Source of the DNA: an uncultured Gammaproteobacteria bacterium
Lineage (GTDB): Bacteria > Pseudomonadota > Gammaproteobacteria > CAZYIF01
Direction of reading: 5' to 3'
Length of the DNA: 64,000 nucleotides
NCBI GenBank assembly: GCA_964646995.1
Contig: CAZYIF010000010.1
Coordinates: 4,133 to 68,132 of the forward strand
Shown here: positions 1 through 64,000 of the stretch, piece by piece
How positions within the stretch are numbered: position 1 is the first letter of the stretch
How the letters are laid out: every line of letters starts with the position of its first letter
Translations under genes and position numbers: made by a program
Notes under the pieces: model-generated
The model's input: only the letters and a program-made list of their open reading frames with translations
Told to the model about the DNA's origin: nothing
Databases searched by the model: none

Positions 1-705
1 AGCATCCGCGTAGCGGTAGTGGATTTCTAGTTGTTCTTCGGTGTAACGCAGCGTGATCCACGTATCTCCCACACGTATTGTCGGTAAATAACCGCTAGAG
101 ACTTGTGGTGAAATGTGACTGCCTAACCATAACCCCGGGAAATGAGCCTTCCCCTCACTATAGGCTTTGCCTATGTTGATACGTACCACTTGCAGTTTGT
201 CTTGCCAATACGCCACCGTATCACTGGCATTGAGTCCCAAGGTCATATACACATCGCGCGTACGGGCGGAACCACCGCCGGTATGTGAGTTATTGTCCTG
301 CCGTCGCGCTACCGCCTTGAGACTGCCCGAAGCTTTAATCGCTGGTAAATCTTTAGTAACATGGTTCAGCACAAAGTGAGGAACTATCTGCGTGTCCCAA
401 CTCTCCCGCCAAACAACCAGGTCTTCTGGCGCAAAATACGTGGTGGCTTGCTCGCGCCAAAACGCCAGATTTTTTTTGGACTGTTGCGGAATGTCAATGC
501 CAGTTTGTCGCGCATGCATCATCCATGTGTCCACAAGGTATTGCTGCTCTAGCGCTTGCTGCTGCTCGGCCATGCGTTGCAACACACGCTTGCCACTGGG
601 CGTATTGCGACGACCACGCAATAGCGCACGCAAAGCCAACAAAACTCGCTGCCCGGTCGGTTGATTTAATGCAGCCGAAAGTTTTTCCTGGAATGAGTGG
701 GCCAT
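1..705 (-). CDS. hypothetical protein, 3'-truncated by window edge (N-terminus MAHSFQEKLSAALNQ...)
   Basis: I reverse-translated 1..705 by hand and found an uninterrupted frame of 235 codons. The ATG is at complement 703..705, 17 nt downstream of the stop of the upstream minus-strand gene (723). No family recognised. Not in the ORF track because its stop lies outside the window. Confidence 0.55.
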   Translation of the reverse strand, partial: MAHSFQEKLSAALNQPTGQRVLLALRALLRGRRNTPSGKRVLQRMAEQQQALEQQYLVDTWMMHARQTGIDIPQQSKKNLAFWREQATTYFAPEDLVVWRESWDTQIVPHFVLNHVTKDLPAIKASGSLKAVARRQDNNSHTGGGSARTRDVYMTLGLNASDTVAYWQDKLQVVRINIGKAYSEGKAHFPGLWLGSHISPQVSSGYLPTIRVGDTWITLRYTEEQLEIHYRYADA

Positions 706-722
706 GCAAATCCTGTATTGTG

Positions 723-1853
723 CTAAGGAGTAAAGTTACTCGTGGCATCCGTAGTGACTGCATGATCTAATTGCGCCAGCAAAACTTGTTTGCAGGCAGC
801 AGCAATCGCGTTAGGGAAATCCAAACAGGCTTGTGTTGCCGTTTGACTCGCGGCATGCAGATTTTTTTTAGCGACATCGACTATCACCGACACCGCCGGA
901 CCATCATTAAATTCCAACACATGAAACTGATCCTGTTGAGACAACACGTCAACACCTATCACGCCCTCAGGACAGCCACACTGTTCTTCCAAAGCACGTA
1001 GCTTGTGCTCAGAAAAAAACGACAACTCTATCGGTTTGTCTATTGCCTCACGGAACTCGCGTAACTTCTTATAACCACCCGTCGTGGACTCCCAACGCAA
1101 TTGAAACTGCATAGCCGACTGCGCCCTACCCGCAACTAAATTGATGCGATAGTACTCGGCTAAATCGATATCGCTTGCATCCGTCTGAATAAATTGCTGC
1201 AACAAAAGCCCGTGTGTTAGTTCAGAGTGAACCGGGTTACGCGTCAATTGCAAGAATAAACCACCCAACAACTGATGTAATTCTTCCACTGTGTCTACCC
1301 GATAAACACCATCCGTACGACAACCCTGCGACGTCTTAAATACCAAAGGGAAACACAGGCCTTGTTCCGCTATTTGCTGCAGTACGTGCGCACAACCATA
1401 ATCTGTCATACCCTTTGCTGTCGCAACAAAAGCCGCGTCGAAACACACACTACGCGGAAATAACGCATGTAGCTTTTCATGTTGGTATTGCGCTATTTTG
1501 TGGTGAGTCAATTCAATATAATCACAACCATTTAACACCGTTATCCCCTGCTTTTCTAAGCCACGACACAAGACTAACGCCTTACTGCGCACGGGCCCCC
1601 AGGTGCGTTTCATGACTAAGGCAATCTCGGCAAACGGGATGAGGCTGCTTTGCCACAGCGAATGTGCTAACGCTATTTTAATTCCTTGCTGCGTCAGTTC
1701 TGCGGTTTTCACTGCAACCACATGCAACTTATATGGCGTGCCGTGCAATGTACTGCTCAATGCGGCTCGAATCATTTGTACAGACGCATTATCTACTTGT
1801 TGGGTAAGAATGACGATGGTGTGGCGCATATGCTTCCCGGTGTATTTCGACAA
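723..1853 (-). CDS. ATP-grasp family ligase (RimK/GshB-like carboxylate-amine ligase)
   Basis: 376-aa ORF. ATP-grasp signatures: FPLVFKTSQGCRTDGVYRV (Gly-rich ATP loop), LLLQQFIQTD...RINLVAG, and VIGVDVL...FHVLEFNDGPA (Mg/ATP-binding tail). The N-terminal pre-ATP-grasp domain looks Rossmann-like. Confidence 0.6.
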   Translation of the reverse strand: MSKYTGKHMRHTIVILTQQVDNASVQMIRAALSSTLHGTPYKLHVVAVKTAELTQQGIKIALAHSLWQSSLIPFAEIALVMKRTWGPVRSKALVLCRGLEKQGITVLNGCDYIELTHHKIAQYQHEKLHALFPRSVCFDAAFVATAKGMTDYGCAHVLQQIAEQGLCFPLVFKTSQGCRTDGVYRVDTVEELHQLLGGLFLQLTRNPVHSELTHGLLLQQFIQTDASDIDLAEYYRINLVAGRAQSAMQFQLRWESTTGGYKKLREFREAIDKPIELSFFSEHKLRALEEQCGCPEGVIGVDVLSQQDQFHVLEFNDGPAVSVIVDVAKKNLHAASQTATQACLDFPNAIAAACKQVLLAQLDHAVTTDATSNFTP

Positions 1854-1991
1854 TAAAGGTATAACTCACCGCATTATGCCAGATACGCATGTGTCACACA
1901 CCATGCTTCGTGTTGTAGCGTAAGCATGGTGTTGGCTTTGGTAAACGACGCACGGAATGACGTGCATCCGTTGATAGCTGCGTCGTCGCCT

Positions 1992-2828
1992 TTACTTACG
2001 CATTTTTTTACGGGGCTGCTCTTCACTCTCATCCCGCTCGGTAGCTATCACTTCCGGTGCTTGGTACAACGGAATTGCGGCAGCCGCAATTTGTGATGCA
2101 AAAAATCTGTCTGCAGTCGTGTTGCGTCCACCTGAATATTGAAAGCTTAATGCACGGCAATCATAACCCTGCATGATCGGCATACTTGAAAAAGATTGAA
2201 CAAGGAACTGTAACGATACGCTTTGTTGCGACGTAATACGCGAATCACTCAACAATTCGCTTAGCAACGTCAAATGTTTGCTTATCTGCTTAGCTTGTTG
2301 TTCCTGATCGATAAATTTAAGCGTATCACACCGTAAACTTTCAAAGAAACGAGACACCTGCTGTACTTGTTGCACCAAACAATAGCCTTCTGGTAATGCA
2401 GCAACAATCTGTTGCACTGCCTGGCGCTGTGTCGTTGTAAGTAGCCAGTCACTCGACAATGAATCTAGCAACGACCAGTGCGCTGCGATGGCTTGTTGTT
2501 GATTTTCATCGTTAACATCATGGATAGCTGCCACTGAGAAAAAATGTCCTACCCGTGCAAGCGCAGCATCTACCGGCAAATGATAATTTAAAATTTCCAT
2601 GCGTGGGAAATAGTCAATAACCATGTTGTGTAACGTGATATGTTGCTCTGCTGTCAACAGCGGATCACGCGAAACAGACGTTAACAGTGATAACTGTTGG
2701 CCTATTTGCTCACGTGCCTGTTCGGCATTAATGAAGCTCAGCTGCCCTAAATATAAACGTGAAAAAAAATTAACGAGGTTATTAAAGTTTGACGTAACTA
2801 GTTTTAACAGTGCCGCATCTCGCATCAT
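1992..2828 (-). CDS. hypothetical protein (278 aa), co-oriented upstream of the ATP-grasp gene
   Basis: Long ORF with no recognisable motifs. Same strand, 138-bp spacer to the next gene. Confidence 0.45.
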   Translation of the reverse strand: MMRDAALLKLVTSNFNNLVNFFSRLYLGQLSFINAEQAREQIGQQLSLLTSVSRDPLLTAEQHITLHNMVIDYFPRMEILNYHLPVDAALARVGHFFSVAAIHDVNDENQQQAIAAHWSLLDSLSSDWLLTTTQRQAVQQIVAALPEGYCLVQQVQQVSRFFESLRCDTLKFIDQEQQAKQISKHLTLLSELLSDSRITSQQSVSLQFLVQSFSSMPIMQGYDCRALSFQYSGGRNTTADRFFASQIAAAAIPLYQAPEVIATERDESEEQPRKKMRK

Positions 2829-3135
2829 GGCCTACCTTATTTATCGTGGTATAGTAGTGTCTCCTTTATGAAGTAATTCCGTTTGACGCAGACTACCTGT
2901 CTGGTCGATGAGTAGAAGTGAAAGCGCACCAACAACGGCACACAAAACACGCGCGTTACTCGATATGCACTGGCGAAGCAAATATACACCAGGCAAAGAA
3001 CGCCGGATTTTAGCGTGAGGATCATTAAATTACAACGACTAAATAACGCCAGCCGTCTATCCTTTGCGACACCACGGGCTCATCAAGGCAAACGACGTAT
3101 CGTTGCGATAGCAAACGGCGAATAAATCCTACGCG

Positions 3136-3630
3136 TTACTGCGATTTACGTAACATCTGCCATAAACACCCCCCGGTGAGTATGACAAAACTCAGCATGC
3201 TCCACTCTGCGAGTGAGACGTGTAGAAAGGTCCATTGCACATCTGAACATTCCCCGGAACCTTGCAACAAAGAGTGTACGACCGTCATGAACGGAAAGTT
3301 ACTCAGCATATAACTCAAGCTGGCACCACAACTTCCCGCTGCAGCGACAGGCGCAAGTTGCAAATGCACTTGCCACGCCGACAAGCCTAAGCCGCTGCTT
3401 GCCAACAACAATGCCACGCTGTAATACCAACGCCTGGGGGTAGGCATAGGTACAAACAAACAGCCGGGGATCAGGTAAATCCCTAACAATAAAATAACTA
3501 AGCGTTGCAACACGCACAACGGGCACGGTATTAACTGCCAAGCGTATTGCAACACGCCCGCTGCCACTAACAATAAGCAACAAAACAGCACTAACAACGC
3601 ACTGGTCTTAGTTATAGAAGGCATTCGCAT
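3136..3630 (-). CDS. dsbB: disulfide bond formation protein B
   Basis: 164 aa, 4 TM helices. CPLCVLQR (Cys-X-X-Cys in the first periplasmic loop) plus a second Cys pair (CGASLSY...C), as in DsbB. Confidence 0.75.
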   Translation of the reverse strand: MRMPSITKTSALLVLFCCLLLVAAGVLQYAWQLIPCPLCVLQRLVILLLGIYLIPGCLFVPMPTPRRWYYSVALLLASSGLGLSAWQVHLQLAPVAAAGSCGASLSYMLSNFPFMTVVHSLLQGSGECSDVQWTFLHVSLAEWSMLSFVILTGGCLWQMLRKSQ

Positions 3631-3742
3631 ACGGTTATCTCCCTGTCTTTACAACCTTTCGTGTGTTGCTTGAAAACGCCATGTATTATTGCGTACGCAA
3701 TGGAAATTCTCAAGAACATAAGCACCGCGACACAGAATTCAA

Positions 3743-4186
3743 CTACTCGCTATCATGCACATTGCCTGCAGCAATAAGCCACTGCTGCAAAATAACCATT
3801 GCAGCAAAACTATCGATTGCTTTACGTTGTTTGCCTGGACGGCGTAATTTCGTGGGTAATAAATCATAAGCAGCGCGGGTAGACAAGCGCTCGTCTGTGA
3901 CATGCACCGGCAAGGCATAGCGTTCACGTAACTGTGCTGCAAATCCGTTAGCGCCCGCGGTAATCACATGAATCACGCTGCCATCCATATTCAGCGGCAA
4001 ACCAACAACCAGTGCGGCAGGCTGCCATTTTTTTATTAATACATCTACCTCACGCCAACACGGATCGCCTTGTTGCGCTAACAATACCGTCAATGGACTC
4101 GCCGCCGCAGTCAGGGTTTGTCCCACCGCCACGCCAATGCGACGCAAACCAAAATCAAAGCCTAGCAGCGTCTGTTCGTGTTGCAT
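3743..4186 (-). CDS. ruvX: Holliday-junction resolvase-like protein RuvX/YqgF
   Basis: LLGFDFGLRRIGVAVGQ ... KWQPAALVVGLPLNMDGS ... DERLST matches E. coli YqgF nearly motif for motif. I place the start at the internal Met (MQHEQTLLGFDFG), giving an ATGA overlap with the yqgE stop. The track ORF 3743..4354 is 5'-overextended. Confidence 0.85.
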   Translation of the reverse strand: MQHEQTLLGFDFGLRRIGVAVGQTLTAAASPLTVLLAQQGDPCWREVDVLIKKWQPAALVVGLPLNMDGSVIHVITAGANGFAAQLRERYALPVHVTDERLSTRAAYDLLPTKLRRPGKQRKAIDSFAAMVILQQWLIAAGNVHDSE

Positions 4187-4764
4187 CACGCGTGGCCCAC
4201 GTGCGTAGATAAACGGCTGGGTTCTATGCCCAAGGAGCGGGTGGCCGCACTCCAGCGCTCTGCAAACGGTTGTTGAAACAAAATATCCGCTGTGGCAGGA
4301 CTCGTTAACCAATAATTGCGTAACAACTCTTCCTCTAATTGTCCGGGTCCCCAACCCGCATAGCCCAATGAAATCAGCGCATGCTCGGGACCCTCGTGCT
4401 TGGCCATGGCATGCAATATGTCTTGCGATGTCGTAATCGATATATCATTTGGCAAGTGCAGCGTAGAATGCCAATCGTGTTTATTCGGATGGATGACAAA
4501 GCCGCGCTCCGGTTGCACGGGACCACCGCACACAATGGGCTGAGCAGCCAAGGTCGCATCCTGGTTGGCAATACCCATTTGCGTAAATATTTCACCCAAT
4601 TTAATGGCCAATGGCCGATTGATCATAATCGCTATCGCACCGTTAGCATTATGCTCGCAGACATAACTGACGGAATGAGAAAAGAAACCGTCCTCCATGC
4701 CCGGCATGGCAATAAGGAAATGATTCGTTAAACACGTTGCATCTTGTGGCATGGCGACCCTCAT
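4186..4764 (-). CDS. yqgE: UPF0301/AlgH-family protein YqgE
   Basis: NHFLIAMPGMEDGFFSHSVSYVCEHNANGAIAIMINRP...GGPVQPERGFVIH...LGYAGWGPGQLEEEL...WL aligns along its full length with E. coli YqgE. The yqgE-ruvX pair is conserved. Confidence 0.85.
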   Translation of the reverse strand: MRVAMPQDATCLTNHFLIAMPGMEDGFFSHSVSYVCEHNANGAIAIMINRPLAIKLGEIFTQMGIANQDATLAAQPIVCGGPVQPERGFVIHPNKHDWHSTLHLPNDISITTSQDILHAMAKHEGPEHALISLGYAGWGPGQLEEELLRNYWLTSPATADILFQQPFAERWSAATRSLGIEPSRLSTHVGHA

Positions 4765-4838
4765 GGCTTTTTATTTTTAGCGACGGCAATATAGGAACAC
4801 ACCTGTTTTGTAAGTGGTAGCATCTTATTTAAAAACAA

Positions 4839-4950
4839 GTAACTATTCAGCAAATTTTCAAGACAGCGCAATCGTGCTTGCGAACGCGGTGCTTTCTTTA
4901 TCCAATGGGGATTATCAAGGGTAGAATCGCGATTCTACCCTGAGAATGAG
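4839..4950. repeat. copy of the intergenic repeat family (gtaactattcagcaaa head + perfect 24-bp palindrome agggtagaatcgcgattctaccct)
   Basis: Same motif order and spacing as the 36991..37290 units. Located in the yqgE/pckA divergent region. Confidence 0.7.
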
Positions 4951-5020
4951 GCATGCTCACAAACTATGCTTTCCTCGCGTTTTATTGACTCGTTTTGTCA
5001 TGTTTCACCGCATAAAGTGG

Positions 5021-5048
5021 TTGCTTCACGTAACATTGTCTATATAAT
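5021..5048 (+). promoter_or_regulatory. putative sigma70 promoter for pckA (-35 TTGCTT, 16-bp spacer, -10 TATAAT)
   Basis: TTGCTT at 5021..5026 and TATAAT at 5043..5048. An AGGAG Shine-Dalgarno lies at 5089..5093, 9 nt before the pckA ATG. Confidence 0.4.
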
Positions 5049-5102
5049 GACTCCCCTAATCGAGCTATGAACAAAAATATTCGTGTTTAGGAGATTGCAG
5101 AC

Positions 5103-6662
5103 ATGTACGATTCTGACCAAGAAACAGCCATGGTCGTTACCCACGTTGATTTACCCACTAAAGAACTCATACAGTTCGCCCTAGCCCGCAAAGAAGGGGT
5201 GCTCGCCGCTAACCAAGCGCTATGCGTCAACACCGGCGCTAGAACCGGACGTTCTACCCTCGATCGCTTCATAGTACAAGAACCAAACACCACTGCCGAT
5301 ATTGATTGGGGACGTATTAACAGACCCTTCCCGGAAGACAAGTTTGACATGTTGTGGCAAAAGGCCAATGCCTATATAGAAGAGAAGGAGCACTTTGTAT
5401 CCCATTTACAAGTAGGTGCCGATCCCAAGTACTATCTGCCTGTCACCGTGATCACCGAAATGGCATGGCAAAATTTATTTGCCCGCCAACTGTTTATTCG
5501 CGCCGCAGAACAAATAAACGCAACCCATAAAGAATGGACGCTGCTCAGCGTACCTCATTTCAAAACCGATCCACTCAAAGATGGCACCCACAGCGATGCC
5601 GCCATCATTCTGCACTTGCATAAACGTCGCATCCTCATTTGCGGCACTCACTACGCCGGTGAAATAAAGAAAGCGATGTTTTCCGTGCTCAACTATCTAT
5701 TGCCTGCACAGCAGGTATTACCCATGCATTGCGCCGCGAATGTGGGTGAGGCAGGCGATGTCGCGTTGTTTTTTGGTTTATCCGGCACGGGAAAAACGAC
5801 CCTCTCTGCCGATCCCAAGCGGTTGTTAATTGGCGACGATGAGCACGGCTGGAGTGAAGAAGGCGTATTTAATTTTGAAGGCGGCTGTTATGCCAAATGC
5901 ATAGACTTATCGCAAGAACGTGAACCGGTGATTTGGGATGCCATTCGCTACGGCGCCATCATGGAAAACGTAGTACTTAACTCGGATAAACAACCGGATT
6001 TTCACGATGCTAGCCTGACGCAAAACACACGTGCTGCTTATCCTAGGGAACACATCGCCTTGCGCGTAGAAAAAAATGCGGCGGGTCACCCACAATCGGT
6101 GATTTTTCTAACCTGCGATCTCTACGGCGTATTACCCCCGGTTGCACAACTGACAACGGCGCAAGCTGCGTATTACTTCCTCAGTGGCTACACCGCATTA
6201 CTGGGCAGCACGGAAATAGGCTCTAGCGCAGCGATTAAACCGGTCTTCAGTTGTTGCTTTGGCGCACCCTTTTTCCCCAGACCTGCCCATGTGTACGCGG
6301 CCCTGCTGCAACAACGTTTACAGCACAGCAACAGTCCTGTTTATCTGGTGAATACCGGGTGGTTCGGTGGCGCCTATGGCAGCGGCGGCAATCGCTTTAG
6401 CATCCCCACCACGCGCGCAATTATCGATGCCATCTTGAGTGGCGCATTAGGTACGGCATCTTATACCCAACTGCCTTACTTCAATCTGCGTATCCCAACA
6501 GAAGTGGCGGGAGTATCAAGTCAGTTACTCAACCCACGCGATGGATGGCAAGACACCGCGGCATATGCCGCACAAGCCAAGAGTCTTATCTTGCAGTTTC
6601 AAGAAAACTTTAAGCAATATGACGTAGCCGCAGATATTGTTGCAGCTGGCCCACAACTCTAA
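5103..6662 (+). CDS. pckA: phosphoenolpyruvate carboxykinase (ATP)
   Basis: 519 aa. Kinase-1a loop [13 protein letters not shown]. Strong PckA-like sequence throughout ([21 protein letters not shown]). Confidence 0.95.
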
Positions 6663-6701
6663 ATTTGATGTATTAGGTCCAGCCATGATCGTGACGTAAC
6701 G

Positions 6702-7442
6702 ATGCAGCCGTTTGCTGAATCGTTACGGATTTTTGCACAAGGAATACGCGCCGTGTCGAAAACGGATAACACTACACGAGCACCCGAAGCGAGCGCCAGA
6801 TCCAGGGGACAACGCTTAAAACGCCTGCGTAACCTGGCCAATCTGCCACGAAAAATCATAGCAGAACACTATGATATCAACATCAATACACTCAAAGGTT
6901 GGGAAATCGGTAGACACGGTGGCTTAACTAAAAAAGGCGCGCAACACTTTTTACAGTTGTTGAGTCAACACGGTGTCAAATGCGAACTAGAATGGTTGCT
7001 GTTTGGCACAGGTGCACCACCGACTGTACATGAGATCTTTTCCGCTGCATCCTCCACGGCAGAGCCAAATGACGACGCCCACTTTATACCTGACAGTGAA
7101 CCACAGTGTGCGCACGAACTCGCGCTCTTTCAGCAACAGGCGCCAACCCTACATTTCAGGGTAAGCGACGACGCAATGGCACCTAAATACCAATGCGGTG
7201 ACTACGTCGCTGGCATCAAACGCCACGACTCGCACCCATTGCAGGTACTGCATCTCGATTGCATCGTTGAAACAACGACAGGCGAAATCTTGTTGCGTCA
7301 TGTACGCGACTACGTCCCGCCACTGCACTATACCTTGCTCGCACTCAACCCATATTCTACCGTCGCCCAGCCTACCCGTTATGAAGTTCCGTTACGCAGT
7401 GCTGCGCCGGTGATTTGGCATAGACGCAAAGATCCGGTGTAA
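6702..7442 (+). CDS. XRE-family HTH transcriptional regulator with C-terminal LexA/cI-like (peptidase S24 fold) domain
   Basis: HTH region RLKRLRNLANLPRKIIAEHYDININTLKGWEIG. The C-terminal segment aligns to the lambda cI/LexA cleavage domain (FRVSDDAMAPKY vs EVEGNSMTAP; GDYVAGIK vs GDFCIARL). Confidence 0.55.
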   Translation: MQPFAESLRIFAQGIRAVSKTDNTTRAPEASARSRGQRLKRLRNLANLPRKIIAEHYDININTLKGWEIGRHGGLTKKGAQHFLQLLSQHGVKCELEWLLFGTGAPPTVHEIFSAASSTAEPNDDAHFIPDSEPQCAHELALFQQQAPTLHFRVSDDAMAPKYQCGDYVAGIKRHDSHPLQVLHLDCIVETTTGEILLRHVRDYVPPLHYTLLALNPYSTVAQPTRYEVPLRSAAPVIWHRRKDPV

Positions 7443-7617
7443 CAAATAATCTTTTAAGTGGGTGTCATCCCGAGTGCAACGAGGGACCTCGAGCAGACGG
7501 CACGTTCTCATTAATAACACCGTGCAATCGTCTCGAGATCCCTCCATCGCGTTGCGATGTTCGGGATGACCCTATTGGAAAGATCCCTCACTGCGTTCGG
7601 GATGACGCCGTCCTTTA
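7443..7617. repeat. REP-like intergenic repeat cluster / bidirectional terminator between convergent genes
   Basis: Three copies of the motif tcatcccga / tcgggatga, one inverted. A long imperfect hairpin is also present: gggacctcgagcagacggcacg...cgtgcaatcgtctcgagatccc. Confidence 0.4.
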
Positions 7618-8559
7618 TCATGTGCTAGCAACACACAATAACCGCTGAAAATAAGCCGGATCATGTTTACGTAACAAAGGATTGTCGGCCGTGAAATGCC
7701 AATCGAGCAAACGCGACAACCAAAAACGCAACGCCGCACTGCGCTGCATGACAGGCAATGCAGCCAACTCTCCCGGCGTTAACTCCCGTTCACTTTGATA
7801 GCCGCGTAAGAGCTGCTGATAACGCAACGTATCTATATTGCCGTCGGCTGTCACACACCAATCATTGATGACGATGGCTAAGTCCAACACCCAATAATCA
7901 TGGCATGCGTAATAAAAATCGATGAGGCCCGTGATTTCATCCGCAACAAACAACACATTGTCACGAAATAAATCGGCATGAATCAAACCTTGCGGCAGCT
8001 GCAAACCCTGTTGTTGACGTTGGAACGTCAGTTCTTGTTGCAATAACTGCTGTTGTGGTGCAGACAAAACCGGCATGAGCCGCGCGGCGGCCGCATCACG
8101 CCACGTTGCACCACGGGTATTAGCCGGTACAGGCAACGGCAATGCCGTCGCGTACTGATGCAGTTGCGCTAACGTACGGCCCAACGCATAACACTGCGCG
8201 ACATTCGCTTGCGCCACACAGTTTCCCGGCAAAAATTCAATGAAGGCCAACGGCTTGTCACCCAAGGCACCTAAATAACGCTGTTGTTTATCTTGCAAAG
8301 TATGTGGACACGGCAAGCCCTTCGCGGCAAGAAACGACATCAGTTGCAAAAAAAACAGCAACACGTCTGCACTGTCTTGTTCAAAGAGTGTTAACACATA
8401 CTCGCCGCCTGTGGTGGTGACGTGGTAGTTTGAATTCGTTATACCCGCAGCAATGGGCGTGTATCGCAGCAACTCTCCCACGGCGTAATCGCGCAAGATA
8501 TCCTGTAGTTGCAACGGACTAATGACTGTGTGTACCGACATAGACTTGCTATCCCTCAA
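7618..8559 (-). CDS. thrB: homoserine kinase type II (protein-kinase fold, Pseudomonas-type ThrB)
   Basis: GLIHADLFRDNVLF, GLIDFYYAC, INDWC and RFWLSRL match Pseudomonas ThrB. The gene is adjacent and divergent to polA, as in Pseudomonas. The start is probably the internal MSVHTV at 8541. Confidence 0.8.
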   Translation of the reverse strand: MRDSKSMSVHTVISPLQLQDILRDYAVGELLRYTPIAAGITNSNYHVTTTGGEYVLTLFEQDSADVLLFFLQLMSFLAAKGLPCPHTLQDKQQRYLGALGDKPLAFIEFLPGNCVAQANVAQCYALGRTLAQLHQYATALPLPVPANTRGATWRDAAAARLMPVLSAPQQQLLQQELTFQRQQQGLQLPQGLIHADLFRDNVLFVADEITGLIDFYYACHDYWVLDLAIVINDWCVTADGNIDTLRYQQLLRGYQSERELTPGELAALPVMQRSAALRFWLSRLLDWHFTADNPLLRKHDPAYFQRLLCVAST

Positions 8560-8651
8560 TAACGCCGCCGCGCAACCGATATTCTGTCAGTGTTCGGCAA
8601 ACAATGCTTGCATAGCCACGCATTTAACTCTACCTTAACCACAAAATCGGC

Positions 8652-11372
8652 TTGTTACGGAACATACAGATGACTACATCAACACACACATCACCCTTTA
8701 TTCTGGTAGACGGTTCGTCTTATTTATTTAGGGCTTATCATGCCTTGCCTCCACTCACCACGCAACAAGGTGAGCCGACTGGCGCTATCTATGGCATGCT
8801 CAACATGCTACGCAAATTATTACACGATTATCAGCCAGAGCACATAGCGGTGATCTTCGATAGCAAAGGCAAAACCTTTCGCCATGCATTATATCCCGAC
8901 TACAAAGGCAACCGTCCTACCATGGCCGATGATCTGGCCGTACAAATAGCACCCTTGCAAGACATCATTCGCGCCTTGGGTTTGCCACTTATCTTGCAAT
9001 CCGGCGTAGAGGCCGATGATATTATCGGCACCTTAGCCTGCCAAGCTACGCGCGCCGGTATGCAAACCTTGATTGTCACCGGTGACAAAGACATGGCGCA
9101 GCTCGTCAACGAACATGTCTCTTTGCTCAACACCATGACCAATAAACGCTTGGATGTCGCCGGGGTCACCGAAAAATTTGGTGTTCCACCGCATTTAATT
9201 ATAGATTACTTAACCTTGGTGGGTGACACCGTGGATAACATCCCCGGCGTGCCCATGGTCGGCCCAAAAACAGCCGCAAAATGGCTAACGACCTTTGCCT
9301 CTCTCGATAAACTCATCGCCCACGCCGATCAAATCAGCGGTAAAGTCGGTGATAATCTGCGTGCAAGCCTACACCAATTTAGTCTGACCAAGCAATTAAC
9401 CACGATCTGTTGCGATGTACCACTGGACTACCAACCCGAACAATTGCGCATGCAGGCAAAAGACAGCGCAACCCTAATCACTGCGTATCGGCGCTTTGAA
9501 TGCAAAGCCTGGTTGGCCGAACTCCTCAACGAGACCGCAGCCGACGCATCCCCTCCCGCAGAACATCCCGTGCAATACAGCATCGTAACGGATGAGACCA
9601 CGTTTATACGCTGGCTAGAGCGTTTAGCTAACAGTACGCTTTTTGCGTTTGATACAGAAACCACGAGTCTGGATTACATGCAAGCAGAACTGGTTGGGGT
9701 TTCGTTTGCGATCACCGCACAAGAAGCGGCTTATGTACCCGTTGGCCACGATTATCCCCAGGCACCGCCGCAACTTGCGCGTGAGTTTGTATTGGCAAAG
9801 CTAAAACCCTTACTGGAAAACCCCGCACTTGCTAAGGTAGGTCAAAACCTTAAATTTGATATGAGCGTGTTAGCCAATTACGGTATCACGCTACAAGGCA
9901 TTGCCTTTGACACCATGCTAGAATCTTATGTGCTACACAGCACGACCACGCGCCACGACATGGATTCCTTAGCCTCCACGTATTTACACTATCAAACGAC
10001 TACCTACGAAGATATCGCGGGCAAAGGCGCCAAACAACGTAGCTGTAATGCCATCGATGTCGCTGTCGTTGGTCCGTACGCAGCAGAAGATGCCGACATC
10101 ACCTTACGACTGCACCAACATCTGTGGCCGCTGCTATGCCAAGAAAAAAAATTAGCGGCGGTTTTTACCACGCTAGAACTGCCACTTATTCCGATTTTGT
10201 CGCGCATGGAACGCACCGGCGTATTGCTCAACACCGCGATGCTGCAACAGCACAGCCAAGAGCTCGCCCACAAACTCGCTGCCCTAGAACACGCCGTGTA
10301 TGACTTAGCCGGCGAAGCCTTTAACTTGGCGTCACCTAAACAATTACAAGAAATTTTATTCATTAAACACGGTTTGCCTGTCCTCAAAAAAACGCCCGGC
10401 GGACAAGCGTCTACGGCAGAAGACGTATTGCAAGAACTCAGCTTCGATTACCCGATCGCTAAGCTACTGGTAGAATATCGCAGCTTAAGCAAACTCAAAT
10501 CGACGTATACCGATCGCCTGCCTACACAAGTACACCCTAAGACAGGCCGCGTACATACCTCCTACCACCAAGCGATCACCGCCACCGGACGCTTATCCTC
10601 CAGTGAACCGAACTTACAAAATATTCCCATTCGCACCGAACAAGGCCGCCGCATCCGTCAAGCCTTTATTGCCAAACCGGGTTATTGTTTAGTGGCTGCC
10701 GACTATTCACAAATCGAATTGCGCATCATGGCGCATTTATCCCAAGATGCCGGATTGCTTGCCGCCTTCGCGCAAGGCCTGGATATACACCGCGCTACCG
10801 CCGCTGACGTATTTGACAGCACCCCCGCACAGGTCACGCCCGAACAACGACGCAGCGCCAAAGCCATTAATTTTGGTTTGATCTACGGCATGTCAGCGTT
10901 TGGTTTGGCCAAACAACTCGGCATAGATCGCATGGCGGCGCAACACTACGTTGATTTGTATTTTCAGCGTTACCCCGGCGTCAAACACTACATGGAAACC
11001 ACGCGCGCGACAGCACACGATCAAGGCTTTGTCGAAACGATCATGGGCCGTCGTCTCTATCTTCCCGAAATCAACGCGCGGAATGTGCAACGCCAAAAGG
11101 CCGCTGAACGCACCGCCATTAACGCACCCATGCAAGGCAGCGCCGCGGACATCATTAAACAAGCCATGTTAGCCTGTGATGCGTGGCTACAACGCGATCC
11201 CATTGGGAATATGGTAATGCAAGTACACGACGAACTCGTCTTTGAAATAGAGACGACACAGCTGACACGCGCACTGCCCATCATCAAACAGCTGATGGAA
11301 CAGAGCGCCGAACTAGCCGTGCCGCTAGTCGTGGAAATTGGCCATGGCAATAACTGGGACGAAGCGCATTGA
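8652..11372 (+). CDS. polA: DNA polymerase I
   Basis: 906-aa ORF carrying the 5' nuclease, 3'-5' exonuclease and polymerase domains. Motif A DYSQIELRIMAHLS, motif B RRSAKAINFGLIYG, motif C QVHDELVFE. The start may be the Met at 8670 (MTTSTH...). Confidence 0.95.
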   Translation: MLRNIQMTTSTHTSPFILVDGSSYLFRAYHALPPLTTQQGEPTGAIYGMLNMLRKLLHDYQPEHIAVIFDSKGKTFRHALYPDYKGNRPTMADDLAVQIAPLQDIIRALGLPLILQSGVEADDIIGTLACQATRAGMQTLIVTGDKDMAQLVNEHVSLLNTMTNKRLDVAGVTEKFGVPPHLIIDYLTLVGDTVDNIPGVPMVGPKTAAKWLTTFASLDKLIAHADQISGKVGDNLRASLHQFSLTKQLTTICCDVPLDYQPEQLRMQAKDSATLITAYRRFECKAWLAELLNETAADASPPAEHPVQYSIVTDETTFIRWLERLANSTLFAFDTETTSLDYMQAELVGVSFAITAQEAAYVPVGHDYPQAPPQLAREFVLAKLKPLLENPALAKVGQNLKFDMSVLANYGITLQGIAFDTMLESYVLHSTTTRHDMDSLASTYLHYQTTTYEDIAGKGAKQRSCNAIDVAVVGPYAAEDADITLRLHQHLWPLLCQEKKLAAVFTTLELPLIPILSRMERTGVLLNTAMLQQHSQELAHKLAALEHAVYDLAGEAFNLASPKQLQEILFIKHGLPVLKKTPGGQASTAEDVLQELSFDYPIAKLLVEYRSLSKLKSTYTDRLPTQVHPKTGRVHTSYHQAITATGRLSSSEPNLQNIPIRTEQGRRIRQAFIAKPGYCLVAADYSQIELRIMAHLSQDAGLLAAFAQGLDIHRATAADVFDSTPAQVTPEQRRSAKAINFGLIYGMSAFGLAKQLGIDRMAAQHYVDLYFQRYPGVKHYMETTRATAHDQGFVETIMGRRLYLPEINARNVQRQKAAERTAINAPMQGSAADIIKQAMLACDAWLQRDPIGNMVMQVHDELVFEIETTQLTRALPIIKQLMEQSAELAVPLVVEIGHGNNWDEAH

Positions 11373-11374
11373 CG

Positions 11375-12379
11375 CTACGCGCGCATCATCGCCAAGCTGG
11401 TATCTAACATACGATTGGAAAAACCCCATTCGTTGTCGTACCAACTCAAGACTTTGACCAAACGGCCCAATACTTTCGTTTGGGTAGCATCAAAAATCGA
11501 AGACGCGGGATGATGATTGAAATCCACGGAAACTAACGGCTCTTCGTTGTAGAACAAAATCCCTTGCAGTGCGCCCTGCGCCGCCGCTTTAAGTGCCTGA
11601 TTAATTTCCTGCACATCCGTGTCACGCTGCGCCTGTAGTGTTAAATCAACAACCGACACATTGTTGGTTGGCACGCGCATCGCGAAGCCATCTAAACGAC
11701 CATTGAGTTCCGGTAAAACTAAACCTACTGCTGCGGCAGCGCCCGTCTTCGTCGGAATCATCGATTGCGTCGCTGAGCGTGCGCGACGTAAGTCGCTGTG
11801 CGCGGTATCTAATAACTTTTGATCGTTGGTATACGCATGTATCGTGGTCATCAGCCCATGTGCAATGCCTACCTTGTCATGCAACACTTTGGCAATCGGT
11901 GCTAAGCAATTGGTAGTGCACGATGCATTAGACACGATGCAGTCACTGGCCTTGAGTACAGCGTGATTAACACCGTAAACAATCGTTGCATCCGCGTCAT
12001 CTGCGGGCGCTGAAATCAAGACCTTTTTTGCACCTGCCTGCAGATGCGCGCTGGCTTTGCTACGACTCGTAAAAATGCCACTACATTCATACACGACATC
12101 AACAGCCAGATCACGCCACGGTAATTTACTCGGATCACGTTCAGCAAGAATCGCTATCGTTTGCCCGTTAACTTGCATGTGCTGATCGATCAATTCGACG
12201 TGCCCCGGGAAACGACCAAACGTACTGTCATACCGCGTCAAGTGCACATTGGTTTGAATATCCGCCAAATCATTGATGGCGACGATATGAATTTCTTGCT
12301 GCCGTGCTGCCTCATGCACTGCACGCAAAATATTACGTCCAATGCGACCATACCCATTGATTGCCACGCGGATTGCCAT
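11375..12379 (-). CDS. gap: glyceraldehyde-3-phosphate dehydrogenase
   Basis: [23 protein letters not shown]-binding N-terminus. Active-site SCTTNCLAP. Confidence 0.95.
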
Positions 12380-12392
12380 GTGATTCCCCTCT

Positions 12393-14396
12393 TTAATCAG
12401 CCAATAAAACCAATGCTTGCGCCACGATATTTTCTACGCTAAAGCCCAAATAAGCAAACACCTGTGGTGCTGGCGCTGACTCACCAAACCGATCCAAGCC
12501 GACCACACACCCATTTAAGCCCACGTACTTATACCATATGTCACTGACCCCGGCCTCCACCGCCATACGCTTAGTGATAGCCGCTGGTAACACCGCAGCA
12601 CGGTACGCCGCGTCTTGCTGCGCGAACACCTCAACCGATGGCATGGAGACAACACGCACGCCATACCCTTGCAGCGTCAACCGCTCGGCCGCAGCACACG
12701 CCAGTGCGACTTCTGATCCCGTGGCCATGATGATGAGCTGCACCGCTGCACTGTCACGCAGAATGTAACCACCCCGACTGACCTGTGCCAAGGTCATCGC
12801 GCTACGTGCTTGATACGGCAATGCCTGCCGCGATAACAACAAACACGTGGGGCCTCGCTGATTTTCCACCGCATGACGCCAAGCTACCGCCGTTTCCACG
12901 CTATCACAAGGACGCCAAACCGTCACATTCGGTGTAACACGCAACATCGCAATGTGCTCTACCGGTTGGTGCGTAGGACCATCTTCGCCTAAACCAATCG
13001 AGTCGTGGGTCAAAACAAAGATCACACGTTGTTGCATCAACGCCGCCATGCGCACCGCATTACGCGCGTAATCCACAAACGTTAAAAACGTGCCGCCGTA
13101 CGGAATGAATCCACCGTGCAACGCCAACCCATTCATGATCGCCGCCATCGCAAATTCACGCACCCCGTAATGCACGTAATTTCCCGCCTGCTCACGCGAT
13201 AGCGCTGTGTGTCCCGGGGCAAAGGTGCAATTGGATTCGCTCAAATCCGCCGAACCGCCCAATAATTCAGGTAATACCGGCAATAACGCCTGTAAGCAGT
13301 GTAGCGACGCTTTACGCGTGGCAACGGTTTCTTGCTTCGCATAGGTATCCTGCACCAATTGCTCTATTTGCGCATTCCACTCCGCGGGCAACTGTCCCTG
13401 CATACGTCGTAATAATTCGTCAGCCAACGCCGGATACGCGTCACGGTACGCGTTAAATTGCGTTTGCCACGCCTGTTCGCGCGCGGCACCTACGCTACAC
13501 GCATCCCATGCACTGGCCACGGCAGCGGGGATCGAAAACGGCGCTAAATCCCACCCCAGTGCCTGCTTCGCAGCGCGACTTTCTGCGGCGCCCAATGGGG
13601 CGCCGTGCACTTTTGCACTGCCCGCCGCTTGCGGCGCGCCGTAACCTATGACCGTTTTACAACACAATAAACTGGGCCGCGCAGTCTCTGCCTGGGCCGC
13701 TATGAACGCGTGACGTATCGCCTCCGCGTCGTGTCCATCCACCGTTAATACCTGCCATCCGTACGCCGTGAAGCGTTGCGCGACGTCTTCGCTAAACCAA
13801 CCGCTGGTTGGCCCATCGATGGAAATGCCGTTGTCATCCCAACAGGCAATCAACTTGCCTAAGCCTAAGGTACCCGCCAAAGAACAGGCTTCGTGTGAAA
13901 TACCTTCCATGAGGCAACCATCGCCCAAAAACACATAGGTATGATGATCGATGACCGTGTGCGACGGGCGATTAAACGCCTGCGCCAGACTGCGCTCGGC
14001 TAGCGCCATACCGACGGCATTCGCGAGACCTTGTCCCAACGGACCCGTCGTCGTTTCCACACCAGGAGTTACGTGATATTCCGGATGACCCGGTGTTTTG
14101 CTGTGTAGCTGGCGAAAATGGCGTAAGTCTTCGAGACTTAACGCATAACCGGTCAAATGCAGCAGGGCGTATAGCAGCATAGAACCGTGGCCATTTGACA
14201 GCACAAAGCGATCGCGATTAAGCCAATGGGGATTGCGCGGATTATGGCGCAAGAAATCACCCCACAGCACTTGTGCAATATCTGCCATACCCATGGGCAT
14301 ACCTGGGTGTCCCGATTGCGCTTGCTCGGTCGCATCGATGGCAAGCACACGTAAGGCATTAGCAAGCAGTTGGCGATTCGTCATGTTTTCTCTCAA
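12393..14396 (-). CDS. tkt: transketolase
   Basis: 667 aa. ThDP-binding [27 protein letters not shown], and a C-terminal TK domain. The start may be the internal [11 protein letters not shown] at 14384. Confidence 0.95.
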
Positions 14397-14467
14397 TAGC
14401 AGCCGTGAGGTGCGAATTATGCCACGCGGTCTCTAATCAGCCAACTAAAAAGACCGTCTTTGTAACG

Positions 14468-16510
14468 TCACGATGCATCTATACCGGCATGACGTAACAA
14501 TGCATCGATCTGTGGTGACCTCCCCCTGAATTGGGTAAACAACTCCATCGGTTCTTGTTCACCACCCCGTTCTAAAATCGTTTGCAAAAATGCACGGCCT
14601 ACCTCTGGATTAAACAAACCTTCTTCTTCAAAACGTGCAAAGGCATCGCTCGCCAAAACTTCTGCCCATTTATAACTGTAGTAACCCGCCGCATATCCTC
14701 CGGCAAAAATATGCGAAAAGCTATGTTGAAAACGGTTATACGCCGGAGGCAGCAATACCGCGACCTGCTGCCGCACCGCAGCCAGTGTTTGTTCGATCCA
14801 TGCGCTAGTGATGGTATCTACATCGCTTACCGAATGGATCTGCATATCAAACAGTGCAAATTCTAATTGTCTTAACATATGCATAGCCGATTGAAAGTTA
14901 CGTGATGCCAACAAGCGCTCAATCATCACCTGCGGTAACGTCTCTCCCGTTTGATAATGCGCCGAAATCAACGGCAACACCTCGGCTTGCCAACACCATT
15001 GTTCGTGAAACTGACTGGGTAGTTCTACCGCATCCCAAGGCACACCATTAATACCCGATACCTGTGGGTAATCCACCGCCGTTAACATGTGATGTAAGCC
15101 ATGGCCAAACTCATGAAACAAAGTCACCACCTCATCGTGCGTCAATAATGCAGGTGCATCACCTGTAGGCGGCGCAAAATTACAATTTAATAAAGCAATC
15201 GGTATCTGTACGGTATGATCTTGACGTAAACGTCGCGCGCGACATTCATCCATCCACGCACCACCGCGTTTGTGCGGTCTTGCATATAAATCCATGTAAA
15301 ATTGCGCACGCAAGGTTCCGTCTTTGTCCGTCACATGGAAAAAGCGTACACTGTCATGCCAGACAGTTGTATTGACGTGTTCGGTGATGGTGACGCCATA
15401 CAAACGCTGCGTCAGCGTAAATAACCCATCCAGTACGGTGGGCATGGGAAAATAAGGGCGTAACTCTTCTTCGGCAATGGCGTATTGCGTTTGCCGCAAG
15501 CGTTCACTGTAAAAAGCCACATCCCATGCTTGCAACGGTCCTTCTAATCCTTGTTGCCGTGCGAAATCCGTCAACTGTTGCAGCTCTTGTAGCGCACGTG
15601 GCTTAGCGCGGGTCACCAGTTGCTGTAAAAAATCGTGGATTTGCTGCGGTTGCTTTACCATTTTTTTCTGCACCGAACACGCCGCATGATGTGGATACCC
15701 CAGCAAACGTGCCAACTGTAAGCGATGTCGTAGAATATCCACCATAACAGGACCATTATCCCAACGCGCCGACGCTTGATCCGATGCACGTGTGACATAA
15801 GCACTGTACATCTGCTCTCGCAGATTACGATCGGTGGCATAGGTTAATATCGCGTGGTAACACGGAAAATTCAATCCCAACAGATAACCACTGTGACCTT
15901 TGCTATGCGCAAACTCAGCAGCGGCTACTTGGGTGAGTTCAGGCACACCCGCTAACTGTTGTGCGCTCACAGGCAACTGCCAAGCATCGGTTGCATCCAA
16001 TACGTTATCCTCAAAGGTGCTACATAAACGCGATAGCTCCTGGGATAATTTACTGAAAACCGCACGTTGATCCGTGTTTAAGGCAATTCCCGATAAGGTA
16101 AAATCAAGCAAACTGTTGTTGATGCTGGTGCGTTGTGCACGGGTAAGTGCTGCAAAAGTAGGACTCTTGGCAATACGCTGGCATGCTTGATATAAGCCAT
16201 CATGCTGACCTAGCACCAAATTATATTCGGTAAGCTGCGGCAAACACGCATTATGTGCCTCACGTAAGGCAGGTGTGCTCACCACCGCATTCAAATGCCC
16301 GACGCAAGACCACGCCTCATGCAAACGATTGTCTAACTCTTCCAACGGCGCAATCGTGTTTTCCCAGGTAGGCTCTGCAGCCAAAAGTAATTGTTCTATA
16401 CGCGCTAGGTTATCCGCCAACACGTATTTTATTGCGGGCTGCACCTGCTCCGGCGTAATGCCTGCGAAATCAGGCACGTCAGAAAATCCATCCAGTAAAA
16501 GGTTCTGCAT
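14468..16510 (-). CDS. prlC: oligopeptidase A (M3 family zinc metallopeptidase)
   Basis: 680 aa. HEFGHGLHHMLT zinc-binding HExxH motif, with the downstream Glu in the expected context. Confidence 0.9.
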   Translation of the reverse strand: MQNLLLDGFSDVPDFAGITPEQVQPAIKYVLADNLARIEQLLLAAEPTWENTIAPLEELDNRLHEAWSCVGHLNAVVSTPALREAHNACLPQLTEYNLVLGQHDGLYQACQRIAKSPTFAALTRAQRTSINNSLLDFTLSGIALNTDQRAVFSKLSQELSRLCSTFEDNVLDATDAWQLPVSAQQLAGVPELTQVAAAEFAHSKGHSGYLLGLNFPCYHAILTYATDRNLREQMYSAYVTRASDQASARWDNGPVMVDILRHRLQLARLLGYPHHAACSVQKKMVKQPQQIHDFLQQLVTRAKPRALQELQQLTDFARQQGLEGPLQAWDVAFYSERLRQTQYAIAEEELRPYFPMPTVLDGLFTLTQRLYGVTITEHVNTTVWHDSVRFFHVTDKDGTLRAQFYMDLYARPHKRGGAWMDECRARRLRQDHTVQIPIALLNCNFAPPTGDAPALLTHDEVVTLFHEFGHGLHHMLTAVDYPQVSGINGVPWDAVELPSQFHEQWCWQAEVLPLISAHYQTGETLPQVMIERLLASRNFQSAMHMLRQLEFALFDMQIHSVSDVDTITSAWIEQTLAAVRQQVAVLLPPAYNRFQHSFSHIFAGGYAAGYYSYKWAEVLASDAFARFEEEGLFNPEVGRAFLQTILERGGEQEPMELFTQFRGRSPQIDALLRHAGIDAS

Positions 16511-16574
16511 CGTTTGTTACTCCCTATCCTAAAGTTCAGCAACTCGGTCGCTTGCGACAGATTGCTGCAGCATT

Positions 16575-16680
16575 GCGCATTAACCGACAATCTCATCGGC
16601 TATCATACCCAATAGCACGGAATAAATATGCTTTTTCCTGCATAGCTTATCCATTGCTTACGCATTAACCGACAACGCAC
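16575..16680. repeat. direct repeat acgcattaaccgacaa (2 copies about 88 bp apart) in the prlC/DMT divergent promoter region
   Basis: ttgcgcattaaccgacaatctcatcgg at about 16571 and cttacgcattaaccgacaacgcaccgg at about 16658. A third partial copy, acgcattaaacacg, lies at about 16822. Confidence 0.35.
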
Positions 16681-16870
16681 CGGCGTTGCCAAACCCGTTG
16701 GCCTGCGTTGTTTAAGCAACACCATCCTATACCGTAACGCATGCATTTTAAGGGGACGCCAAAAAATAAGACTTGCTCCTGTAGCACGCCGCATTATCCG
16801 CCAATTGAGCTTGCATGACACGCATTAAACACGTAATAATCGCGGGTCTCTTATCGTCAAAGGATATGTT

Positions 16871-17776
16871 GTGAAACATACAACTGTAATGCCTTATGTT
16901 TACCTGTGTGTGGCACAGTGCATGATCGGTATCAACATCGTGTGTGCTAAGGTATTGCTGGCGGAGTCTCCGATGTTTTTTATTATCAGTGCACGCTTTA
17001 CACTGGCAACTTTACTGTTGTGGCTATTGCATGTCGCATCGCGGCCTGGACGCATTCCATTACGCCAACAGTTAAATCAACTCAGCACACGAGACTGGCT
17101 CTTCCTCAGCGCGCAAGGTTTGTGTGCAGGCATTTTATTTAATTCCCTCTTCTTATTCGGCTTGCACTACACCGACGCCAATATAGCGGGCATTATTACC
17201 GGCGCATTACCCGCCATCATCATTTTAATGTCCCTGTTTTTTTTGCGGGAACGCTTAACCTACACTAGTCTATATTGCATGCTGCTTACGCTGATCGGTT
17301 TACTTTTTATTAATTTACACCCCAATACACAATTCCATCATCTACTGGGGAATAGTCTTATTTTACTCGCGCTATTGCCTGAGGCAGGTTATTACGTACT
17401 CGTCAAAATGCACCGCACAAAAATTCCTGTCTTACTAGAAGCGACCATTTTGCATGCCATCAATTTGCCCGTCTCGTGGCTATTGCTGTATGCTTACACC
17501 GATTTATCTACGCTGCATGTTTCCTTTAAATTTGGCATAATCACCACGCTAATGAGTGCCTCTTCGGCGGTGTTTTATGTGTTATGGAGCATGGGGCAAC
17601 ACAGTGTCAGTGGCACCACCTCCGGCTTGCTGACGGCGATTATGCCGGTTAGCACCGTGGTGATTGCATGGACTGCCTTGCACGAAACCATCAGTAGCAC
17701 CCAATGCATGGGTATGCTGTTTGTGCTCGCCGCTATTGCATGGCATGCACTGCCTACACGAGAACCACAGAAATAA
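16871..17776 (+). CDS. EamA/DMT-superfamily transporter (10 TM)
   Basis: 301 aa, very hydrophobic. Two duplicated 5-TM halves typical of the drug/metabolite transporter family. GTG start in the track. Confidence 0.65.
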   Translation: MKHTTVMPYVYLCVAQCMIGINIVCAKVLLAESPMFFIISARFTLATLLLWLLHVASRPGRIPLRQQLNQLSTRDWLFLSAQGLCAGILFNSLFLFGLHYTDANIAGIITGALPAIIILMSLFFLRERLTYTSLYCMLLTLIGLLFINLHPNTQFHHLLGNSLILLALLPEAGYYVLVKMHRTKIPVLLEATILHAINLPVSWLLLYAYTDLSTLHVSFKFGIITTLMSASSAVFYVLWSMGQHSVSGTTSGLLTAIMPVSTVVIAWTALHETISSTQCMGMLFVLAAIAWHALPTREPQK

Positions 17777-17859
17777 CGAAACAACTCACCACGAAAGTGG
17801 ATGCGCTGTTTTCTTTACCGGTACCACAACGGGCCGGTAAAATTCGCGAGAGGTAGAAC

Positions 17860-18393
17860 ATGACTATTCGCACCTTTAAGGATAAAACACCGATACTTGC
17901 TGCCGGGGTTTACGTGGACGCCTGCGCACTGGTACAAGGTGATGTTGTAATCAACACACACAGTTCCGTGTGGCCGATGGCCAGCATTCGCGGTGACGTG
18001 AATCCCATTCGTATTGGCGCCTACAGCAACATACAAGACAACTGCACCCTGCACGTCACCCACGACAGTCACTACCATCCACAAGGTGCCCACTTGCAGA
18101 TTGGCGATTACGTGACGGTAGGACATCACGTCGTACTGCATGGTTGCACCGTTCACGACTATTGCCTCATCGGCATGGGCAGTATTGTTCTCGATCATGC
18201 GATCATTGAGAGTGGCACCTTGTTAGGCGCTGGCAGCTTGGTCCCAGCACGTCAGATATTAGACGGCGGATTTTTGTGGGTAGGTCGCCCTGCACGGAAA
18301 GTGCGTGCGCTCACCCCGGAAGAAACAGCGTTTTTACGTTATTCTGCGTTGTCCTATGTTAAGTTGAAAGAGGACTATAGCGCTAGCGAATAA
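17860..18393 (+). CDS. gamma-class carbonic anhydrase-like / hexapeptide-repeat protein (YrdA/PaaY family)
   Basis: Left-handed beta-helix hexapeptide repeats (IGAYSNIQDNCTLHV, IGDYVTVGHHVVLHGCTV). His ligands are in the gamma-CA arrangement. Confidence 0.75.
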   Translation: MTIRTFKDKTPILAAGVYVDACALVQGDVVINTHSSVWPMASIRGDVNPIRIGAYSNIQDNCTLHVTHDSHYHPQGAHLQIGDYVTVGHHVVLHGCTVHDYCLIGMGSIVLDHAIIESGTLLGAGSLVPARQILDGGFLWVGRPARKVRALTPEETAFLRYSALSYVKLKEDYSASE

Positions 18394-18429
18394 ACGCAAT
18401 AAAGATGCGGTATCGCATTTCGAGCACGC

Positions 18430-19065
18430 CTAGTCCACACGCTTTTGTGCACACACGAGGTGCCGTGCCTCATTCAGCAATGGAACATCTAACATCACCA
18501 CTTGTTGTAAACGAAATGACGCGGGTAATGTAGCCAATTCCTGCTGTGGGTAGACGCCTTTCATCGCTAAAAATCGGCTGTTTTTATCCCCCAGATGTTG
18601 CGTGGCATGCAGCCACGCCGATAAATCGGAAAACGCACGACTGAGTATATCCGTTGCCGGTTGCTGCGGCGTATAGGCTTCCACCCGACCATGCATGACT
18701 TGCACCTGCGGCAACGCCAATTGCTGAGTAACCGTCTGCAGGAAACGAATTTTTTTTATATTGCTATCTAGCAATACAAACGCGCGTTCAGGCATGACTA
18801 TCGCTAAGGGGATCCCCGGTAATCCCGCACCGGTACCCACGTCGATGATCCGCGTACCTTGCACATAGGGCAAAATGGATAAACTATCCAACAGGTGTTT
18901 CACCACCATCTGCTGTCTATCGCGTATGGCCGTTAAATTATAGACTCTATTCCATTTCTCTAATAACGTCAGGTAGTGCAACAACTGCTGCTGTTGTTGT
19001 GCCGTTACCTGCAACTGCAATTGCTGCAATCCATGCGCGAGCGACGCTGCAAGATCAGCTGTCAC
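18430..19065 (-). CDS. rsmG: 16S rRNA (guanine527-N7)-methyltransferase
   Basis: 211 aa. SAM motif [17 protein letters not shown]. Located immediately downstream of mnmG, as is canonical. Confidence 0.9.
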
Positions 19066-20956
19066 TGCCTACTCCCACGGGAGCACTACGGTGTTTTTTT
19101 AAATACACCAACAACAAAGAAACCGTCGCTGGCGTAATGCCCTGCATGCGACTCGCCATGCCAAGCGTGGCAGGTTTGCTGCGTTGCAGTTTTTCACGCG
19201 CCTCGGCCGATAAACCAGAGACTTGCTGATAATCAAAATCAACCGGGATGCGCGTATTCTCATTGCGCCGATGGCGTAAAATTTCTTCATCTTGACGTAG
19301 CACGTAACCCGCATATTTTGCTTGAATTTCCACTTGTTGGGCCGCAATCTTGTCATCCAAGCCAGGGCCTACACCGTCGTTTTGCATTAAGGTCTGATAC
19401 GACAAATCTGGTCTACGCAACAAATCCCATGCCGTATGCTCTTTGTGTAAAGGTTGTTGTAAACTCAGCCCTATGCCGCGTGCAGCAACGCTATCAGGCT
19501 GTATCCATAGTGTGGCTAAACGTTCCGTCTCTGCGCTCACCGCATCACGTTTAGTCGCAAACGCACGCCAACGCGTGTCGTCTACCAAACCCAACGCGCG
19601 CCCGACTTCGGTTAAGCGTATATCCGCGTTGTCTTCACGCAATGACAAACGATACTCCGCGCGACTGGTAAACATACGATAGGGTTCCTGCGCACCTTGC
19701 ATCAGTAAATCATCAACGAGCACGCCAAGATAGGCTTGTTCGCGGCGTGGATACCAACCTTCTTTATCTTGCGCGCGCAACGCGGCGTTCAGTCCCGCTA
19801 ACAAACCTTGCGCCGCGGCTTCCTCGTATCCGGTGGTCCCGTTAATTTGTCCCGCAAAAAACAAACCGCTGATCCAGCTTGTTTCTAAGGTAGGCCGTAG
19901 ATCGCGCGGATCAAAAAAATCGTATTCTATCGCGTAACCGGGTCGCGTAATGTGCGCGTGCGCAAAACCATCGATAGAGCGCACCAACGCTACTTGCACG
20001 TCAAAAGGTAAACTGGTTGAAATGCCGTTGGGATACACTTCACGCGTCGTCAAGCCTTCGGGCTCAATAAAAATTTGATGGCGGGTCTTATCGGCAAAAC
20101 GTACGACCTTATCCTCTATCGAAGGGCAATAGCGTGGTCCAACACCCGCAATATTACCACTGTACATAGGTGAGCGATCCAAATTCGCCTGAATGATGGC
20201 GTGGGTAGCGGCATTGGTATACGCAATATGGCAACTTCGCTGCGCAGGGTGCTCCGCCACATTACCCAAAAAAGAAAACACCGGCACCGGACTATCGCCG
20301 GGTTGCTCGATTAAATTCGTGTAATCAATGCTACTACCGTCTATGCGCGGTGGGGTGCCGGTCTTGAGCCTGGCCACGCGAAACGGCAACGCGCGCAGAC
20401 GCTGAGCCAAGCGATTGGACGGTGGATCGCCCGCTCTGCCGCCTTGATAATTGTTCAGGCCGATATGAATCTGTCCCCCTAAAAAAGTTCCCGCTGCCAA
20501 CACGACCGCCTTTGCTCTAATCGCAACACCGATGCGTGTCAACACGCCGCAAATGCGCTCGTTCTCTACCATGAAATCATCCACTTCTTGTTGCAACAGA
20601 GTCAGCTGTGGTTGATTTTCTAATGCCGTACGAATGGCTTGTTTGTATAACACACGATCGGCTTGCGCACGGGTAGCACGCACTGCCGCACCCTTACTCG
20701 CATTCAAAATACGAAAATGAATACCCGCCCGATCCGCTGCGTGCGCCATCACGCCACCCAAGGCATCGATCTCTTTGACTAAGTGCCCTTTGCCTATCCC
20801 TCCTATCGAAGGATTACACGACATTTGGCCCAAGGTCTCGATGCTGTGCGTCAGCAATAAGGTACTAGCCCCCATGCGTGCAGCAGCCAACGCTGCTTCC
20901 GTTCCCGCATGCCCACCACCGACGACGATGACATCATAAATTTTTTCAATATTCAT
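19055..20956 (-). CDS. mnmG: tRNA uridine 5-carboxymethylaminomethyl modification enzyme MnmG (GidA)
   Basis: 633 aa. FAD-binding N-terminus [23 protein letters not shown]. Full-length GidA-like. Confidence 0.95.
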
Positions 20957-21066
20957 AGTATTATTTTAACGACCATTGGTTTACGCCGCTCAGCACACCC
21001 GTGCGAGACAAACGACACACCATACTTTATTATGTGCAAAAAATCATCTTTTTTATTCTTTTTACG

Positions 21067-21255
21067 CTAGCTTCGCAGCAAAAGCACACAAAATCCCACG
21101 AAAACAATCAACGCTAGACCTAAAATCCCCATGGAACGAAAGCTTTTACCCAGGTTTTCTTTACTTAAGGCCTGCGGATTCGCCCGTAAACTACGATATG
21201 CCATCCACACAAATAGTAGCCCTACCACCACCCCTATTATTTTCTCCCATTGCAT
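21067..21255 (-). CDS. small membrane protein (62 aa, 2 predicted TM helices)
   Basis: MQWEKIIGVVVGLLFVWMAYRSL...MGILGLALIVFVGFCVLLLRS. Coding-like hydrophobic architecture. Sits alone in the mnmG upstream region. Confidence 0.35.
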   Translation of the reverse strand: MQWEKIIGVVVGLLFVWMAYRSLRANPQALSKENLGKSFRSMGILGLALIVFVGFCVLLLRS

Positions 21256-21300
21256 TACATACTCCCCGCTTGCTTACTGCCCACGACAGTATAAACTTTT

Positions 21301-21363
21301 GTAACTATTCAGCAAAGACGTGGTTTTTTAGGGCGTTTTGCGCGAAGAATGCCTGCAGGCATT
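21301..21363. repeat. partial repeat-family copy: gtaactattcagcaaa head followed by an unrelated 16-bp palindrome aatgcctgcaggcatt
   Basis: Exact 16-mer shared with the other copies, located in the mnmG-upstream / fusion-gene divergent region. Confidence 0.5.
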
Positions 21364-21500
21364 ACCGCACCTCCGGTTTCATTCGCTAGCGGTGCCGTTA
21401 CCTCGTTTTTAACTAACCCGTCTTGTTTTTATGAATAAAATCATGCTTAACTTGCGAAACAGACAACATACCCATTAATGCTCATTTTAGGATAACACCG

Positions 21501-23432
21501 ATGGCTGACGCTACGCCGACTGTTTCACAACCACACACGCTAGGCCCTATTGCTGATTTGGAAAAGCACTTGCCTTCTGACTGGTGGCGCACGCTGTTTA
21601 ATTCTTTATATTTAAAAACAGACGGCGACGTCATTGAGAATGATCTCAACACCGCACAAGAAATTGATATGCTCATCAACTCCATTGACCTAAAACCAGA
21701 ACACCATGTTTTGGATCTTTGCTGCGGCCAAGGACGTCACGTCATAGAATTACACCGTCGCGGTTACACCAATGTCTCTGGTTTAGATCGTTCACGCTAT
21801 TTGATTCGTGTCGGCAAAAAACGCGCGCAGCAACTTGGCTTTCGGATCCGTTTCTCGGAAGGGGATGCACGTAAAATTCGTTTACCAGAACTCAGCCTAG
21901 ATTGCGTCGTCTTGTTTGGTAATTCCTTCGGTTATTTTGAATCACAAGAAGATGATTTGGCCGTATTGCATTCGGTATCCCGCGTACTGAAAAGCGAAGG
22001 AAAACTCGTCATGGACATCGTCAATGGCGAATGGATGCGACAACACTTTGAACCGCGCTCCTGGGAATGGATAGATGGCAATCAATTCGTTTGCAGAGAG
22101 CGGTCCTTATCGCAGGATAAATCTCGCATTATTTCACGTGAAGTGGTAGTCCATGCCGAACGTGGTGTGATTGCCGATCAATTTTACGCGGAACGGCTCT
22201 ACACATTTGAAGAAATGCAAACGATGCTGACACGACTCAACTTCAAAAACGTCACCTTACACGACAATATGTTTGCGCAATCCACACGCGGACAAGATTT
22301 AGGAATGATGGCAAATCGTATGTTCATCAGCGCTACCACACCGGTCAAGTCCATCAAAATAGCCGCCGCCAAAACCAAAAAGACCATGTTGGTTATGTTA
22401 GGCGACCCACGCCTCTCGGATTCTGTAAAACGTAACGGACAATTTAATAGCGAAGATCTGGCAACCATACAGCAACTGAAAAAAGCCCTAAGTTTGGTGC
22501 CGTATCACGTAAAATACTCGGATCAACATAAAAAATTCATCGACACACTGTTACAAAACAAACCTGATTTCGTCTTGAATTTTTGCGATGAAGGCTTTGC
22601 CAATAAAGCCGAACAGGAGCTGCATATCCCCGCGCTACTCGACATGCTCGAGATTCCGTATTCGGGTGCAACACCAGCAAGCCTCGCCCTTTGTTACAAT
22701 AAAGCCGTCGTGCGCGCGTTCGCACAACGCTTAGAAATTCCGGTACCGTTAGAGACGTATTATGATCCTAGCGATCAAGCCGCGACCTTACCGTCTATTT
22801 TCCCCGCCTTACTGAAACCTAACTTGGGCGATAGTTCGATTGGGATCACCAAAGATGCTGTCGTCCATACACCGGAAGCATTGGTTGCTTACCTTGACGA
22901 TCTAAAGACCGCCTTGCCCAACACCGCTATTTTGATCCAAGAATATCTATCAGGCACAGAATACAGCGTAGGTGTCATAGGTAACCCCGGTAATTTTAAC
23001 GTATTACCCATCCTGGAAGTGGATTACACCGAACTGCCGGAAGACTTACCCAAAATTTTAAGTTATGAATCAAAGTGGTTACCCGAATCCCCTTACTGGA
23101 ACAAAATCCGTTACGTGCAAGCCTCTCTAGACATAGATGCAGAACGCAGGCTGATCGATAGCTCCACTATTTTATTTGAGCGACTCGGCTGCAGAGACTA
23201 TGCCCGCTTTGATTTTCGCGCCGATCAACACGGTAAGATTAAGCTCTTAGAAGTCAACCCTAACCCGGGCTGGTGCTGGGATGGTAAATTAAACCTAATG
23301 GCCGGATTCGCCGGAAAAACTTACGCTGACATGTTGAATATGATCATAGAGGCGGCTGTTGATCGCATTTTTCAAGATAAGTTTATCGCCGCCGAGTTGT
23401 ATGACTACACGTTTAGTAACGGATCTCGTTAA
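21501..23432 (+). CDS. fusion protein: N-terminal class-I SAM-dependent methyltransferase + C-terminal D-alanine--D-alanine ligase-like ATP-grasp domain
   Basis: 643 aa. The methyltransferase motif I is VLDLCCGQGRH, with the post-I acidic residue, and a motif II/III region (LDCVVLFGNSFGY, GKLVMD). The Ddl-like half runs from MLVMLGDPRLSDSVKRNG through EYSVGVIGNPGNFNVLPILEV to ARFDFRADQHGKIKLLEVNPNPGW. Confidence 0.7.
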   Translation: MADATPTVSQPHTLGPIADLEKHLPSDWWRTLFNSLYLKTDGDVIENDLNTAQEIDMLINSIDLKPEHHVLDLCCGQGRHVIELHRRGYTNVSGLDRSRYLIRVGKKRAQQLGFRIRFSEGDARKIRLPELSLDCVVLFGNSFGYFESQEDDLAVLHSVSRVLKSEGKLVMDIVNGEWMRQHFEPRSWEWIDGNQFVCRERSLSQDKSRIISREVVVHAERGVIADQFYAERLYTFEEMQTMLTRLNFKNVTLHDNMFAQSTRGQDLGMMANRMFISATTPVKSIKIAAAKTKKTMLVMLGDPRLSDSVKRNGQFNSEDLATIQQLKKALSLVPYHVKYSDQHKKFIDTLLQNKPDFVLNFCDEGFANKAEQELHIPALLDMLEIPYSGATPASLALCYNKAVVRAFAQRLEIPVPLETYYDPSDQAATLPSIFPALLKPNLGDSSIGITKDAVVHTPEALVAYLDDLKTALPNTAILIQEYLSGTEYSVGVIGNPGNFNVLPILEVDYTELPEDLPKILSYESKWLPESPYWNKIRYVQASLDIDAERRLIDSSTILFERLGCRDYARFDFRADQHGKIKLLEVNPNPGWCWDGKLNLMAGFAGKTYADMLNMIIEAAVDRIFQDKFIAAELYDYTFSNGSR

Positions 23433-23527
23433 TACCGCCAGCAGCAAAGGACATAGAACCCCTAACACACGCCGGTTAGCAGCGAATGCTAACCGGGGGG
23501 ATCTCGTCACTGTTTGGCAAAGTGCCT

Positions 23528-25975
<2,448 letters not shown>

Positions 25976-26288
25976 TCACAGTTAATTCAAAAGCACGGCA
26001 GCACATCCAGGCAATATCTTTCACTATAACGCCGCTACATAACGCCAAGGAGCGCAAACATCCCAACAATCGCCTTAGTCGACACAATCCACTCTCGGCT
26101 TTTATTGCCGCGCAGAGCGGCACACACAGTCACACGGCTTTAGGCCGCATACTGTAGCATACTATGCCTCGCCACACCATTTTACCAACGCAGCCCCGTT
26201 CTACAGAGACCCGATTGTCTGCACTTACTTCGGTAAAGACCGTAGTCGCCTCAACCATCGCGCCGAACTGGATCCGTATGCCATGCCC

Positions 26289-27371
26289 TTACCCCTGTTG
26301 CGTCAGACTACCGTGTTCCACGTGAAACACGGAGCTGTCCTGCACCGTTACCCAACGCGACAAGTCTCGGTATTCTATCCCGGTGACGAACAGCTGCGCC
26401 TCCATTTCCAGCAACAATTCCATGACCAATTCGCGGTGAGCAACATCCAGTTCCGCACCCAAATCATCCACTAAGTAAGTACACGTGGCCCGTATTTTCT
26501 GCTTTAACAAAACCCCTTGAGCGACACACAACGCAATAACCAGCATTTTTTGCTGCCCTCGTGACAACGCATCGGCTACAGAAACCCCGTGGTACCGCAT
26601 GACTAGATCGGCGCGGTGAGGACCGCAGTGCGTAAAGCCAAACTGCACATCTCGTGCAATCTGTTCAGCCAATACAACATCAAGACTTTTTCCGTTATCC
26701 CAACCGCGTCGGTACAGCACATCCAACTCCGTCAGATCCGGTAGCAAGCGCAGAAGTATTTGCTGCAACAGGGTTCGAAACTCCCCCATGTATGCCGCAC
26801 GGTAATTGTCTATTTCTATTGCGGCACGCGTAAATTCAAGATTCCAGACACTCGCCTGAATCGCGGATGATTTTAAAGCGGCATTTCTCTGCTCCAAGCA
26901 ACGCTGAAAGCGTTTCCACAGGGGGAAAAATAATGGTTCCACGTGAAACAACCCCCAATCCATGAACTGCCGACGCTTTTTCGGCCCATCTATCAATAAA
27001 CCATAGGTGTCCGGATTGATCAGCTGTACTGGCAAGAAACGCACAAGCTCTGCCGTACTGTGCACATCGCGGTTATCGACACGAACACGCTGCCCCATTT
27101 GGCGGCCTTTTTCCAAGCCTATACTGATGGTTTGGCCATCCTCTTGGCCTAGCAACATAAAGACCACTGCTTTGGCCTGTTCGTAGCGCACCAGAGAATC
27201 AATTAAACCACTGCGGAAAGAACGGCCGTACCCCAACAGGTAAATAGCTTCTAAGATGCTGGTTTTACCACTGCCGTTGCGACCGTAAATCAAATTAAGC
27301 CGAGAACTGGGATGACAGTGCAACCCAGTGATATTGCGTAGATTGGTGATCTCTAGTTTGACAATGCTCAT
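26289..27371 (-). CDS. recF: DNA replication and repair protein RecF
   Basis: 360 aa. Walker A GRNGSGKTSILEAI. Canonical position between dnaN and gyrB. Confidence 0.93.
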   Translation of the reverse strand: MSIVKLEITNLRNITGLHCHPSSRLNLIYGRNGSGKTSILEAIYLLGYGRSFRSGLIDSLVRYEQAKAVVFMLLGQEDGQTISIGLEKGRQMGQRVRVDNRDVHSTAELVRFLPVQLINPDTYGLLIDGPKKRRQFMDWGLFHVEPLFFPLWKRFQRCLEQRNAALKSSAIQASVWNLEFTRAAIEIDNYRAAYMGEFRTLLQQILLRLLPDLTELDVLYRRGWDNGKSLDVVLAEQIARDVQFGFTHCGPHRADLVMRYHGVSVADALSRGQQKMLVIALCVAQGVLLKQKIRATCTYLVDDLGAELDVAHRELVMELLLEMEAQLFVTGIEYRDLSRWVTVQDSSVFHVEHGSLTQQG

Positions 27372-27390
27372 TAACGGGCCTTGCTCTCGC

Positions 27391-28491
27391 CTAAAGACGC
27401 ATGGGCATCACCACATATTTAACATCTGTGGTCGCCGTTTCTTCGATTAAAACACTGCTGTTTACATCTTTAAAACTAAACCGAATAGTTCCAGAAACAA
27501 CCGCTAAAATATCCAATAAGTAACGTATATTAAACACCACTTCTAAGGGTTGCCCCGTGTAATCTATTTCTACCGTTTCTTCTGCTTGCTCGTGCTCTGC
27601 ATTGCTGGTCGAAGCGCTTAACACACCCGTTTGCAGCGCAAAACGCACACTTTTAAAGCGGTCATTACACAATGCCGACATGCGTAGTAGCATGTTTTTC
27701 AATACGTCTTTGTCCACCTGCATCGTCTTATCACAGCCCATAGGAATGATATTGGTAAACTCTGGGTAACGCCCATCGATTAACTTGGAAGTGAAGCATA
27801 AACCCATCATGTCGATTTTTAGGTGATTTTTATTAACGGTCAACACCGCATCTTCCGCATCTTCTTCCGTTAAGCGCAACAGTTCAACCACCGCTTTCCT
27901 GGGAATAATAATTTGCTGCTTTTTTTCTTGTGGTAACGCGATGCCGTATTCACACAGCGCTAAGCGATAACCATCCGTTGCCACCGCGCACAGACGATCC
28001 GCACCTATTTCTAACAGTAAGCCATTGAGATAATAACGCACATCTTGGTTGGCCATGGCAAAGTGGGTGCGATGCAACAAATAACAGAGCTCGCGTCGCG
28101 GCAAGGTGAGTTCTAATTCCGCAGGACCCAATTCAGACGCCGGAAAGTCGTCTGCAGGCAACGTCGACAAAGAGAACTTTGCACGCCCAGATCTTAATGT
28201 AACCAATTGATTTTCAATTGAAATTTTAATTTTCTGCTGCTCTGGCAAAACGCGACAAATATCCATTAACTTGCGCGCTGACACCGTGGTTTCGGCGCTC
28301 TCTGTCGGTTGCTCTAAGCCAAGGGAAACCACCAATTCCATATCCGTATCCGTTGCCGTAAACGAAACGACGTCCTGTTGGGTTCGCAACAAGACATTAC
28401 TCAGAATAGGCATAGCTTGGCGCTTTTCAGTAACGCCACTTACTTTTTGTAAAGTCTTTAATAGCGCTTCTCTTTGTATGTGAAAATCCAT
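27391..28491 (-). CDS. dnaN: DNA polymerase III beta sliding clamp
   Basis: Full-length beta-clamp-like. I place the start at the internal Met (MDFHIQREALLKTLQ) at 28491. The track start at 28515 is 8 codons further upstream. Confidence 0.93.
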   Translation of the reverse strand: MDFHIQREALLKTLQKVSGVTEKRQAMPILSNVLLRTQQDVVSFTATDTDMELVVSLGLEQPTESAETTVSARKLMDICRVLPEQQKIKISIENQLVTLRSGRAKFSLSTLPADDFPASELGPAELELTLPRRELCYLLHRTHFAMANQDVRYYLNGLLLEIGADRLCAVATDGYRLALCEYGIALPQEKKQQIIIPRKAVVELLRLTEEDAEDAVLTVNKNHLKIDMMGLCFTSKLIDGRYPEFTNIIPMGCDKTMQVDKDVLKNMLLRMSALCNDRFKSVRFALQTGVLSASTSNAEHEQAEETVEIDYTGQPLEVVFNIRYLLDILAVVSGTIRFSFKDVNSSVLIEETATTDVKYVVMPMRL

Positions 28492-28538
28492 TGCTACACC
28501 CTCTTTAGCCGTCACTCGTTATACACCACTAACCGTGC

Positions 28539-29927
28539 TTAGGTAGTCAATATCCTGAGTAGATTCGTGTAGTCTTGTTCTATGTCTACCTGCATCTCGC
28601 GTAAACGATTAATGGTACGGCAAGCATGCAGCACAGTCGTGTGATCGCGGCCACTGAAGACATCACCTATCTCGGGTAAGCTATGATTTGTAAGCTCCTT
28701 GGCCAACGCCATAGCCATTTGACGAGGCCTAGCGACAGAACGGCTGCGTCGTTTAGATAATAATTCCACGACGCGTATTTTATAATATTCAGCGACTGTT
28801 TTCTGAATATTTTCTATGGTCACTAGCTTGTCCTGTAAACTCAATAAATCGCGTAAGGCCTCACGCACAAACTCCAAGGTAATTGGTTTTCCGATGAAAT
28901 GCGCGTTGGCAATGACGCGCTTAAGCGCGCCCTCTAATTCACGCACGTTAGAGCGAATCCGTTTCGCAATAAAAAAAGCAACTTCGTGCGGTATGACAAT
29001 CTGACTTTGCTCGGCTTTACTCATCAATATAGCTACGCGCGTTTCTAATTCAGGCGGTTCAACTGCCACCGTTAGGCCCCAACCAAAGCGTGATTTTAAT
29101 CGCTCCTCAAGACCCGATATTTCTTTGGGATAACGATCACAGGTCAAAATCACTTGACGCTGCCCTTCAAGTAAGGAGTTAAATGTGTGAAAGAACTCTT
29201 CCTGTGATCGATCTTTACCCGCAAAAAATTGAATATCGTCAATGAGTAACGCATCCACGGTGCGGTAATAGGCTTTAAAATCATTCATGCGATTGGTTTG
29301 TAATGCTTTTACCATATCCGCAACGAAGCGCTCAGAATGTAAGTACAAGACTTTCGCGCGTGGATTATTCTGCAAAATAACATCGCCAATGGCGTGCAAC
29401 AGATGGGTCTTACCCAACCCCACCCCGCCATACAGTAACAAGGGATTATAGGCTTTCCCGGGGTTCTCACCTACCTGAAAAGACGCGGCCTTTGCCAGTT
29501 GATTGGATTTACCCTCAACAAAGTTAGTAAACGTAAAACTTCGGTTGATGTTACCGTGATGCGCGATAAAAACATTCGTAGGGACATCCGCTGGTAGGTT
29601 GCTTCGCTCGTTAATCACCTTGTGTGCCGGTGTATTCATCTGCGACAAAACGTCTTTGCCGGCGTCCCCCTCTTGAGCCTTCGTGCCTATCTCCAACACC
29701 ACCGCACCAACGCCGTCGCCTACCACAGAAACCATTAATTCTTTAATTCGCAACAAAAAAAACTCATCTATACGATCCAAAACAAACCGATTGGGCGCGA
29801 GTAAATGCAGCTTGTCATCACGAATCTCTGCGTGTAACGGCCGAATCCACGTATTGAATTGTTGTGGAGATATTTCATCGCGCAAGTGCTCGAGGCACGA
29901 ATCCCACGTTGCTAAAGAAACAGACAC
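28539..29927 (-). CDS. dnaA: chromosomal replication initiator protein DnaA
   Basis: AAA+ domain ([15 protein letters not shown], box VII, sensor regions) and C-terminal DNA-binding domain. The likely start is the GTG at 29927, giving [31 protein letters not shown], which aligns with the E. coli N-terminus. The track start is 29951. Confidence 0.95.
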
Positions 29928-29951
29928 AGCGTACCAACCCCTATTAACCAC

Positions 29952-30404
29952 AATTTCTCGCCCATACTAGCTGAATTTAGCAACAAAGTTAATGCGATTC
30001 GCGCGGAATGTCGAAACTCAGCAAAAAAGAAGAAGGATGCTTTATTTCACTTCATGTTAAAAAATGACCTTTCTCGCGACACCTCACTTCCGTCAACCGT
30101 TGTTTCCTGTGTGCTAACTGTGGATAACACGTTATGATTTTGCCGGTTTAACAAGAAACCCCAACGCTACAAGTCTTACCCACAACCGGCGGCAAGAGTT
30201 ACCCACACAAAAAATGAGCGTAACTAATTGAAATTAAACAAGTTTAGCGAAGTAAGCACATAGACAAGCGATTAATAAGAAACATAAACATAAAACATTA
30301 AAATATATTTATTATAAAGATGTAAGCATTGTTTGACTTCCTTCATGCCCTTTATGTAAACTTTCGCACTATTTTGTGGTTGTTTCATTACTTTAAGGTG
30401 TGTT
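29952..30404. other. putative chromosomal replication origin (oriC) in the dnaA-rpmH spacer
   Basis: Perfect DnaA box TGTGGATAA at 30119..30127. Two TTACCCACA boxes with one mismatch at 30177..30185 and 30199..30207. AT-rich putative DUE at about 30270..30340. Gene orientation diverges on either side. Confidence 0.6.
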
Positions 30405-30405
30405 C

Positions 30406-30540
30406 ATGAAAAGAACTTTTCAACCCAGTCAACTTAAGCGCAAACGTGACCATGGCTTTCGCGCCAGAATGGCAACTAAGAACGGTCGTAAGATAATCAA
30501 CCGTAGACGCAGACAAGGTCGTATTCGAGTCAGCGCTTGA
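30406..30540 (+). CDS. rpmH: 50S ribosomal protein L34
   Basis: 44 aa, [44 protein letters not shown]. Under the track's 60-aa cutoff. Confidence 0.95.
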
Positions 30541-30908
30541 ACGAAATCGGATCATCGTTTTCTGCTTTTCTTCGCTTGCGTGGTGATGATTTTAGTCGCG
30601 TTTTCAAGGAAGCGGTTCCCTTTCGTGTGCAAGGCATAACGCTGTTAGCCCGTAGCAACGGGCTGGTTTATCCACGCTTTGGTTTTGTCATAGGCAAAAA
30701 GCAGGTAAAAAAAGCTTATTTACGCAATCGCCTTAAGCGGGTACTGCGGGAAAGTTTCCGTCATAAGCGCATCGAACTACCTGCCGTTGATATGGTTGCT
30801 GTGATTTATCAACGTGGTTTACCGATTGATAAAGTTGCTTTTGCCAAGCGGGTGGATGATATATGGAAACAACTAAACGCATACTACAAGCCGCTTGCTG
30901 CGGATTGA
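30537..30908 (+). CDS. rnpA: ribonuclease P protein component
   Basis: 123 aa, basic. RNR-like motif region [20 protein letters not shown]. Follows rpmH. Confidence 0.9.
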
Positions 30909-31108
30909 TACTGTTTTATCGTTGTTGCTTGAGTCCTTTCATAGGCTCGCATTGCCGATTTTATCCCTCGTGTTCGCGTTACAGTTATGAGGCTATACAA
31001 CGGCATGGTCTTGGGTATGGGCTTTGGCTGAGTGGCCTACGGCTGTTACGTTGCCATCCCTGGCATTGTGGTGGTGTGGATATCGTTCCGAACAAGAAAA
31101 AGGTGTAG
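30863..31108 (+). CDS. yidD: membrane protein insertion efficiency factor YidD
   Basis: [31 protein letters not shown], the hallmark YidD Cys-rich motif. Overlaps the rnpA 3' end. Confidence 0.9.
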
Positions 31109-31114
31109 CGGGTT

Positions 31115-32779
31115 ATGGAGTTTCAAAAAGCGATCTTATGGGGTGCCCTATTCTTAGTGTTGTTCTTATTTTGGGATGCGTGGCAAAAAGACCATTACCA
31201 ACCCGTTACGACTGCTGCATCGGCGACACAGGCCGCGCGTGAGCAAGGGATTCCATTGCCGGAAAGTGCTGCGCTGGCAACGACCGATAAATCCACATTA
31301 CCCGCTACCCCCGCAATGCGACCTACGCGCTATATCGTTGTTGATACGGATCTGCTAGGCCTGAAGATAGACTTACGTGGCGGAAATATAATTTACAGTG
31401 AATTTAAACGCTATCCAGAGAATAGCAAAAAACCACAACGCGCGTTGGTGTTGTTGAATAATGAAGAAGCTTCACGGTATTGGGCGGAGAGTGGACTCGT
31501 TAGCGCGACTGGGCCTGATCTACTTCATAAAGAGCAAGCTGAATATACCACGGAGGGCGCTACTTTTTCCTTAGCCGATGGTAAGGATAAATTGGTGGTG
31601 ACCTTACAGTGGAATAAAGACGGCGTAGTGGTTAATAAAATATTTACTTTGCACCGAGACAGCTACGTCATCGATGTGAGTTATGCCATTGCCAATCGTA
31701 GCCCGCAGAATTGGACCGGTCACCTGTACACGGAATTGAAACGCAAAGAGACGGAACAAGCGGGTAATAGTTTTAATACATTCTTTGGAGCAGCTATTTC
31801 CAGTGCGGAAAAGCCTTACGAAAAAATAACCTTTAAAGCCATGCACAAACAAGCTTTATCGCGTGATATAGAAAATGGTTGGGCTGCGATGTTGCAGCAT
31901 TATTTTTTAAGTGCTTGGATTCCTCCTGCCGGTGAAAAATACCATTATTATACTCGGATATTGCCCGGTGAAATCTATGCCATTGGAATGGTGAGCCCGT
32001 TATTGCAGGTTGCAAGCCAACAGTCGCTTACGGTCGGTAGCAAATTATACGTAGGGCCGACTATTATTCAGCGTCTCGCGGCAGTAGCTCCGCATTTAGA
32101 TTTAACGGTGGATTACGGTTTCTTATGGTTTATTTCTTCCGCATTGTTTTGGCTGATGGAAAAAATGCATTCGTTTTTCGGCAACTGGGGTTGGTGTATT
32201 ATTGCGGTAACTGTTTTGATTAAATTGCTATTTTATCGCTTGTCTGCGACGAGTTATCGTTCGATGGCAAGAATGAGAAACATGCAGCCGAAGATCCAAC
32301 TGCTGAAAGAACGCTACGGTGATGATAGACAGGCGATGACAAAAGCCACGATGGAGTTGTATAAGAAAGAGAAAATTAATCCGTTAGGCGGATGCTTACC
32401 TATTTTGGTACAAATCCCTGTGTTTTTAGGCTTGTATTGGGTGTTGTTAGATAGCGTGGAGTTTAGGCAAGCACCTTTTATTGGATGGATAACCGATCTA
32501 TCCATTAAAGATCCGTTTTACGTACTACCGTTATTGATGGGTTTTTCTATGTTCGTGCAACAGAAGATGAGTCCTCCGCCACCCGATCCGATGCAGGCAA
32601 AAGTGATGATGCTGATGCCGGTTATTTTCACGGTGTTTTTCTTGAATTTTCCTGCGGGTTTGGTGTTGTATTGGTTGGTTAATAATACGTTATCTATCTT
32701 GCAGCAGTGGTGGATCACGCGCAGTATTATGCACGCAGAAGCGCAGGGTTCTAGTAAGAAAGCGTATAAAAATAAGTAA
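31115..32779 (+). CDS. yidC: membrane protein insertase YidC
   Basis: 554 aa. N-terminal TM, periplasmic domain, and a C-terminal 5-TM core (KINPLGGCLPILVQIPVFLGLYW). Confidence 0.95.
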   Translation: MEFQKAILWGALFLVLFLFWDAWQKDHYQPVTTAASATQAAREQGIPLPESAALATTDKSTLPATPAMRPTRYIVVDTDLLGLKIDLRGGNIIYSEFKRYPENSKKPQRALVLLNNEEASRYWAESGLVSATGPDLLHKEQAEYTTEGATFSLADGKDKLVVTLQWNKDGVVVNKIFTLHRDSYVIDVSYAIANRSPQNWTGHLYTELKRKETEQAGNSFNTFFGAAISSAEKPYEKITFKAMHKQALSRDIENGWAAMLQHYFLSAWIPPAGEKYHYYTRILPGEIYAIGMVSPLLQVASQQSLTVGSKLYVGPTIIQRLAAVAPHLDLTVDYGFLWFISSALFWLMEKMHSFFGNWGWCIIAVTVLIKLLFYRLSATSYRSMARMRNMQPKIQLLKERYGDDRQAMTKATMELYKKEKINPLGGCLPILVQIPVFLGLYWVLLDSVEFRQAPFIGWITDLSIKDPFYVLPLLMGFSMFVQQKMSPPPPDPMQAKVMMLMPVIFTVFFLNFPAGLVLYWLVNNTLSILQQWWITRSIMHAEAQGSSKKAYKNK

Positions 32780-34125
32780 TGTTAAGCAGTGACCGCGATA
32801 CGATTGCTGCAATAGCTACACCACCGGGACGTGGTGGTATAGGGATTGTACGTGTATCGGGTACACGGGTTCCTCTTGTCATTCAGCAAATGTTCGGTGC
32901 GTTGCAGCCACGTTATGCAACCCACAAAAAATTTTTAAACGCAGCGCAAGTTCTTATGGATGAAGGTGTTGCGCTCTGGTTTCCGGCGCCGCATTCTTTC
33001 ACAGGTGAAGATGTGTTGGAGCTGCAAGGACACGGTAGCACGATTGTATTAGATGGCGTATTGCAACATCTGTTTACCTTAGGCGTAAGACTCGCGCAAC
33101 CCGGTGAATTTTCACAACGTGCATTTTTAAATAATAAAATCGACTTATTACAAGCAGAAGCCATTGCCGATTTAATCAATGCAAGCAGTGTGCAAGCTGC
33201 GCGTGCCGCCATGCGTTCACTACAAGGCGATTTTTCTTCGCAGATAACGACCTTTAAACAAGCCTTGGTGCAATTACGTATGTACGTAGAAGCCACCATT
33301 GATTTTCCCGAAGAAGACATTGAACACGCCAGTGAAATTGGTGTGCAGCTATCAGTATTGCAACAGCATTTACACACGCTACAAAAAACCGCACAGCAAG
33401 GCGTGTTATTGCAAGAAGGCGTGACGGTTGTCATTGCCGGTTTGCCTAATGTGGGTAAATCCAGTTTGCTCAATCAATTGAGTGGCGAAGAAACGGCAAT
33501 TGTTACGGCCATTCCCGGTACAACGCGTGATATTATCCGCTGCCACATTCAGTTAGAAGGTTTGCCGATCGTGGTCATTGATACAGCGGGATTACGAGCC
33601 AGTTCTGATCCTGTGGAGCAAGAAGGAATACGCAGAGCGATCGCACAAATGAGCAAGGCCGATCACGTGCTACTTATAGTAGATGAAAGGTATACGCCGG
33701 AAATGGTAGAGCAGTTGCTACGCGACTATCCCGCATTGCAACAGTGTCCACATACCGTGGTGCACAATAAAATTGATTTAACCGGTCAAGCGCCGCACGC
33801 AGAAAAAAACAAAGACAGAGCACATATTTATGTATCTGCTAAAACGGGTGCGGGGTTAGATGCGTTGCGCACGCATGTGACCCGAAGTATGGGGTATCAA
33901 GGCGGCGCAGGCGATTTCAGTGCGCGGCGACGTCATGTGGATGCGTTGACACGGGTGCAACAATTACTGATGCAGGCACAGCACACCTTTACCCACTCTC
34001 AAGCCGGCGAGTTAGTCGCGGAAGATTTGCGGTTAGCGCAACAGGTGTTGGGTGAGATAACCGGCGAGTTCACCGCGGATGATTTGTTAGGCGAGATTTT
34101 TTCGCGGTTTTGTATCGGTAAATGA
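32779..34125 (+). CDS. mnmE: tRNA modification GTPase MnmE (TrmE)
   Basis: 448 aa. G1 GLPNVGKSSL, DTAG, NKIDL. C-terminal CIGK tetrapeptide. Confidence 0.95.
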   Translation: MLSSDRDTIAAIATPPGRGGIGIVRVSGTRVPLVIQQMFGALQPRYATHKKFLNAAQVLMDEGVALWFPAPHSFTGEDVLELQGHGSTIVLDGVLQHLFTLGVRLAQPGEFSQRAFLNNKIDLLQAEAIADLINASSVQAARAAMRSLQGDFSSQITTFKQALVQLRMYVEATIDFPEEDIEHASEIGVQLSVLQQHLHTLQKTAQQGVLLQEGVTVVIAGLPNVGKSSLLNQLSGEETAIVTAIPGTTRDIIRCHIQLEGLPIVVIDTAGLRASSDPVEQEGIRRAIAQMSKADHVLLIVDERYTPEMVEQLLRDYPALQQCPHTVVHNKIDLTGQAPHAEKNKDRAHIYVSAKTGAGLDALRTHVTRSMGYQGGAGDFSARRRHVDALTRVQQLLMQAQHTFTHSQAGELVAEDLRLAQQVLGEITGEFTADDLLGEIFSRFCIGK

Positions 34126-34132
34126 GGTGTGC

Positions 34133-34167
34133 GTTATCGTGCTGAGGAGTAAGCTTTGTTACAAATT
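34133..34167. terminator. bidirectional stem-loop between convergent mnmE and GNAT genes
   Basis: ctgaggag ... ctcctcag, a perfect 8-bp stem with a 19-nt loop. Confidence 0.4.
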
Positions 34168-34566
34168 TCTCCTCAGGAACAAACAAGCAGAGTCCTTTAC
34201 ATAGCCTTTACGTTCAAAGTCAATTTGATATCCCAGTTTCGCATAGAACCCCTGCGCGGCTTGGAAGCTCATCGTTGCTAAGGTAGCCATCGTACAGCCC
34301 TGTTCATGGCCGTACGCGTGAACCCGTTCCAGCAACGCGCGACCTAAGCCTAGCTTGCGATGATCAGGGTGAACCCATAACTGATCGGTATAGATAGAAC
34401 CAAAAAGCACGTAGCCATTGCATCCTGCAATGAGTGCTTGGATATTATCTCGTATAAAAAAGCCAAACGGACAGACCGTGCCAAACCCGGGTGTTTCCTG
34501 GCTAATTTTCTGGGTGAGAAGATCGATATCTTGGTTGGCGGGTGTTAAGGTGTGTTCGATGTGCAT
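34159..34566 (-). CDS. GNAT-family N-acetyltransferase
   Basis: 135 aa. Acetyl-CoA-binding motif A HRKLGLGRALLERVHAYGHEQGC. Confidence 0.75.
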   Translation of the reverse strand: MHIEHTLTPANQDIDLLTQKISQETPGFGTVCPFGFFIRDNIQALIAGCNGYVLFGSIYTDQLWVHPDHRKLGLGRALLERVHAYGHEQGCTMATLATMSFQAAQGFYAKLGYQIDFERKGYVKDSACLFLRRNL

Positions 34567-34602
34567 CGTACATTCTCCGGTATTGATACGTAGGGTACAC
34601 GA

Positions 34603-35904
34603 TTATTCGGGTGCTGTTTTGCAGAGTAACGCATAGTAAAAACCATCCATCTGTTGTGTGCCAGGAAGAATCTGTATGCCATGCCGCGTGTTGCGGGCAC
34701 AGGACAGTTGCAGTGGCATTACCTTGGCGTCACGTTGCACGGATAAAAACCGCGTTATGACCTCATCATTTTCTACGCGCAACACCGAACAGGTGGCATA
34801 CAACAACAGCCCGTGGGGCGCTAGGCAAGGCCATAGGGCCTGCAATAGCGTGTATTGTTGTTCATGTAGGGTGGCGATATCGTCAGCTTGGCGCAACCAC
34901 TTAATGTCGGGGTGACGCCGAATAACGCCGGTGGCGGAGCACGGTGCGTCCAGCAAAATACGTGCGAACGCTTGACCATCCCACCATTGCGCTGTTTGGG
35001 TGGCATCGGCACAACACAATGTGGCGTGTAGTTGTAAGCGCTGCAGATTTTCGCTGAGGCGGGTGAGACGTGCGGCCGATTTCTCCACGGCAAGTAGCGT
35101 GCAATCCGGCGCACATTCCAGTATGTGACAGGTTTTGCTGCCGGGTGCAGCGCAGGCATCTAGCACGCGTTGTTCTGGCTGTATGTCTAATAAGGTTGCG
35201 GCGAATTGTCCGGAGGCATCTTGCACGGAGACGTCGCCGCATGCAAAGCCGGGTAATTGCGTCACGTCAACCGCGTGTTGTAGGGTGAGCGCAGAGGGTA
35301 CCTCTGTTATCGGTTGCGCCGTAATTCCTTGTTGTTGCAAGCGTTGCACGTATTCTTCGGCGTTAACGCGTAGCCTGTTGACGCGTAAGGTCAACGGTGG
35401 TCGTTGATTATTTGCATGTAAGATAGCTTGCCACGCATCAGGCCAGTCGTGTTTGATGGCTTCGAGTAGCCAAGTCGGATGTGCATAGTGTGCCGATTCT
35501 TGCGTTGCACACCGTGCTAAGCACGCGCTACGTTCACGCTGACAACGGCGCAACACGGCATTGAGTAAACCTCTGGCCCAGGGTTTGCGTAAAGCAACGC
35601 AGGTCGCCACGGTTTCGTTGATCACGGCATGTTCCGGGATAGCGAGATGCAACAGTTGATAGAGGCCTACCCACAGTAAAATCTGCAGATCAATGTGTTT
35701 AGCAGGTAAGGGTTTTTCGAGTAATTGCGTGGTTAAAAAGTTTAATTGCGGATGAAAACGCAACACGCCATAGCACAACTCATGCAGTAATGGGGTGGAG
35801 ACGTCGGCGCTAGGCGTGGGCTGCTTGAGCACTTCGGTCAGCGAAAGCTTGTTATGAATGACTTGATGCAATAGTTGTACGGCAAGCAGGCGCGTCTGGC
35901 TCAT
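34603..35904 (-). CDS. rsmB: 16S rRNA (cytosine967-C5)-methyltransferase RsmB (Sun)
   Basis: 433 aa. N-terminal NusB-like domain. VLDACAAPGSKTCHILE SAM motif, plus catalytic Cys motifs. Follows fmt, as in E. coli. Confidence 0.9.
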   Translation of the reverse strand: MSQTRLLAVQLLHQVIHNKLSLTEVLKQPTPSADVSTPLLHELCYGVLRFHPQLNFLTTQLLEKPLPAKHIDLQILLWVGLYQLLHLAIPEHAVINETVATCVALRKPWARGLLNAVLRRCQRERSACLARCATQESAHYAHPTWLLEAIKHDWPDAWQAILHANNQRPPLTLRVNRLRVNAEEYVQRLQQQGITAQPITEVPSALTLQHAVDVTQLPGFACGDVSVQDASGQFAATLLDIQPEQRVLDACAAPGSKTCHILECAPDCTLLAVEKSAARLTRLSENLQRLQLHATLCCADATQTAQWWDGQAFARILLDAPCSATGVIRRHPDIKWLRQADDIATLHEQQYTLLQALWPCLAPHGLLLYATCSVLRVENDEVITRFLSVQRDAKVMPLQLSCARNTRHGIQILPGTQQMDGFYYALLCKTAPE

Positions 35905-36905
35905 GGATTTTCCGCGGTAGGCAGTAGTCGTTTGCCCGGTTGCAGCCAGGCGCGCGCGGCATGACGCAGTTCCTTGATGGAGAGCACCTTACCTCCGGGC
36001 AATTGCAGTTGGGTGATACCCAATTGCCCTTGCGCGCAGGCGACGTGCAAGGTCGTGTCGGTGACTGCCACGATAGTGCCTGGCGGCGCTGCATCATCGC
36101 TGTGTGGTAAGGCGTGGCTCGCCCAAAGTCGCAGTCGTTCGCCGCTATCGATGTGGGTATAGGCGATGGGCCACGGATTGAAAGCGCGCACTTGTCTAGC
36201 GATGGCTTCGGCACTGTGCTGCCAATCGATCAGGCCTTCTTCTTTGCTGAGTTTTTTCGCGTAACACGCGAGTTGATTTTCCTGTGCGACGGGTTTTATG
36301 GCACCTGCTTCCAGTAGGGGGAGTGTAGCGAGCAAAGTATGAGAACCCAGTATAGCTAATTTATCGTGTAGCGTGGCGCTGCTATCCTCGGGTGAAATGT
36401 CTAGCGCTTGGCTGTGTAAGACGGCGCCCGTGTCTAGCCCTACGTCCATTTGCATGATACTAATGCCGGTGCGGGTGTCGCCGGCTAAAATAGCGCGTGC
36501 AATCGGTGCCGCGCCGCGCCAGCGTGGCAATATGGAGGCGTGGACATTGAGGCAACCATAGCGTGGTAGTGCTAACACGGCAGCCGGCAACAGCAGGCCG
36601 TACGCGACGACCACGATGAGATCCGGTTGTAGTGTGTGTAGTGTATGTTGCGCTGTAGCATCCAGACGTGCCGGTTGATAGACCGGAATGTCGTGGGTCT
36701 GCGCGAGGTGTTTGATGGGACTGGCATGTAGATGACGGCCGCGTCCCGCAGGGCGATCCGGTTGCGTATACACAGCGATGATGTCATGCGTGGAGGTCAC
36801 TAATGCGTGTAGCGACGGCACAGCAAACTCGGGAGTTCCTGCAAAGATGATGCGCAATGTAATAATCCCTTGTGCAAAAGTCAGGAGCATATCACAGTTG
36901 TTCAA
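35901..36905 (-). CDS. fmt: methionyl-tRNA formyltransferase
   Basis: LRIIFAGTPEFAVPSLHAL N-terminus. Formyltransferase core (HASILPRWRGAAPIARAI) with SLYC-like motifs. The start is probably a few codons inside the track ORF. Confidence 0.92.
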   Translation of the reverse strand: MNNCDMLLTFAQGIITLRIIFAGTPEFAVPSLHALVTSTHDIIAVYTQPDRPAGRGRHLHASPIKHLAQTHDIPVYQPARLDATAQHTLHTLQPDLIVVVAYGLLLPAAVLALPRYGCLNVHASILPRWRGAAPIARAILAGDTRTGISIMQMDVGLDTGAVLHSQALDISPEDSSATLHDKLAILGSHTLLATLPLLEAGAIKPVAQENQLACYAKKLSKEEGLIDWQHSAEAIARQVRAFNPWPIAYTHIDSGERLRLWASHALPHSDDAAPPGTIVAVTDTTLHVACAQGQLGITQLQLPGGKVLSIKELRHAARAWLQPGKRLLPTAENP

Positions 36906-36954
36906 CGCAGCTCTAGCAGATGAGACAGTCCGTTATCGGCTAACACAAGATCCA

Positions 36955-37297
36955 TTGCACTGCAAAATGCGCTTTTTGCATTTTGCAGTATTCTCTAGGC
37001 GATGGGGTTTCCCAAGGGGAGAATCGCGATTCTTCCCTTGAGCGCCGTTAAGCCCAGTTTTACTGGGTAGGCGTAAAGTTAAGGGTAACTATTCAGCAAA
37101 TTTGAGGATGCTGTTTATTGGCGAGGTAAAAATAGTTGTTTTCTCTACGCGATGAGGATTCTCAAGGGGAGAATCGCGATTCTTCCCTTGAGCGCCGTTA
37201 AGCCCAGTTTTACTGGGTAGGCGTAAAGTTAAGGGTAACTATTCAGCAAATTTGAGGATGCTGTTTATTGGCGAGGTAAAAATAGTTGTTTTCTCTA
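36955..37297. repeat. 2 x 150-bp perfect-tandem intergenic repeat carrying a hairpin and a 26-bp palindrome, plus a partial third unit
   Basis: Unit 1 spans 36991..37140 and unit 2 spans 37141..37290. The two units are almost identical by eye. The next unit begins with ttctcta at 37291. Each unit contains aaggggagaatcgcgattcttccctt and gtaactattcagcaaa. It is preceded by the hairpin tgcaaaatgcgctttttgcattttgca at 36961..36987. Confidence 0.85.
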
Positions 37298-37371
37298 AAC
37301 AGTCGCCAATAGGCTGTGTGAAAGGCTATACTCCTGCCTCACCTCGGTATTGCGGTAGGGTACAGCGAACC

Positions 37372-39096
37372 ATGTTACACCGGTACTACACATTAACCAA
37401 CGCGGTCAGCGCGCCTAATCGCTGGGATATATTGGCGTTGCTATTGATCCTGGGACTCGTGGCGTTGTTTACGTGGATCGCCAAGCAAATGGCCTTGCCC
37501 TATCATCTCGGTGATCCCATTGCGATTAGTTTAGGTGTCCGTGTGTTACCGGGTTATGCGTTGCATACGGTGCTACGCATGGCCATGGCGTTGGTTTGCT
37601 CTTTTTTATTCACGCTTATTTTTGGTGCGCTAGCGGCAAAGAATCGTCAAGCCGAGCGGATCATCATTCCCCTATTAGACATCTTGCAATCGGTTCCGGT
37701 GTTGGGTTTTCTCTCGATTACCATCGTGGGTTTCATTGCCTTGTTTCCCGGTAGTTTGTGGGGGCCGCAGTGCGCGTCCATTTTCGCTATTTTTACGAGT
37801 CAAGCGTGGAATATGACGTTTAGTTTTTATCAGAGTTTGCGAACAGTCCCCTCCGATTTACAAGAAGCGGCGATCATGTTTAGGTTATCTGCATGGCAAC
37901 GATTTTGGCGTATAGAGGTGCCCTTTGCCATGCCCAGTTTGCTGTGGAATGCCATGATGTCGATGTCTGCCAGTTGGTTTTTTGTGGTGGCCTCTGAGGC
38001 TATTTCTGTGGCGAACCAAACCATTACCTTACCGGGTATTGGTTCGTATATTGATGTGGCGATCAAGCAAGCGAATCTACACGCGGTGGCCTATGCCATT
38101 GTTGCGATGATGATCGTCATTGTGTTGTACGATCAACTTTTTTTTCGCCCCTTATTGTGTTGGTCCGAGAAATTTAAAATAATCCAAGATACGCCGCAAG
38201 AGGCCAGTCATTCCTGGATCGTGAGCGTGCTGCAACGCACCCGATGGTTGCGTTACTGCAGTGCTAAGTTGGGTATTGCGGCGAGCCTATTTATTAACTT
38301 GGGCGGCGGCTCCAAGAAACCGCGTTATTTGGAACAACAGCCCTTGTCGACCAGTGCGCGGTATAGGGCGTATGCGTGGAACATATTGTTGTTTGCCGTG
38401 GTGTTGGGGCTTAGCATTGCCTTAGTGCGCTTTGTGGCGCTATCGTTGCATTGGCAAGAGGTGCGACACGCACTGTTCCTCGGTAGCGTGACAGGGTTGC
38501 GGGTTATTATTTTAATTGCATGCAGTTCCTTGTTGTTGATTCCGCTTGGCGTGTACATCGGCATTAATCCGCGCTTGGCACAGGTGCTGAGTCCGGTGAT
38601 TCAGGTGGCGGCCGCGTTCCCCGCTAATTTGTTGTTTCCTGCGGTAGTGTTGTTGATAGTCAAATACCACTTGAATGCAGAGATATGGACGGCGCCGCTG
38701 ATGATTCTCGGGGCGCAGTGGTATATTTTATTTAACGTGATCGCAGGAGTTTTAGCCTTGCCCAAAGACTTATATCAAGTGACGGCGAATTTAGGCGTGC
38801 GTGGCTGGTTGTGGTGGCGCCGTCTCATTTTACCCGGAATTTATCCCTATTATATTACCGGTGCGATTACTGCCGCGGGTGGCGCATGGAATGCGAGCAT
38901 CATTGCGGAATGTGTTAGCTGGGGTGACACGACCTTAACGGCAACCGGCTTGGGCGCTTACATCAAGGCGTACACGGCCGACGGTGATTTCCCCCGTATT
39001 GCACTCGGCATCGGTGTCATGTGTTTGTATGTGGTGTTATTCAATCGTTTGTTGTGGCGGCCGTTATACGCGTTTGCGGAACGACGGTTTCATTAG
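37372..39096 (+). CDS. ABC transporter permease, duplicated (two fused BPD-transporter/TauC-SsuC-type domains, about 12 TM)
   Basis: Two EAA-loop motifs (DLQEAAIMFRLSAWQRFWRIEVPFAMPSL, and TANLGVRGWLWWRRLILPGIYPYYITG). The track ORF begins at 37252 inside the tandem repeat. I start at the ATG at 37372 (MLHRYYTLTN...). Confidence 0.7.
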   Translation: MLHRYYTLTNAVSAPNRWDILALLLILGLVALFTWIAKQMALPYHLGDPIAISLGVRVLPGYALHTVLRMAMALVCSFLFTLIFGALAAKNRQAERIIIPLLDILQSVPVLGFLSITIVGFIALFPGSLWGPQCASIFAIFTSQAWNMTFSFYQSLRTVPSDLQEAAIMFRLSAWQRFWRIEVPFAMPSLLWNAMMSMSASWFFVVASEAISVANQTITLPGIGSYIDVAIKQANLHAVAYAIVAMMIVIVLYDQLFFRPLLCWSEKFKIIQDTPQEASHSWIVSVLQRTRWLRYCSAKLGIAASLFINLGGGSKKPRYLEQQPLSTSARYRAYAWNILLFAVVLGLSIALVRFVALSLHWQEVRHALFLGSVTGLRVIILIACSSLLLIPLGVYIGINPRLAQVLSPVIQVAAAFPANLLFPAVVLLIVKYHLNAEIWTAPLMILGAQWYILFNVIAGVLALPKDLYQVTANLGVRGWLWWRRLILPGIYPYYITGAITAAGGAWNASIIAECVSWGDTTLTATGLGAYIKAYTADGDFPRIALGIGVMCLYVVLFNRLLWRPLYAFAERRFH

Positions 39097-39199
39097 GCGG
39101 TTGTCAGTCAAATAATAAGCACTAAGATAATAAAGGGATTGATTAACTCGTTGCCATTGTGCATAATAGCACCAGCAATCATAACAACAAGAGGTAGCC

Positions 39200-40321
39200 A
39201 TGCTTTCATTATTTGGTTTTCGACGTGCGGTTGATTCCGCACAAGCAATGCGGGATTTAGAGGAAAAAGTTCGGGCCTATACCCCCGGTAAATTAGATTT
39301 ACCGCAGGGTGATCCCTCCGCATTATTTGATTTATTGGCACAGCAGGGCGTTAACATCCCCATGAATCAGCGGGTGGATAGCATAGGGCAGCGCGGCTTG
39401 CTGAAGACCGGCGACATCCAAACGATGGCACTTTACCTTAGTCAGCGAGAAAACCTAACTATTCCTGAACAGGCGAACATAGGATACCTCACAAATTACC
39501 TGTATGACCAGTTCGTTGCGACAGCCGAGCCTGCTTATGAGAACTGCTTATATTTGCTAGTCTTGGCAGGTCATGCGGATGCTGCGACTAAGTTGGGTGA
39601 TCACTACAGCGATGCGGCGCAGCGGGAGCCAGCGCGTAGCGGTCAGCTCTTGGGAATGGCAGGTTACTATTACTTAGTGGGTGCATTTCTGCCGCAAGAT
39701 AATCAGGGTAATAACTTTATTGATCCGGTCAATGCCATTCGTGGGGCTAGACTCGTTATCACCCTGCAAGCCAGAACGGGCGTGCCTTCTCCCCACCCTC
39801 ACCTACCCCTAGCGTTGGCCATGTTGGAGCATGTGGTTGTCTCTGATCAAAGCCCTAGCGGTTTAGGTCAGAATGCACAAGCTGCGTTGTCTTTACTGAC
39901 TGATGCGCACTTAATGCAAGTGCGTTTTAGCGAGCAGGAGGTCAAGGCCTTGCGTTTTAATCCGCAGTCGGCGGTGACCATGCATGCTGCACCTGGTGAT
40001 GCGGTCAATTCCTTGGGTTTGGCATTGCATTTCATGCAACGCTATCACACGGAGGGTCCTTTTCAAGATAATTTTTTACAGCTGCACTATCGTGTAAGCA
40101 GCGGGTATAACGATCTCGGTGTTGAGCTGCAGCATTTTAGAAACCCACAAGTCGAGTATTACCTCTGTCACATATTAAAGGTGGTTGCACCGAATGTGCC
40201 ATTGCTAAATGGTGTTGAAGGCAGCCAAAATTTGCAGATTAGGATAGGCGAACTGGAGCAAGCAAGAGGTGATAGCGGTTCTAGTTCTACGCTTTCCTTA
40301 ACGAAAGGGTCGACCGCGTAA
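39200..40321 (+). CDS. hypothetical protein (373 aa), no recognisable family
   Basis: Long ORF with no signal peptide or TM. Weak Sel1-like character around LGDHYSDAAQ...LLGMAGYYYLVGAFLPQDNQ. Confidence 0.45.
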   Translation: MLSLFGFRRAVDSAQAMRDLEEKVRAYTPGKLDLPQGDPSALFDLLAQQGVNIPMNQRVDSIGQRGLLKTGDIQTMALYLSQRENLTIPEQANIGYLTNYLYDQFVATAEPAYENCLYLLVLAGHADAATKLGDHYSDAAQREPARSGQLLGMAGYYYLVGAFLPQDNQGNNFIDPVNAIRGARLVITLQARTGVPSPHPHLPLALAMLEHVVVSDQSPSGLGQNAQAALSLLTDAHLMQVRFSEQEVKALRFNPQSAVTMHAAPGDAVNSLGLALHFMQRYHTEGPFQDNFLQLHYRVSSGYNDLGVELQHFRNPQVEYYLCHILKVVAPNVPLLNGVEGSQNLQIRIGELEQARGDSGSSSTLSLTKGSTA

Positions 40322-40420
40322 GCGGCGAGGAATCGTCAAGTCAAACGCATCATTATTTCCTGTATTGGGTGTTTACAATCCGCGTCAGTGTCTGGGCTTC
40401 CTCCCAATCGCTGGCGTGGT
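40318..40420 (+). pseudogene. degenerate fragment of a paralogous ABC-permease gene (relic)
   Basis: agcggcgaggaatcgtcaagtcaaacgcatcattatttcc at 40318.. matches agcggcaaagaatcgtcaagccgagcggatcatcattccc at 37631.. inside the permease gene at about 32/40 nt. It translates to ARNRQVKRIII... versus AAKNRQAERIII... and is then interrupted by a stop. Confidence 0.4.
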
Positions 40421-40635
40421 GTTTCATCGCTGCTTCGTATACCTTAATAATCACCTCTCTTTTTTTGCCCACGGTTCTCTACCGTGACAGGCCGCATTTC
40501 AATACCTATAGACTGCGAAAAAGTACGGTTTGATTCCCATAAATAATTGTGGTCGTAGCTCACTGTTAAGAAAATCTTAAGAAAACTCTGTTACGCTCAC
40601 TCCTTAGTAGTACAGTTACAGAATGGAACCTCAAT

Positions 40636-43092
40636 ATGTCTAGAGCGCTTGCTATCAAGAGGGCACTCGAATCCGGTGATATTGCTCAAACACTTGAACT
40701 TTTTGCACAGGCAGGAAAAACACGGGACATCAAGCTTAGACTTCCTCTCAATGAAGCACTTACCGCAGATGAACTTCTGCTACTGCTGGTGCTGAAAACC
40801 GCGTGGTTTGACCAGGGAAATAAAAAAAAGGGATACCTGGCAAGAGCACACCTATCACGTCAAACGCAACTCGACATCAGCGCTGCTCTGACTGCGTTCG
40901 CCGCGCAAAATCACGGAGAAATTAATCCCGCAAAGCTTCACTTAGTGCGCACCCTTGCTGAAGAAAACGGGGAACCACTACCAAATGCCAAAGCGCTTGA
41001 GCTCACTCAAGACTTGCTTGCGCATATGGACCTACATGTTTGTCATGAAATTCGCAAGTTTTTCAACAAAGAGGCGCACTCATTATTAGGGATCCCAAAA
41101 CGCTGGTTATACCGCACAGGACACGTCTTGGCAGGTATTGTCGCTATTTGCTACGGCTTAGCGACAGGAGCTACGCTATTTTTCATCTTAACCAATATGG
41201 GTTTGCTTTTGTCTGTTGCGATTATCGTTGGTATTTTCGCGTTTTATCACACGTCATCCACAAATTATTATTTTGTCGCTAGAGAATTATCTGCCATATT
41301 AACCGGTCGCCGTTTTTGGCGATACATCGATGAAACCACCGGAAAACGCAAGAGGTTGAGCAGAAAAAGCATTCTATACGCGGGCCTAGGCGCCGTCACG
41401 ATCGCAGCAGCTTCAGCGTCGATGGCGTTACTCAATTACCCCCTGCTTTTAAAATTTTTCCTCTTTGTCGGTTTAATCAAAGCGGGAGCATTTGGCATTT
41501 TACCGCTACTTCTGATCAGTCTAACCGTAATCGTTGCTGTCTGTGAGTTTCTCGCGTTCTCTAAACGTATCACTATGCTTGCGAGAAAAGGTGATTTGCT
41601 ACAATCCATAAGGAACTATTACACGCGTCTTTTCGACCACAACAGTGCGCGTTACAAACGCTATAGCAATCGCAAAGAACGCGCACGACGTGACAAAATA
41701 TACACGTATAGTTTTCTTACGGTGGCTTTTTTTCTGATCACTGCTGGGCTTGGCATGAGTATGGCAGTAAGCGCTATAGGACTGGGATTTACGGTGATAC
41801 CTGTTATTGTGATAACGCTATTTGCTACGTTGATATTGTTACCTTCTTACTTGCTAATCGCCGCAAAAATAATTGAAAAACTCTGTGTTACGTCTATAAC
41901 AACAGACGAAACCGATGCCGCATCGATGACACTTTCGCGTAAAATATATAAGGTGTGCAAAAGCATAGGCGAAGTGCTCATGAGTCTGCCCGTTTTACGT
42001 AAAATGAAATGGGTTTACGATTACTCTGCCGCACGCAGGGCACGTCAACGAATCAAAGCCCAACATCCAAAAATCGTCGCGTCGCTTGAAAGGTATCACA
42101 TTGATCCGCTACATGTAGCGGTTGAACAGCAAGCAGACAAGACGCATATTCACTTTTTGCAAACAAACACGACGTACAAAGCACGCAGCGGAGCACTGCA
42201 AAATAACGCTATCTTGGGTGCGCGCGTAGAACAAGCCGCGAATCCTACGGGAGTTTATGCAACGATAGCTTCGCTTCCCACTGTGGACAATGAACAAAAC
42301 GGCGTAGCTTCCCGTGTACGTCAGAATAGGATCAATACGATGAGGCAAAGCATCGCCACAAAAATGAATGTCTTTACTCGTAGCAAAACGATTACGCCTT
42401 CGCAAAGAGTAGATTCCATGCAGAGATCAACGTTGTGTTGGGCGGTTTTTTGGCGGCAAAAAGAAGCGCCTAGTGCCGTGCCACTGTCTCCTAACAACGC
42501 CGCCGGCACGTCAGCATCTGCAAATGCGCGTGCGTGCCATATTAATTTTTCTGGTAGCTACGTCGATCCATCCGAACTTAGTCAATATAAAGGTGCCGGC
42601 AAAGAAGTAACAAGCCATACGCAAGAAAAATTCAAGATACAGATGGAAGAAACAGGCTATGGTAAGGCCATGTATATCCACAGCCAAAAAACACAAGGCT
42701 CAGAAGAGAAACGCATGGCAACCATGTTGGAGATGGTCATGAGTGTACTCAGTACTTGCCCTGAAACATTGGTCTTAAAGGGTGATCCTTATATGGTGGA
42801 AGCGGGAAGGCTATTTGCAGAAATCATTAAAAGCGAAATGAAGAGACGATCGGGTTATGACTTCGAGATCATTGCGCAACCCATTTTTCCCACAGGTATT
42901 AGTAAACGCATGGTTACTGCCAGAGCCTCGGCGTTTATAGCAAAACTGGACTATTGCTGGGAAAAGTCTACTCCTGCAAGCAGCGGCAAAAATAGCGGTA
43001 ATATCATTAAAATATTACAAGAAAACACGAAACGATTACACTGTAGACATCCCTCGCAAAGAACCTCACGAGACATATCGTTGAGGACATAA
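40636..43092 (+). CDS. large hypothetical multi-pass membrane protein (818 aa): soluble N- and C-terminal domains flanking about 6-8 TM helices
   Basis: Single long ORF that looks AT-richer than neighbouring core genes by eye. Hydrophobic stretches between about aa 160 and 440. No recognisable catalytic motifs. Confidence 0.5.
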   Translation: MSRALAIKRALESGDIAQTLELFAQAGKTRDIKLRLPLNEALTADELLLLLVLKTAWFDQGNKKKGYLARAHLSRQTQLDISAALTAFAAQNHGEINPAKLHLVRTLAEENGEPLPNAKALELTQDLLAHMDLHVCHEIRKFFNKEAHSLLGIPKRWLYRTGHVLAGIVAICYGLATGATLFFILTNMGLLLSVAIIVGIFAFYHTSSTNYYFVARELSAILTGRRFWRYIDETTGKRKRLSRKSILYAGLGAVTIAAASASMALLNYPLLLKFFLFVGLIKAGAFGILPLLLISLTVIVAVCEFLAFSKRITMLARKGDLLQSIRNYYTRLFDHNSARYKRYSNRKERARRDKIYTYSFLTVAFFLITAGLGMSMAVSAIGLGFTVIPVIVITLFATLILLPSYLLIAAKIIEKLCVTSITTDETDAASMTLSRKIYKVCKSIGEVLMSLPVLRKMKWVYDYSAARRARQRIKAQHPKIVASLERYHIDPLHVAVEQQADKTHIHFLQTNTTYKARSGALQNNAILGARVEQAANPTGVYATIASLPTVDNEQNGVASRVRQNRINTMRQSIATKMNVFTRSKTITPSQRVDSMQRSTLCWAVFWRQKEAPSAVPLSPNNAAGTSASANARACHINFSGSYVDPSELSQYKGAGKEVTSHTQEKFKIQMEETGYGKAMYIHSQKTQGSEEKRMATMLEMVMSVLSTCPETLVLKGDPYMVEAGRLFAEIIKSEMKRRSGYDFEIIAQPIFPTGISKRMVTARASAFIAKLDYCWEKSTPASSGKNSGNIIKILQENTKRLHCRHPSQRTSRDISLRT

Positions 43093-43129
43093 GCAGTATG
43101 TTTCTAGCCAACATGCAAAAAACTAGGAT

Positions 43130-43290
43130 TGTGAGAACTATTTTTTGTGGATGTAAACAAAAATTTATAGACCTATACAAAGTATGTGTGCACGGTCACC
43201 CAAGGGGAGAAGCGCGCTTCTCTCCTTGGGAAAGCCCATTGCGTAGAGAACACTGCAAAATGCAAAAAGCGCATTTTGAAGTGTAACGGG
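43130..43290. repeat. inverted-orientation copy of the intergenic repeat family (hairpin + palindrome)
   Basis: The reverse complement reads caaaatgcgctttttgcattttgcagtgttctctacgcaatgggctttcccaaggagagaagcgcgcttctcccc, nearly identical to 36961..37040. Confidence 0.75.
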
Positions 43291-43386
43291 TATATACCGC
43301 GAGCAAGTGAATTTTAGGGGTGATGCCCAAAGGTAACAGACTTCATTGAGTGGGCGAGCACCTAAATTATTCGCTCGCGGTATATC
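43289..43386. repeat. MITE-like element: about 22-bp terminal inverted repeats (ggtatataccgcgagcaagtgaatt / aattattcgctcgcggtatatc) flanking about 50 bp
   Basis: The left arm 43289..43313 and right arm 43365..43386 are reverse complements with 2-3 mismatches. An inner nested inverted repeat is ttaggggtg/cacctaaa. Confidence 0.5.
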
Positions 43387-43469
43387 GTGATGATTAGCGT
43401 TAAAGTTCCTCTGGCCATTGCATGGCACAATGAAATACGCGGAGTATTTCAGGGGTTGGGTGAAAGAGC

Positions 43470-43500
43470 ATGCGGTGAATAGACCCTATATTCACCGCAT
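43470..43500. other. perfect 12-bp-stem hairpin (atgcggtgaata-N7-tattcaccgcat)
   Basis: Exact reverse-complement arms. No downstream U-tract. Confidence 0.4.
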
Positions 43501-43850
43501 ATTAAGCGGCGATAAAACTTGAAATTGCGGCGAAAATTCTTAATTTATGGTCACTCACAAAGACGTTGGGTAGCTCATGCCAACAGGTCGTATAGCGTGG
43601 TGAGCGGTTAATGGCTTTATGCCGCCAATTAGGTGTAAGTCCAATAGCCGCGCTAAACATCGTGTCACAGCCATAGCGACAGTTAATAGCATCCATCGGC
43701 GCTGGTGCAACGACAACAATCGACGTGACAATTTAAATTTTCATCCAGCTATGTATAGTGGACCCATCAAAATTCGCCTCTTGGAGTACGTGCGGTATAT
43801 AACGCAAGGTGCACCATCAATATCAAACGTATTGTCTTTTATTAAGCGGA

Positions 43851-45224
43851 CTATGACTTCTCGCGCTCTGTCTTATGCGGCGCATGCCAGTGTGGCAGCG
43901 TTTTTTGTGGTGCACGGGTCAAGGTGAGTTGAGCGGCGGGCGCGTCTTTGCTGATGACAGAACCGGCCCCTACCGTTGCGCCGCTGCCGATGGTGAGCGG
44001 TGCGATGAGTGAGACATTAGAGCCGATGAAGGCGCCATCTTGAATGACGGTTTGGTATTTGTTAACGCCGTCGTAATTACAGGTAATTGTGCCGGCACCG
44101 ACATTGACGTGCGATCCTAGTGTGGCGTCACCGATATAGCTTAAATGATTGACTTTGCTGTGGGCGGCGATGTGTGATTTTTTGATTTCAACAAAATTAC
44201 CGACGCGTACGCTGTGTTCTAGCTGTGTGCCCGGACGAATGCGGGCAAAGGGTCCGATGTGACAATTGGCTGCGATACTTGCGCCCTCGATGAGGCTGAA
44301 TGCTTTGACGTGTACATTGTCCGCAATCGTTACATTGCGCAGAATCACATTCGCCTCAATAGACACACCGTTGCCTAACGAGACTTCGCCTTCGATCAAC
44401 ACGTTGCTATCTAGCGTTACGTCTTTGCCTACGCGCAATACCCCGCGTATGTCTAAGCGACTGGGATCTTTGCAGGTTACGCCCTGCAACAGTAGCGCTT
44501 GTACTTGGCGTTGTTGGTAGTAACGCTCGGCTGTGGCAAGTTGCATTTTATCGTTAATGCCGCTGATTTCTATGGCCTGTTGCGCGCGCACACAGTGTAT
44601 GTTGCAGCGGTTTGTGGCGGCCAATGCGACAATGTCGGTGAGGTAATATTCGGCTTGGGCATTCCTATTATCCAGTTGCGGTAGCCAGTGTTGTAATTGT
44701 GATGTGCGTGCACTCAGTATGCCACTGTAAATTTCGGTAATTTGTTGTTGCAGGGGGTCGGCATCTTTGTCTTCGATAATTTGCAGCACTTGGCTATCGG
44801 CATCACGTAACACGCGACCAAAGCCACGGGGGTCGTCAACGCGGGCGGTCAGCAAGGTTAAATCGGCCGTTTGCTGTAGCACCTGTTGCAGGGTGGTGGT
44901 GGTAATCAGGGGCACGTCACCGTACAGAACCAGCACCTGCGATACGGGATTAAGGTGTGGTAATGCGCATTGCAAGGCATGGCCCGTACCGGCGACGGGG
45001 GCTTGCAACACCCAGTGTATATCGGGTTGTGCCGCAAAATAATCGTGTACTTGGTTGGCGCCGTGGCCATAAACCACGTGTATACGGGTAGGATTCAAGC
45101 TGCGCGCGGTTTCTAGCACATGCGCTAATAAGGGTTGATGCGCTAAGGGATGCAATACCTTGGGCAGCGACGAGCGCATCCTAGAACCTAAACCAGCGGC
45201 GAGGATAACAATTTCTAGTGACAT
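43851..45224 (-). CDS. glmU: bifunctional UDP-N-acetylglucosamine pyrophosphorylase / glucosamine-1-phosphate N-acetyltransferase
   Basis: MSLEIVILAAGLGSRMRSSLPKVLH N-terminus. C-terminal hexapeptide-repeat acetyltransferase domain. I place the start at 45224, with AAGGAG 7 nt upstream. The track start at 45272 is overextended. Confidence 0.93.
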   Translation of the reverse strand: MSLEIVILAAGLGSRMRSSLPKVLHPLAHQPLLAHVLETARSLNPTRIHVVYGHGANQVHDYFAAQPDIHWVLQAPVAGTGHALQCALPHLNPVSQVLVLYGDVPLITTTTLQQVLQQTADLTLLTARVDDPRGFGRVLRDADSQVLQIIEDKDADPLQQQITEIYSGILSARTSQLQHWLPQLDNRNAQAEYYLTDIVALAATNRCNIHCVRAQQAIEISGINDKMQLATAERYYQQRQVQALLLQGVTCKDPSRLDIRGVLRVGKDVTLDSNVLIEGEVSLGNGVSIEANVILRNVTIADNVHVKAFSLIEGASIAANCHIGPFARIRPGTQLEHSVRVGNFVEIKKSHIAAHSKVNHLSYIGDATLGSHVNVGAGTITCNYDGVNKYQTVIQDGAFIGSNVSLIAPLTIGSGATVGAGSVISKDAPAAQLTLTRAPQKTLPHWHAPHKTEREKS

Positions 45225-45265
45225 AAGACGGCTCCTTGGCGTAAGGAAGATAGTCGGGTGTCTGC

Positions 45266-45697
45266 TTAGCACCGGTTGGCGTTATCGCGTGCCTTTTGAA
45301 TCGTTCTGAGCTGGGCAACGGCTTGTGCCAGCTCGGCGGCGACGAGTGCATAGTTAAAATCACTGTCTTTTTTATGTAGCAACTCTTCGGCTTGTTGTTT
45401 GGCGCGTTGCACCCGCTCTTCATCTAACTCGGCCGCAGGCACTGCGATGTCAGCTAAAATGGTGACGCAAAAAGGCAATACTTCGATCAAGCCGCTTGCC
45501 ACATAAAAAAAGTGTTCTTCTTGTGTAGGCAAACACACGCGCACAGTGCCGTGTTTTAACAACGACAAAAACGGTGCGTGTTGCGGGAAAATACCGACTT
45601 CACCCTGTGACGCAGGTGCGATCACGCAGCGCGCCTCACCCGTAAACAGCTGGCGCTCTGCGCTGATAATTTTTACCTGTATCGTTTTATCACTCAT
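45266..45697 (-). CDS. atpC: ATP synthase F1 epsilon subunit
   Basis: 143 aa. N-terminal beta-sandwich (IISAERQLFTGEARCV) followed by a helical hairpin. Last gene of the atp operon. Confidence 0.9.
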   Translation of the reverse strand: MSDKTIQVKIISAERQLFTGEARCVIAPASQGEVGIFPQHAPFLSLLKHGTVRVCLPTQEEHFFYVASGLIEVLPFCVTILADIAVPAAELDEERVQRAKQQAEELLHKKDSDFNYALVAAELAQAVAQLRTIQKARDNANRC

Positions 45698-45711
45698 TGC
45701 TACAGACCTTA

Positions 45712-47112
<1,401 letters not shown>

Positions 47113-47143
47113 TCAAATTATGTTTCTTGGCTATATAGCCCCA

Positions 47144-48004
47144 TTACACCGCTGCTGCACCGGCAACAATCTCGGTCAATTCCGTGGTGATTGTCGCTTG
47201 GCGCGCCTTATTATAGGAAACCTGCAGTTCCGCAATCAGGTCGCCCGCATTCTCGGTCGCATTGCGCATCGCCAGCATCTTGGCGGCTTGTTCGCACGCT
47301 AAGTTTTCGACTACCGCTTGATACACCTTGGCGCTCACGTAACGACGCAGTAGTACATCCAAAATGTCGCGTGCGTCTGGTTCATACAAGTAATCCCAAT
47401 GGTGATCCAAGCGCGGTTCTGGCATGGGCGGAATAGGTAACAGTGGTTCGATTAACGGACGCTGTGACATCGTGTTGATGAATTTGTTATACCCTAAGAA
47501 CAGGGCATCGATTTCGCCGTTAAGATAGGCGTCTAGCATTACCGTGATGACCCCGGACAAATCTGCGGCGCGCGGCTTGTCACCCAAATGATCCACAGCA
47601 GCGCTGATGTTGCGGGTAAAGCGCGGAAAAAACGCCTTTGCTTTGCGCCCGATTAAACTCAAACACAGAGTCTGGCCACGTTGTTCCAGGGCCACAAACT
47701 CTTTGACTAAGGCTCTAAATAAATTGGCATTGAGGCCGCCACAGAGTCCCTTGTCGGTACTGACAATGATGTAACCGCAGCGCTTAATCTCACGGTGTTG
47801 CATAAATGGGTGTACATACTCGGGATGACTCTTGGCTAAGTGCCCCACGACATCCTGAATATGCTGGGTATAGGGATCCGAAGACGCTCTTAACAATTGC
47901 GCCTGGCGTATTTTACTGGCCGCGATCATTTCAGTGGCACGCGTGATCTTTTGCGTGCTCTTGATGCTGGCTATTTTTGCGCGTATCTCTTTACCACTTG
48001 CCAT
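47144..48004 (-). CDS. atpG: ATP synthase F1 gamma subunit
   Basis: 286 aa. MASGKEIRAKIASIKSTQKITRAMEM-like N-terminus. C-terminal helix ITTELTEIVAGAAAV. Confidence 0.93.
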   Translation of the reverse strand: MASGKEIRAKIASIKSTQKITRATEMIAASKIRQAQLLRASSDPYTQHIQDVVGHLAKSHPEYVHPFMQHREIKRCGYIIVSTDKGLCGGLNANLFRALVKEFVALEQRGQTLCLSLIGRKAKAFFPRFTRNISAAVDHLGDKPRAADLSGVITVMLDAYLNGEIDALFLGYNKFINTMSQRPLIEPLLPIPPMPEPRLDHHWDYLYEPDARDILDVLLRRYVSAKVYQAVVENLACEQAAKMLAMRNATENAGDLIAELQVSYNKARQATITTELTEIVAGAAAV

Positions 48005-48013
48005 GTTATATGC

Positions 48014-49555
48014 CTACCATGCTTGCGTTTGTTTAAACGTTTCGATGATCTGTTTAAACTGCGCGATAACTTCGTCGTTATGTACCGGATTGGCATCGAC
48101 TTGGGCGAGGAAGTTGCGATGTTCGCTACGCACATACGCCAGCAAGGCATGCTCAAATGCAACGACTTGTTCTAAGGCGACTTGATCGAGAAAGCCTTCG
48201 CCCACGGCGTAAAAGACTAATCCGATTTCCGCTACGCTAAGGGGTGCATATTGCTGCTGCTTGAGTATTTCCATCATGCGCTGCCCGCGTTCTAATTGTT
48301 TGCGCGTTGCATCATCGAGCTCCGACGCAAACTGGGCAAAAGCAGCTAACTCCCTGTACTGCGCTAACGCAATACGCACCGAACCGACTAACTTCTTGAT
48401 TAATTTTGTTTGTGCGGCACCACCAACACGCGAGACTGATAAACCGGCGTTAATTGCAGGACGAAACCCTGCGTTAAATAAACTGGTTTCCAGGAAAATC
48501 TGTCCATCGGTGATAGAGATCACGTTGGTTGGTACGAAAGCGGAAACGTCTCCCGCTTGTGTTTCAATGATAGGTAGCGCAGTGAGCGAGCCGGTTTTGT
48601 CTTTTACTGCACCGTTGGTTTGCTGTGAAACGTAAGCGGCATTGACGCGTGCAGCGCGTTCTAGCAAACGTGAATGCAAATAAAATACATCACCGGGATA
48701 AGCTTCACGTCCGGGTGGACGACGCAATAATAAAGCGATTTGACGATAAGCCCAGGCTTGCTTGGTGAGGTCATCGTAGATGATAAGGGCGTCTTCGCCT
48801 TTATCACGGAAGTATTCGCCCATCGCACAACCCGCGTAAGGGGCGATATATTGCAGTGCAGCAGAATCGGATGCGTTAGCGGCGACGATGATGGTATGCG
48901 CTAGCGCGTCGTGTTCTTCTAATTTGTGTACCACATTGGCAACGGAAGAGGCTTTTTGTCCGATGGCGACATAAATACATTTCACCCCGGTGTGGCGTTG
49001 ATTAATGATGGTGTCTATGGCAATAGCTGTCTTACCCGTTTGTCGGTCACCGATAATTAATTCGCGCTGCCCACGACCGATAGGAACCATGGTGTCTATG
49101 GACTTTATGCCGGTTTGTAACGGTTGATCAACCGATTGCCGGGAGATCACGCCGGGTGCTACTTTTTCAACGACCGAGCGGCCTTGCGCGGCAATCGCGC
49201 CTTTGCCATCAATCGGGCTGCCCAAGGCATCTACCACACGGCCCAATAACGCTTCACCCACGGGTACTTCTAGCATTTTGCCGGTACATTTTACGGCTTG
49301 GCCTTCTTGTAAACTTTCGTAGGGGCCGAGTACCACTGCACCGACTGAATCGCGTTCTAAGTTGAGTGCCATGCCGTAAATATTATCGGCAAACGCTAAC
49401 ATTTCGCCTTGCATCACGTTTTCTAAACCGTGAATGCGCACGATACCATCTTGCAAGCTGATGATGCTACCTTCGGTGGTTGCTCTAGGCGTAGTATCAA
49501 AATTCTCAATACGTTGCTTGATGAGGCCGCTGATTTCTGACGGATTAAGTGACAT
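48014..49555 (-). CDS. atpA: ATP synthase F1 alpha subunit
   Basis: 513 aa. P-loop [15 protein letters not shown]. Confidence 0.97.
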
Positions 49556-49571
49556 AGTCCAACCCTTTTAT

Positions 49572-50123
49572 TTACATTAATTCTTGAGTCAAGCGCTGCA
49601 ATCTGCCGCGAATAGACCCATCGATAACGATATCCCCAGCACGAATAATCGCGCCACCTATTAACTGTGGTTCAATAACCAATGACAAATGTACTTTACG
49701 TTGCAGGCGTTGGCTTAAGGCTTGGCGCAACACTTCTTGCTGTGTTGGGTCAAGCGCCAATGCCGAGGTAATATTCACACGGACTTCGCGTTGATGGTCT
49801 GCCACTAAAGCATCAAACACAACGGCGATAGTGGGCAGCAGCGTCAAGCGACGATTGTCGAGGAGTAAGCGCAAAAAATTGTCTGTGAGCGGCTGTAAAG
49901 CGCTGACACTTGCCTGCACTGCCGTCGCTGTTTCACTGATGAGCGTCAGCAATTGGGTGGATACAATACGTGGATCGGTCAGGAGTAATGCCAAGCGACG
50001 CTCACTGACAATCTGCGCCAGTATATGTAAGCAGTCACGCCATAACGGCAGTTGTTGCTTAGCCAGGGCTAATTCAAACACTGCATTGGCATAGGGCCTG
50101 GCTAACGTTGTGTTGTTTGCCAT
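49572..50123 (-). CDS. atpH: ATP synthase F1 delta subunit
   Basis: 183 aa, OSCP-like. Operon position between atpF and atpA. Confidence 0.85.
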   Translation of the reverse strand: MANNTTLARPYANAVFELALAKQQLPLWRDCLHILAQIVSERRLALLLTDPRIVSTQLLTLISETATAVQASVSALQPLTDNFLRLLLDNRRLTLLPTIAVVFDALVADHQREVRVNITSALALDPTQQEVLRQALSQRLQRKVHLSLVIEPQLIGGAIIRAGDIVIDGSIRGRLQRLTQELM

Positions 50124-50127
50124 AGAC

Positions 50128-50598
50128 TTAGATCTCTGTTGCCAACGTTGCTAATAACTTCGCATCGGACTGCACATCGATCTTGGCGGTTAAGATTTTC
50201 TCTGCGCCAAGGACTGCGAGTTCAACCACCCGTTGTTGCAATGCGTGTTTGGCGCGCTCGACTTCGTGTGCAATGTCAGCTTTTGCGGCTAACAGTATAC
50301 GCTGACCTTCTTCTTTGGCTTGGTGCTTGGCTTCTTCTACAATTTGCTGGGCTCGCTTATCGGCTTGTTCCAGCAAGGCGCTGGCCTGTTGACGTGCCTG
50401 CTGCAATTGCAAATCTATCTCTTGCTTAGCATGTTGTAACGCCTGTTGGCCTTGTGTTGCTGCCGCTAAACCATCCGCAATGGTTTTTTGACGATCGGCG
50501 ATAGCCGCAGTGATGAGCGGCCACACAAAGCGCATGGTAAACCAAACAAAGATGGCGAAGGTGAGCATTTCACCGAATAAGGTCGCATTAAGATTCAC
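50128..50598 (-). CDS. atpF: ATP synthase Fo subunit b
   Basis: 156 aa. Single N-terminal TM followed by a long Ala/Gln/Glu-rich coiled coil. Confidence 0.88.
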   Translation of the reverse strand: MNLNATLFGEMLTFAIFVWFTMRFVWPLITAAIADRQKTIADGLAAATQGQQALQHAKQEIDLQLQQARQQASALLEQADKRAQQIVEEAKHQAKEEGQRILLAAKADIAHEVERAKHALQQRVVELAVLGAEKILTAKIDVQSDAKLLATLATEI

Positions 50599-50617
50599 TG
50601 TGCTTTCTCCGAAATGA

Positions 50618-52229
<1,612 letters not shown>

Positions 52230-52313
52230 CGCGGCGCGACTCGCGTCGTGTGTTTTTTACTAGCCTGTTAGTGATTGTGGTTTGATGCAATTACTCTATA
52301 ATCGGCGTTTTTC

Positions 52314-54863
52314 GTGGTTCATTCTGAAGCAAAGGCAAAAAGTGTGTTAAATAAAAAAGCAGGCGCGCATCTTATTGCTTTGTTTTTGCTGGGTGTGTTG
52401 CCTGTACTGGCGCTAGCTGCACCGGCGCAGCGCGTTGATGTGGCCACAGCACTGAATTGGCAACAGGACAACCGGCGTGTCTGCACGGGTTTTTTTAACG
52501 AGCCGATCCCTGCCCTGATCAGCACGGATGGTCAAACGCAGATTAGCGCCGATCAAACGACCGCACCGTTGCAGGGGCCATGGCATTTAGTGGGTAATGT
52601 TTCGTTACGCCAGGAAAATTTGCATATTCAAACTAAAGAAGCCTACCTCGAGGAACGGCAAAATAAACGGTCGTTGGTTAATCTCACCCAGCCTGTACGC
52701 ATCAGGCAGCCGGGGTCATTATTGTTGGCTGAAACAGGAACGTTTGATCTCGCTACCAAGCGCGGCAAACTTAACGATAGTCTGTACCGCATTGATATCG
52801 ACGATACGCAACATTACCTTGCTACTGTGGCAGCGGGACAAGCCTGGCAACCGAATGATGTGGCGTGGGGTAAGGCCGCGCAATTAGAGCAGCTTGATCC
52901 GCAACATTTACACGCACAGCAAGCGAGTTATAGCACCTGCGCGCCCTCGGTGCAGCCGGTATGGCAATTGCGCGCTAAACAAATTTATTTTAATAAAACG
53001 ACAGGACGCGTCACAGCTAAGCATGTACGCTTGTATGCACGGGCAGTTCCGGTTTTTTACACACCGTATTTAAGTTTCCCTACGAACAAAGAACGGCAAA
53101 GCGGTTTGTTACCACCGTCGGTTGGTTATAACCATAGGAACGGTGTGGATTTACGCCTGCCGTATTATTTTAATCTAGCGCCTAATTACGATTTTTTATT
53201 GACGCCCCGTTTACTCTTCAACCGTGGTTTGCAATTAAATAGTGAGTCGCGTTATTTAACTCAAAATGCAGTCGGTACATTTCAGTTAGATCTCATGCCG
53301 AACGACAGTGTGTTTAATGTAATGAAACGCGATGCGCCGGCGACGTATGCAAACAGTGAGTTTTTACCGGATTTATTGCAGGCTAGCCACGTCCGCAAGA
53401 GTGTGGCGTGGTACGAGCGGCGTCAATGGAGTCCGCATATTAGTACGGCAGTTAACTATAGCCGACTCAGCGATAATTATTGGCTAAATGATTTAGGTAA
53501 TATACACCCATTGCCAGAGACGATTAGCAGCAGCAACCAGTTAGTGCAGCAAGCCGAGATAAACTATAACAACGACCTCGTGAGTGCGAGCGGTAAATTA
53601 ATGAATTACCAGACGCTGGAACGTGTTAATTTGGCGGCGATCAATAGGCCGTATAACCGATTACCCGAACTTAACACCAAAATCACCTTGCCTACTACTA
53701 CCGCTTTGCAATCAGAAGTTAATCTGCAATATGTCAACTTTTCCTTGGCGTCACTACAGCCTGGTGAAGCGACGTTTCCTATTACCGGTGAGCGGTTGGT
53801 GGTGGATCCGCAGATCTCGATGCCGTTTAGTAATACCGCTGCGTATTTCACGCCGAGCTTACATTTGCATATGACGCAATACTATCTAAGGCATCAATTG
53901 GCAGGACGCAAAGACAATGTCACGCGTAATATTCCTATTTTTCAAGCCGACAGTGGTTTGTACTTTGAACGTGGCTTGCGCATCACACAACACGATCTCA
54001 CCCAAACACTGGAGCCCAGAATAAATTACACGTATATTCCTTATCGCGATCAAGACAGCATTCCCAATTTTGACAGTGGACGACTTTACTATAATTACAA
54101 TCAATTATTTTCTTACAATCGTTTTGCCGGTATCGACCGCATCGGTGATACCCAACAAGTTACCGTAGGTGCGACCACGCGTTTTATTGATAACGGTAAT
54201 GGGACTGAAAAATTAACCGTGAGTCTGGGACAAATTTTTTATTATTCGGCACATCGCGTTACTTTGTGCCTGCGTCCGGGTTGCGAAACCACGACGTTGA
54301 ATCCACCGCATCGCTTAGCCAATTGGCAACACTCCATCATCGCGGGTGAAGCGACTTATCGCATGGATAATCAATGGCAAGCTAACAGCAATTACAGTTG
54401 GGATCCTGCAACGCATCATCCGGTTGCTTACAACGCTTATTTTGGTTATAACCAAGATCAACAGCACATCATCAACGTGGGATATAACTACGCACAAGAT
54501 GTAACAAATTATATTAATAATGCCAATGCCCCACAAAATGAAGACTTAAAACAAGCGGCTTTTTCATTTGTTTGGCCCTTGCAGCAGAAATGGTTGGCAC
54601 TGAGCACATGGCAACAAAATCTAAAACGTGGGTATCTCCAAGATTATTTGTTGGGTGTAGAGTACAACAGCTGTTGTTGGGCGTTTAGGATCTTAGGGGG
54701 ACGTACCTTTTTAGAATTAAGCCCTGAACGTAAGCCAAAATTTAATAAGGCAATTTATCTGCAGTGGCAATTGACGGGAGTGGGTTCATTTGGCACACTT
54801 AGGCGCGGTGCCTTATTGAGTTCGATGATCCCCAACTACAGAGGAGACATTGTGCCACGTTAG
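52314..54863 (+). CDS. lptD: LPS-assembly outer-membrane protein LptD (Imp/OstA)
   Basis: 849 aa. Signal peptide (KKAGAHLIALFLLGVLPVLALA). N-terminal OstA domain and a large C-terminal beta-barrel. Canonical position upstream of surA. An alternative GTG start is at 52344. Confidence 0.9.
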   Translation: MVHSEAKAKSVLNKKAGAHLIALFLLGVLPVLALAAPAQRVDVATALNWQQDNRRVCTGFFNEPIPALISTDGQTQISADQTTAPLQGPWHLVGNVSLRQENLHIQTKEAYLEERQNKRSLVNLTQPVRIRQPGSLLLAETGTFDLATKRGKLNDSLYRIDIDDTQHYLATVAAGQAWQPNDVAWGKAAQLEQLDPQHLHAQQASYSTCAPSVQPVWQLRAKQIYFNKTTGRVTAKHVRLYARAVPVFYTPYLSFPTNKERQSGLLPPSVGYNHRNGVDLRLPYYFNLAPNYDFLLTPRLLFNRGLQLNSESRYLTQNAVGTFQLDLMPNDSVFNVMKRDAPATYANSEFLPDLLQASHVRKSVAWYERRQWSPHISTAVNYSRLSDNYWLNDLGNIHPLPETISSSNQLVQQAEINYNNDLVSASGKLMNYQTLERVNLAAINRPYNRLPELNTKITLPTTTALQSEVNLQYVNFSLASLQPGEATFPITGERLVVDPQISMPFSNTAAYFTPSLHLHMTQYYLRHQLAGRKDNVTRNIPIFQADSGLYFERGLRITQHDLTQTLEPRINYTYIPYRDQDSIPNFDSGRLYYNYNQLFSYNRFAGIDRIGDTQQVTVGATTRFIDNGNGTEKLTVSLGQIFYYSAHRVTLCLRPGCETTTLNPPHRLANWQHSIIAGEATYRMDNQWQANSNYSWDPATHHPVAYNAYFGYNQDQQHIINVGYNYAQDVTNYINNANAPQNEDLKQAAFSFVWPLQQKWLALSTWQQNLKRGYLQDYLLGVEYNSCCWAFRILGGRTFLELSPERKPKFNKAIYLQWQLTGVGSFGTLRRGALLSSMIPNYRGDIVPR

Positions 54864-54960
54864 CGAGTAGTGAACGGTGGTGCAGTGGTGGGGTGTCTGT
54901 GGTTTGGCCGTGGCATGCCTGGTGTGGCCTAGCAATTAATCTAACGAGAGTACAGATCGT

Positions 54961-56262
54961 ATGCGTAAATTATTTTTCTCGCTGTTTATGAGTGCAATAG
55001 GCATTATCGGATTATGTGACATGCCTACCGCCTTGGCTAAGGCCGGTATAAAACAACCGTTGGATCGTATCATCGCTATCGTTGAGCAGGAAACCATTAC
55101 GCAATCCAAGTTGGATCAGGCGATTGCGGTGATTACGCAGCAGCTTGCGGCTAGCGCGCAAGCATTGCCGGATGAAACGGAGTTACGCAAGCAAGTGCTT
55201 AATAGGCTGATAGATAAGGCCTTACAATTAAATTTAGCGAAAGTGATGGGGTTAGCTATCAATGATATGGCGTTAGATCAGGCGGTAGGCGATATTGCTG
55301 CGGAAAATCATATGAGCTTAGATGAATTAAAACAACAGTTGTCAGCGCAACACATCGATTACCAACAGTTTCGACAAGATACGCGCGACAATCTGCTGCT
55401 ACAAGCCATACAACACCGTGAGGTATTCAGCAAAATCAAAGTGGATACACAAGAATTGCGTAAAGCCGTTGAGGAAGTGCGTAAGCAGCAAACGCAACAA
55501 AGTGAGTATCGCTTGCAGCACGTTTTTGTCGCCGTTGATGAGACCGCAGATGCCGGTAAAAAACAAGCCGCGTTACAGTTAACCAATAGTCTTAGTCAGC
55601 GGCTTAGTCGCGAACAAGCATTGTCTGAGGATCAGTTGTTGGAAGGATTTACGGTTAAATTTGAAAATCATGATTGGCAAAAAGTGAATGAAATTCCCGC
55701 CTTATTTGTAGAAAAGTTACAGAAAATGCAGCGCAATGAAATCTCTACACCGATTGTCGCACCGAACGGTTATCATTTAGTAAAGTTGTTGGAGATGCGT
55801 CAACCGGCGCATGTCGTTAAGGAATATCACGCCAGACAGATTGTACGTAAAATCAGTGCCAATGCCCCGGCTGAGTCGGTGTTAGAAGACATACGGCAAT
55901 TGCGTGCACGGGTCATGCACGGTGAATCGTTTGCGCGCCTAGCGGAAACCTACTCCCAAGAGCCAGACAGCGCAAGCAAGGGTGGTGATATGGGGTGGAT
56001 AGAACCGGACGCGCTGGTTGCACCCTTGGCGCAAGCGTTGCAATCATTGCCTGTGCAGGCTATCAGTGATCCCATACGTAGCCATTTGGGCTGGTGTGTG
56101 CTACAAAAGTTGGGTGAACGCGAGGTGCATAACCAACAACAATGGGAAGAAAAACAAGCGCGTAATATCGTGTTGGAGAGAAATTTCAATAAGAGCCTGG
56201 TCTCGTGGCTGCAAACATTGCGTAATCATGCGTATATCAAAATCGACCCGGCGTACCAATGA
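54961..56262 (+). CDS. surA: periplasmic chaperone / peptidyl-prolyl isomerase SurA
   Basis: 433 aa. Signal peptide, N-terminal SurA chaperone domain, two parvulin-type PPIase domains. Confidence 0.9.
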   Translation: MRKLFFSLFMSAIGIIGLCDMPTALAKAGIKQPLDRIIAIVEQETITQSKLDQAIAVITQQLAASAQALPDETELRKQVLNRLIDKALQLNLAKVMGLAINDMALDQAVGDIAAENHMSLDELKQQLSAQHIDYQQFRQDTRDNLLLQAIQHREVFSKIKVDTQELRKAVEEVRKQQTQQSEYRLQHVFVAVDETADAGKKQAALQLTNSLSQRLSREQALSEDQLLEGFTVKFENHDWQKVNEIPALFVEKLQKMQRNEISTPIVAPNGYHLVKLLEMRQPAHVVKEYHARQIVRKISANAPAESVLEDIRQLRARVMHGESFARLAETYSQEPDSASKGGDMGWIEPDALVAPLAQALQSLPVQAISDPIRSHLGWCVLQKLGEREVHNQQQWEEKQARNIVLERNFNKSLVSWLQTLRNHAYIKIDPAYQ

Positions 56263-57260
56263 AGGAACAGTGCGTACGGACCATTGCTATCACTAGTGGT
56301 GAACCCGCCGGTATCGGCCCTGACTTAGTGGTGCAATTGGCGCAGCAAGCACACGCGTGCGCGTTAGTCGGCATAGGCGATGCGGATCTCTTGCAGCAAC
56401 GCGCGCGGCAATTGGGTTTACCTTTACACGTGCAAGCCTTTACCGAATCCACCGCACAACACCGACATCAACCGGGTACGCTGCAAGTCATACATGTGCC
56501 TTTACGTGAGCACTGCGAGGCAGGCGTGTTGCAACCACACAACGCGCAGTATGTGTTAGATATATTGCAGTGTGCGATAGAGGGTTGCCAACAACAGCGG
56601 TTCTCTGCCGTGGTCACCTGCCCGCTGCATAAAGCGGTTATTAATGCAGGTGGCATACCGTTTCGCGGTCATACCGAATTTTTCGCTCAACAAACGCAGA
56701 GTGAGCACGTGGTCATGCTATTGGCGAGTGAGCACTTACGTGTCGCATTGGCTACTACGCACATCCCTTTGGCTGAGGTTGCCGCGAGTATTCAGGCGGA
56801 TTCATTAGAAAAAACCTTGCGGGTGTTAGCGCATGATTTGACGCGTTTATTTGGTGTGGTTGATCCTTACATCGGTGTTTGTGGTTTAAATCCACATGCG
56901 GGCGAAAACGGTTACATGGGGCAGGAAGAACAAACGATCTTGCGTCCGTTATTAGCAAAACTACGCCAACAGGGCATGCGCTTGAGTGAGCCCCTGTCTG
57001 CGGATACGGCATTTGTGCCGGCACATGCACAGCAATTTGATGCCATCTTAGCGATGTATCACGATCAGGGTTTACCCGCATTAAAAGCATCGGCCTTTGG
57101 CCATATTGTGAATGTCACGCTGGGTTTGCCGATTATCCGTACCTCCGTGGATCACGGCACTGCATTAGCCTTAGCCGGTACGGGTAAGGCCAATAGCAGC
57201 AGCGTGCACGCGGCGCTGGTGCTGGCACAACAACTCGTCGAGCAAGCGCGACATGCATAA
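56259..57260 (+). CDS. pdxA: 4-hydroxythreonine-4-phosphate dehydrogenase
   Basis: 333 aa. ITSGEPAGIGPDL N-terminus. HTEFF, LYHDQGL-like metal-site motifs (AMYHDQGLPALK). Shares a 4-nt overlap with surA. Confidence 0.93.
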   Translation: MKEQCVRTIAITSGEPAGIGPDLVVQLAQQAHACALVGIGDADLLQQRARQLGLPLHVQAFTESTAQHRHQPGTLQVIHVPLREHCEAGVLQPHNAQYVLDILQCAIEGCQQQRFSAVVTCPLHKAVINAGGIPFRGHTEFFAQQTQSEHVVMLLASEHLRVALATTHIPLAEVAASIQADSLEKTLRVLAHDLTRLFGVVDPYIGVCGLNPHAGENGYMGQEEQTILRPLLAKLRQQGMRLSEPLSADTAFVPAHAQQFDAILAMYHDQGLPALKASAFGHIVNVTLGLPIIRTSVDHGTALALAGTGKANSSSVHAALVLAQQLVEQARHA

Positions 57261-58050
57261 ACCGCAAAAGCAGTTAGGCCAACATTTTTTACAGGATACA
57301 CAAGTCATTGCCGATATTGTAGCGGCCGCTGCTATCGGTAAACAGGATCACGTCGTGGAGATCGGTCCCGGTTTAGGTGCATTGACTACGCTCATCGCGG
57401 AACGCGCACGGCGCTTAGATTTGATCGAATTCGATCGGAATTTAGCCGACACATTGCGCCGGCAATTTGCCCATGACGCGCACGTGCACGTGCATCAAGC
57501 CGATGCGTTAACCTTTGATTTTGCGCAACTCGTCACTGACCAACAGCCATTACGTGTGATGGGTAACTTGCCGTATAACATCTCCACTCCCCTGCTGTTT
57601 CACGTGTTGGATTACCAGCCGCTTATCCAAGATATGTTGTTTATGTTGCAACAAGAGGTGGTGTTACGTTTGGTAGCCACACCCGGACACAAGGCCTATG
57701 GGCGCCTTACCGTCATGGCGCGTTATCATTGCCAAGCCGCGATGCTGTTTCATGTGCCACCCAGTGCTTTTTTTCCGGTGCCACGCGTGGATTCAGCGGT
57801 CGTACACTTAGTCCCGCATCGATCTGCGCTGGCGCCGACAACCTGTCCGGTTGCACTCAATGACATCGTCACGCTGGCGTTTAATCAACGGCGTAAAACC
57901 TTGGGCAATGCCTTAAAGACGCGTTTCACGCGGCAGCAATTATTGGCGTTGCAGATCGATCCCAACCTGCGTGCGGAGCAGCTATCCTTAGACGATTTTA
58001 TAGTGCTGAGTGGCAATATAACGGATGTCGCCGGTGACGCGACGGAGTAA
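57253..58050 (+). CDS. rsmA: 16S rRNA (adenine1518/1519-N6)-dimethyltransferase RsmA (KsgA)
   Basis: 265 aa. MHKPQKQLGQHFLQD N-terminus. SAM motif VVEIGPGLGALT. NLPYNIS catalytic motif. Confidence 0.95.
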   Translation: MHKPQKQLGQHFLQDTQVIADIVAAAAIGKQDHVVEIGPGLGALTTLIAERARRLDLIEFDRNLADTLRRQFAHDAHVHVHQADALTFDFAQLVTDQQPLRVMGNLPYNISTPLLFHVLDYQPLIQDMLFMLQQEVVLRLVATPGHKAYGRLTVMARYHCQAAMLFHVPPSAFFPVPRVDSAVVHLVPHRSALAPTTCPVALNDIVTLAFNQRRKTLGNALKTRFTRQQLLALQIDPNLRAEQLSLDDFIVLSGNITDVAGDATE

Positions 58051-58227
58051 ATGCAGCACTATTGTGGCAGTAACTTGTCGACTATCATATGTGCTTCGCG
58101 CACAACCAAAAGCGGAACTTGCAACAGTTGCCCTGAGCAAGCATTGACAGAATGTCTTTTTTTTTGCCATGCTCGCACGGATGAATGCCACGGTTGGCTA
58201 ATACAGACAGCGAGAAGAGGTAGCGTG

Positions 58228-58362
58228 ATGGCATTTGAGAATAATAATACGAAATCCACAGTAGATGACGTGAGCCAGGAGATTCAGCGGCTCATTGCAA
58301 AAAGACAGCAAATGGCTTCGATAGTGCCTCAATTGATCGAGGATCTGAAATATGGCGCGTAG
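58228..58362 (+). CDS. small hypothetical protein (44 aa)
   Basis: MAFENNNTKSTVDDVSQEIQRLIAKRQQMASIVPQLIEDLKYGA. AGAGG lies 9 nt upstream of the ATG. 20 nt upstream of the next ORF. Confidence 0.3.
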   Translation: MAFENNNTKSTVDDVSQEIQRLIAKRQQMASIVPQLIEDLKYGA

Positions 58363-58382
58363 ACGCTATTGCTAGCTTACTA

Positions 58383-59351
58383 TTGATGTGTCTTGATAAA
58401 GAGACATTTTTAGCTGTTTTGTCTCATGACAAGGTGAGTGGTTTTTTGTCAGGACGCCGAAACTTAAGTGAATTCCTCCTATTGCTTAGTCAGAATCAAG
58501 AGAGGGTAATTTGGTTTCTCGAAGTATTTCAGTTTAAAAACACAGACGACTTGCAACATGTTATTGACGTTCTTCCTCCAGAACAGAAGAAGGAAATAAT
58601 AAAGCAAAATATTTCCCTGTTTTTCCAAGGATACGACGATGCACGCAAAGCGATAGCGCGAGTTAATTTCATAAGGGGATTATTTTCCGACGAAGAAATC
58701 TCACGTATGTTAGATACGGCGTTTTTTAATGCGCTCTTGGTGACGCATCAGCACACCGCCGTAGTTGTCTTGAATAAAGCACTGAAGATTCACGTTATGC
58801 GAGAGCAAGTAATGTCTGCATTTTTTGAATCTTTCTTACACTATCTACGCGATTCTTTCGGTGTGCAGGATTTGTCGGACACCGAGAGGAGTTTACTCCA
58901 CATTTTACTGTATTCACTCAGAGATCAGAGCGATCTTTTAGCGGTTGCTCAGTCCCACCAGTCATTTGCCGCGTGGGCACGTCTTTTGACCTGTGTAAAT
59001 GACGGTTTGCCCATTGCAGCCGAAGCAATAAACGCTTTACCTGTTGTTGTTCGTCATGCGCTTTGCTTACAAGAAATGAGGAGAAAACTTGTCACGGGAG
59101 ATTTGATCTCAACCGTGAAAATTTTATCTTTTCCGGAACTCGAAGAGTTTTACGTTGCACACCTTTATAAGCATCCTGTCGAAGTATTTTTAATGCTTTT
59201 TTCCGACGGATTCTCTGAAGAGTTCAGCAGACGACGGCATAGACGGCATCTCCTTGGGGATTTTGAAGACCAACTCTTGCCAAGTTTGGCGCAGCAGGAG
59301 CCTGGCGCAAGAAAGGAAATTTTACACTTACTATTGAAATATATTGCCTAA
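58383..59351 (+). CDS. hypothetical protein (322 aa), looks AT-richer than neighbouring core genes by eye, no recognisable family
   Basis: Long ORF replacing the usual apaG/apaH position downstream of rsmA. Alpha-helical-looking. Confidence 0.45.
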   Translation: MMCLDKETFLAVLSHDKVSGFLSGRRNLSEFLLLLSQNQERVIWFLEVFQFKNTDDLQHVIDVLPPEQKKEIIKQNISLFFQGYDDARKAIARVNFIRGLFSDEEISRMLDTAFFNALLVTHQHTAVVVLNKALKIHVMREQVMSAFFESFLHYLRDSFGVQDLSDTERSLLHILLYSLRDQSDLLAVAQSHQSFAAWARLLTCVNDGLPIAAEAINALPVVVRHALCLQEMRRKLVTGDLISTVKILSFPELEEFYVAHLYKHPVEVFLMLFSDGFSEEFSRRRHRRHLLGDFEDQLLPSLAQQEPGARKEILHLLLKYIA

Positions 59352-59384
59352 GCTGAGAGTTGGTGTCCCAACCCCAACGCTTTA

Positions 59385-59756
59385 TTGGTGTTAGCTGTGA
59401 TGATGTTCTCGATGATGCTCATGGCAGTTCCTGATGATTTTCCCGTAAGTGTGCTCCTTGCGGCGTTGGTGATAGTCATCGCTGGATGCATCCGACTCGC
59501 GATGTTAGCAACTGAACGAGCTGAAGATTACGAATTCGACCCTGTGCTCGTTCGATTTAAACCCAAGGTAGAAGAAGCGTTGAGAGACGTGGAAGTACAG
59601 TTGGCTGAACGGGATGTGCCATCGAGGCCGAGAAGATTTGTGTTAGGTGGGCCTTTAACTCTTTTTCAGTTGCCGCGGAACAATTATCATGCGTTGTCTG
59701 AAGAACTTCACAGCGTGGAATTAGGTAGAATGCGCCAGGCATTGGGTGCTGGGTAA
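59385..59756 (+). CDS. hypothetical small protein with N-terminal hydrophobic segment(s)
   Basis: 123-aa track ORF with a TTG start. A possible ATG lies a few codons in. One or two TM helices (VSVLLAALVIVIAGCIRLAML). Confidence 0.3.
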   Translation: MVLAVMMFSMMLMAVPDDFPVSVLLAALVIVIAGCIRLAMLATERAEDYEFDPVLVRFKPKVEEALRDVEVQLAERDVPSRPRRFVLGGPLTLFQLPRNNYHALSEELHSVELGRMRQALGAG

Positions 59757-59916
59757 TTTCACCGATGTGCTTTGACGGAGTTTCCTCTTGACTGGCAAGC
59801 AAGGGGCGCTGGCGTGTTTAGCTTTTCGCTGTTGCCAATTACGCTGCGACGTTGTGTGGTAGCGTGATCGCGGGGCGTGAAGGCGGTACATGTCGTAGCA
59901 TCCGGCCGGTTTTCTT

Positions 59917-59951
59917 GACAAGCGCGAGTGTTTTGGCGAATAATCCGCCAC
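59917..59951 (+). promoter_or_regulatory. putative sigma70 promoter (TTGACA - 17/18 bp - AATAAT) upstream of the LRR-protein gene
   Basis: ttgacaagcgcgagtgttttggcgaataat. Perfect -35 hexamer. Confidence 0.35.
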
Positions 59952-60072
59952 GAGCTGTGTACGCTATTTATTTTTGCAATACTAGTGCGCACACTCAGTG
60001 TCTCGGCATTTTTCTAGGGAAGACAATGTGCGGTAAGGACGTCTAATTACTAATTAAAAAGTAGAGGTTTTT

Positions 60073-61536
60073 ATGCAGAATGATCGTCCCATCCTTCCCA
60101 TCCATGCGCTAATTAAATTTTTTAAGGGTGAGCAACGTAGAGGTTCCGTGACAGATATTGTCAATACCGTACATCCACACGCACCACAGACGGCGCGTGA
60201 TGGCACTTACTGGTTGCAATTTTTACCTGAGAACAGCGAGGCACGGCAAGCTCGAGTAGCCAATCAATCAGGTATAGGCATCAGCACAAGCTCGCTTCCC
60301 ATGCAGCAGTTTGTCACCGTGCTCAAGAGTGCCAGCCAAAAACTACGTTTAGAAGAGAACGAGCAAGGGTCTTATGTGTTGACCGTGTCCGCGGCATTGA
60401 CGCCAGAGGAAGTACAGCAGTTGCTGATGGTGGCGTCCTATATGTGTTACACCGAAGTTAAGTGGGAGGTGGAGGTTGATCCTGCTACGAAACAAGCGTT
60501 TGCATTATTCACCGTGAGCAATCCAGCAGACATACTGCAGTTGATTTCACCGGAGAGTAGGAACACGCTGTTGCCTTTATTGCCGCAACTGCCTATCCAG
60601 CAGCTAGAGTACAACTATCCCGAGACTTTATCGGAAATCGATTTTGCGCAGTGGCAACGTATGCCTACTTTGAAAACCTTGTCTTTCGGTCGTTCTGCGT
60701 ATGTGGCGGATGACGTGATGATTGCTTTAATACAATTGCCGCTGCAGGAGTTGGCGTTGGTCATAAATGCTAAGACGAATATTGAGTGCTTAGTGAGTGC
60801 GTTGACTAGTAGTACCATACCAAAGCTTAGCTTATGTCGATTAACCCACGACTGGGATGCTGAAAAAAACGAGTGGGTAAAGCCGGTTGATCCAACGGTT
60901 AACATCAATAAATTACTCCTGTTTTGCACCACGCCAGAATCCCCCATACGTCAGTTGGATGTGTCTGCGCTGAAACTACCTGATAATCAGGCGTTAGGAT
61001 TAATTACGGGCATAGTGCAGCAAGGGCAAGTGACGCATTTGCACGTGGGTTCGGCCTGTACCATCACGGAGGCGGCCAAGCTGATATTGCCAACGGCAAT
61101 CAAAACCAACTTTACCTTACAAGTCTGTGAGATCACCGGTATTACCGAAGATGAGAAGATACAGCACGCATTGCGACGTAACCAAGCTTTGGCCGAGATT
61201 CGTCGTATCATTACAGAAGGGCAGCAACAGGGACTCTTAGCCAGCGACCGTGAATGTATTCCGCGCTTGATGACTAAGGCAAGATATCACGACGGGCAGG
61301 CATGGGGTGTCAATCGTGTGAGTTTTGCGGCTACGCCTGCAGCGACGCAGGCTGAATTGGATAAGTTTGAAAACTTAGCGGTATCCTTAACGGCTCAGGC
61401 GGCAAACTGCAAAGATCGCAAGCGGCCTAGTGTGTGGGGTAGTGTATTCAATATGTTTGGTGGGACAACGCAAGATCCTGCATTGGGCGGAAGCCAACAG
61501 CCGCCAACACCGACCGATGGCCACAGACCGAAGTAG
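60073..61536 (+). CDS. hypothetical protein with RNI-like leucine-rich repeats (eukaryotic-like domain)
   Basis: 487 aa. Central region shows LxxLxLxxN/CxI-type repeats (LKTLSFGRSAYVADDVMIALIQLPLQELALV..., IPKLSLCRLTHDWD, IRQLDVSALKLPDNQALGLI, VTHLHVGSACTITEAAKLIL). Confidence 0.5.
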   Translation: MQNDRPILPIHALIKFFKGEQRRGSVTDIVNTVHPHAPQTARDGTYWLQFLPENSEARQARVANQSGIGISTSSLPMQQFVTVLKSASQKLRLEENEQGSYVLTVSAALTPEEVQQLLMVASYMCYTEVKWEVEVDPATKQAFALFTVSNPADILQLISPESRNTLLPLLPQLPIQQLEYNYPETLSEIDFAQWQRMPTLKTLSFGRSAYVADDVMIALIQLPLQELALVINAKTNIECLVSALTSSTIPKLSLCRLTHDWDAEKNEWVKPVDPTVNINKLLLFCTTPESPIRQLDVSALKLPDNQALGLITGIVQQGQVTHLHVGSACTITEAAKLILPTAIKTNFTLQVCEITGITEDEKIQHALRRNQALAEIRRIITEGQQQGLLASDRECIPRLMTKARYHDGQAWGVNRVSFAATPAATQAELDKFENLAVSLTAQAANCKDRKRPSVWGSVFNMFGGTTQDPALGGSQQPPTPTDGHRPK

Positions 61537-61558
61537 TAGCCAAGAAATAAATGCGTAC

Positions 61559-61585
61559 CAATGCCCGCTCTGTTGGCGGGCATTG
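61559..61585 (+). terminator. stem-loop caatgcccgc-N7-gcgggcattg downstream of the LRR gene (no clear U-tract)
   Basis: Perfect 10-bp GC-rich stem 23 nt after the stop codon. Confidence 0.35.
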
Positions 61586-61669
61586 ACTGATGGGCACTCT
61601 AGCGATTGACAACAGCTTAAAATACATGCATTCTTTACCGTTTGAAAATCCAGCAAAAAGGTAATAATC

Positions 61670-61936
61670 GTGGCAAATTCAGCACAAGCAAAAAAACGTA
61701 TCAAGCAAGCCGGCAAGCACAGACAAACTAACATGGCATTGCGCTCTACCGCGCGTACGGCGATCAAAAAAGTGGTAAGGGCTGTCGAGACAGGCAATCG
61801 GGCCGCGGCGCAAGAAGCCTACAAATCAGCATTACCCATCATCGATAGCAGCGTGAATAAGGGCATTTTACATAAGAACAAAGCGGCAAGACATAAGAAG
61901 CGTATGGTTGCTGCTATTTTACGTTTGCCTGCGTAG
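61670..61936 (+). CDS. rpsT: 30S ribosomal protein S20
   Basis: 88 aa, (M)ANSAQAKKRIKQAGKHRQTNMALRS... GTG start, as in many bacteria. Confidence 0.93.
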   Translation: MANSAQAKKRIKQAGKHRQTNMALRSTARTAIKKVVRAVETGNRAAAQEAYKSALPIIDSSVNKGILHKNKAARHKKRMVAAILRLPA

Positions 61937-61938
61937 CG

Positions 61939-62979
61939 TTAATTGTTGGGGTAGTCGTCCGCTGCTTCATCATCGATGTGATTCAGATAGTGTTGTACGG
62001 CCGTGCACAGTTCACTGGTGCCCTGGCCTGTTATTGCAGAAATGCAGAACACCTTATCTAGCCAGCCTAATTTATCGGTAATGAGACGACAGGCGGAATC
62101 TACCTCTTCTGCCGGTATGCAATCTATTTTGTTGAACACCAACCACCGTGGTTTCTGCACCAGCGTTGCATCAAACTGCGCTAATTCATTGACAATTAAT
62201 TGGATTTGTTCGGTGACGTCACTGCCGTCAAGTGGTGCTATTTCTACGATATGCAGCAACAAACGCGTTCTGGCTAAGTGCTTGAGAAAACGCACCCCCA
62301 ACCCTGCACCTTCTGCGGCACCCGAAATTAAACCGGGAATGTCGGCCATCACAAAACTTTGTTCGTAGTTGCTGCGGATCACACCCAAGCAAGGATACAG
62401 TGTCGTAAACGGATAGTCGGCTACCTTGGGGGTTGCAGCAGACACTGTACGCAGCAGAGTCGATTTGCCGGCGTTGGGCAGGCCTAACAAGCCTACATCC
62501 GCAAGCAGGCGCAGTTCTAGGCGCAGTTTGCGTGCTTCTCCTGCGCTGCCGCGCGAGGTTTGTCGTGGTGCGCGGTTGACGCTGCTTTTGTAGCGTGCGT
62601 TACCTAAACCATGGTAGCCACCGCGTGCGACTAAGAGACGGTCGCCGGGATGAAGTAAGTCGCCTATGCACTCCTGGGTTGCCTCGTCATAAACGACAGT
62701 GCCGATAGGTACTGCAATGGTGCAGTCTTCCCCGGCTTTGCCCGTGCGTTGCTTACCCATGCCGTTTTCACCACGGACGGCGTGATATAAGCGGCGATAA
62801 CGGAAGTCGATCAGGGTATTGAGATTTTTATTGGCTTGCAGATAAACGCTGCCACCATCACCGCCGTCGCCGCCGTCGGGTCCGCCTCTAGGAACGAACT
62901 TTTCACGGTGAAAGCTAAGACCGCCGTCACCGCCATTGCCTGCGGTGACTTGAATGACTGCTTCATCAACAAATTTCAT
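61939..62979 (-). CDS. obgE: GTPase ObgE/CgtA
   Basis: 346 aa. Gly-rich Obg fold [41 protein letters not shown] domain [15 protein letters not shown]. Confidence 0.95.
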
Positions 62980-63009
62980 AGTGCATTACTACATACAAAC
63001 AGCGGGCTA

Positions 63010-63297
63010 TTACGCAGTTGCATTGTCCTCTTCGGGCAAGGTCATCGGTTCTATGTTGACATAACGGCGTTGGTGTAAGCCTTTGACATTAAACACGACG
63101 CGGCCATGTACTTTGGCAAATAGCGTGTAATCTGTGCCACAACCTACGTTAACGCCAGGATAATATTGGGTGCCACGTTGTCTAACCAAGATGCTGCCCG
63201 CGGTGACAACTTCGCCGCCGTATTTTTTAATGCCTAAGCGTTTCGATTCTGAATCGCGTCCGTTGCGCGTGCTACCGCCTGCTTTCTTGTGTGCCAT
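63010..63297 (-). CDS. rpmA: 50S ribosomal protein L27
   Basis: [29 protein letters not shown]... About 10 aa longer at the C-terminus than E. coli L27. Confidence 0.93.
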
Positions 63298-63312
63298 GAG
63301 CTTGCTGCTCCT

Positions 63313-63624
63313 TTAATGTTGTATGCCGCTAATTTTAATTTCCGTGAAGGCTTGTCTGTGCCCTTGGGTACGCAAGTAATTTTTACGGCGTTTGAATTTG
63401 ATCACATGGATTTTCTTGTGTTTGCCATGGCGTACGACTTCTGCCGTGACCTTGCCGTGCGGTACGTGTGGTGCACCGATATGGAGATTTTCCCCATCGG
63501 CAACCAACAATACCTCAGCAAATTCAACTGTTGCACCGGGTTCAACGGCGAGGCTTTCTACTTTTAGTACCTGCCCTGGACTTACCCTGTATTGCTTACC
63601 ACCTGTTTTGATTACCGCGTACAT
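63313..63624 (-). CDS. rplU: 50S ribosomal protein L21
   Basis: [23 protein letters not shown]... 103 aa. Upstream of rpmA and obgE, as is canonical. Confidence 0.93.
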
Positions 63625-63805
63625 AAATAACTTCTACTCCTAACAAAGAGGAACAAACTCACCTTAGCAGTTGATAGATTATGGCTACATCCAATCAACC
63701 CAGTGTACGCGCCGAGAAAGCATGTACACCCAGTAAATTTTAGTTCAAACAAAAGTGACGCATTATATGCCATGGATTAATGACTGGCAAGTGGGTGTAG
63801 GTAAA

Positions 63806-64000
63806 TTACGACAACCAGCCGCGTTCAGCGAAAGAAGAGCAACAATTATCGCCCACAATGACGTGATCCAGTAGGCGTATATCCACGAGAGCGAGCACGT
63901 GTTGCAAGTGCTTGGTCAATTCTCTGTCGGCTAGGCTAGGTTCTGTCACTCCAGAGGGATGGTTGTGTGCCAGGATGAGCGCGGCTGCGTTGTGCTGTAA
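63806..64000 (-). CDS. radC: RadC/UPF0758 family JAMM-motif protein, 5'-truncated by window edge
   Basis: My hand reverse translation of the window end gives ...[57 protein letters not shown]. This carries the HNHPSG JAMM signature and the canonical RadC C-terminus. The stop is at 63806..63808. Confidence 0.75.

What the first reader, a model, noticed from the sequence alone, without database searches (positions are those of the whole stretch)
21501..23432. Methyltransferase fused to a D-Ala-D-Ala-ligase-like ATP-grasp domain, standing alone next to mnmG
A single 643-aa ORF joins a class-I SAM methyltransferase (VLDLCCGQGRH...) to a complete Ddl-family ATP-grasp ligase. The ligase N-domain is MLVMLGDPRLSDSVKRNG, the central domain is EYSVGVIGN, and the C-terminal catalytic domain is FDFRADQHGKIKLLEVNPNPGW. 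I do not recognise this fusion as a known enzyme. Separate methyltransferase and Ddl-like proteins cooperate in small-molecule pathways such as mycosporine-like amino acid biosynthesis (MysB/MysD), so a fused enzyme could make an N- or O-methylated dipeptide or aminoacylated metabolite. It is monocistronic and divergent from a small membrane-protein gene, and the spacer carries a repeat-family fragment.
Basis: partly seen in the sequence, partly recalled or inferred. Interest (0 to 1): 0.6.

Follow-up and report, generated by a model that had tools for sequence, protein, structure and literature searches.

The report
Methyltransferase–ligase fusion enzyme, product unknown
This gene encodes a real two-part enzyme, an N-methyltransferase joined to an ATP-driven amide-bond ligase, that is found nearly unchanged in many bacterial phyla and some aquatic fungi but has never been characterised, so it probably makes a small methylated metabolite nobody has yet identified.

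Summary
Window 21501-23432 (+) is one uninterrupted 643-aa ORF with a class-I SAM methyltransferase half (res ~20-283) and a complete D-Ala-D-Ala-ligase-fold ATP-grasp half (res ~296-627).

It is not an assembly join. Thousands of full-length homologues, 59-76% identical, occur across at least eight bacterial phyla, and the same fusion occurs in zoosporic fungi.

It is not a true Ddl. The ATP and catalytic residues are invariant, but the D-Ala-specific residues are replaced by a family signature (W526, R573, NPNPGWCWDGK). Curated Ddl models score far below their cut-offs.

The methyltransferase half is closest to NmbA, which N-methylates the free cysteine amine of bacillithiol.

No neighbour is universal. 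An M32 carboxypeptidase gene abuts the fusion in about 10% of loci in four lineages. Polyamine genes recur nearby, and the ligase subfamily is elsewhere fused to GNAT or S9 peptidase domains.

Best reading: the ligase makes an amide conjugate with a free amine and the methyltransferase N-methylates it. The product is unknown.

The mycosporine analogy and any link to mnmG are not supported. I found no paper or curated family that describes the fusion. I rate it a widespread uncharacterised enzyme of moderate interest.

The parts
21501..23432 (+). Complete ORF of the methyltransferase-ligase fusion (643 aa plus stop)
   Evidence: ORF list; both domains; P0001 is 100% identical; 120 full-length homologues listed
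21489..21492 (+). AGGA ribosome-binding site, 8 nt before the ATG
   Evidence: sequence read directly
21558..22349 (+). NmbA-like class-I SAM methyltransferase half (res ~20-283): Rossmann core plus a four-strand beta Cap
   Evidence: 9RI2/CtNmbA, E 3e-22, res 31-242; 29% identity over 204 residues; (secondary structure; pLDDT mostly above 85)
21708..21740 (+). SAM-binding motif I, VLDLCCGQGRH (res 70-80); D72, C74-H80 invariant in the family
   Evidence: invariant columns; aligns to LDIACGAGRH of NmbA
21924..21941 (+). SFGYFE loop (res 142-147). It matches the NmbA motif IV/V aromatic pair Y134/F135, which is proposed to hold the SAM adenine
   Evidence: alignment; G140-G144 and F146 invariant; paper text
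22350..22385 (+). Inter-domain linker (res 284-295): low model confidence and variable sequence
   Evidence: pLDDT below 50 at res 287-291; consensus is x in this stretch
22386..23381 (+). Ddl-fold ATP-grasp ligase half (res ~296-627) with N, central and C subdomains
   Evidence: Foldseek E 4e-20, TM about 0.8 to Ddl structures; residue mapping to E. coli DdlB
23064..23078 (+). Omega-loop YESKW (res 522-526). K525 corresponds to DdlB K215; W526 replaces the D-Ala-site residue Y216
   Evidence: (Y522, E523, S524, K525 invariant; W526 in 63 of 65)
23256..23288 (+). NPNPGWCWDGK (res 586-596). N586 corresponds to the Mg ligand N272 of DdlB. The rest is a family-specific motif replacing the D-Ala2 carboxylate site (S281 to G595, L282 to K596)
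   Evidence: the motif is shared by fused, standalone and fungal members
21301..21316 (+). 16-mer GTAACTATTCAGCAAA in the upstream spacer; possible shared operator or promoter element
   Evidence: exact copies at 4839, 37085 and 37235; 15/16 at 6711-6726 on the minus strand

Best explanation
The gene encodes a bifunctional small-molecule enzyme whose two halves carry out consecutive steps.

Step 1 (ligase). The C-terminal ATP-grasp half works like D-Ala-D-Ala ligase. It phosphorylates a carboxylate with ATP to form an acyl phosphate, which is then attacked by an amine. The substrates differ from those of Ddl. The donor is probably an amino acid whose alpha-amine stays free. The acceptor is probably a cationic amine, either a basic amino acid or a polyamine.

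Step 2 (methyltransferase). The N-terminal NmbA-like half uses SAM to N-methylate the free amine of that amide product, or of its precursor. NmbA does the same to the cysteinyl amine of bacillithiol.

The product would be an N-methylated dipeptide-like or aminoacyl-amine metabolite. In the lineages that carry an adjacent hydrolase gene (M32 carboxypeptidase, DoeB/AstE-type deacylase, CN-hydrolase), that hydrolase would turn the product over.

What is shown: domain identities, conservation of the catalytic residues, loss of the D-Ala-specific residues, the distribution of the family, and its partner genes.

What is inferred: coupling of the two activities, N-directed methylation, the order of the steps, and the nature of the substrates.
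For: - Both catalytic sets are intact and invariant in a 65-sequence family alignment. The SAM motifs are D72/G76/G78, D96, D122 and G140-G144. The ATP-grasp residues corresponding to DdlB K97, K144, S150/S151, E187, K215, R255, D257, E270, N272 and G276 are all present.
- D-Ala-specific positions are replaced by other invariant residues: Y216 to W526, S281 to G595, L282 to K596, M259 to R573, and E15 is not conserved. Ddl models score 106 bits against a 243-bit cut-off.
- The nearest solved relative of the methyltransferase half is CtNmbA (9RI2), at E 3e-22 and 29% identity over 204 residues including the Cap. The next methyltransferase hit is at 6e-12. NmbA N-methylates the cysteine amine of bacillithiol (PMC12719100).
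- Most other hits that extend well beyond the Rossmann core are N-methyltransferases: daptide MTase and glycine/sarcosine N-MTase; the CypM hit is core-centred.
- The fusion is kept at 59-76% identity across Gamma-, Alpha- and Betaproteobacteria, Planctomycetota, Nitrospinota, Nitrospirota, Hydrogenedentota, Verrucomicrobiota and Acidobacteriota, and it recurs in Blastocladiomycota and Chytridiomycota. This argues for functional coupling of the halves.
- The same ligase subfamily is alternatively fused to a GNAT acetyltransferase, another amine-capping enzyme.
- Amide hydrolases recur as partners. An M32 carboxypeptidase gene starts 5-90 bp after the fusion in 15 loci of four lineages, plus L086/87. 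AstE/DoeB-like and CN-hydrolase genes occur nearby. S9 peptidase fusions occur in choanoflagellates.
- Polyamine genes lie close by. ODC is 0.4-0.7 kb downstream in most loci of an alphaproteobacterial clade (up to 5 kb in a few). AdoMet decarboxylase and a deoxyhypusine-synthase-like gene follow the fusion in L058. DHS-like genes are nearby in planctomycete loci.
Against: - No substrate has been identified and nothing here is biochemical.
- Most loci (about 75%) show no informative neighbour, and the window itself has none of the partner genes.
- The ODC association is a single inherited synteny block (rpoH-rluD-fusion-ODC), so it counts as one event.
- M32 enzymes need a free C-terminal carboxylate. 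That fits a dipeptide product but not an aminoacyl-polyamine, so the two context signals point to somewhat different acceptors.
- About 60% identity across phyla is unusually high for a specialised small-molecule enzyme and would also fit a conserved macromolecular substrate.
- Other partners of the ligase subfamily (LRR, SET) have a protein-modification flavour.
- The AlphaFold pTM of 0.60 leaves the relative placement of the two active sites unresolved.
Confidence: 0.5

Rival explanations
1. It is a peptide- or protein-modifying enzyme. The ATP-grasp half would add an amino acid to the C-terminal or a side-chain carboxylate of a ribosomally made peptide or conserved protein, in the manner of RimK or tubulin-tyrosine ligase. 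The methyltransferase half would methylate that substrate's N-terminal amine, in the manner of CypM or the daptide MTase. The adjacent carboxypeptidase would reverse or trim the addition.
For: - The methyltransferase half hits peptide N-terminal methyltransferases: daptide MTase at 1.3e-13 and CypM 7WZG.
- Domain partners of the ligase subfamily include LRR, SET, S9 prolyl oligopeptidase and the M32 carboxypeptidase, all of which act on peptides or proteins.
- Sequence conservation across phyla is very high.
Against: - By sequence and fold the ligase sits with Ddl/Van small-molecule ligases, not with RimK or RiPP ATP-grasp enzymes. All top PDB and Foldseek hits are Ddl.
- No conserved small precursor-peptide gene or target gene lies next to it; the BLAST clustering of the first 82 loci found no shared small ORF and the 62-aa ORF here has no tblastn match in any other fetched locus.
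- The nearest methyltransferase relative, NmbA, acts on a small molecule.
Confidence: 0.2
2. It makes a low-molecular-weight thiol. The ligase would join cysteine (or gamma-Glu-Cys) through its carboxylate to an amine, and the NmbA-like half would N-methylate the free amine. This would be a counterpart of N-methyl-bacillithiol in organisms that lack bacillithiol. It is a specific sub-case of the main explanation.
For: - NmbA is the closest characterised homologue of the methyltransferase half, and the similarity includes the substrate-binding Cap (PMC12719100).
- Ddl-like ATP-grasp domains are known to do the glutathione-synthetase step in GshF (from my own knowledge; not tested here).
- One standalone ligase (L085) lies between a MAPEG gene and a rhodanese gene.
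Against: - No sulfur, cysteine or redox genes recur among the operon-like partners.
- The single L085 context is anecdotal.
- 29% identity does not fix the substrate.
- No GshF structure appears among the 66 PDB sequence hits.
Confidence: 0.1
3. It is a genuine D-Ala-D-Ala (or D-Ala-D-X) ligase paralogue for peptidoglycan synthesis that happens to carry a methyltransferase domain. Several source annotations imply this ('D-alanine--D-alanine ligase', 'ddlA1').
For: The best family and structure matches for the C-terminal half are Ddl and VanA, and some databases name it this way.
Against: - Scores are far below every curated Ddl/Van cut-off: 106 against 243 bits, and 60-76 against 520-775 bits.
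- The D-Ala-site residues Y216, S281 and L282 are replaced by invariant W, G and K, and E15 is not conserved.
- No mur/ftsQ context appears in the 82 loci clustered or among the 64 partner ORFs scanned.
- The fusion occurs in fungi that have no peptidoglycan.
- The subfamily is separated from DdlB by a long branch.
Confidence: 0.03
4. It is a mycosporine-like-amino-acid type secondary-metabolite enzyme, a fused analogue of MysB and MysD.
For: MysD is also a Ddl-like ATP-grasp enzyme and the pathway includes a methyltransferase (from my own knowledge; not tested here).
Against: - No DDGS/EEVS-type cyclase and no O-methyltransferase (Methyltransf_3) family appears among the 25 commonest Pfam families of the 64 operon-like partner ORFs scanned (genome loci only).
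- The methyltransferase half is NmbA-like and N-directed, not a catechol-type O-methyltransferase.
- The gene usually stands alone among housekeeping genes.
Confidence: 0.02

Closest known systems
D-alanine--D-alanine ligase (DdlB, PDB 2DLN) and VanA (1E4E)
   Same: It has the same three-subdomain ATP-grasp fold (Foldseek TM about 0.8). The ATP, Mg and transition-state residues are the same (K97, K144, S150/151, E187, K215, R255, D257, E270, N272). It most likely uses the same acyl-phosphate chemistry.
   Different: The substrate-site residues are replaced (Y216 to W, S281/L282 to G/K, E15 not conserved), and there is a new invariant CDEG...N...E.H block and an NPNPGWCWDGK motif. Scores are below all Ddl/Van cut-offs. 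There is no cell-wall gene context. It is fused to a methyltransferase and is present in fungi.
NmbA, bacillithiol N-methyltransferase (Chlorobaculum tepidum CT1040, PDB 9RI2; PMC12719100)
   Same: It is the best solved homologue of the N-terminal half (E 3e-22, 29% identity over 204 residues). They share motif I, the SFGYFE loop and the four-strand Cap region. NmbA methylates a free alpha-amine of an amino acid whose carboxylate is in an amide bond, which is exactly what a Ddl-type ligase product would offer.
   Different: NmbA is a standalone 266-aa protein found in bacteria that make bacillithiol (Chlorobiota, Bacteroidota, Bacillota). This protein is fused to a ligase and occurs mainly in Proteobacteria, Planctomycetota and Nitrospinota. 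The substrate is unknown, and the presence of bshABC could not be tested.
Ngg, N-acetylglutaminylglutamine synthetase of the NAGGN osmolyte pathway (GNAT plus ATP-grasp bifunctional enzyme). Cited from my own knowledge, not tested here
   Same: The logic is the same: one polypeptide joins an amine-capping domain to an ATP-grasp peptide ligase to make an N-capped dipeptide from common metabolites. A GNAT-fused member of this very ligase subfamily exists (P0207).
   Different: Here the cap is a methyl group and not an acetyl group. The Ngg ATP-grasp domain belongs to a different branch (cyanophycin-synthetase/RimK-like), and no asnO-like partner gene is present.
Glutathionylspermidine synthetase/amidase (Gss), and carnosine synthase with carnosine N-methyltransferase (which make anserine). 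Cited from my own knowledge
   Same: These are ATP-grasp amide ligases that join an amino-acid or peptide carboxylate to a polyamine or amino acid, paired with a hydrolase (Gss) or an N-methyltransferase (anserine). This parallels the hydrolase and polyamine gene contexts seen here.
   Different: They belong to different ATP-grasp and methyltransferase families, and I found no sequence-level relationship to them.
MysD/MysB of mycosporine-like amino acid biosynthesis
   Same: It combines a Ddl-like ATP-grasp ligase and a SAM methyltransferase in one pathway.
   Different: In that pathway the proteins are separate, the methyltransferase is O-directed, and cyclase genes are always adjacent. None of these features is seen here.

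Membership tests
D-alanine--D-alanine ligase (EC 6.3.2.4; NCBIfam TIGR01205 / NF002378) | Whole-protein score reaches the curated family cut-off | tested here: not met
   The best score is 106 bits against a 243-bit cut-off. Every Ddl/Van model falls below its cut-off.
D-alanine--D-alanine ligase (EC 6.3.2.4; NCBIfam TIGR01205 / NF002378) | ATP-grasp fold with the catalytic residues K97, K144, K215, R255, D257, E270 and N272 (DdlB numbering) | tested here: met
   All are present and invariant in the family (K401, K439, K525, R569, D571, E584, N586). Foldseek gives TM about 0.8 to Ddl structures.
D-alanine--D-alanine ligase (EC 6.3.2.4; NCBIfam TIGR01205 / NF002378) | D-Ala binding residues: the E15-S150-Y216 triad and the S281/L282 carboxylate site | tested here: not met
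   S150 is kept. Y216 becomes W526, S281 becomes G595, L282 becomes K596, and E15 is not conserved.
D-alanine--D-alanine ligase (EC 6.3.2.4; NCBIfam TIGR01205 / NF002378) | Cell-wall gene context (mur/ftsQ) or restriction to peptidoglycan-containing organisms | tested here: not met
   No mur/ftsQ gene among the recurrent neighbour clusters of 82 loci or the 25 commonest Pfam families of 64 partner ORFs. Homologues occur in Blastocladiella, Paraphysoderma and Quaeritorhiza.
NmbA (N-methyl-bacillithiol synthase) family | Significant full-length similarity to CtNmbA that includes the Cap domain (the paper's criteria: E at most 1e-20, identity above 25%) | tested here: met
   E 3e-22 and 29% identity, aligning res 31-242 to NmbA res 24-227 of 266.
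NmbA (N-methyl-bacillithiol synthase) family | Standalone protein of similar length (about 266 aa, coverage above 80%) | tested here: not met
   Here it is the N-terminal half of a 643-aa fusion.
NmbA (N-methyl-bacillithiol synthase) family | Co-occurrence with bshA, bshB and bshC in the same genome | not testable with these tools
   Only 64 kb of the genome is available. No bsh-like gene was noticed in the window, but the rest of the genome is unseen.
NmbA (N-methyl-bacillithiol synthase) family | Methylation of bacillithiol in vitro | not testable with these tools
   This needs a biochemical assay.
MysB/MysD mycosporine-like amino acid pathway | Adjacent 4-deoxygadusol genes (a DDGS/EEVS cyclase and an O-methyltransferase) | tested here: not met
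   No such family appears among the operon-like partners or in the clustered neighbourhoods.
New 'NPNPGWCWDGK' Ddl-like ligase subfamily (defined here) | Signature GDP...D307...K310, C362-D-E-G, N368, E373, H375, W526, R573, NPNPGWCWDGK | tested here: met
   The window protein carries every signature residue. Fused, standalone (P0136, P0343, L086 ligA) and fungal (P0159) members share the signature, with a single-residue deviation in P0136, P0343 and P0159.

The most novel reading that the evidence does not exclude
The fusion makes a metabolite that has not been described: an N-methylated aminoacyl-amide. One possibility is a new low-molecular-weight thiol, N-methyl-cysteinyl-amine or -polyamine, which would be a counterpart of N-methyl-bacillithiol in organisms without bacillithiol. 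Another is an N-methylated basic dipeptide or polyamine conjugate used as an osmolyte or buffer. Either would be produced by at least eight bacterial phyla and by zoosporic fungi, and cycled by dedicated hydrolases.
Probability: 0.3. Interest if true: 0.8.

Novelty: new variant of a known kind. Interest (0 to 1): 0.55.

Why it matters
If the reading is right, a single conserved gene marks a metabolite and pathway that has gone unnoticed. That gene is present in thousands of environmental bacteria (Proteobacteria, Planctomycetota, Nitrospinota, Nitrospirota, Hydrogenedentota and others) and in early-diverging fungi.

Public databases currently label these genes 'D-alanine--D-alanine ligase' or 'methyltransferase domain-containing protein'. 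The first label is probably wrong and could mislead cell-wall and vancomycin-resistance surveys.

NmbA was characterised only recently (2025). That gives a concrete, testable handle: N-methylation of a free amine next to an amide bond. Both halves sit on one polypeptide, so a single recombinant protein with panels of amino acids, polyamines, ATP and SAM should reveal the product.

Tried and rejected
- **Assembly or sequencing join.** Rejected. There are 120 of 120 full-length top hits, and 80 loci each from the genome and metagenome collections. The only split I saw (L088) is a 1-nt frameshift of a fused gene.
- **Functional link to mnmG/rsmG (tRNA or rRNA modification).** Rejected. Among the 169 loci fetched, mnmG lies beside the fusion only in L081, which is a copy of this same genome. 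In related Gammaproteobacteria the hexapeptide-repeat gene is the direct upstream neighbour.
- **The small 62-aa membrane ORF as a partner.** Rejected. It has no homologue beside the fusion in any other locus.
- **A universal conserved operon.** BLAST clustering of 82 neighbourhoods found none. Only partial, lineage-restricted partners exist.
- **A riboswitch or leader as a ligand clue.** There was no Rfam hit in the window, and none upstream of the fusion in seven diverse loci, where the only hits were rRNA genes in L021.
- **A phage origin.** One standalone homologue (P0131) lies in a phage-like contig. The IMG/VR pattern scan and the GenBank phage collection gave no close relatives.
- **Literature.** Five searches for the fusion itself found nothing relevant, and the CysFE paper concerns a different fusion. 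A sixth search, for PDB code 9RI2, led to the NmbA paper.
- **A faulty residue mapping.** My first DdlB mapping was wrong because of mafft --keeplength. I redid it. A first signature table was mis-registered and was redone.
- **Organism name.** I could not obtain one. P0001 carries no name in its sources.
Full report
**1. The observation**

Window 21501..23432 (+) is a single 643-aa ORF with an ATG start. An AGGA ribosome-binding site lies 8 nt upstream.

Pfam finds Methyltransf_25 at res 70-167 (9e-18) and Dala_Dala_lig_C at res 433-617 (5e-20). NCBIfam Ddl models align res 322-620.

An AlphaFold2 model built on a 65-sequence alignment has mean pLDDT 83.4. Confidence drops only at the termini and at a short linker, res 287-291. 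Foldseek places the C-terminal half on solved Ddl structures (E 4e-20, target-normalised TM about 0.8). It places the N-terminal half on methyltransferases with a four-strand Cap, 3D2L and 1WZN.

- rsmG 18430-19065 (-)
- mnmG 19055-20956 (-)
- a 62-aa hydrophobic ORF 21067-21255 (-)
- the fusion (+)
- gyrB 23528-25954 (-), then recF and dnaN

dnaA, rnpA, yidC and mnmE follow, and the GC skew changes sign near 30 kb. This is the chromosomal origin region of a bacterium of about 49% GC. The nearest relatives of the fusion protein are uncultured Gammaproteobacteria.

**2. The fusion is real and very common**

The word-indexed search returned 5,608 proteins at E below 1e-5. The top 120 are all 620-688 aa long, cover at least 94% of the query and are 59-76% identical to it.

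In species-representative genomes, 346 stretches encode a relative. This is a lower bound, because the scan used six peptide patterns taken from this one sequence. The 80 loci kept come from Gamma-, Alpha- and Betaproteobacteria, Planctomycetota, Nitrospinota, Nitrospirota, Hydrogenedentota, Verrucomicrobiota and Acidobacteriota. A metagenome scan added 416 more stretches.

The family alignment has 64% mean column identity and about 140 invariant columns.

The same methyltransferase-ligase architecture, with longer linkers, occurs in Blastocladiella britannica, Paraphysoderma sedebokerense and Quaeritorhiza haematococci.

The one locus where the halves looked like separate genes (L088) differs from a 653-aa fused cluster-mate by a 1-nt frameshift in the linker. 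The 'sequencing-error join' refutation therefore fails.

**3. The ligase half**

I recalled the E. coli DdlB sequence from memory and verified it as identical to PDB 2DLN, then aligned it to the family.

The residues for ATP binding, Mg binding and transition-state stabilisation are present and invariant:

| DdlB | This protein |
|---|---|
| K97 | K401 |
| K144 | K439 |
| S150/S151 | S445/S446 |
| E187 | E487 |
| K215 | K525 |
| R255 | R569 |
| D257 | D571 |
| E270 | E584 |
| N272 | N586 |
| G276 | G590 |

The residues that make Ddl specific for D-alanine are not kept. Y216 becomes W526, S281 becomes G595, L282 becomes K596, M259 becomes R573, and E15 has no conserved counterpart.

In their place the family has its own invariant signature: GDP(301-303), D307, K310, C362-D-E-G, N368, E373, H375, Y532-W533 and NPNPGWCWDGK(586-596).

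All curated Ddl and Van models score far below their cut-offs, at best 106 bits against 243. The half is therefore a catalytically competent ATP-grasp amide ligase of the Ddl lineage, but with different substrates. It should not be filed as Ddl.

An exhaustive HMMER search with this half found 8,642 cluster representatives at E below 1e-3 and 404 below 1e-30. Among the best 150, the architectures are as follows:
- methyltransferase-ligase fusions;
- true standalone ligases of about 335-370 aa that start at the LGDPRL strand;
- tandem double ligases;
- ligase plus GNAT acetyltransferase (P0207);
- ligase plus S9 prolyl oligopeptidase, in the choanoflagellates Monosiga brevicollis and Barroeca monosierra;
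- LRR plus ligase, in a Lokiarchaeon;
- a form that also carries a SET domain.

Standalone and fungal members keep the full signature, so they probably perform the same ligation. In a rough neighbour-joining tree, fused and standalone forms interleave and the whole subfamily is far from DdlB. That tree is weakly resolved, and I take from it only that the subfamily is distinct from Ddl.

**4. The methyltransferase half**

SAM motif I (VLDLCCGQGRH), the acidic residues D96 and D122, and the GNSFGYF loop are invariant.

The best solved homologue by a wide margin is 9RI2, at E 3e-22 and aligned over res 31-242. The next methyltransferase hit is at 6e-12 and covers only the Rossmann core.

9RI2 is CtNmbA, shown in 2025 to N-methylate the cysteine amine of bacillithiol. 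It defines a class of N-directed methyltransferases with a four-strand Cap (PMC12719100). Identity to it is 29% over 204 aligned residues, including the Cap and the SFGYFE loop that matches NmbA Y134/F135.

Most other hits that extend well beyond the core are N-methyltransferases: daptide MTase at 1.3e-13 and glycine/sarcosine N-MTase at 3.5e-11; the CypM hit is core-centred. N-methylation of a primary amine is therefore the most likely chemistry. This is inferred, not shown.

**5. Gene context**

No neighbour is conserved across phyla. The window contains none of the recurrent partners and no second member of either domain family.

*Amide hydrolases.* This is the strongest recurrent signal.
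- An M32 (Taq-type) carboxypeptidase gene starts 5-90 bp after the end of the fusion match in 15 loci: 7 of the 80 genome loci and 8 of the 80 metagenome loci. They belong to Nitrospinota, Nitrospirota, Beta- and Gammaproteobacteria. The gammaproteobacterial MAG locus L086/87 adds one more lineage.
- AstE/DoeB-type deacylase genes and CN-hydrolase genes also occur next to the fusion.
- In choanoflagellates the ligase is fused directly to an S9 peptidase.

*Polyamine genes.* This signal is weaker.
- An ornithine-decarboxylase-type gene lies 0.4-0.7 kb downstream in most loci of an alphaproteobacterial clade (up to about 5 kb in a few), 7 genome loci and 16 metagenome loci. This is one inherited synteny block, rpoH-rluD-fusion-ODC, so it counts as a single event.
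- In L058 (Hydrogenedentota) the fusion is followed by an AdoMet decarboxylase that scores above its NCBIfam cut-off, and then by a deoxyhypusine-synthase-like gene.
- DHS-like genes lie 2-4 kb away in planctomycete loci.

*Other observations.*
- In L086/87 two further standalone ligases of the same subfamily and an MFS transporter lie within 6 kb.
- The hexapeptide-repeat gene at window 17860-18393 is the direct upstream neighbour of the fusion in L021 and L086/87. In this genome rsmG-mnmG lie between the two, so the mnmG adjacency carries no functional weight.
- No riboswitch was found upstream, either here or in seven other loci.

**6. Mechanism proposed**

- *Shown:* both active sites are intact; the ligase is not specific for D-Ala; the methyltransferase is NmbA-like; and the two halves are kept together across phyla and in fungi.
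- *Inferred:* the ligase activates an amino-acid carboxylate as an acyl phosphate and couples it to an amine, leaving a free alpha-amine. The methyltransferase half then methylates that amine with SAM. This is the situation of the cysteinyl amide in bacillithiol.

Several things suggest an amide-linked small molecule that is made and broken down, as with glutathionylspermidine, NAAG, carnosine/anserine or NAGGN (these comparisons are from my own knowledge):
- the alternative GNAT fusion, which is another way to cap an amine;
- the recurrent hydrolase partners;
- the 16 invariant acidic residues in the ligase half, against 11 basic ones including histidine (my count);
- the polyamine or basic-amino-acid gene context.

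The M32 partner argues for a free C-terminal carboxylate, that is, a dipeptide with perhaps a basic C-terminal residue. The polyamine genes argue for an amine acceptor. I cannot decide between the two.

Confidence is about 0.5 for the general scheme and much lower for any specific substrate.

**7. Rival readings**

- *Peptide or protein modification (0.2).* The LRR, SET, S9 and M32 partners, the similarity to peptide N-terminal methyltransferases and the very high conservation all fit. No precursor or target gene co-localises, and the ligase groups with small-molecule Ddl enzymes.
- *A new N-methylated thiol (0.1, a sub-case of the main reading).* It rests on the NmbA homology only.
- *A true Ddl (0.03).* It fails the cut-off, residue, context and taxon tests.
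- *The MysB/MysD analogy (0.02).* It has no contextual or methyltransferase-type support.

**8. Novelty and verdict**

I found no paper or curated family model that describes this fusion. Source databases call it 'D-alanine--D-alanine ligase', 'ddlA1' or 'methyltransferase domain-containing protein'.

It combines two well-known enzyme kinds, so it is not categorically new. It is, however, a widespread, strongly conserved bifunctional enzyme whose product is unknown, and the recent NmbA work makes it directly testable.

I rate it a new variant of a known kind, with interest 0.55.

Noticed in passing
window 21301-21316, 4839-4854, 37085-37100, 37235-37250 (+); 6711-6726 (-): An exact 16-mer, GTAACTATTCAGCAAA, recurs upstream of the fusion gene, upstream of pckA (5103-6662) and upstream of an ABC permease (37252-39096). 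A 15/16 copy lies at the start of an XRE/S24 LexA-like regulator ORF (6702-7442). The flanks are unrelated, so it may be a shared operator or promoter element that defines a small regulon.
   Followed up: partly
window 21348-21363: A perfect 16-bp palindrome, AATGCCTGCAGGCATT, lies in the spacer upstream of the fusion gene. Its function is unknown.
   Followed up: no
window ~37024-37334: A tandem direct duplication of about 150 bp lies in the fmt / ABC-permease intergenic region. The two copies are identical over more than 120 nt, and each carries the 16-mer.
   Followed up: no
window 18430-34125: This is a classical replication-origin neighbourhood: rsmG, mnmG, [fusion], gyrB, recF, dnaN, dnaA (28539-29951), a ~580-bp gap, rnpA, yidC and mnmE. 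The GC skew changes sign near 30 kb. The fusion gene lies between the mnmG and gyrB blocks.
   Followed up: partly
L086/L087 (Gammaproteobacteria MAG GCA_017306795.1), 358-11987: This cluster holds a hexapeptide-repeat gene, the methyltransferase-ligase fusion, an M32 peptidase, an MFS transporter and shikimate dehydrogenase on the opposite strand, two tandem standalone ligases of the same subfamily (373 and 367 aa), and a 1,080-aa protein with no Pfam hit. The second standalone ligase has lost the WCWDGK motif. It may be a multi-step peptide pathway.
   Followed up: partly
L082-L084 (Logan ERR139506xx contigs): A standalone ligase of this subfamily (P0131, 338 aa) sits in a phage-like contig of many tiny ORFs, with MazG, DUF4326, an Rv2179c-like exonuclease and a Cpn60 gene. 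No close relative exists in the GenBank phage collection, and the IMG/VR pattern scan found none.
   Followed up: partly
P0219 (Monosiga brevicollis XP_001745658.1), P0251 (Barroeca monosierra), P0157 (Lokiarchaeia HMF33764.1), P0173, P0207: The ligase subfamily occurs fused to S9 prolyl oligopeptidase in choanoflagellates, to LRRs in a Lokiarchaeon, to a SET domain (P0173) and to a GNAT (P0207).
   Followed up: partly
L089 333-3993; the P0314 locus (no DNA held): Standalone ligases lie in tight operon-like arrangements with pta-ackA (3-bp gaps) in one lineage, and directly after L-serine dehydratase in another. I have no explanation for either.
   Followed up: no
L088 5081-7041: The fusion appears as two ORFs here because of a 1-nt indel in the linker, relative to a 653-aa cluster-mate (P0389). 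This is either an assembly error or a recent pseudogenisation.
   Followed up: yes
P0225, P0247, P0256, P0258, P0260, P0261, P0267, P0268: Proteins of about 610-790 aa that carry two Ddl-like ligase domains in tandem (starting MKIAFVYNL...) form the basal branch of this subfamily in the neighbour-joining tree. They are uncharacterised.
   Followed up: no

Follow-up and report, generated by a model that had tools for sequence, protein, structure and literature searches.

A tandem array in an uncultured gammaproteobacterium is probably a rearranged copy of a hairpin-rich MITE

Correia elements (CREE/NEMIS) of Neisseria are non-coding repeats of 100–155 bp, with terminal inverted repeats of about 26 bp that start with TATAG and with duplicated TA flanks. 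They are intergenic and contain an IHF site; their transcripts fold into long hairpins, and they can act as a source of promoters or terminators. ERIC, RUP and BOX are small, structured intergenic repeats common to related species, and BOX has a variable number of tandem internal modules. Two MITEs, QMITE1 and QMITE2, have been described from Coxiella burnetii (PMC5896051). Here we analyzed an intergenic tandem array in a window of 64 kb (the whole stretch of DNA studied) from an uncultured gammaproteobacterium. We consider it likely that this array is a rearranged copy of a hairpin-rich MITE of about 190 bp that is dispersed in the genomes of uncultured Coxiella-like bacteria. The repeat family is real and apparently undescribed, but it is of an ordinary kind and not a new kind of system.

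The array sits in the spacer between the divergent fmt and ABC-permease genes, and its features are collected in Table 1. An earlier reading made without any database search (the sequence-only reading) had described it as a perfect tandem of two 150-bp units with the start of a third. Both units and the third start were recovered by TRF, but direct comparison of units 1 and 2 showed that 146 of the 150 positions are identical, so the tandem is not perfect. The four mismatches are confined to the first 22 nt (positions 8, 15, 18 and 22), and the other 128 nt are identical. Each unit contains the 26-bp near-palindrome, here called P, that had been pointed out. The hairpin upstream of the units (36961–36987), previously taken as a separate structure, is real but proved to be hairpin H1 of the same element. 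Its stem at the array is formed by 36959–36970 with 36978–36989 around the loop GCTTTTT, and the H1 region 36946–36990 is 93% identical to the copy in L039. The position of hairpin H3′ in the array matches that of the covarying H3 helix in the family. Similarly, the 16-mer S is present in each unit, but instead of a free-standing motif it is an arm of the terminal hairpin of subfamily 2. S pairs with its own complement as this terminal hairpin, perfectly in L044 and with one mismatch in L049, where the right inverted repeat follows the hairpin.

Two further claims concerned a promoter-like stretch and a gene start. A promoter-like TTGAGG...TAAAAAT stretch had been proposed for each unit; the spacing of the two motifs is 19 nt, and a sigma-70 consensus scan found no promoter-like site within either unit, its sole match (37303–37332) lying downstream of the array. 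The permease ORF start at 37252 had been called an artifact, and this was borne out. The upstream extension to TTG 37252 reads into unit 2, and since all 120 listed homologues are 572–595 aa long and the protein from the same genome has 574 aa, we place the permease start at ATG 37372.

Table 1. Positions of the array, related repeats and the adjacent permease gene in the 64-kb window
Feature	Position	Strand	Content or context	Basis
Locus B	4839..4975	+	Between algH-like gene (-) and pckA (+); S, 39 nt, linker, P (GGGTAGAATCGCGATTCTACCC), short hairpin	
S-like 16-mer, one mismatch	6711..6726	-	One arm of a hairpin, then T-run; 3′ of pckA	
Solo 16-mer S	21301..21316	+	Spacer downstream of mnmG start	
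Left part of locus A	36946..36990	+	Degenerate left end ATCCATTGC (cf. TATACCCATTGC) and hairpin H1	nhmmer alignment to positions 2-45 of the model of full-length elements
Tandem array	36991-37297		Period 150, 2.0 copies, 97% matches	TRF
Tandem unit 1	36991..37140	+	Subfamily 1-type linker, P, hairpin H3′, 16-mer S, segment Y	TRF, unit comparison, subfamily 1/2 alignments
Palindrome P, copy 1	37014..37039	.	AAGGGGAGAATCGCGATTCTTCCCTT; 26 bp, one G.T position	
Hairpin H3′ of subfamily 2	37042..37074	+	GCGCC..CCCAGTTTTACTGGG..GGCGT; second copy in unit 2 at 37192-37224	
Degenerate terminal hairpin H4′	37085..37138	+	16-mer S (37085-37100) through AATAGTT (37131-37137); unit 2 copy 37235-37288	
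Tandem unit 2	37141..37290	+	GATTCTC-type linker, P, H3′, S, Y	TRF
Palindrome P, copy 2	37164..37189	.	AAGGGGAGAATCGCGATTCTTCCCTT; 26 bp, one G.T position	
Third-unit start	37291..37297	+	TTCTCTA (7 nt); third occurrence of the repeat bounding the duplicated segment	
ABC (NitT/TauT-type) permease CDS	37372..39096	+		Pfam BPD_transp_1; same-genome record P0130 = 574 aa
Locus C	43164..43297	-	Left inverted repeat TATACCCGTTACAC, H1, linker, P, H3	nhmmer E = 1e-39
H4-type hairpin	43292..43385	.	TATACCGCGAGC ... GCTCGCGGTATA; abuts locus C via shared TA	Inverted repeat I22
Solo right-end fragment	43762..43806	+	..TTCGCCTCTTGGAGTACGTGCGGTATATA	nhmmer model positions 154-191, E = 3e-6

Judged from its alignments, the array is a locally duplicated chimera with a subfamily 1 head and a subfamily 2 tail. 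Positions 36950–37039 are 93% identical to a subfamily 1 copy, and 37044–37098 are 98% identical to positions 12087–12141 of L044, a subfamily 2 copy. P itself is split between the subfamilies: its 5′ half belongs with H1 and the linker to one, its 3′ half with H3′ and the S hairpin to the second. Of the four differences between the units, two fall where the linkers of the subfamilies differ. The 150-bp segment linker–P–H3′–S–Y stands twice, head to tail, bounded by TTCTCTA. This duplication would have originated by unequal recombination or replication slippage between repeated linker/P sequences, with the palindromes assisting. The array has lost the right terminal repeat, which a sister strain retains at this locus. 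A comparison across strains had been suggested, and it indeed found a different allele: the sister strain, with a flank 99.6% identical, carries another version of the fmt/permease spacer in which the right terminal repeat is intact, and the flank after 37297 (AACAGTCGCC...) is common to the array and the sister-strain contig L049. Of the proposed recent amplification, the involvement of a mobile element and of local recombination is supported, but not the clean amplification of one unit. As a separate observation, a GATTCTC/GATTCTT direct repeat accounts for a deletion in L044.

We considered whether the two-unit tandem could be an assembly artifact, arising from the collapse or expansion of a repeat or from the joining of strain variants. 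The contig was apparently assembled from a metagenome, the units differ by only 4 nt that are all at one end, and the sister allele co-occurs in another sample. In addition, short-read contigs end at the repeats: independent k-mer contigs from the same runs break off at 37028, the center of P copy 1, resume at 37268 and end once more at 43197. Such breaks at the repeats also speak for the MITE. However, the junction between Y and linker 2 repeats the S–(39–40 nt)–linker–P arrangement that was found independently at locus B. The linkers of the two units differ in sequence, and if the assembly graph were followed with only a single unit, one linker would be left over. As tandem and abutting copies are also common in relatives, an artifact seems unlikely to us. 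Because the independent contigs do not span the interior (37029–37267), the copy number of at least two is a lower bound given by the assembled contig alone.

The claim of copies at two other loci of the window, in both orientations, was confirmed with the restriction that loci B and C share only part of the unit with the array. At locus B, 4890–4941 (+) matches the array at 77–83%, and at locus C, 43201–43289 (−) matches 36952–37040 at 88%. Locus C ends before H4 and covers model positions 1–133 of 191. The hairpin at 36961–36987 has its second copy at 43254–43280 (−), with one mismatch and 0.00 copies expected. The 16-mer S (GTAACTATTCAGCAAA) is found exactly at 37085, 37235, 4839 and 21301 and with one mismatch at 6711–6726 (−); at up to three mismatches the window holds 8 matches compared with 0.69 expected. 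The solo right-end fragment at 43762–43806 is also supported by the scan for terminal inverted repeats and by blastn matches to L039, L040 and L043. No full-length copy of the element was detected by nhmmer within the 64-kb window. What remains at locus C is the left end alone, and at the array (locus A) a degenerate left end. Pfam returned no family for the ORF at 43165–43428 that overlaps locus C. Locus C adjoins a gene relic, a umuC fragment.

The 150-bp unit had been put forward as the unit of the family. Our results show instead an element of roughly 190 bp that is bounded by terminal inverted repeats. P is the center of this non-coding element, which is present in at least six Coxiellaceae-type MAGs and one metagenome. 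Its order is the left inverted repeat TA·TACC within H1, the linker YGCGATGRGG, P, H3, and H4 with the right repeat GGTA·TA. The left terminal inverted repeat (TATACCCATTGYACTTGAAG..) is the 5′ arm of H1, and the right one (..CTTCAAGTACGAGCGGTATA) is the 3′ arm of H4. In the canonical element P measures 26–30 bp, and H3 is variable in sequence with its stem kept. An exact-pattern scan with one genome per species placed the P core at 30 loci in 9 gammaproteobacterial or Coxiellaceae-labeled MAGs, in agreement with the proposed dispersed family of palindrome-bearing intergenic repeats; five further matches elsewhere are presumably chance. The flanks of the P core share the H1–linker–P–H3–H4 layout, and the ends TATACC...GGTATA lie about 190 bp apart. 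There are at least 4–9 copies per MAG by exact pattern alone, and the one metagenome contains 8 further full-length copies on five contigs. Elements are 163–242 bp long, with full-length copies mostly between 182 and 195 bp, and each module is single in all of the full-length copies examined (at least 22). ORFs across the copies are short and not conserved. The copies lie between genes, in either orientation, and the spacers that hold them may be convergent, divergent or co-directional. The outward promoter-like sites of the element depend on the flank.

This distribution bears on the suggestion that a transcription factor or recombinase binds P as its operator, so that the loci carrying it form a regulon. 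Such a role would fit a near-perfect 26-bp palindrome whose spacer contains a promoter at two of the three loci in the window. However, P always lies inside a larger repeat bounded by terminal inverted repeats, that is, in a mobile element, and is found in every intergenic context, including convergent spacers and positions after stop codons. The genes beside it are functionally unrelated. The arms of P change by paired, compensatory substitutions, from GGGGAG/CTCCCC to GGAGAG/CTCTCC to AGAGGAG/CTCCTCT, leaving no fixed contact bases, and a variant in which one arm is destroyed has spread. We regard the operator as extremely improbable.

The features of the element are consistent with a MITE. 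It is small (under about 600 bp), has no transposase coding capacity, and is dispersed in multiple copies with presence/absence differences between relatives. The left end reads TATACCCATTGYACTTGAAGTTGCGAA and the right end, given as its reverse complement, TATACCGCTCGTACTTGAAGATGCGAA; these ends are about 190 bp apart in at least 20 copies. In an RNAalifold analysis of 19 aligned elements, columns 2–28 paired with columns 173–202. A second short element, beta, was found in two MAGs with another interior and the same terminal nucleotides (about 19 nt, TATACYCNTNGCACTTGAA), which implies a putative transposase common to both non-autonomous families. The sequence GGTA·TA·TACC stands at seven junctions, in genomes from four sources, where abutting copies share one TA. 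These junctions and the element ends, nearly all of which are TATACC/GGTATA, are consistent with duplication of a TA target, although the TA is inseparable from the conserved ends. A transposase encoded elsewhere would recognize the terminal 19–27 nt or so, and the element would insert at TA dinucleotides and duplicate them.

Comparison of copies also points to turnover. Between the syntenic L005 and L034 (about 80–85% nucleotide identity), two orthologous spacers hold an alpha copy versus a different element; the same synteny gave no clean empty site, as spacers were replaced or complex. A variant of P with a broken 3′ arm is present in 4 of the 8 metagenome copies, and since these copies share it, the change must have preceded the multiplication of this variant. 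Neither an autonomous element nor a transposase with the ends of the family was found: about 400 kb of loci examined contained no terminal repeats paired at the distance of an IS. An ORF between two copies in L022 was considered as this partner and rejected, as it is not a transposase. The plasmid database gave no blastn match to the element, and viral contigs gave no exact-pattern match.

Alternatively, the element could be moved as single-stranded DNA by a hairpin-recognizing HUH/Y1 enzyme (REP/RAYT or IS200/IS605-like) and not by a DDE transposase. It consists almost wholly of hairpins whose stems, not sequences, are conserved, and its terminal repeats are arms of H1 and H4. However, terminal inverted repeats of 19–27 nt together with TA-sharing junctions typify cut-and-paste elements and not IS200/IS605 or REPs. 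The element contains no GTAG or CGTC tag (as defined in PMC3733652), and an incidental look noticed no Y1 gene. We judge this mode of transfer to be quite improbable.

The core of the element shows a further pattern. Across 29 copies, 88.9% of the cells in P and H3 are paired, compared with 42–55% in slid controls. Compensatory changes in these copies support the P stem, and 13 of the 14 H3 pairs covary. The linker and P are also more conserved across species than the terminal repeats. At the level of sequence, the compensatory changes together with this conservation hint at a constraint beyond recognition by a transposase. The linker–P–H3 core might be a functional module, either a structured RNA (guide, ribozyme or regulatory) or a single-stranded DNA recognition structure for an uncharacterized transposition enzyme. 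Such a module, which we find doubtful, would explain why the core is conserved above the terminal repeats.

A different possibility is that the whole element acts mainly as a structured RNA, for example a family of sRNA genes or a transcribed 3′/5′-UTR hairpin cassette (terminator or mRNA stabilizer), whose repeats are kept for function. The compensatory preservation of the P and H3 hairpins across species would be expected in this case, and the linker is nearly invariant though it lies outside the search pattern. The array folds far better than shuffled sequence (z = −6.7 for the plus strand and −8.8 for the minus strand). In one canonical copy H1 followed by TTTCTTT has a terminator-like score, and several copies lie 8–25 nt past a stop codon. 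However, both strands fold equally well, as would those of any palindromic DNA, and the balance of G.U versus A.C positions favors neither strand. The orientation relative to neighboring genes is unbiased, with 6 antisense versus 3 sense copies in co-directional spacers. There is no Rfam match, and P is broken in half of the copies of one genome. A structured RNA, which we consider unlikely, would also offer no explanation for the TA junctions, for the terminal inverted repeats or for the ends that the second element has in common. As a specific variant, an attenuator in which the linker pairs with the 3′ arm of P was discarded after three P types checked by hand showed no consistent register.

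As a MITE family, the element can be recognized across species within a little-studied clade of uncultured gammaproteobacteria that probably live with hosts, and it is usable as a marker. AtpD proved too conserved for taxonomic placement, as its best named relatives, at only 86% identity, come from several orders. It is also a source of strain-level structural variation, as the fmt/permease spacer differs between two strains that are 99.6% identical. Repeats of this type break short-read assemblies and create false ORF extensions, as in the case of the permease “start” at 37252. Because the copies sit in promoter spacers and beside gene relics, they may, like Correia and ERIC elements, rewire expression or give rise to deletions.

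In agreement with the sequence-only reading, the family did not match any of the catalogued repeats that we tested, namely Rfam, QMITE1, QMITE2, GTAG/CGTC-tagged REPs and the literature on its motifs and on MITEs. Rfam release 15 gave 0 matches in the whole window at the gathering threshold, and a permissive search of 36850–37400 gave one chance match only (E = 3.8). The gathering search of four loci with canonical copies returned only a tRNA elsewhere in a locus. Full-text literature searches with three sequence strings of the element (P center, right terminal repeat) yielded irrelevant matches only, and in the literature on MITEs in Coxiellaceae, Rickettsiella, Aquicella and Legionellales we found no paper describing such an element.

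For the C. burnetii MITEs, copies were read directly in DNA reached via the DUF1658 peptides in the supplement of PMC5896051. QMITE1 resembles the element in being a MITE from the order given in the database labels of the carrier MAGs, in having terminal inverted repeats and in lying in or near intergenic regions. A QMITE1 copy (L045, about 9880–10330), unlike the element here, has terminal repeats CGCGCAGGCGCATAGGCGTCAACTTAAG, is 300–400 bp long and encodes DUF1658 peptides. A search of 77 kb of C. burnetii DNA with the elements by nhmmer and blastn gave no match, and tblastn of six DUF1658 peptides gave only E ≥ 0.04. QMITE1 is thus ruled out by its other terminal repeats and by the lack of nucleotide and of significant peptide similarity. 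A weak resemblance to its peptides over the terminal repeat (I[FY]PLYL) vanishes at the DNA level. QMITE2 and the GTAG REP (PMC5896051, PMC3733652) are similar to the element in their length of 150–190 bp, in being dominated by palindromes and in having full-size and truncated versions. The intact QMITE2 copy in L048 (about 7960–8100) reads GTGTAGGTTT..GTAGCCCGTATGAGCGAAGCGAAATACGGG..CCCGTATTTCGCTTCGCTCATACGGGCTAC..AAACCTACAC and shows no similarity to the element. As the element also has no GTAG/CGTC tag, QMITE2/GTAG-REP, a target of IS1111, is ruled out as well. The QMITE2 copy in L046 is split by IS1111.

Among repeats of other bacteria, Correia elements are similar in design: the element here has TATACC.. 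at its ends, junctions at which a TA is shared, and promoter-like sites that point outward and depend on the flank. However, no sequence relationship to the Correia ends is apparent, and the host clade is another one. The element is also longer, with four separate hairpins, and has a conserved central palindrome where Correia elements have an IHF site. The modularity of BOX resembles the internal duplication at the array. The 150-bp module of the array, in contrast to ERIC, RUP and BOX, results from a chimeric rearrangement and is not family-wide. Finally, REP/RAYT systems (REPINs) consist of short palindromes of 20–40 nt together with a RAYT gene, whereas each hairpin described here belongs to a longer unit with terminal inverted repeats at its ends.

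Tandem Repeats Finder detected a single array of 150-bp period in the window (36991-37297; 2.0 copies, 97% matches). The sequence-only reading had described it as a perfect tandem of two units with the start of a third. The tandem itself stands, but its perfection does not: units 36991-37140 and 37141-37290 differ by 4 mismatches, all within the first 22 nt, with the other 128 nt identical, and the third unit, though present at 37291-37297, amounts to TTCTCTA only. The 16-mer S found in each unit has further exact copies at 4839 and 21301, and a one-mismatch match at 6711-6726 on the minus strand; allowing up to 3 mismatches, the window holds 8 matches where 0.69 are expected. The array sits between fmt (minus strand, called start ATG 36890) and a NitT/TauT-type ABC permease gene. 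Since the permease homologues all measure 572-595 aa and the window permease's own recorded product 574 aa, we place its start at ATG 37372, and the called start TTG 37252 is an artefact, as had been suspected. Short-read contigs of the same organism end at 37028, resume at 37268 and end again at 43197, which are repeat positions. The interior of the tandem (37029-37267) has no independent assembly, and the precise number of units could be artefactual.

To place the array in a wider context, one genome per bacterial species was scanned for the pattern CAAGGNNAGAANCGCGNTTCTNNCC, which resulted in 35 loci. Thirty of these came from nine MAGs whose labels read Coxiellaceae, Rickettsiella, Gammaproteobacteria, Pseudomonadota or proteobacterium, and a single MAG held up to ~9 of them; the remaining five were single matches in unrelated phyla and presumably arose by chance. 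The flanks of the 30 loci place the palindrome P at the centre of a larger, ~190-bp unit, here called alpha, whose first ~27 nt and last ~27 nt are mutual inverted repeats paired by RNAalifold. Metagenomes were scanned for the window's version of H1, the first hairpin of alpha, and five contigs of a single assembly (JACCDN01) contained it seven times without mismatch. A scan of these loci for terminal inverted repeats (TIRs) revealed another copy, giving eight full-length copies of 184-194 bp that share 84-93% identity with the window copies and have flanks unrelated to the window's. Because these copies include H1, the hairpin preceding the array, earlier regarded as separate, is H1 of the same element, and ATCCATTGCAC at 36950 is the element's decayed left end. 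Together, the 30 MAG loci and the JACCDN01 copies establish a dispersed family, not a single local duplication, and the partial copies reported at two other window loci in both orientations were recovered.

Features of the alpha element, its copies and associated elements
Feature	Position	Strand	Description
H1			TATACCCATTGYACTTGAAGTTGCGAA..TTCGCAACTTCAAGTRC; first part of the ~190-bp element
Linker			TTTCTTTGCGCGATGRGGATTTY; between H1 and P
P, then H3			after linker; H3 sequence varies from genome to genome
Short spacer, then H4			TATACCGCTCGC....TCGCATCTTCAAGTACGAGCGGTATA; last part of the ~190-bp element
Palindrome P	37014-37039; 37164-37189		AAGGGGAGAATCGCGATTCTTCCCTT; one per unit
16-mer S	37085; 37235		GTAACTATTCAGCAAA; one per unit
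Upstream hairpin	36961-36987		
Upstream hairpin, recurrence	43254-43280	-	
Partial copy of 150-bp unit	4890-4941	+	
Partial copy of 150-bp unit	43201-43289	-	
Locus B	4839-4975		between algH-like gene and pckA; S, then 39 nt, then linker and P
Locus C	43164-43297	-	subfamily 1 copy; truncated before H4
H4-type hairpin	43292-43385		adjoins locus C
Solo right end	43762-43806		same spacer as locus C
64-aa ORF	43502-43696	-	DUF4113, C-terminal domain of UmuC-type polymerases, E = 1.7e-16
Beta copies	L003 7774-7862; L005 2713-2801; L013 from 5436; L024 near 4942; L034 from 7164		terminal repeats TATACTCtTCGCaCTTGAATTTTTGG
Broken-P variant copies	L039 1408; L040 5974; L041 8397; L044 2301		

The array combines two sources. 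Positions 36950-37039 (H1, linker 1 and the 5′ half of P) show 93% identity to a JACCDN01 subfamily 1 copy, and positions 37044-37098 (3′ of P, the subfamily 2 version of H3 termed H3′, and S) show 98% identity to a different element type at metagenome locus L044, where S and its complement form a perfect terminal hairpin, GTAACTATTCAGCAttTTGCTGAATAGTTAC. Over 37297-40532, the window shares 99.6% identity with a contig from sample SRR27787829, which thus represents a sister strain. Directly upstream of the shared flank AACAGTCGCC, this strain carries an S hairpin with one arm mismatch and then a normal right end, ..CTCGCATTTTGAAGTACGGGCGGTATA, whereas the window has S followed by TTTGAGGATGCTG and TTTATTGGCGAGGTAAAAATAGTTGTTTTCTCTA. 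The L044 hairpin and the comparison of the two alleles indicate that S is one arm of the second subfamily's terminal hairpin, that the right TIR is gone from the window allele, and that the fmt/permease spacer is structurally polymorphic among very close strains. Two of the four differences between the units (T/A and C/T; GGTTTCC versus GGATTCT) match the linker difference between subfamilies 1 and 2, and one is private to unit 1. Based on this match, the array is best interpreted as a chimera whose head comes from subfamily 1 and whose body, from within P onwards, comes from subfamily 2. The 150-bp segment linker-P-H3′-S-Y, where Y follows S, occurs twice, bounded by TTCTCTA repeats, and was likely duplicated by unequal recombination or slippage between repeated linker/P sequences. 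At locus B, the spacing from S to the linker equals that across the tandem junction. Instability of the linker/P region is seen directly in the subfamily 2 copy at L044 12100-12170 (minus strand), which lacks P because a deletion has joined the direct repeats GATTCTC, from the linker, and GATTCTT, from the 3′ arm of P. Another copy, inverted and degenerate, lies ~150 nt upstream of it.

Alpha copies are intergenic; the spacers that hold them are convergent, divergent or co-directional, and the copies face either way relative to the flanking genes. Genomes from four sources provide seven junctions of the form GGTA|TA|TACC, in which adjoining element ends have one TA in common, as expected if an element that duplicates its TA target inserts next to an earlier copy, at the TA there. 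Two MAGs also contain a second short element, beta (~90-150 bp), which has a different interior but the terminal ~19 nt of alpha, and which adjoins alpha copies through a shared TA as they do each other. Such common ends are predicted by a shared transposase recognising them, and alpha and beta are probably served by one transposase. Two MAGs syntenic over 7.5 kb (~80-85% identity) have different elements in two orthologous spacers. We infer that the element would insert at TA, duplicating it, through a trans-acting transposase that recognises the element ends; mobilisation by an HUH/Y1 enzyme has a low probability. No IS-sized pairs of terminal repeats were present in ~400 kb of loci, from which the transposase is missing, and no clean empty site was recovered. 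In half of the eight JACCDN01 copies, P is the same variant, its 3′ arm broken and replaced (GAGAATCGCGTATCGATCC), indicating that the variant multiplied after the change arose and that a perfect palindrome is dispensable for multiplication. In a Rickettsiella MAG (L019 2130-2321) and an unrelated MAG (L021 7430-7623), one orthologous gene block is followed after ~500 nt by a full-length copy, but the two copies are oppositely oriented; either two separate insertions into this spacer or an inversion could account for this.

An alignment was then made of 29 different linker-P-H3 cores, drawn from ten sources. Standard pairs filled 88.9% of cells in the proposed helices, compared with 42-55% when partners were slid by 1-3 columns. 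Both sides had changed in 20 of 32 pairs overall (13/14 in H3, 6/14 in P), and the linker was almost invariant, although absent from every search pattern. The paired changes and near-invariant linker indicate some constraint on the interior to keep its hairpins, whether as DNA or as RNA. A regulator binding site had also been considered for the palindrome, but P is very unlikely to be the operator of a regulon: it is part of a mobile repeat, some copies follow stop codons or lie in convergent spacers, its substitutions come in pairs, and one arm can be lost. Both strands of the array folded far better than shuffled sequence (z = -6.7 and -8.8), and wobble and mismatch positions favoured neither, so the constraint is not assignable to RNA. 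A structured RNA gene family would be compatible with the covariation, but nothing strand-specific supports it and the terminal repeats, TA junctions and ends common with beta are left unexplained; we regard it as improbable. For a MITE, the conserved, covarying interior is the one feature beyond the textbook type and mildly interesting; an improbable but more novel reading, in which the core would be a functional nucleic-acid module, builds on it.

Several further observations concern the window. The DUF4113 ORF, which shares a convergent 760-bp spacer upstream of the glmU stop with locus C, appears to be a UmuC gene relic stranded among repeat fragments. Between the permease gene and locus C, ORFs 39200-40321 (373 aa) and 40636-43092 (818 aa) match no Pfam family; repeats bound the short-read contig carrying them on both sides. 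The solo S at 21301 lies in a 545-bp spacer (20957-21500) that separates the mnmG (gidA) start from a methyltransferase/ATP-grasp gene; oriC in gammaproteobacteria is often near mnmG and the atp operon. At 6690-6740, ~30 nt past the pckA stop, an S-like 16-mer (one mismatch) is one arm of the hairpin GTAACGAT..ATCGTTAC, with GGATTTTTG next on the plus strand, and this looks like an intrinsic terminator made from a repeat fragment. Another palindromic repeat family occupies the spacer after ORF 6702-7442, with three copies at 7463-7621 in two orientations (~30-nt unit, GTCATCCCGAGTGCAACGAGGGA / TCCCTC..CGTTCGGGATGAC) and relatives at metagenome loci L039 (10871-10934), L041 (10016-10106) and L044 (7009-7064).

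Finally, we compared alpha with known families. Rfam gave no match over the whole window at gathering thresholds, one chance match at the tandem locus at E <= 10, and only tRNA elsewhere at four canonical loci. C. burnetii DNA (77 kb) was obtained via the DUF1658 peptides in the supplement of PMC5896051, the source for the two published Coxiella MITEs, QMITE1 and QMITE2. It contains a QMITE1 copy with terminal repeats CGCGCAGGCGCATAGGCGTCAACTTAAG (L045), an intact QMITE2, which is a GTAG-tagged palindrome (L048), and a QMITE2 split by IS1111 (L046). Alpha matched nothing in these 77 kb by nhmmer or blastn, and identity with QMITE1 or QMITE2 was rejected; the P core pattern was absent from all C. 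burnetii records in the species-wide scan. The alpha hairpins have neither the GTAG nor the CGTC tag that defines REPs in PMC3733652. Plasmid and viral collections gave no match, and full-text searches brought up no paper with alpha sequences or describing such an element; the family appears uncatalogued, as first proposed. The central idea of a dispersed, palindrome-bearing repeat, locally amplified by mobile or recombinational processes, is upheld. We consider alpha a probable new MITE family that occurs in Coxiellaceae-like bacteria and can aid annotation and strain typing; the window locus is a chimeric copy, truncated at one end, within which 150 bp are duplicated. Though the family is new, the kind of element is well known and not a new system: in how they work, its closest analogues are Correia, ERIC and RUP, which are TA-flanked, inverted-repeat-bounded, hairpin-forming MITEs, and BOX for its modular internal repeats.
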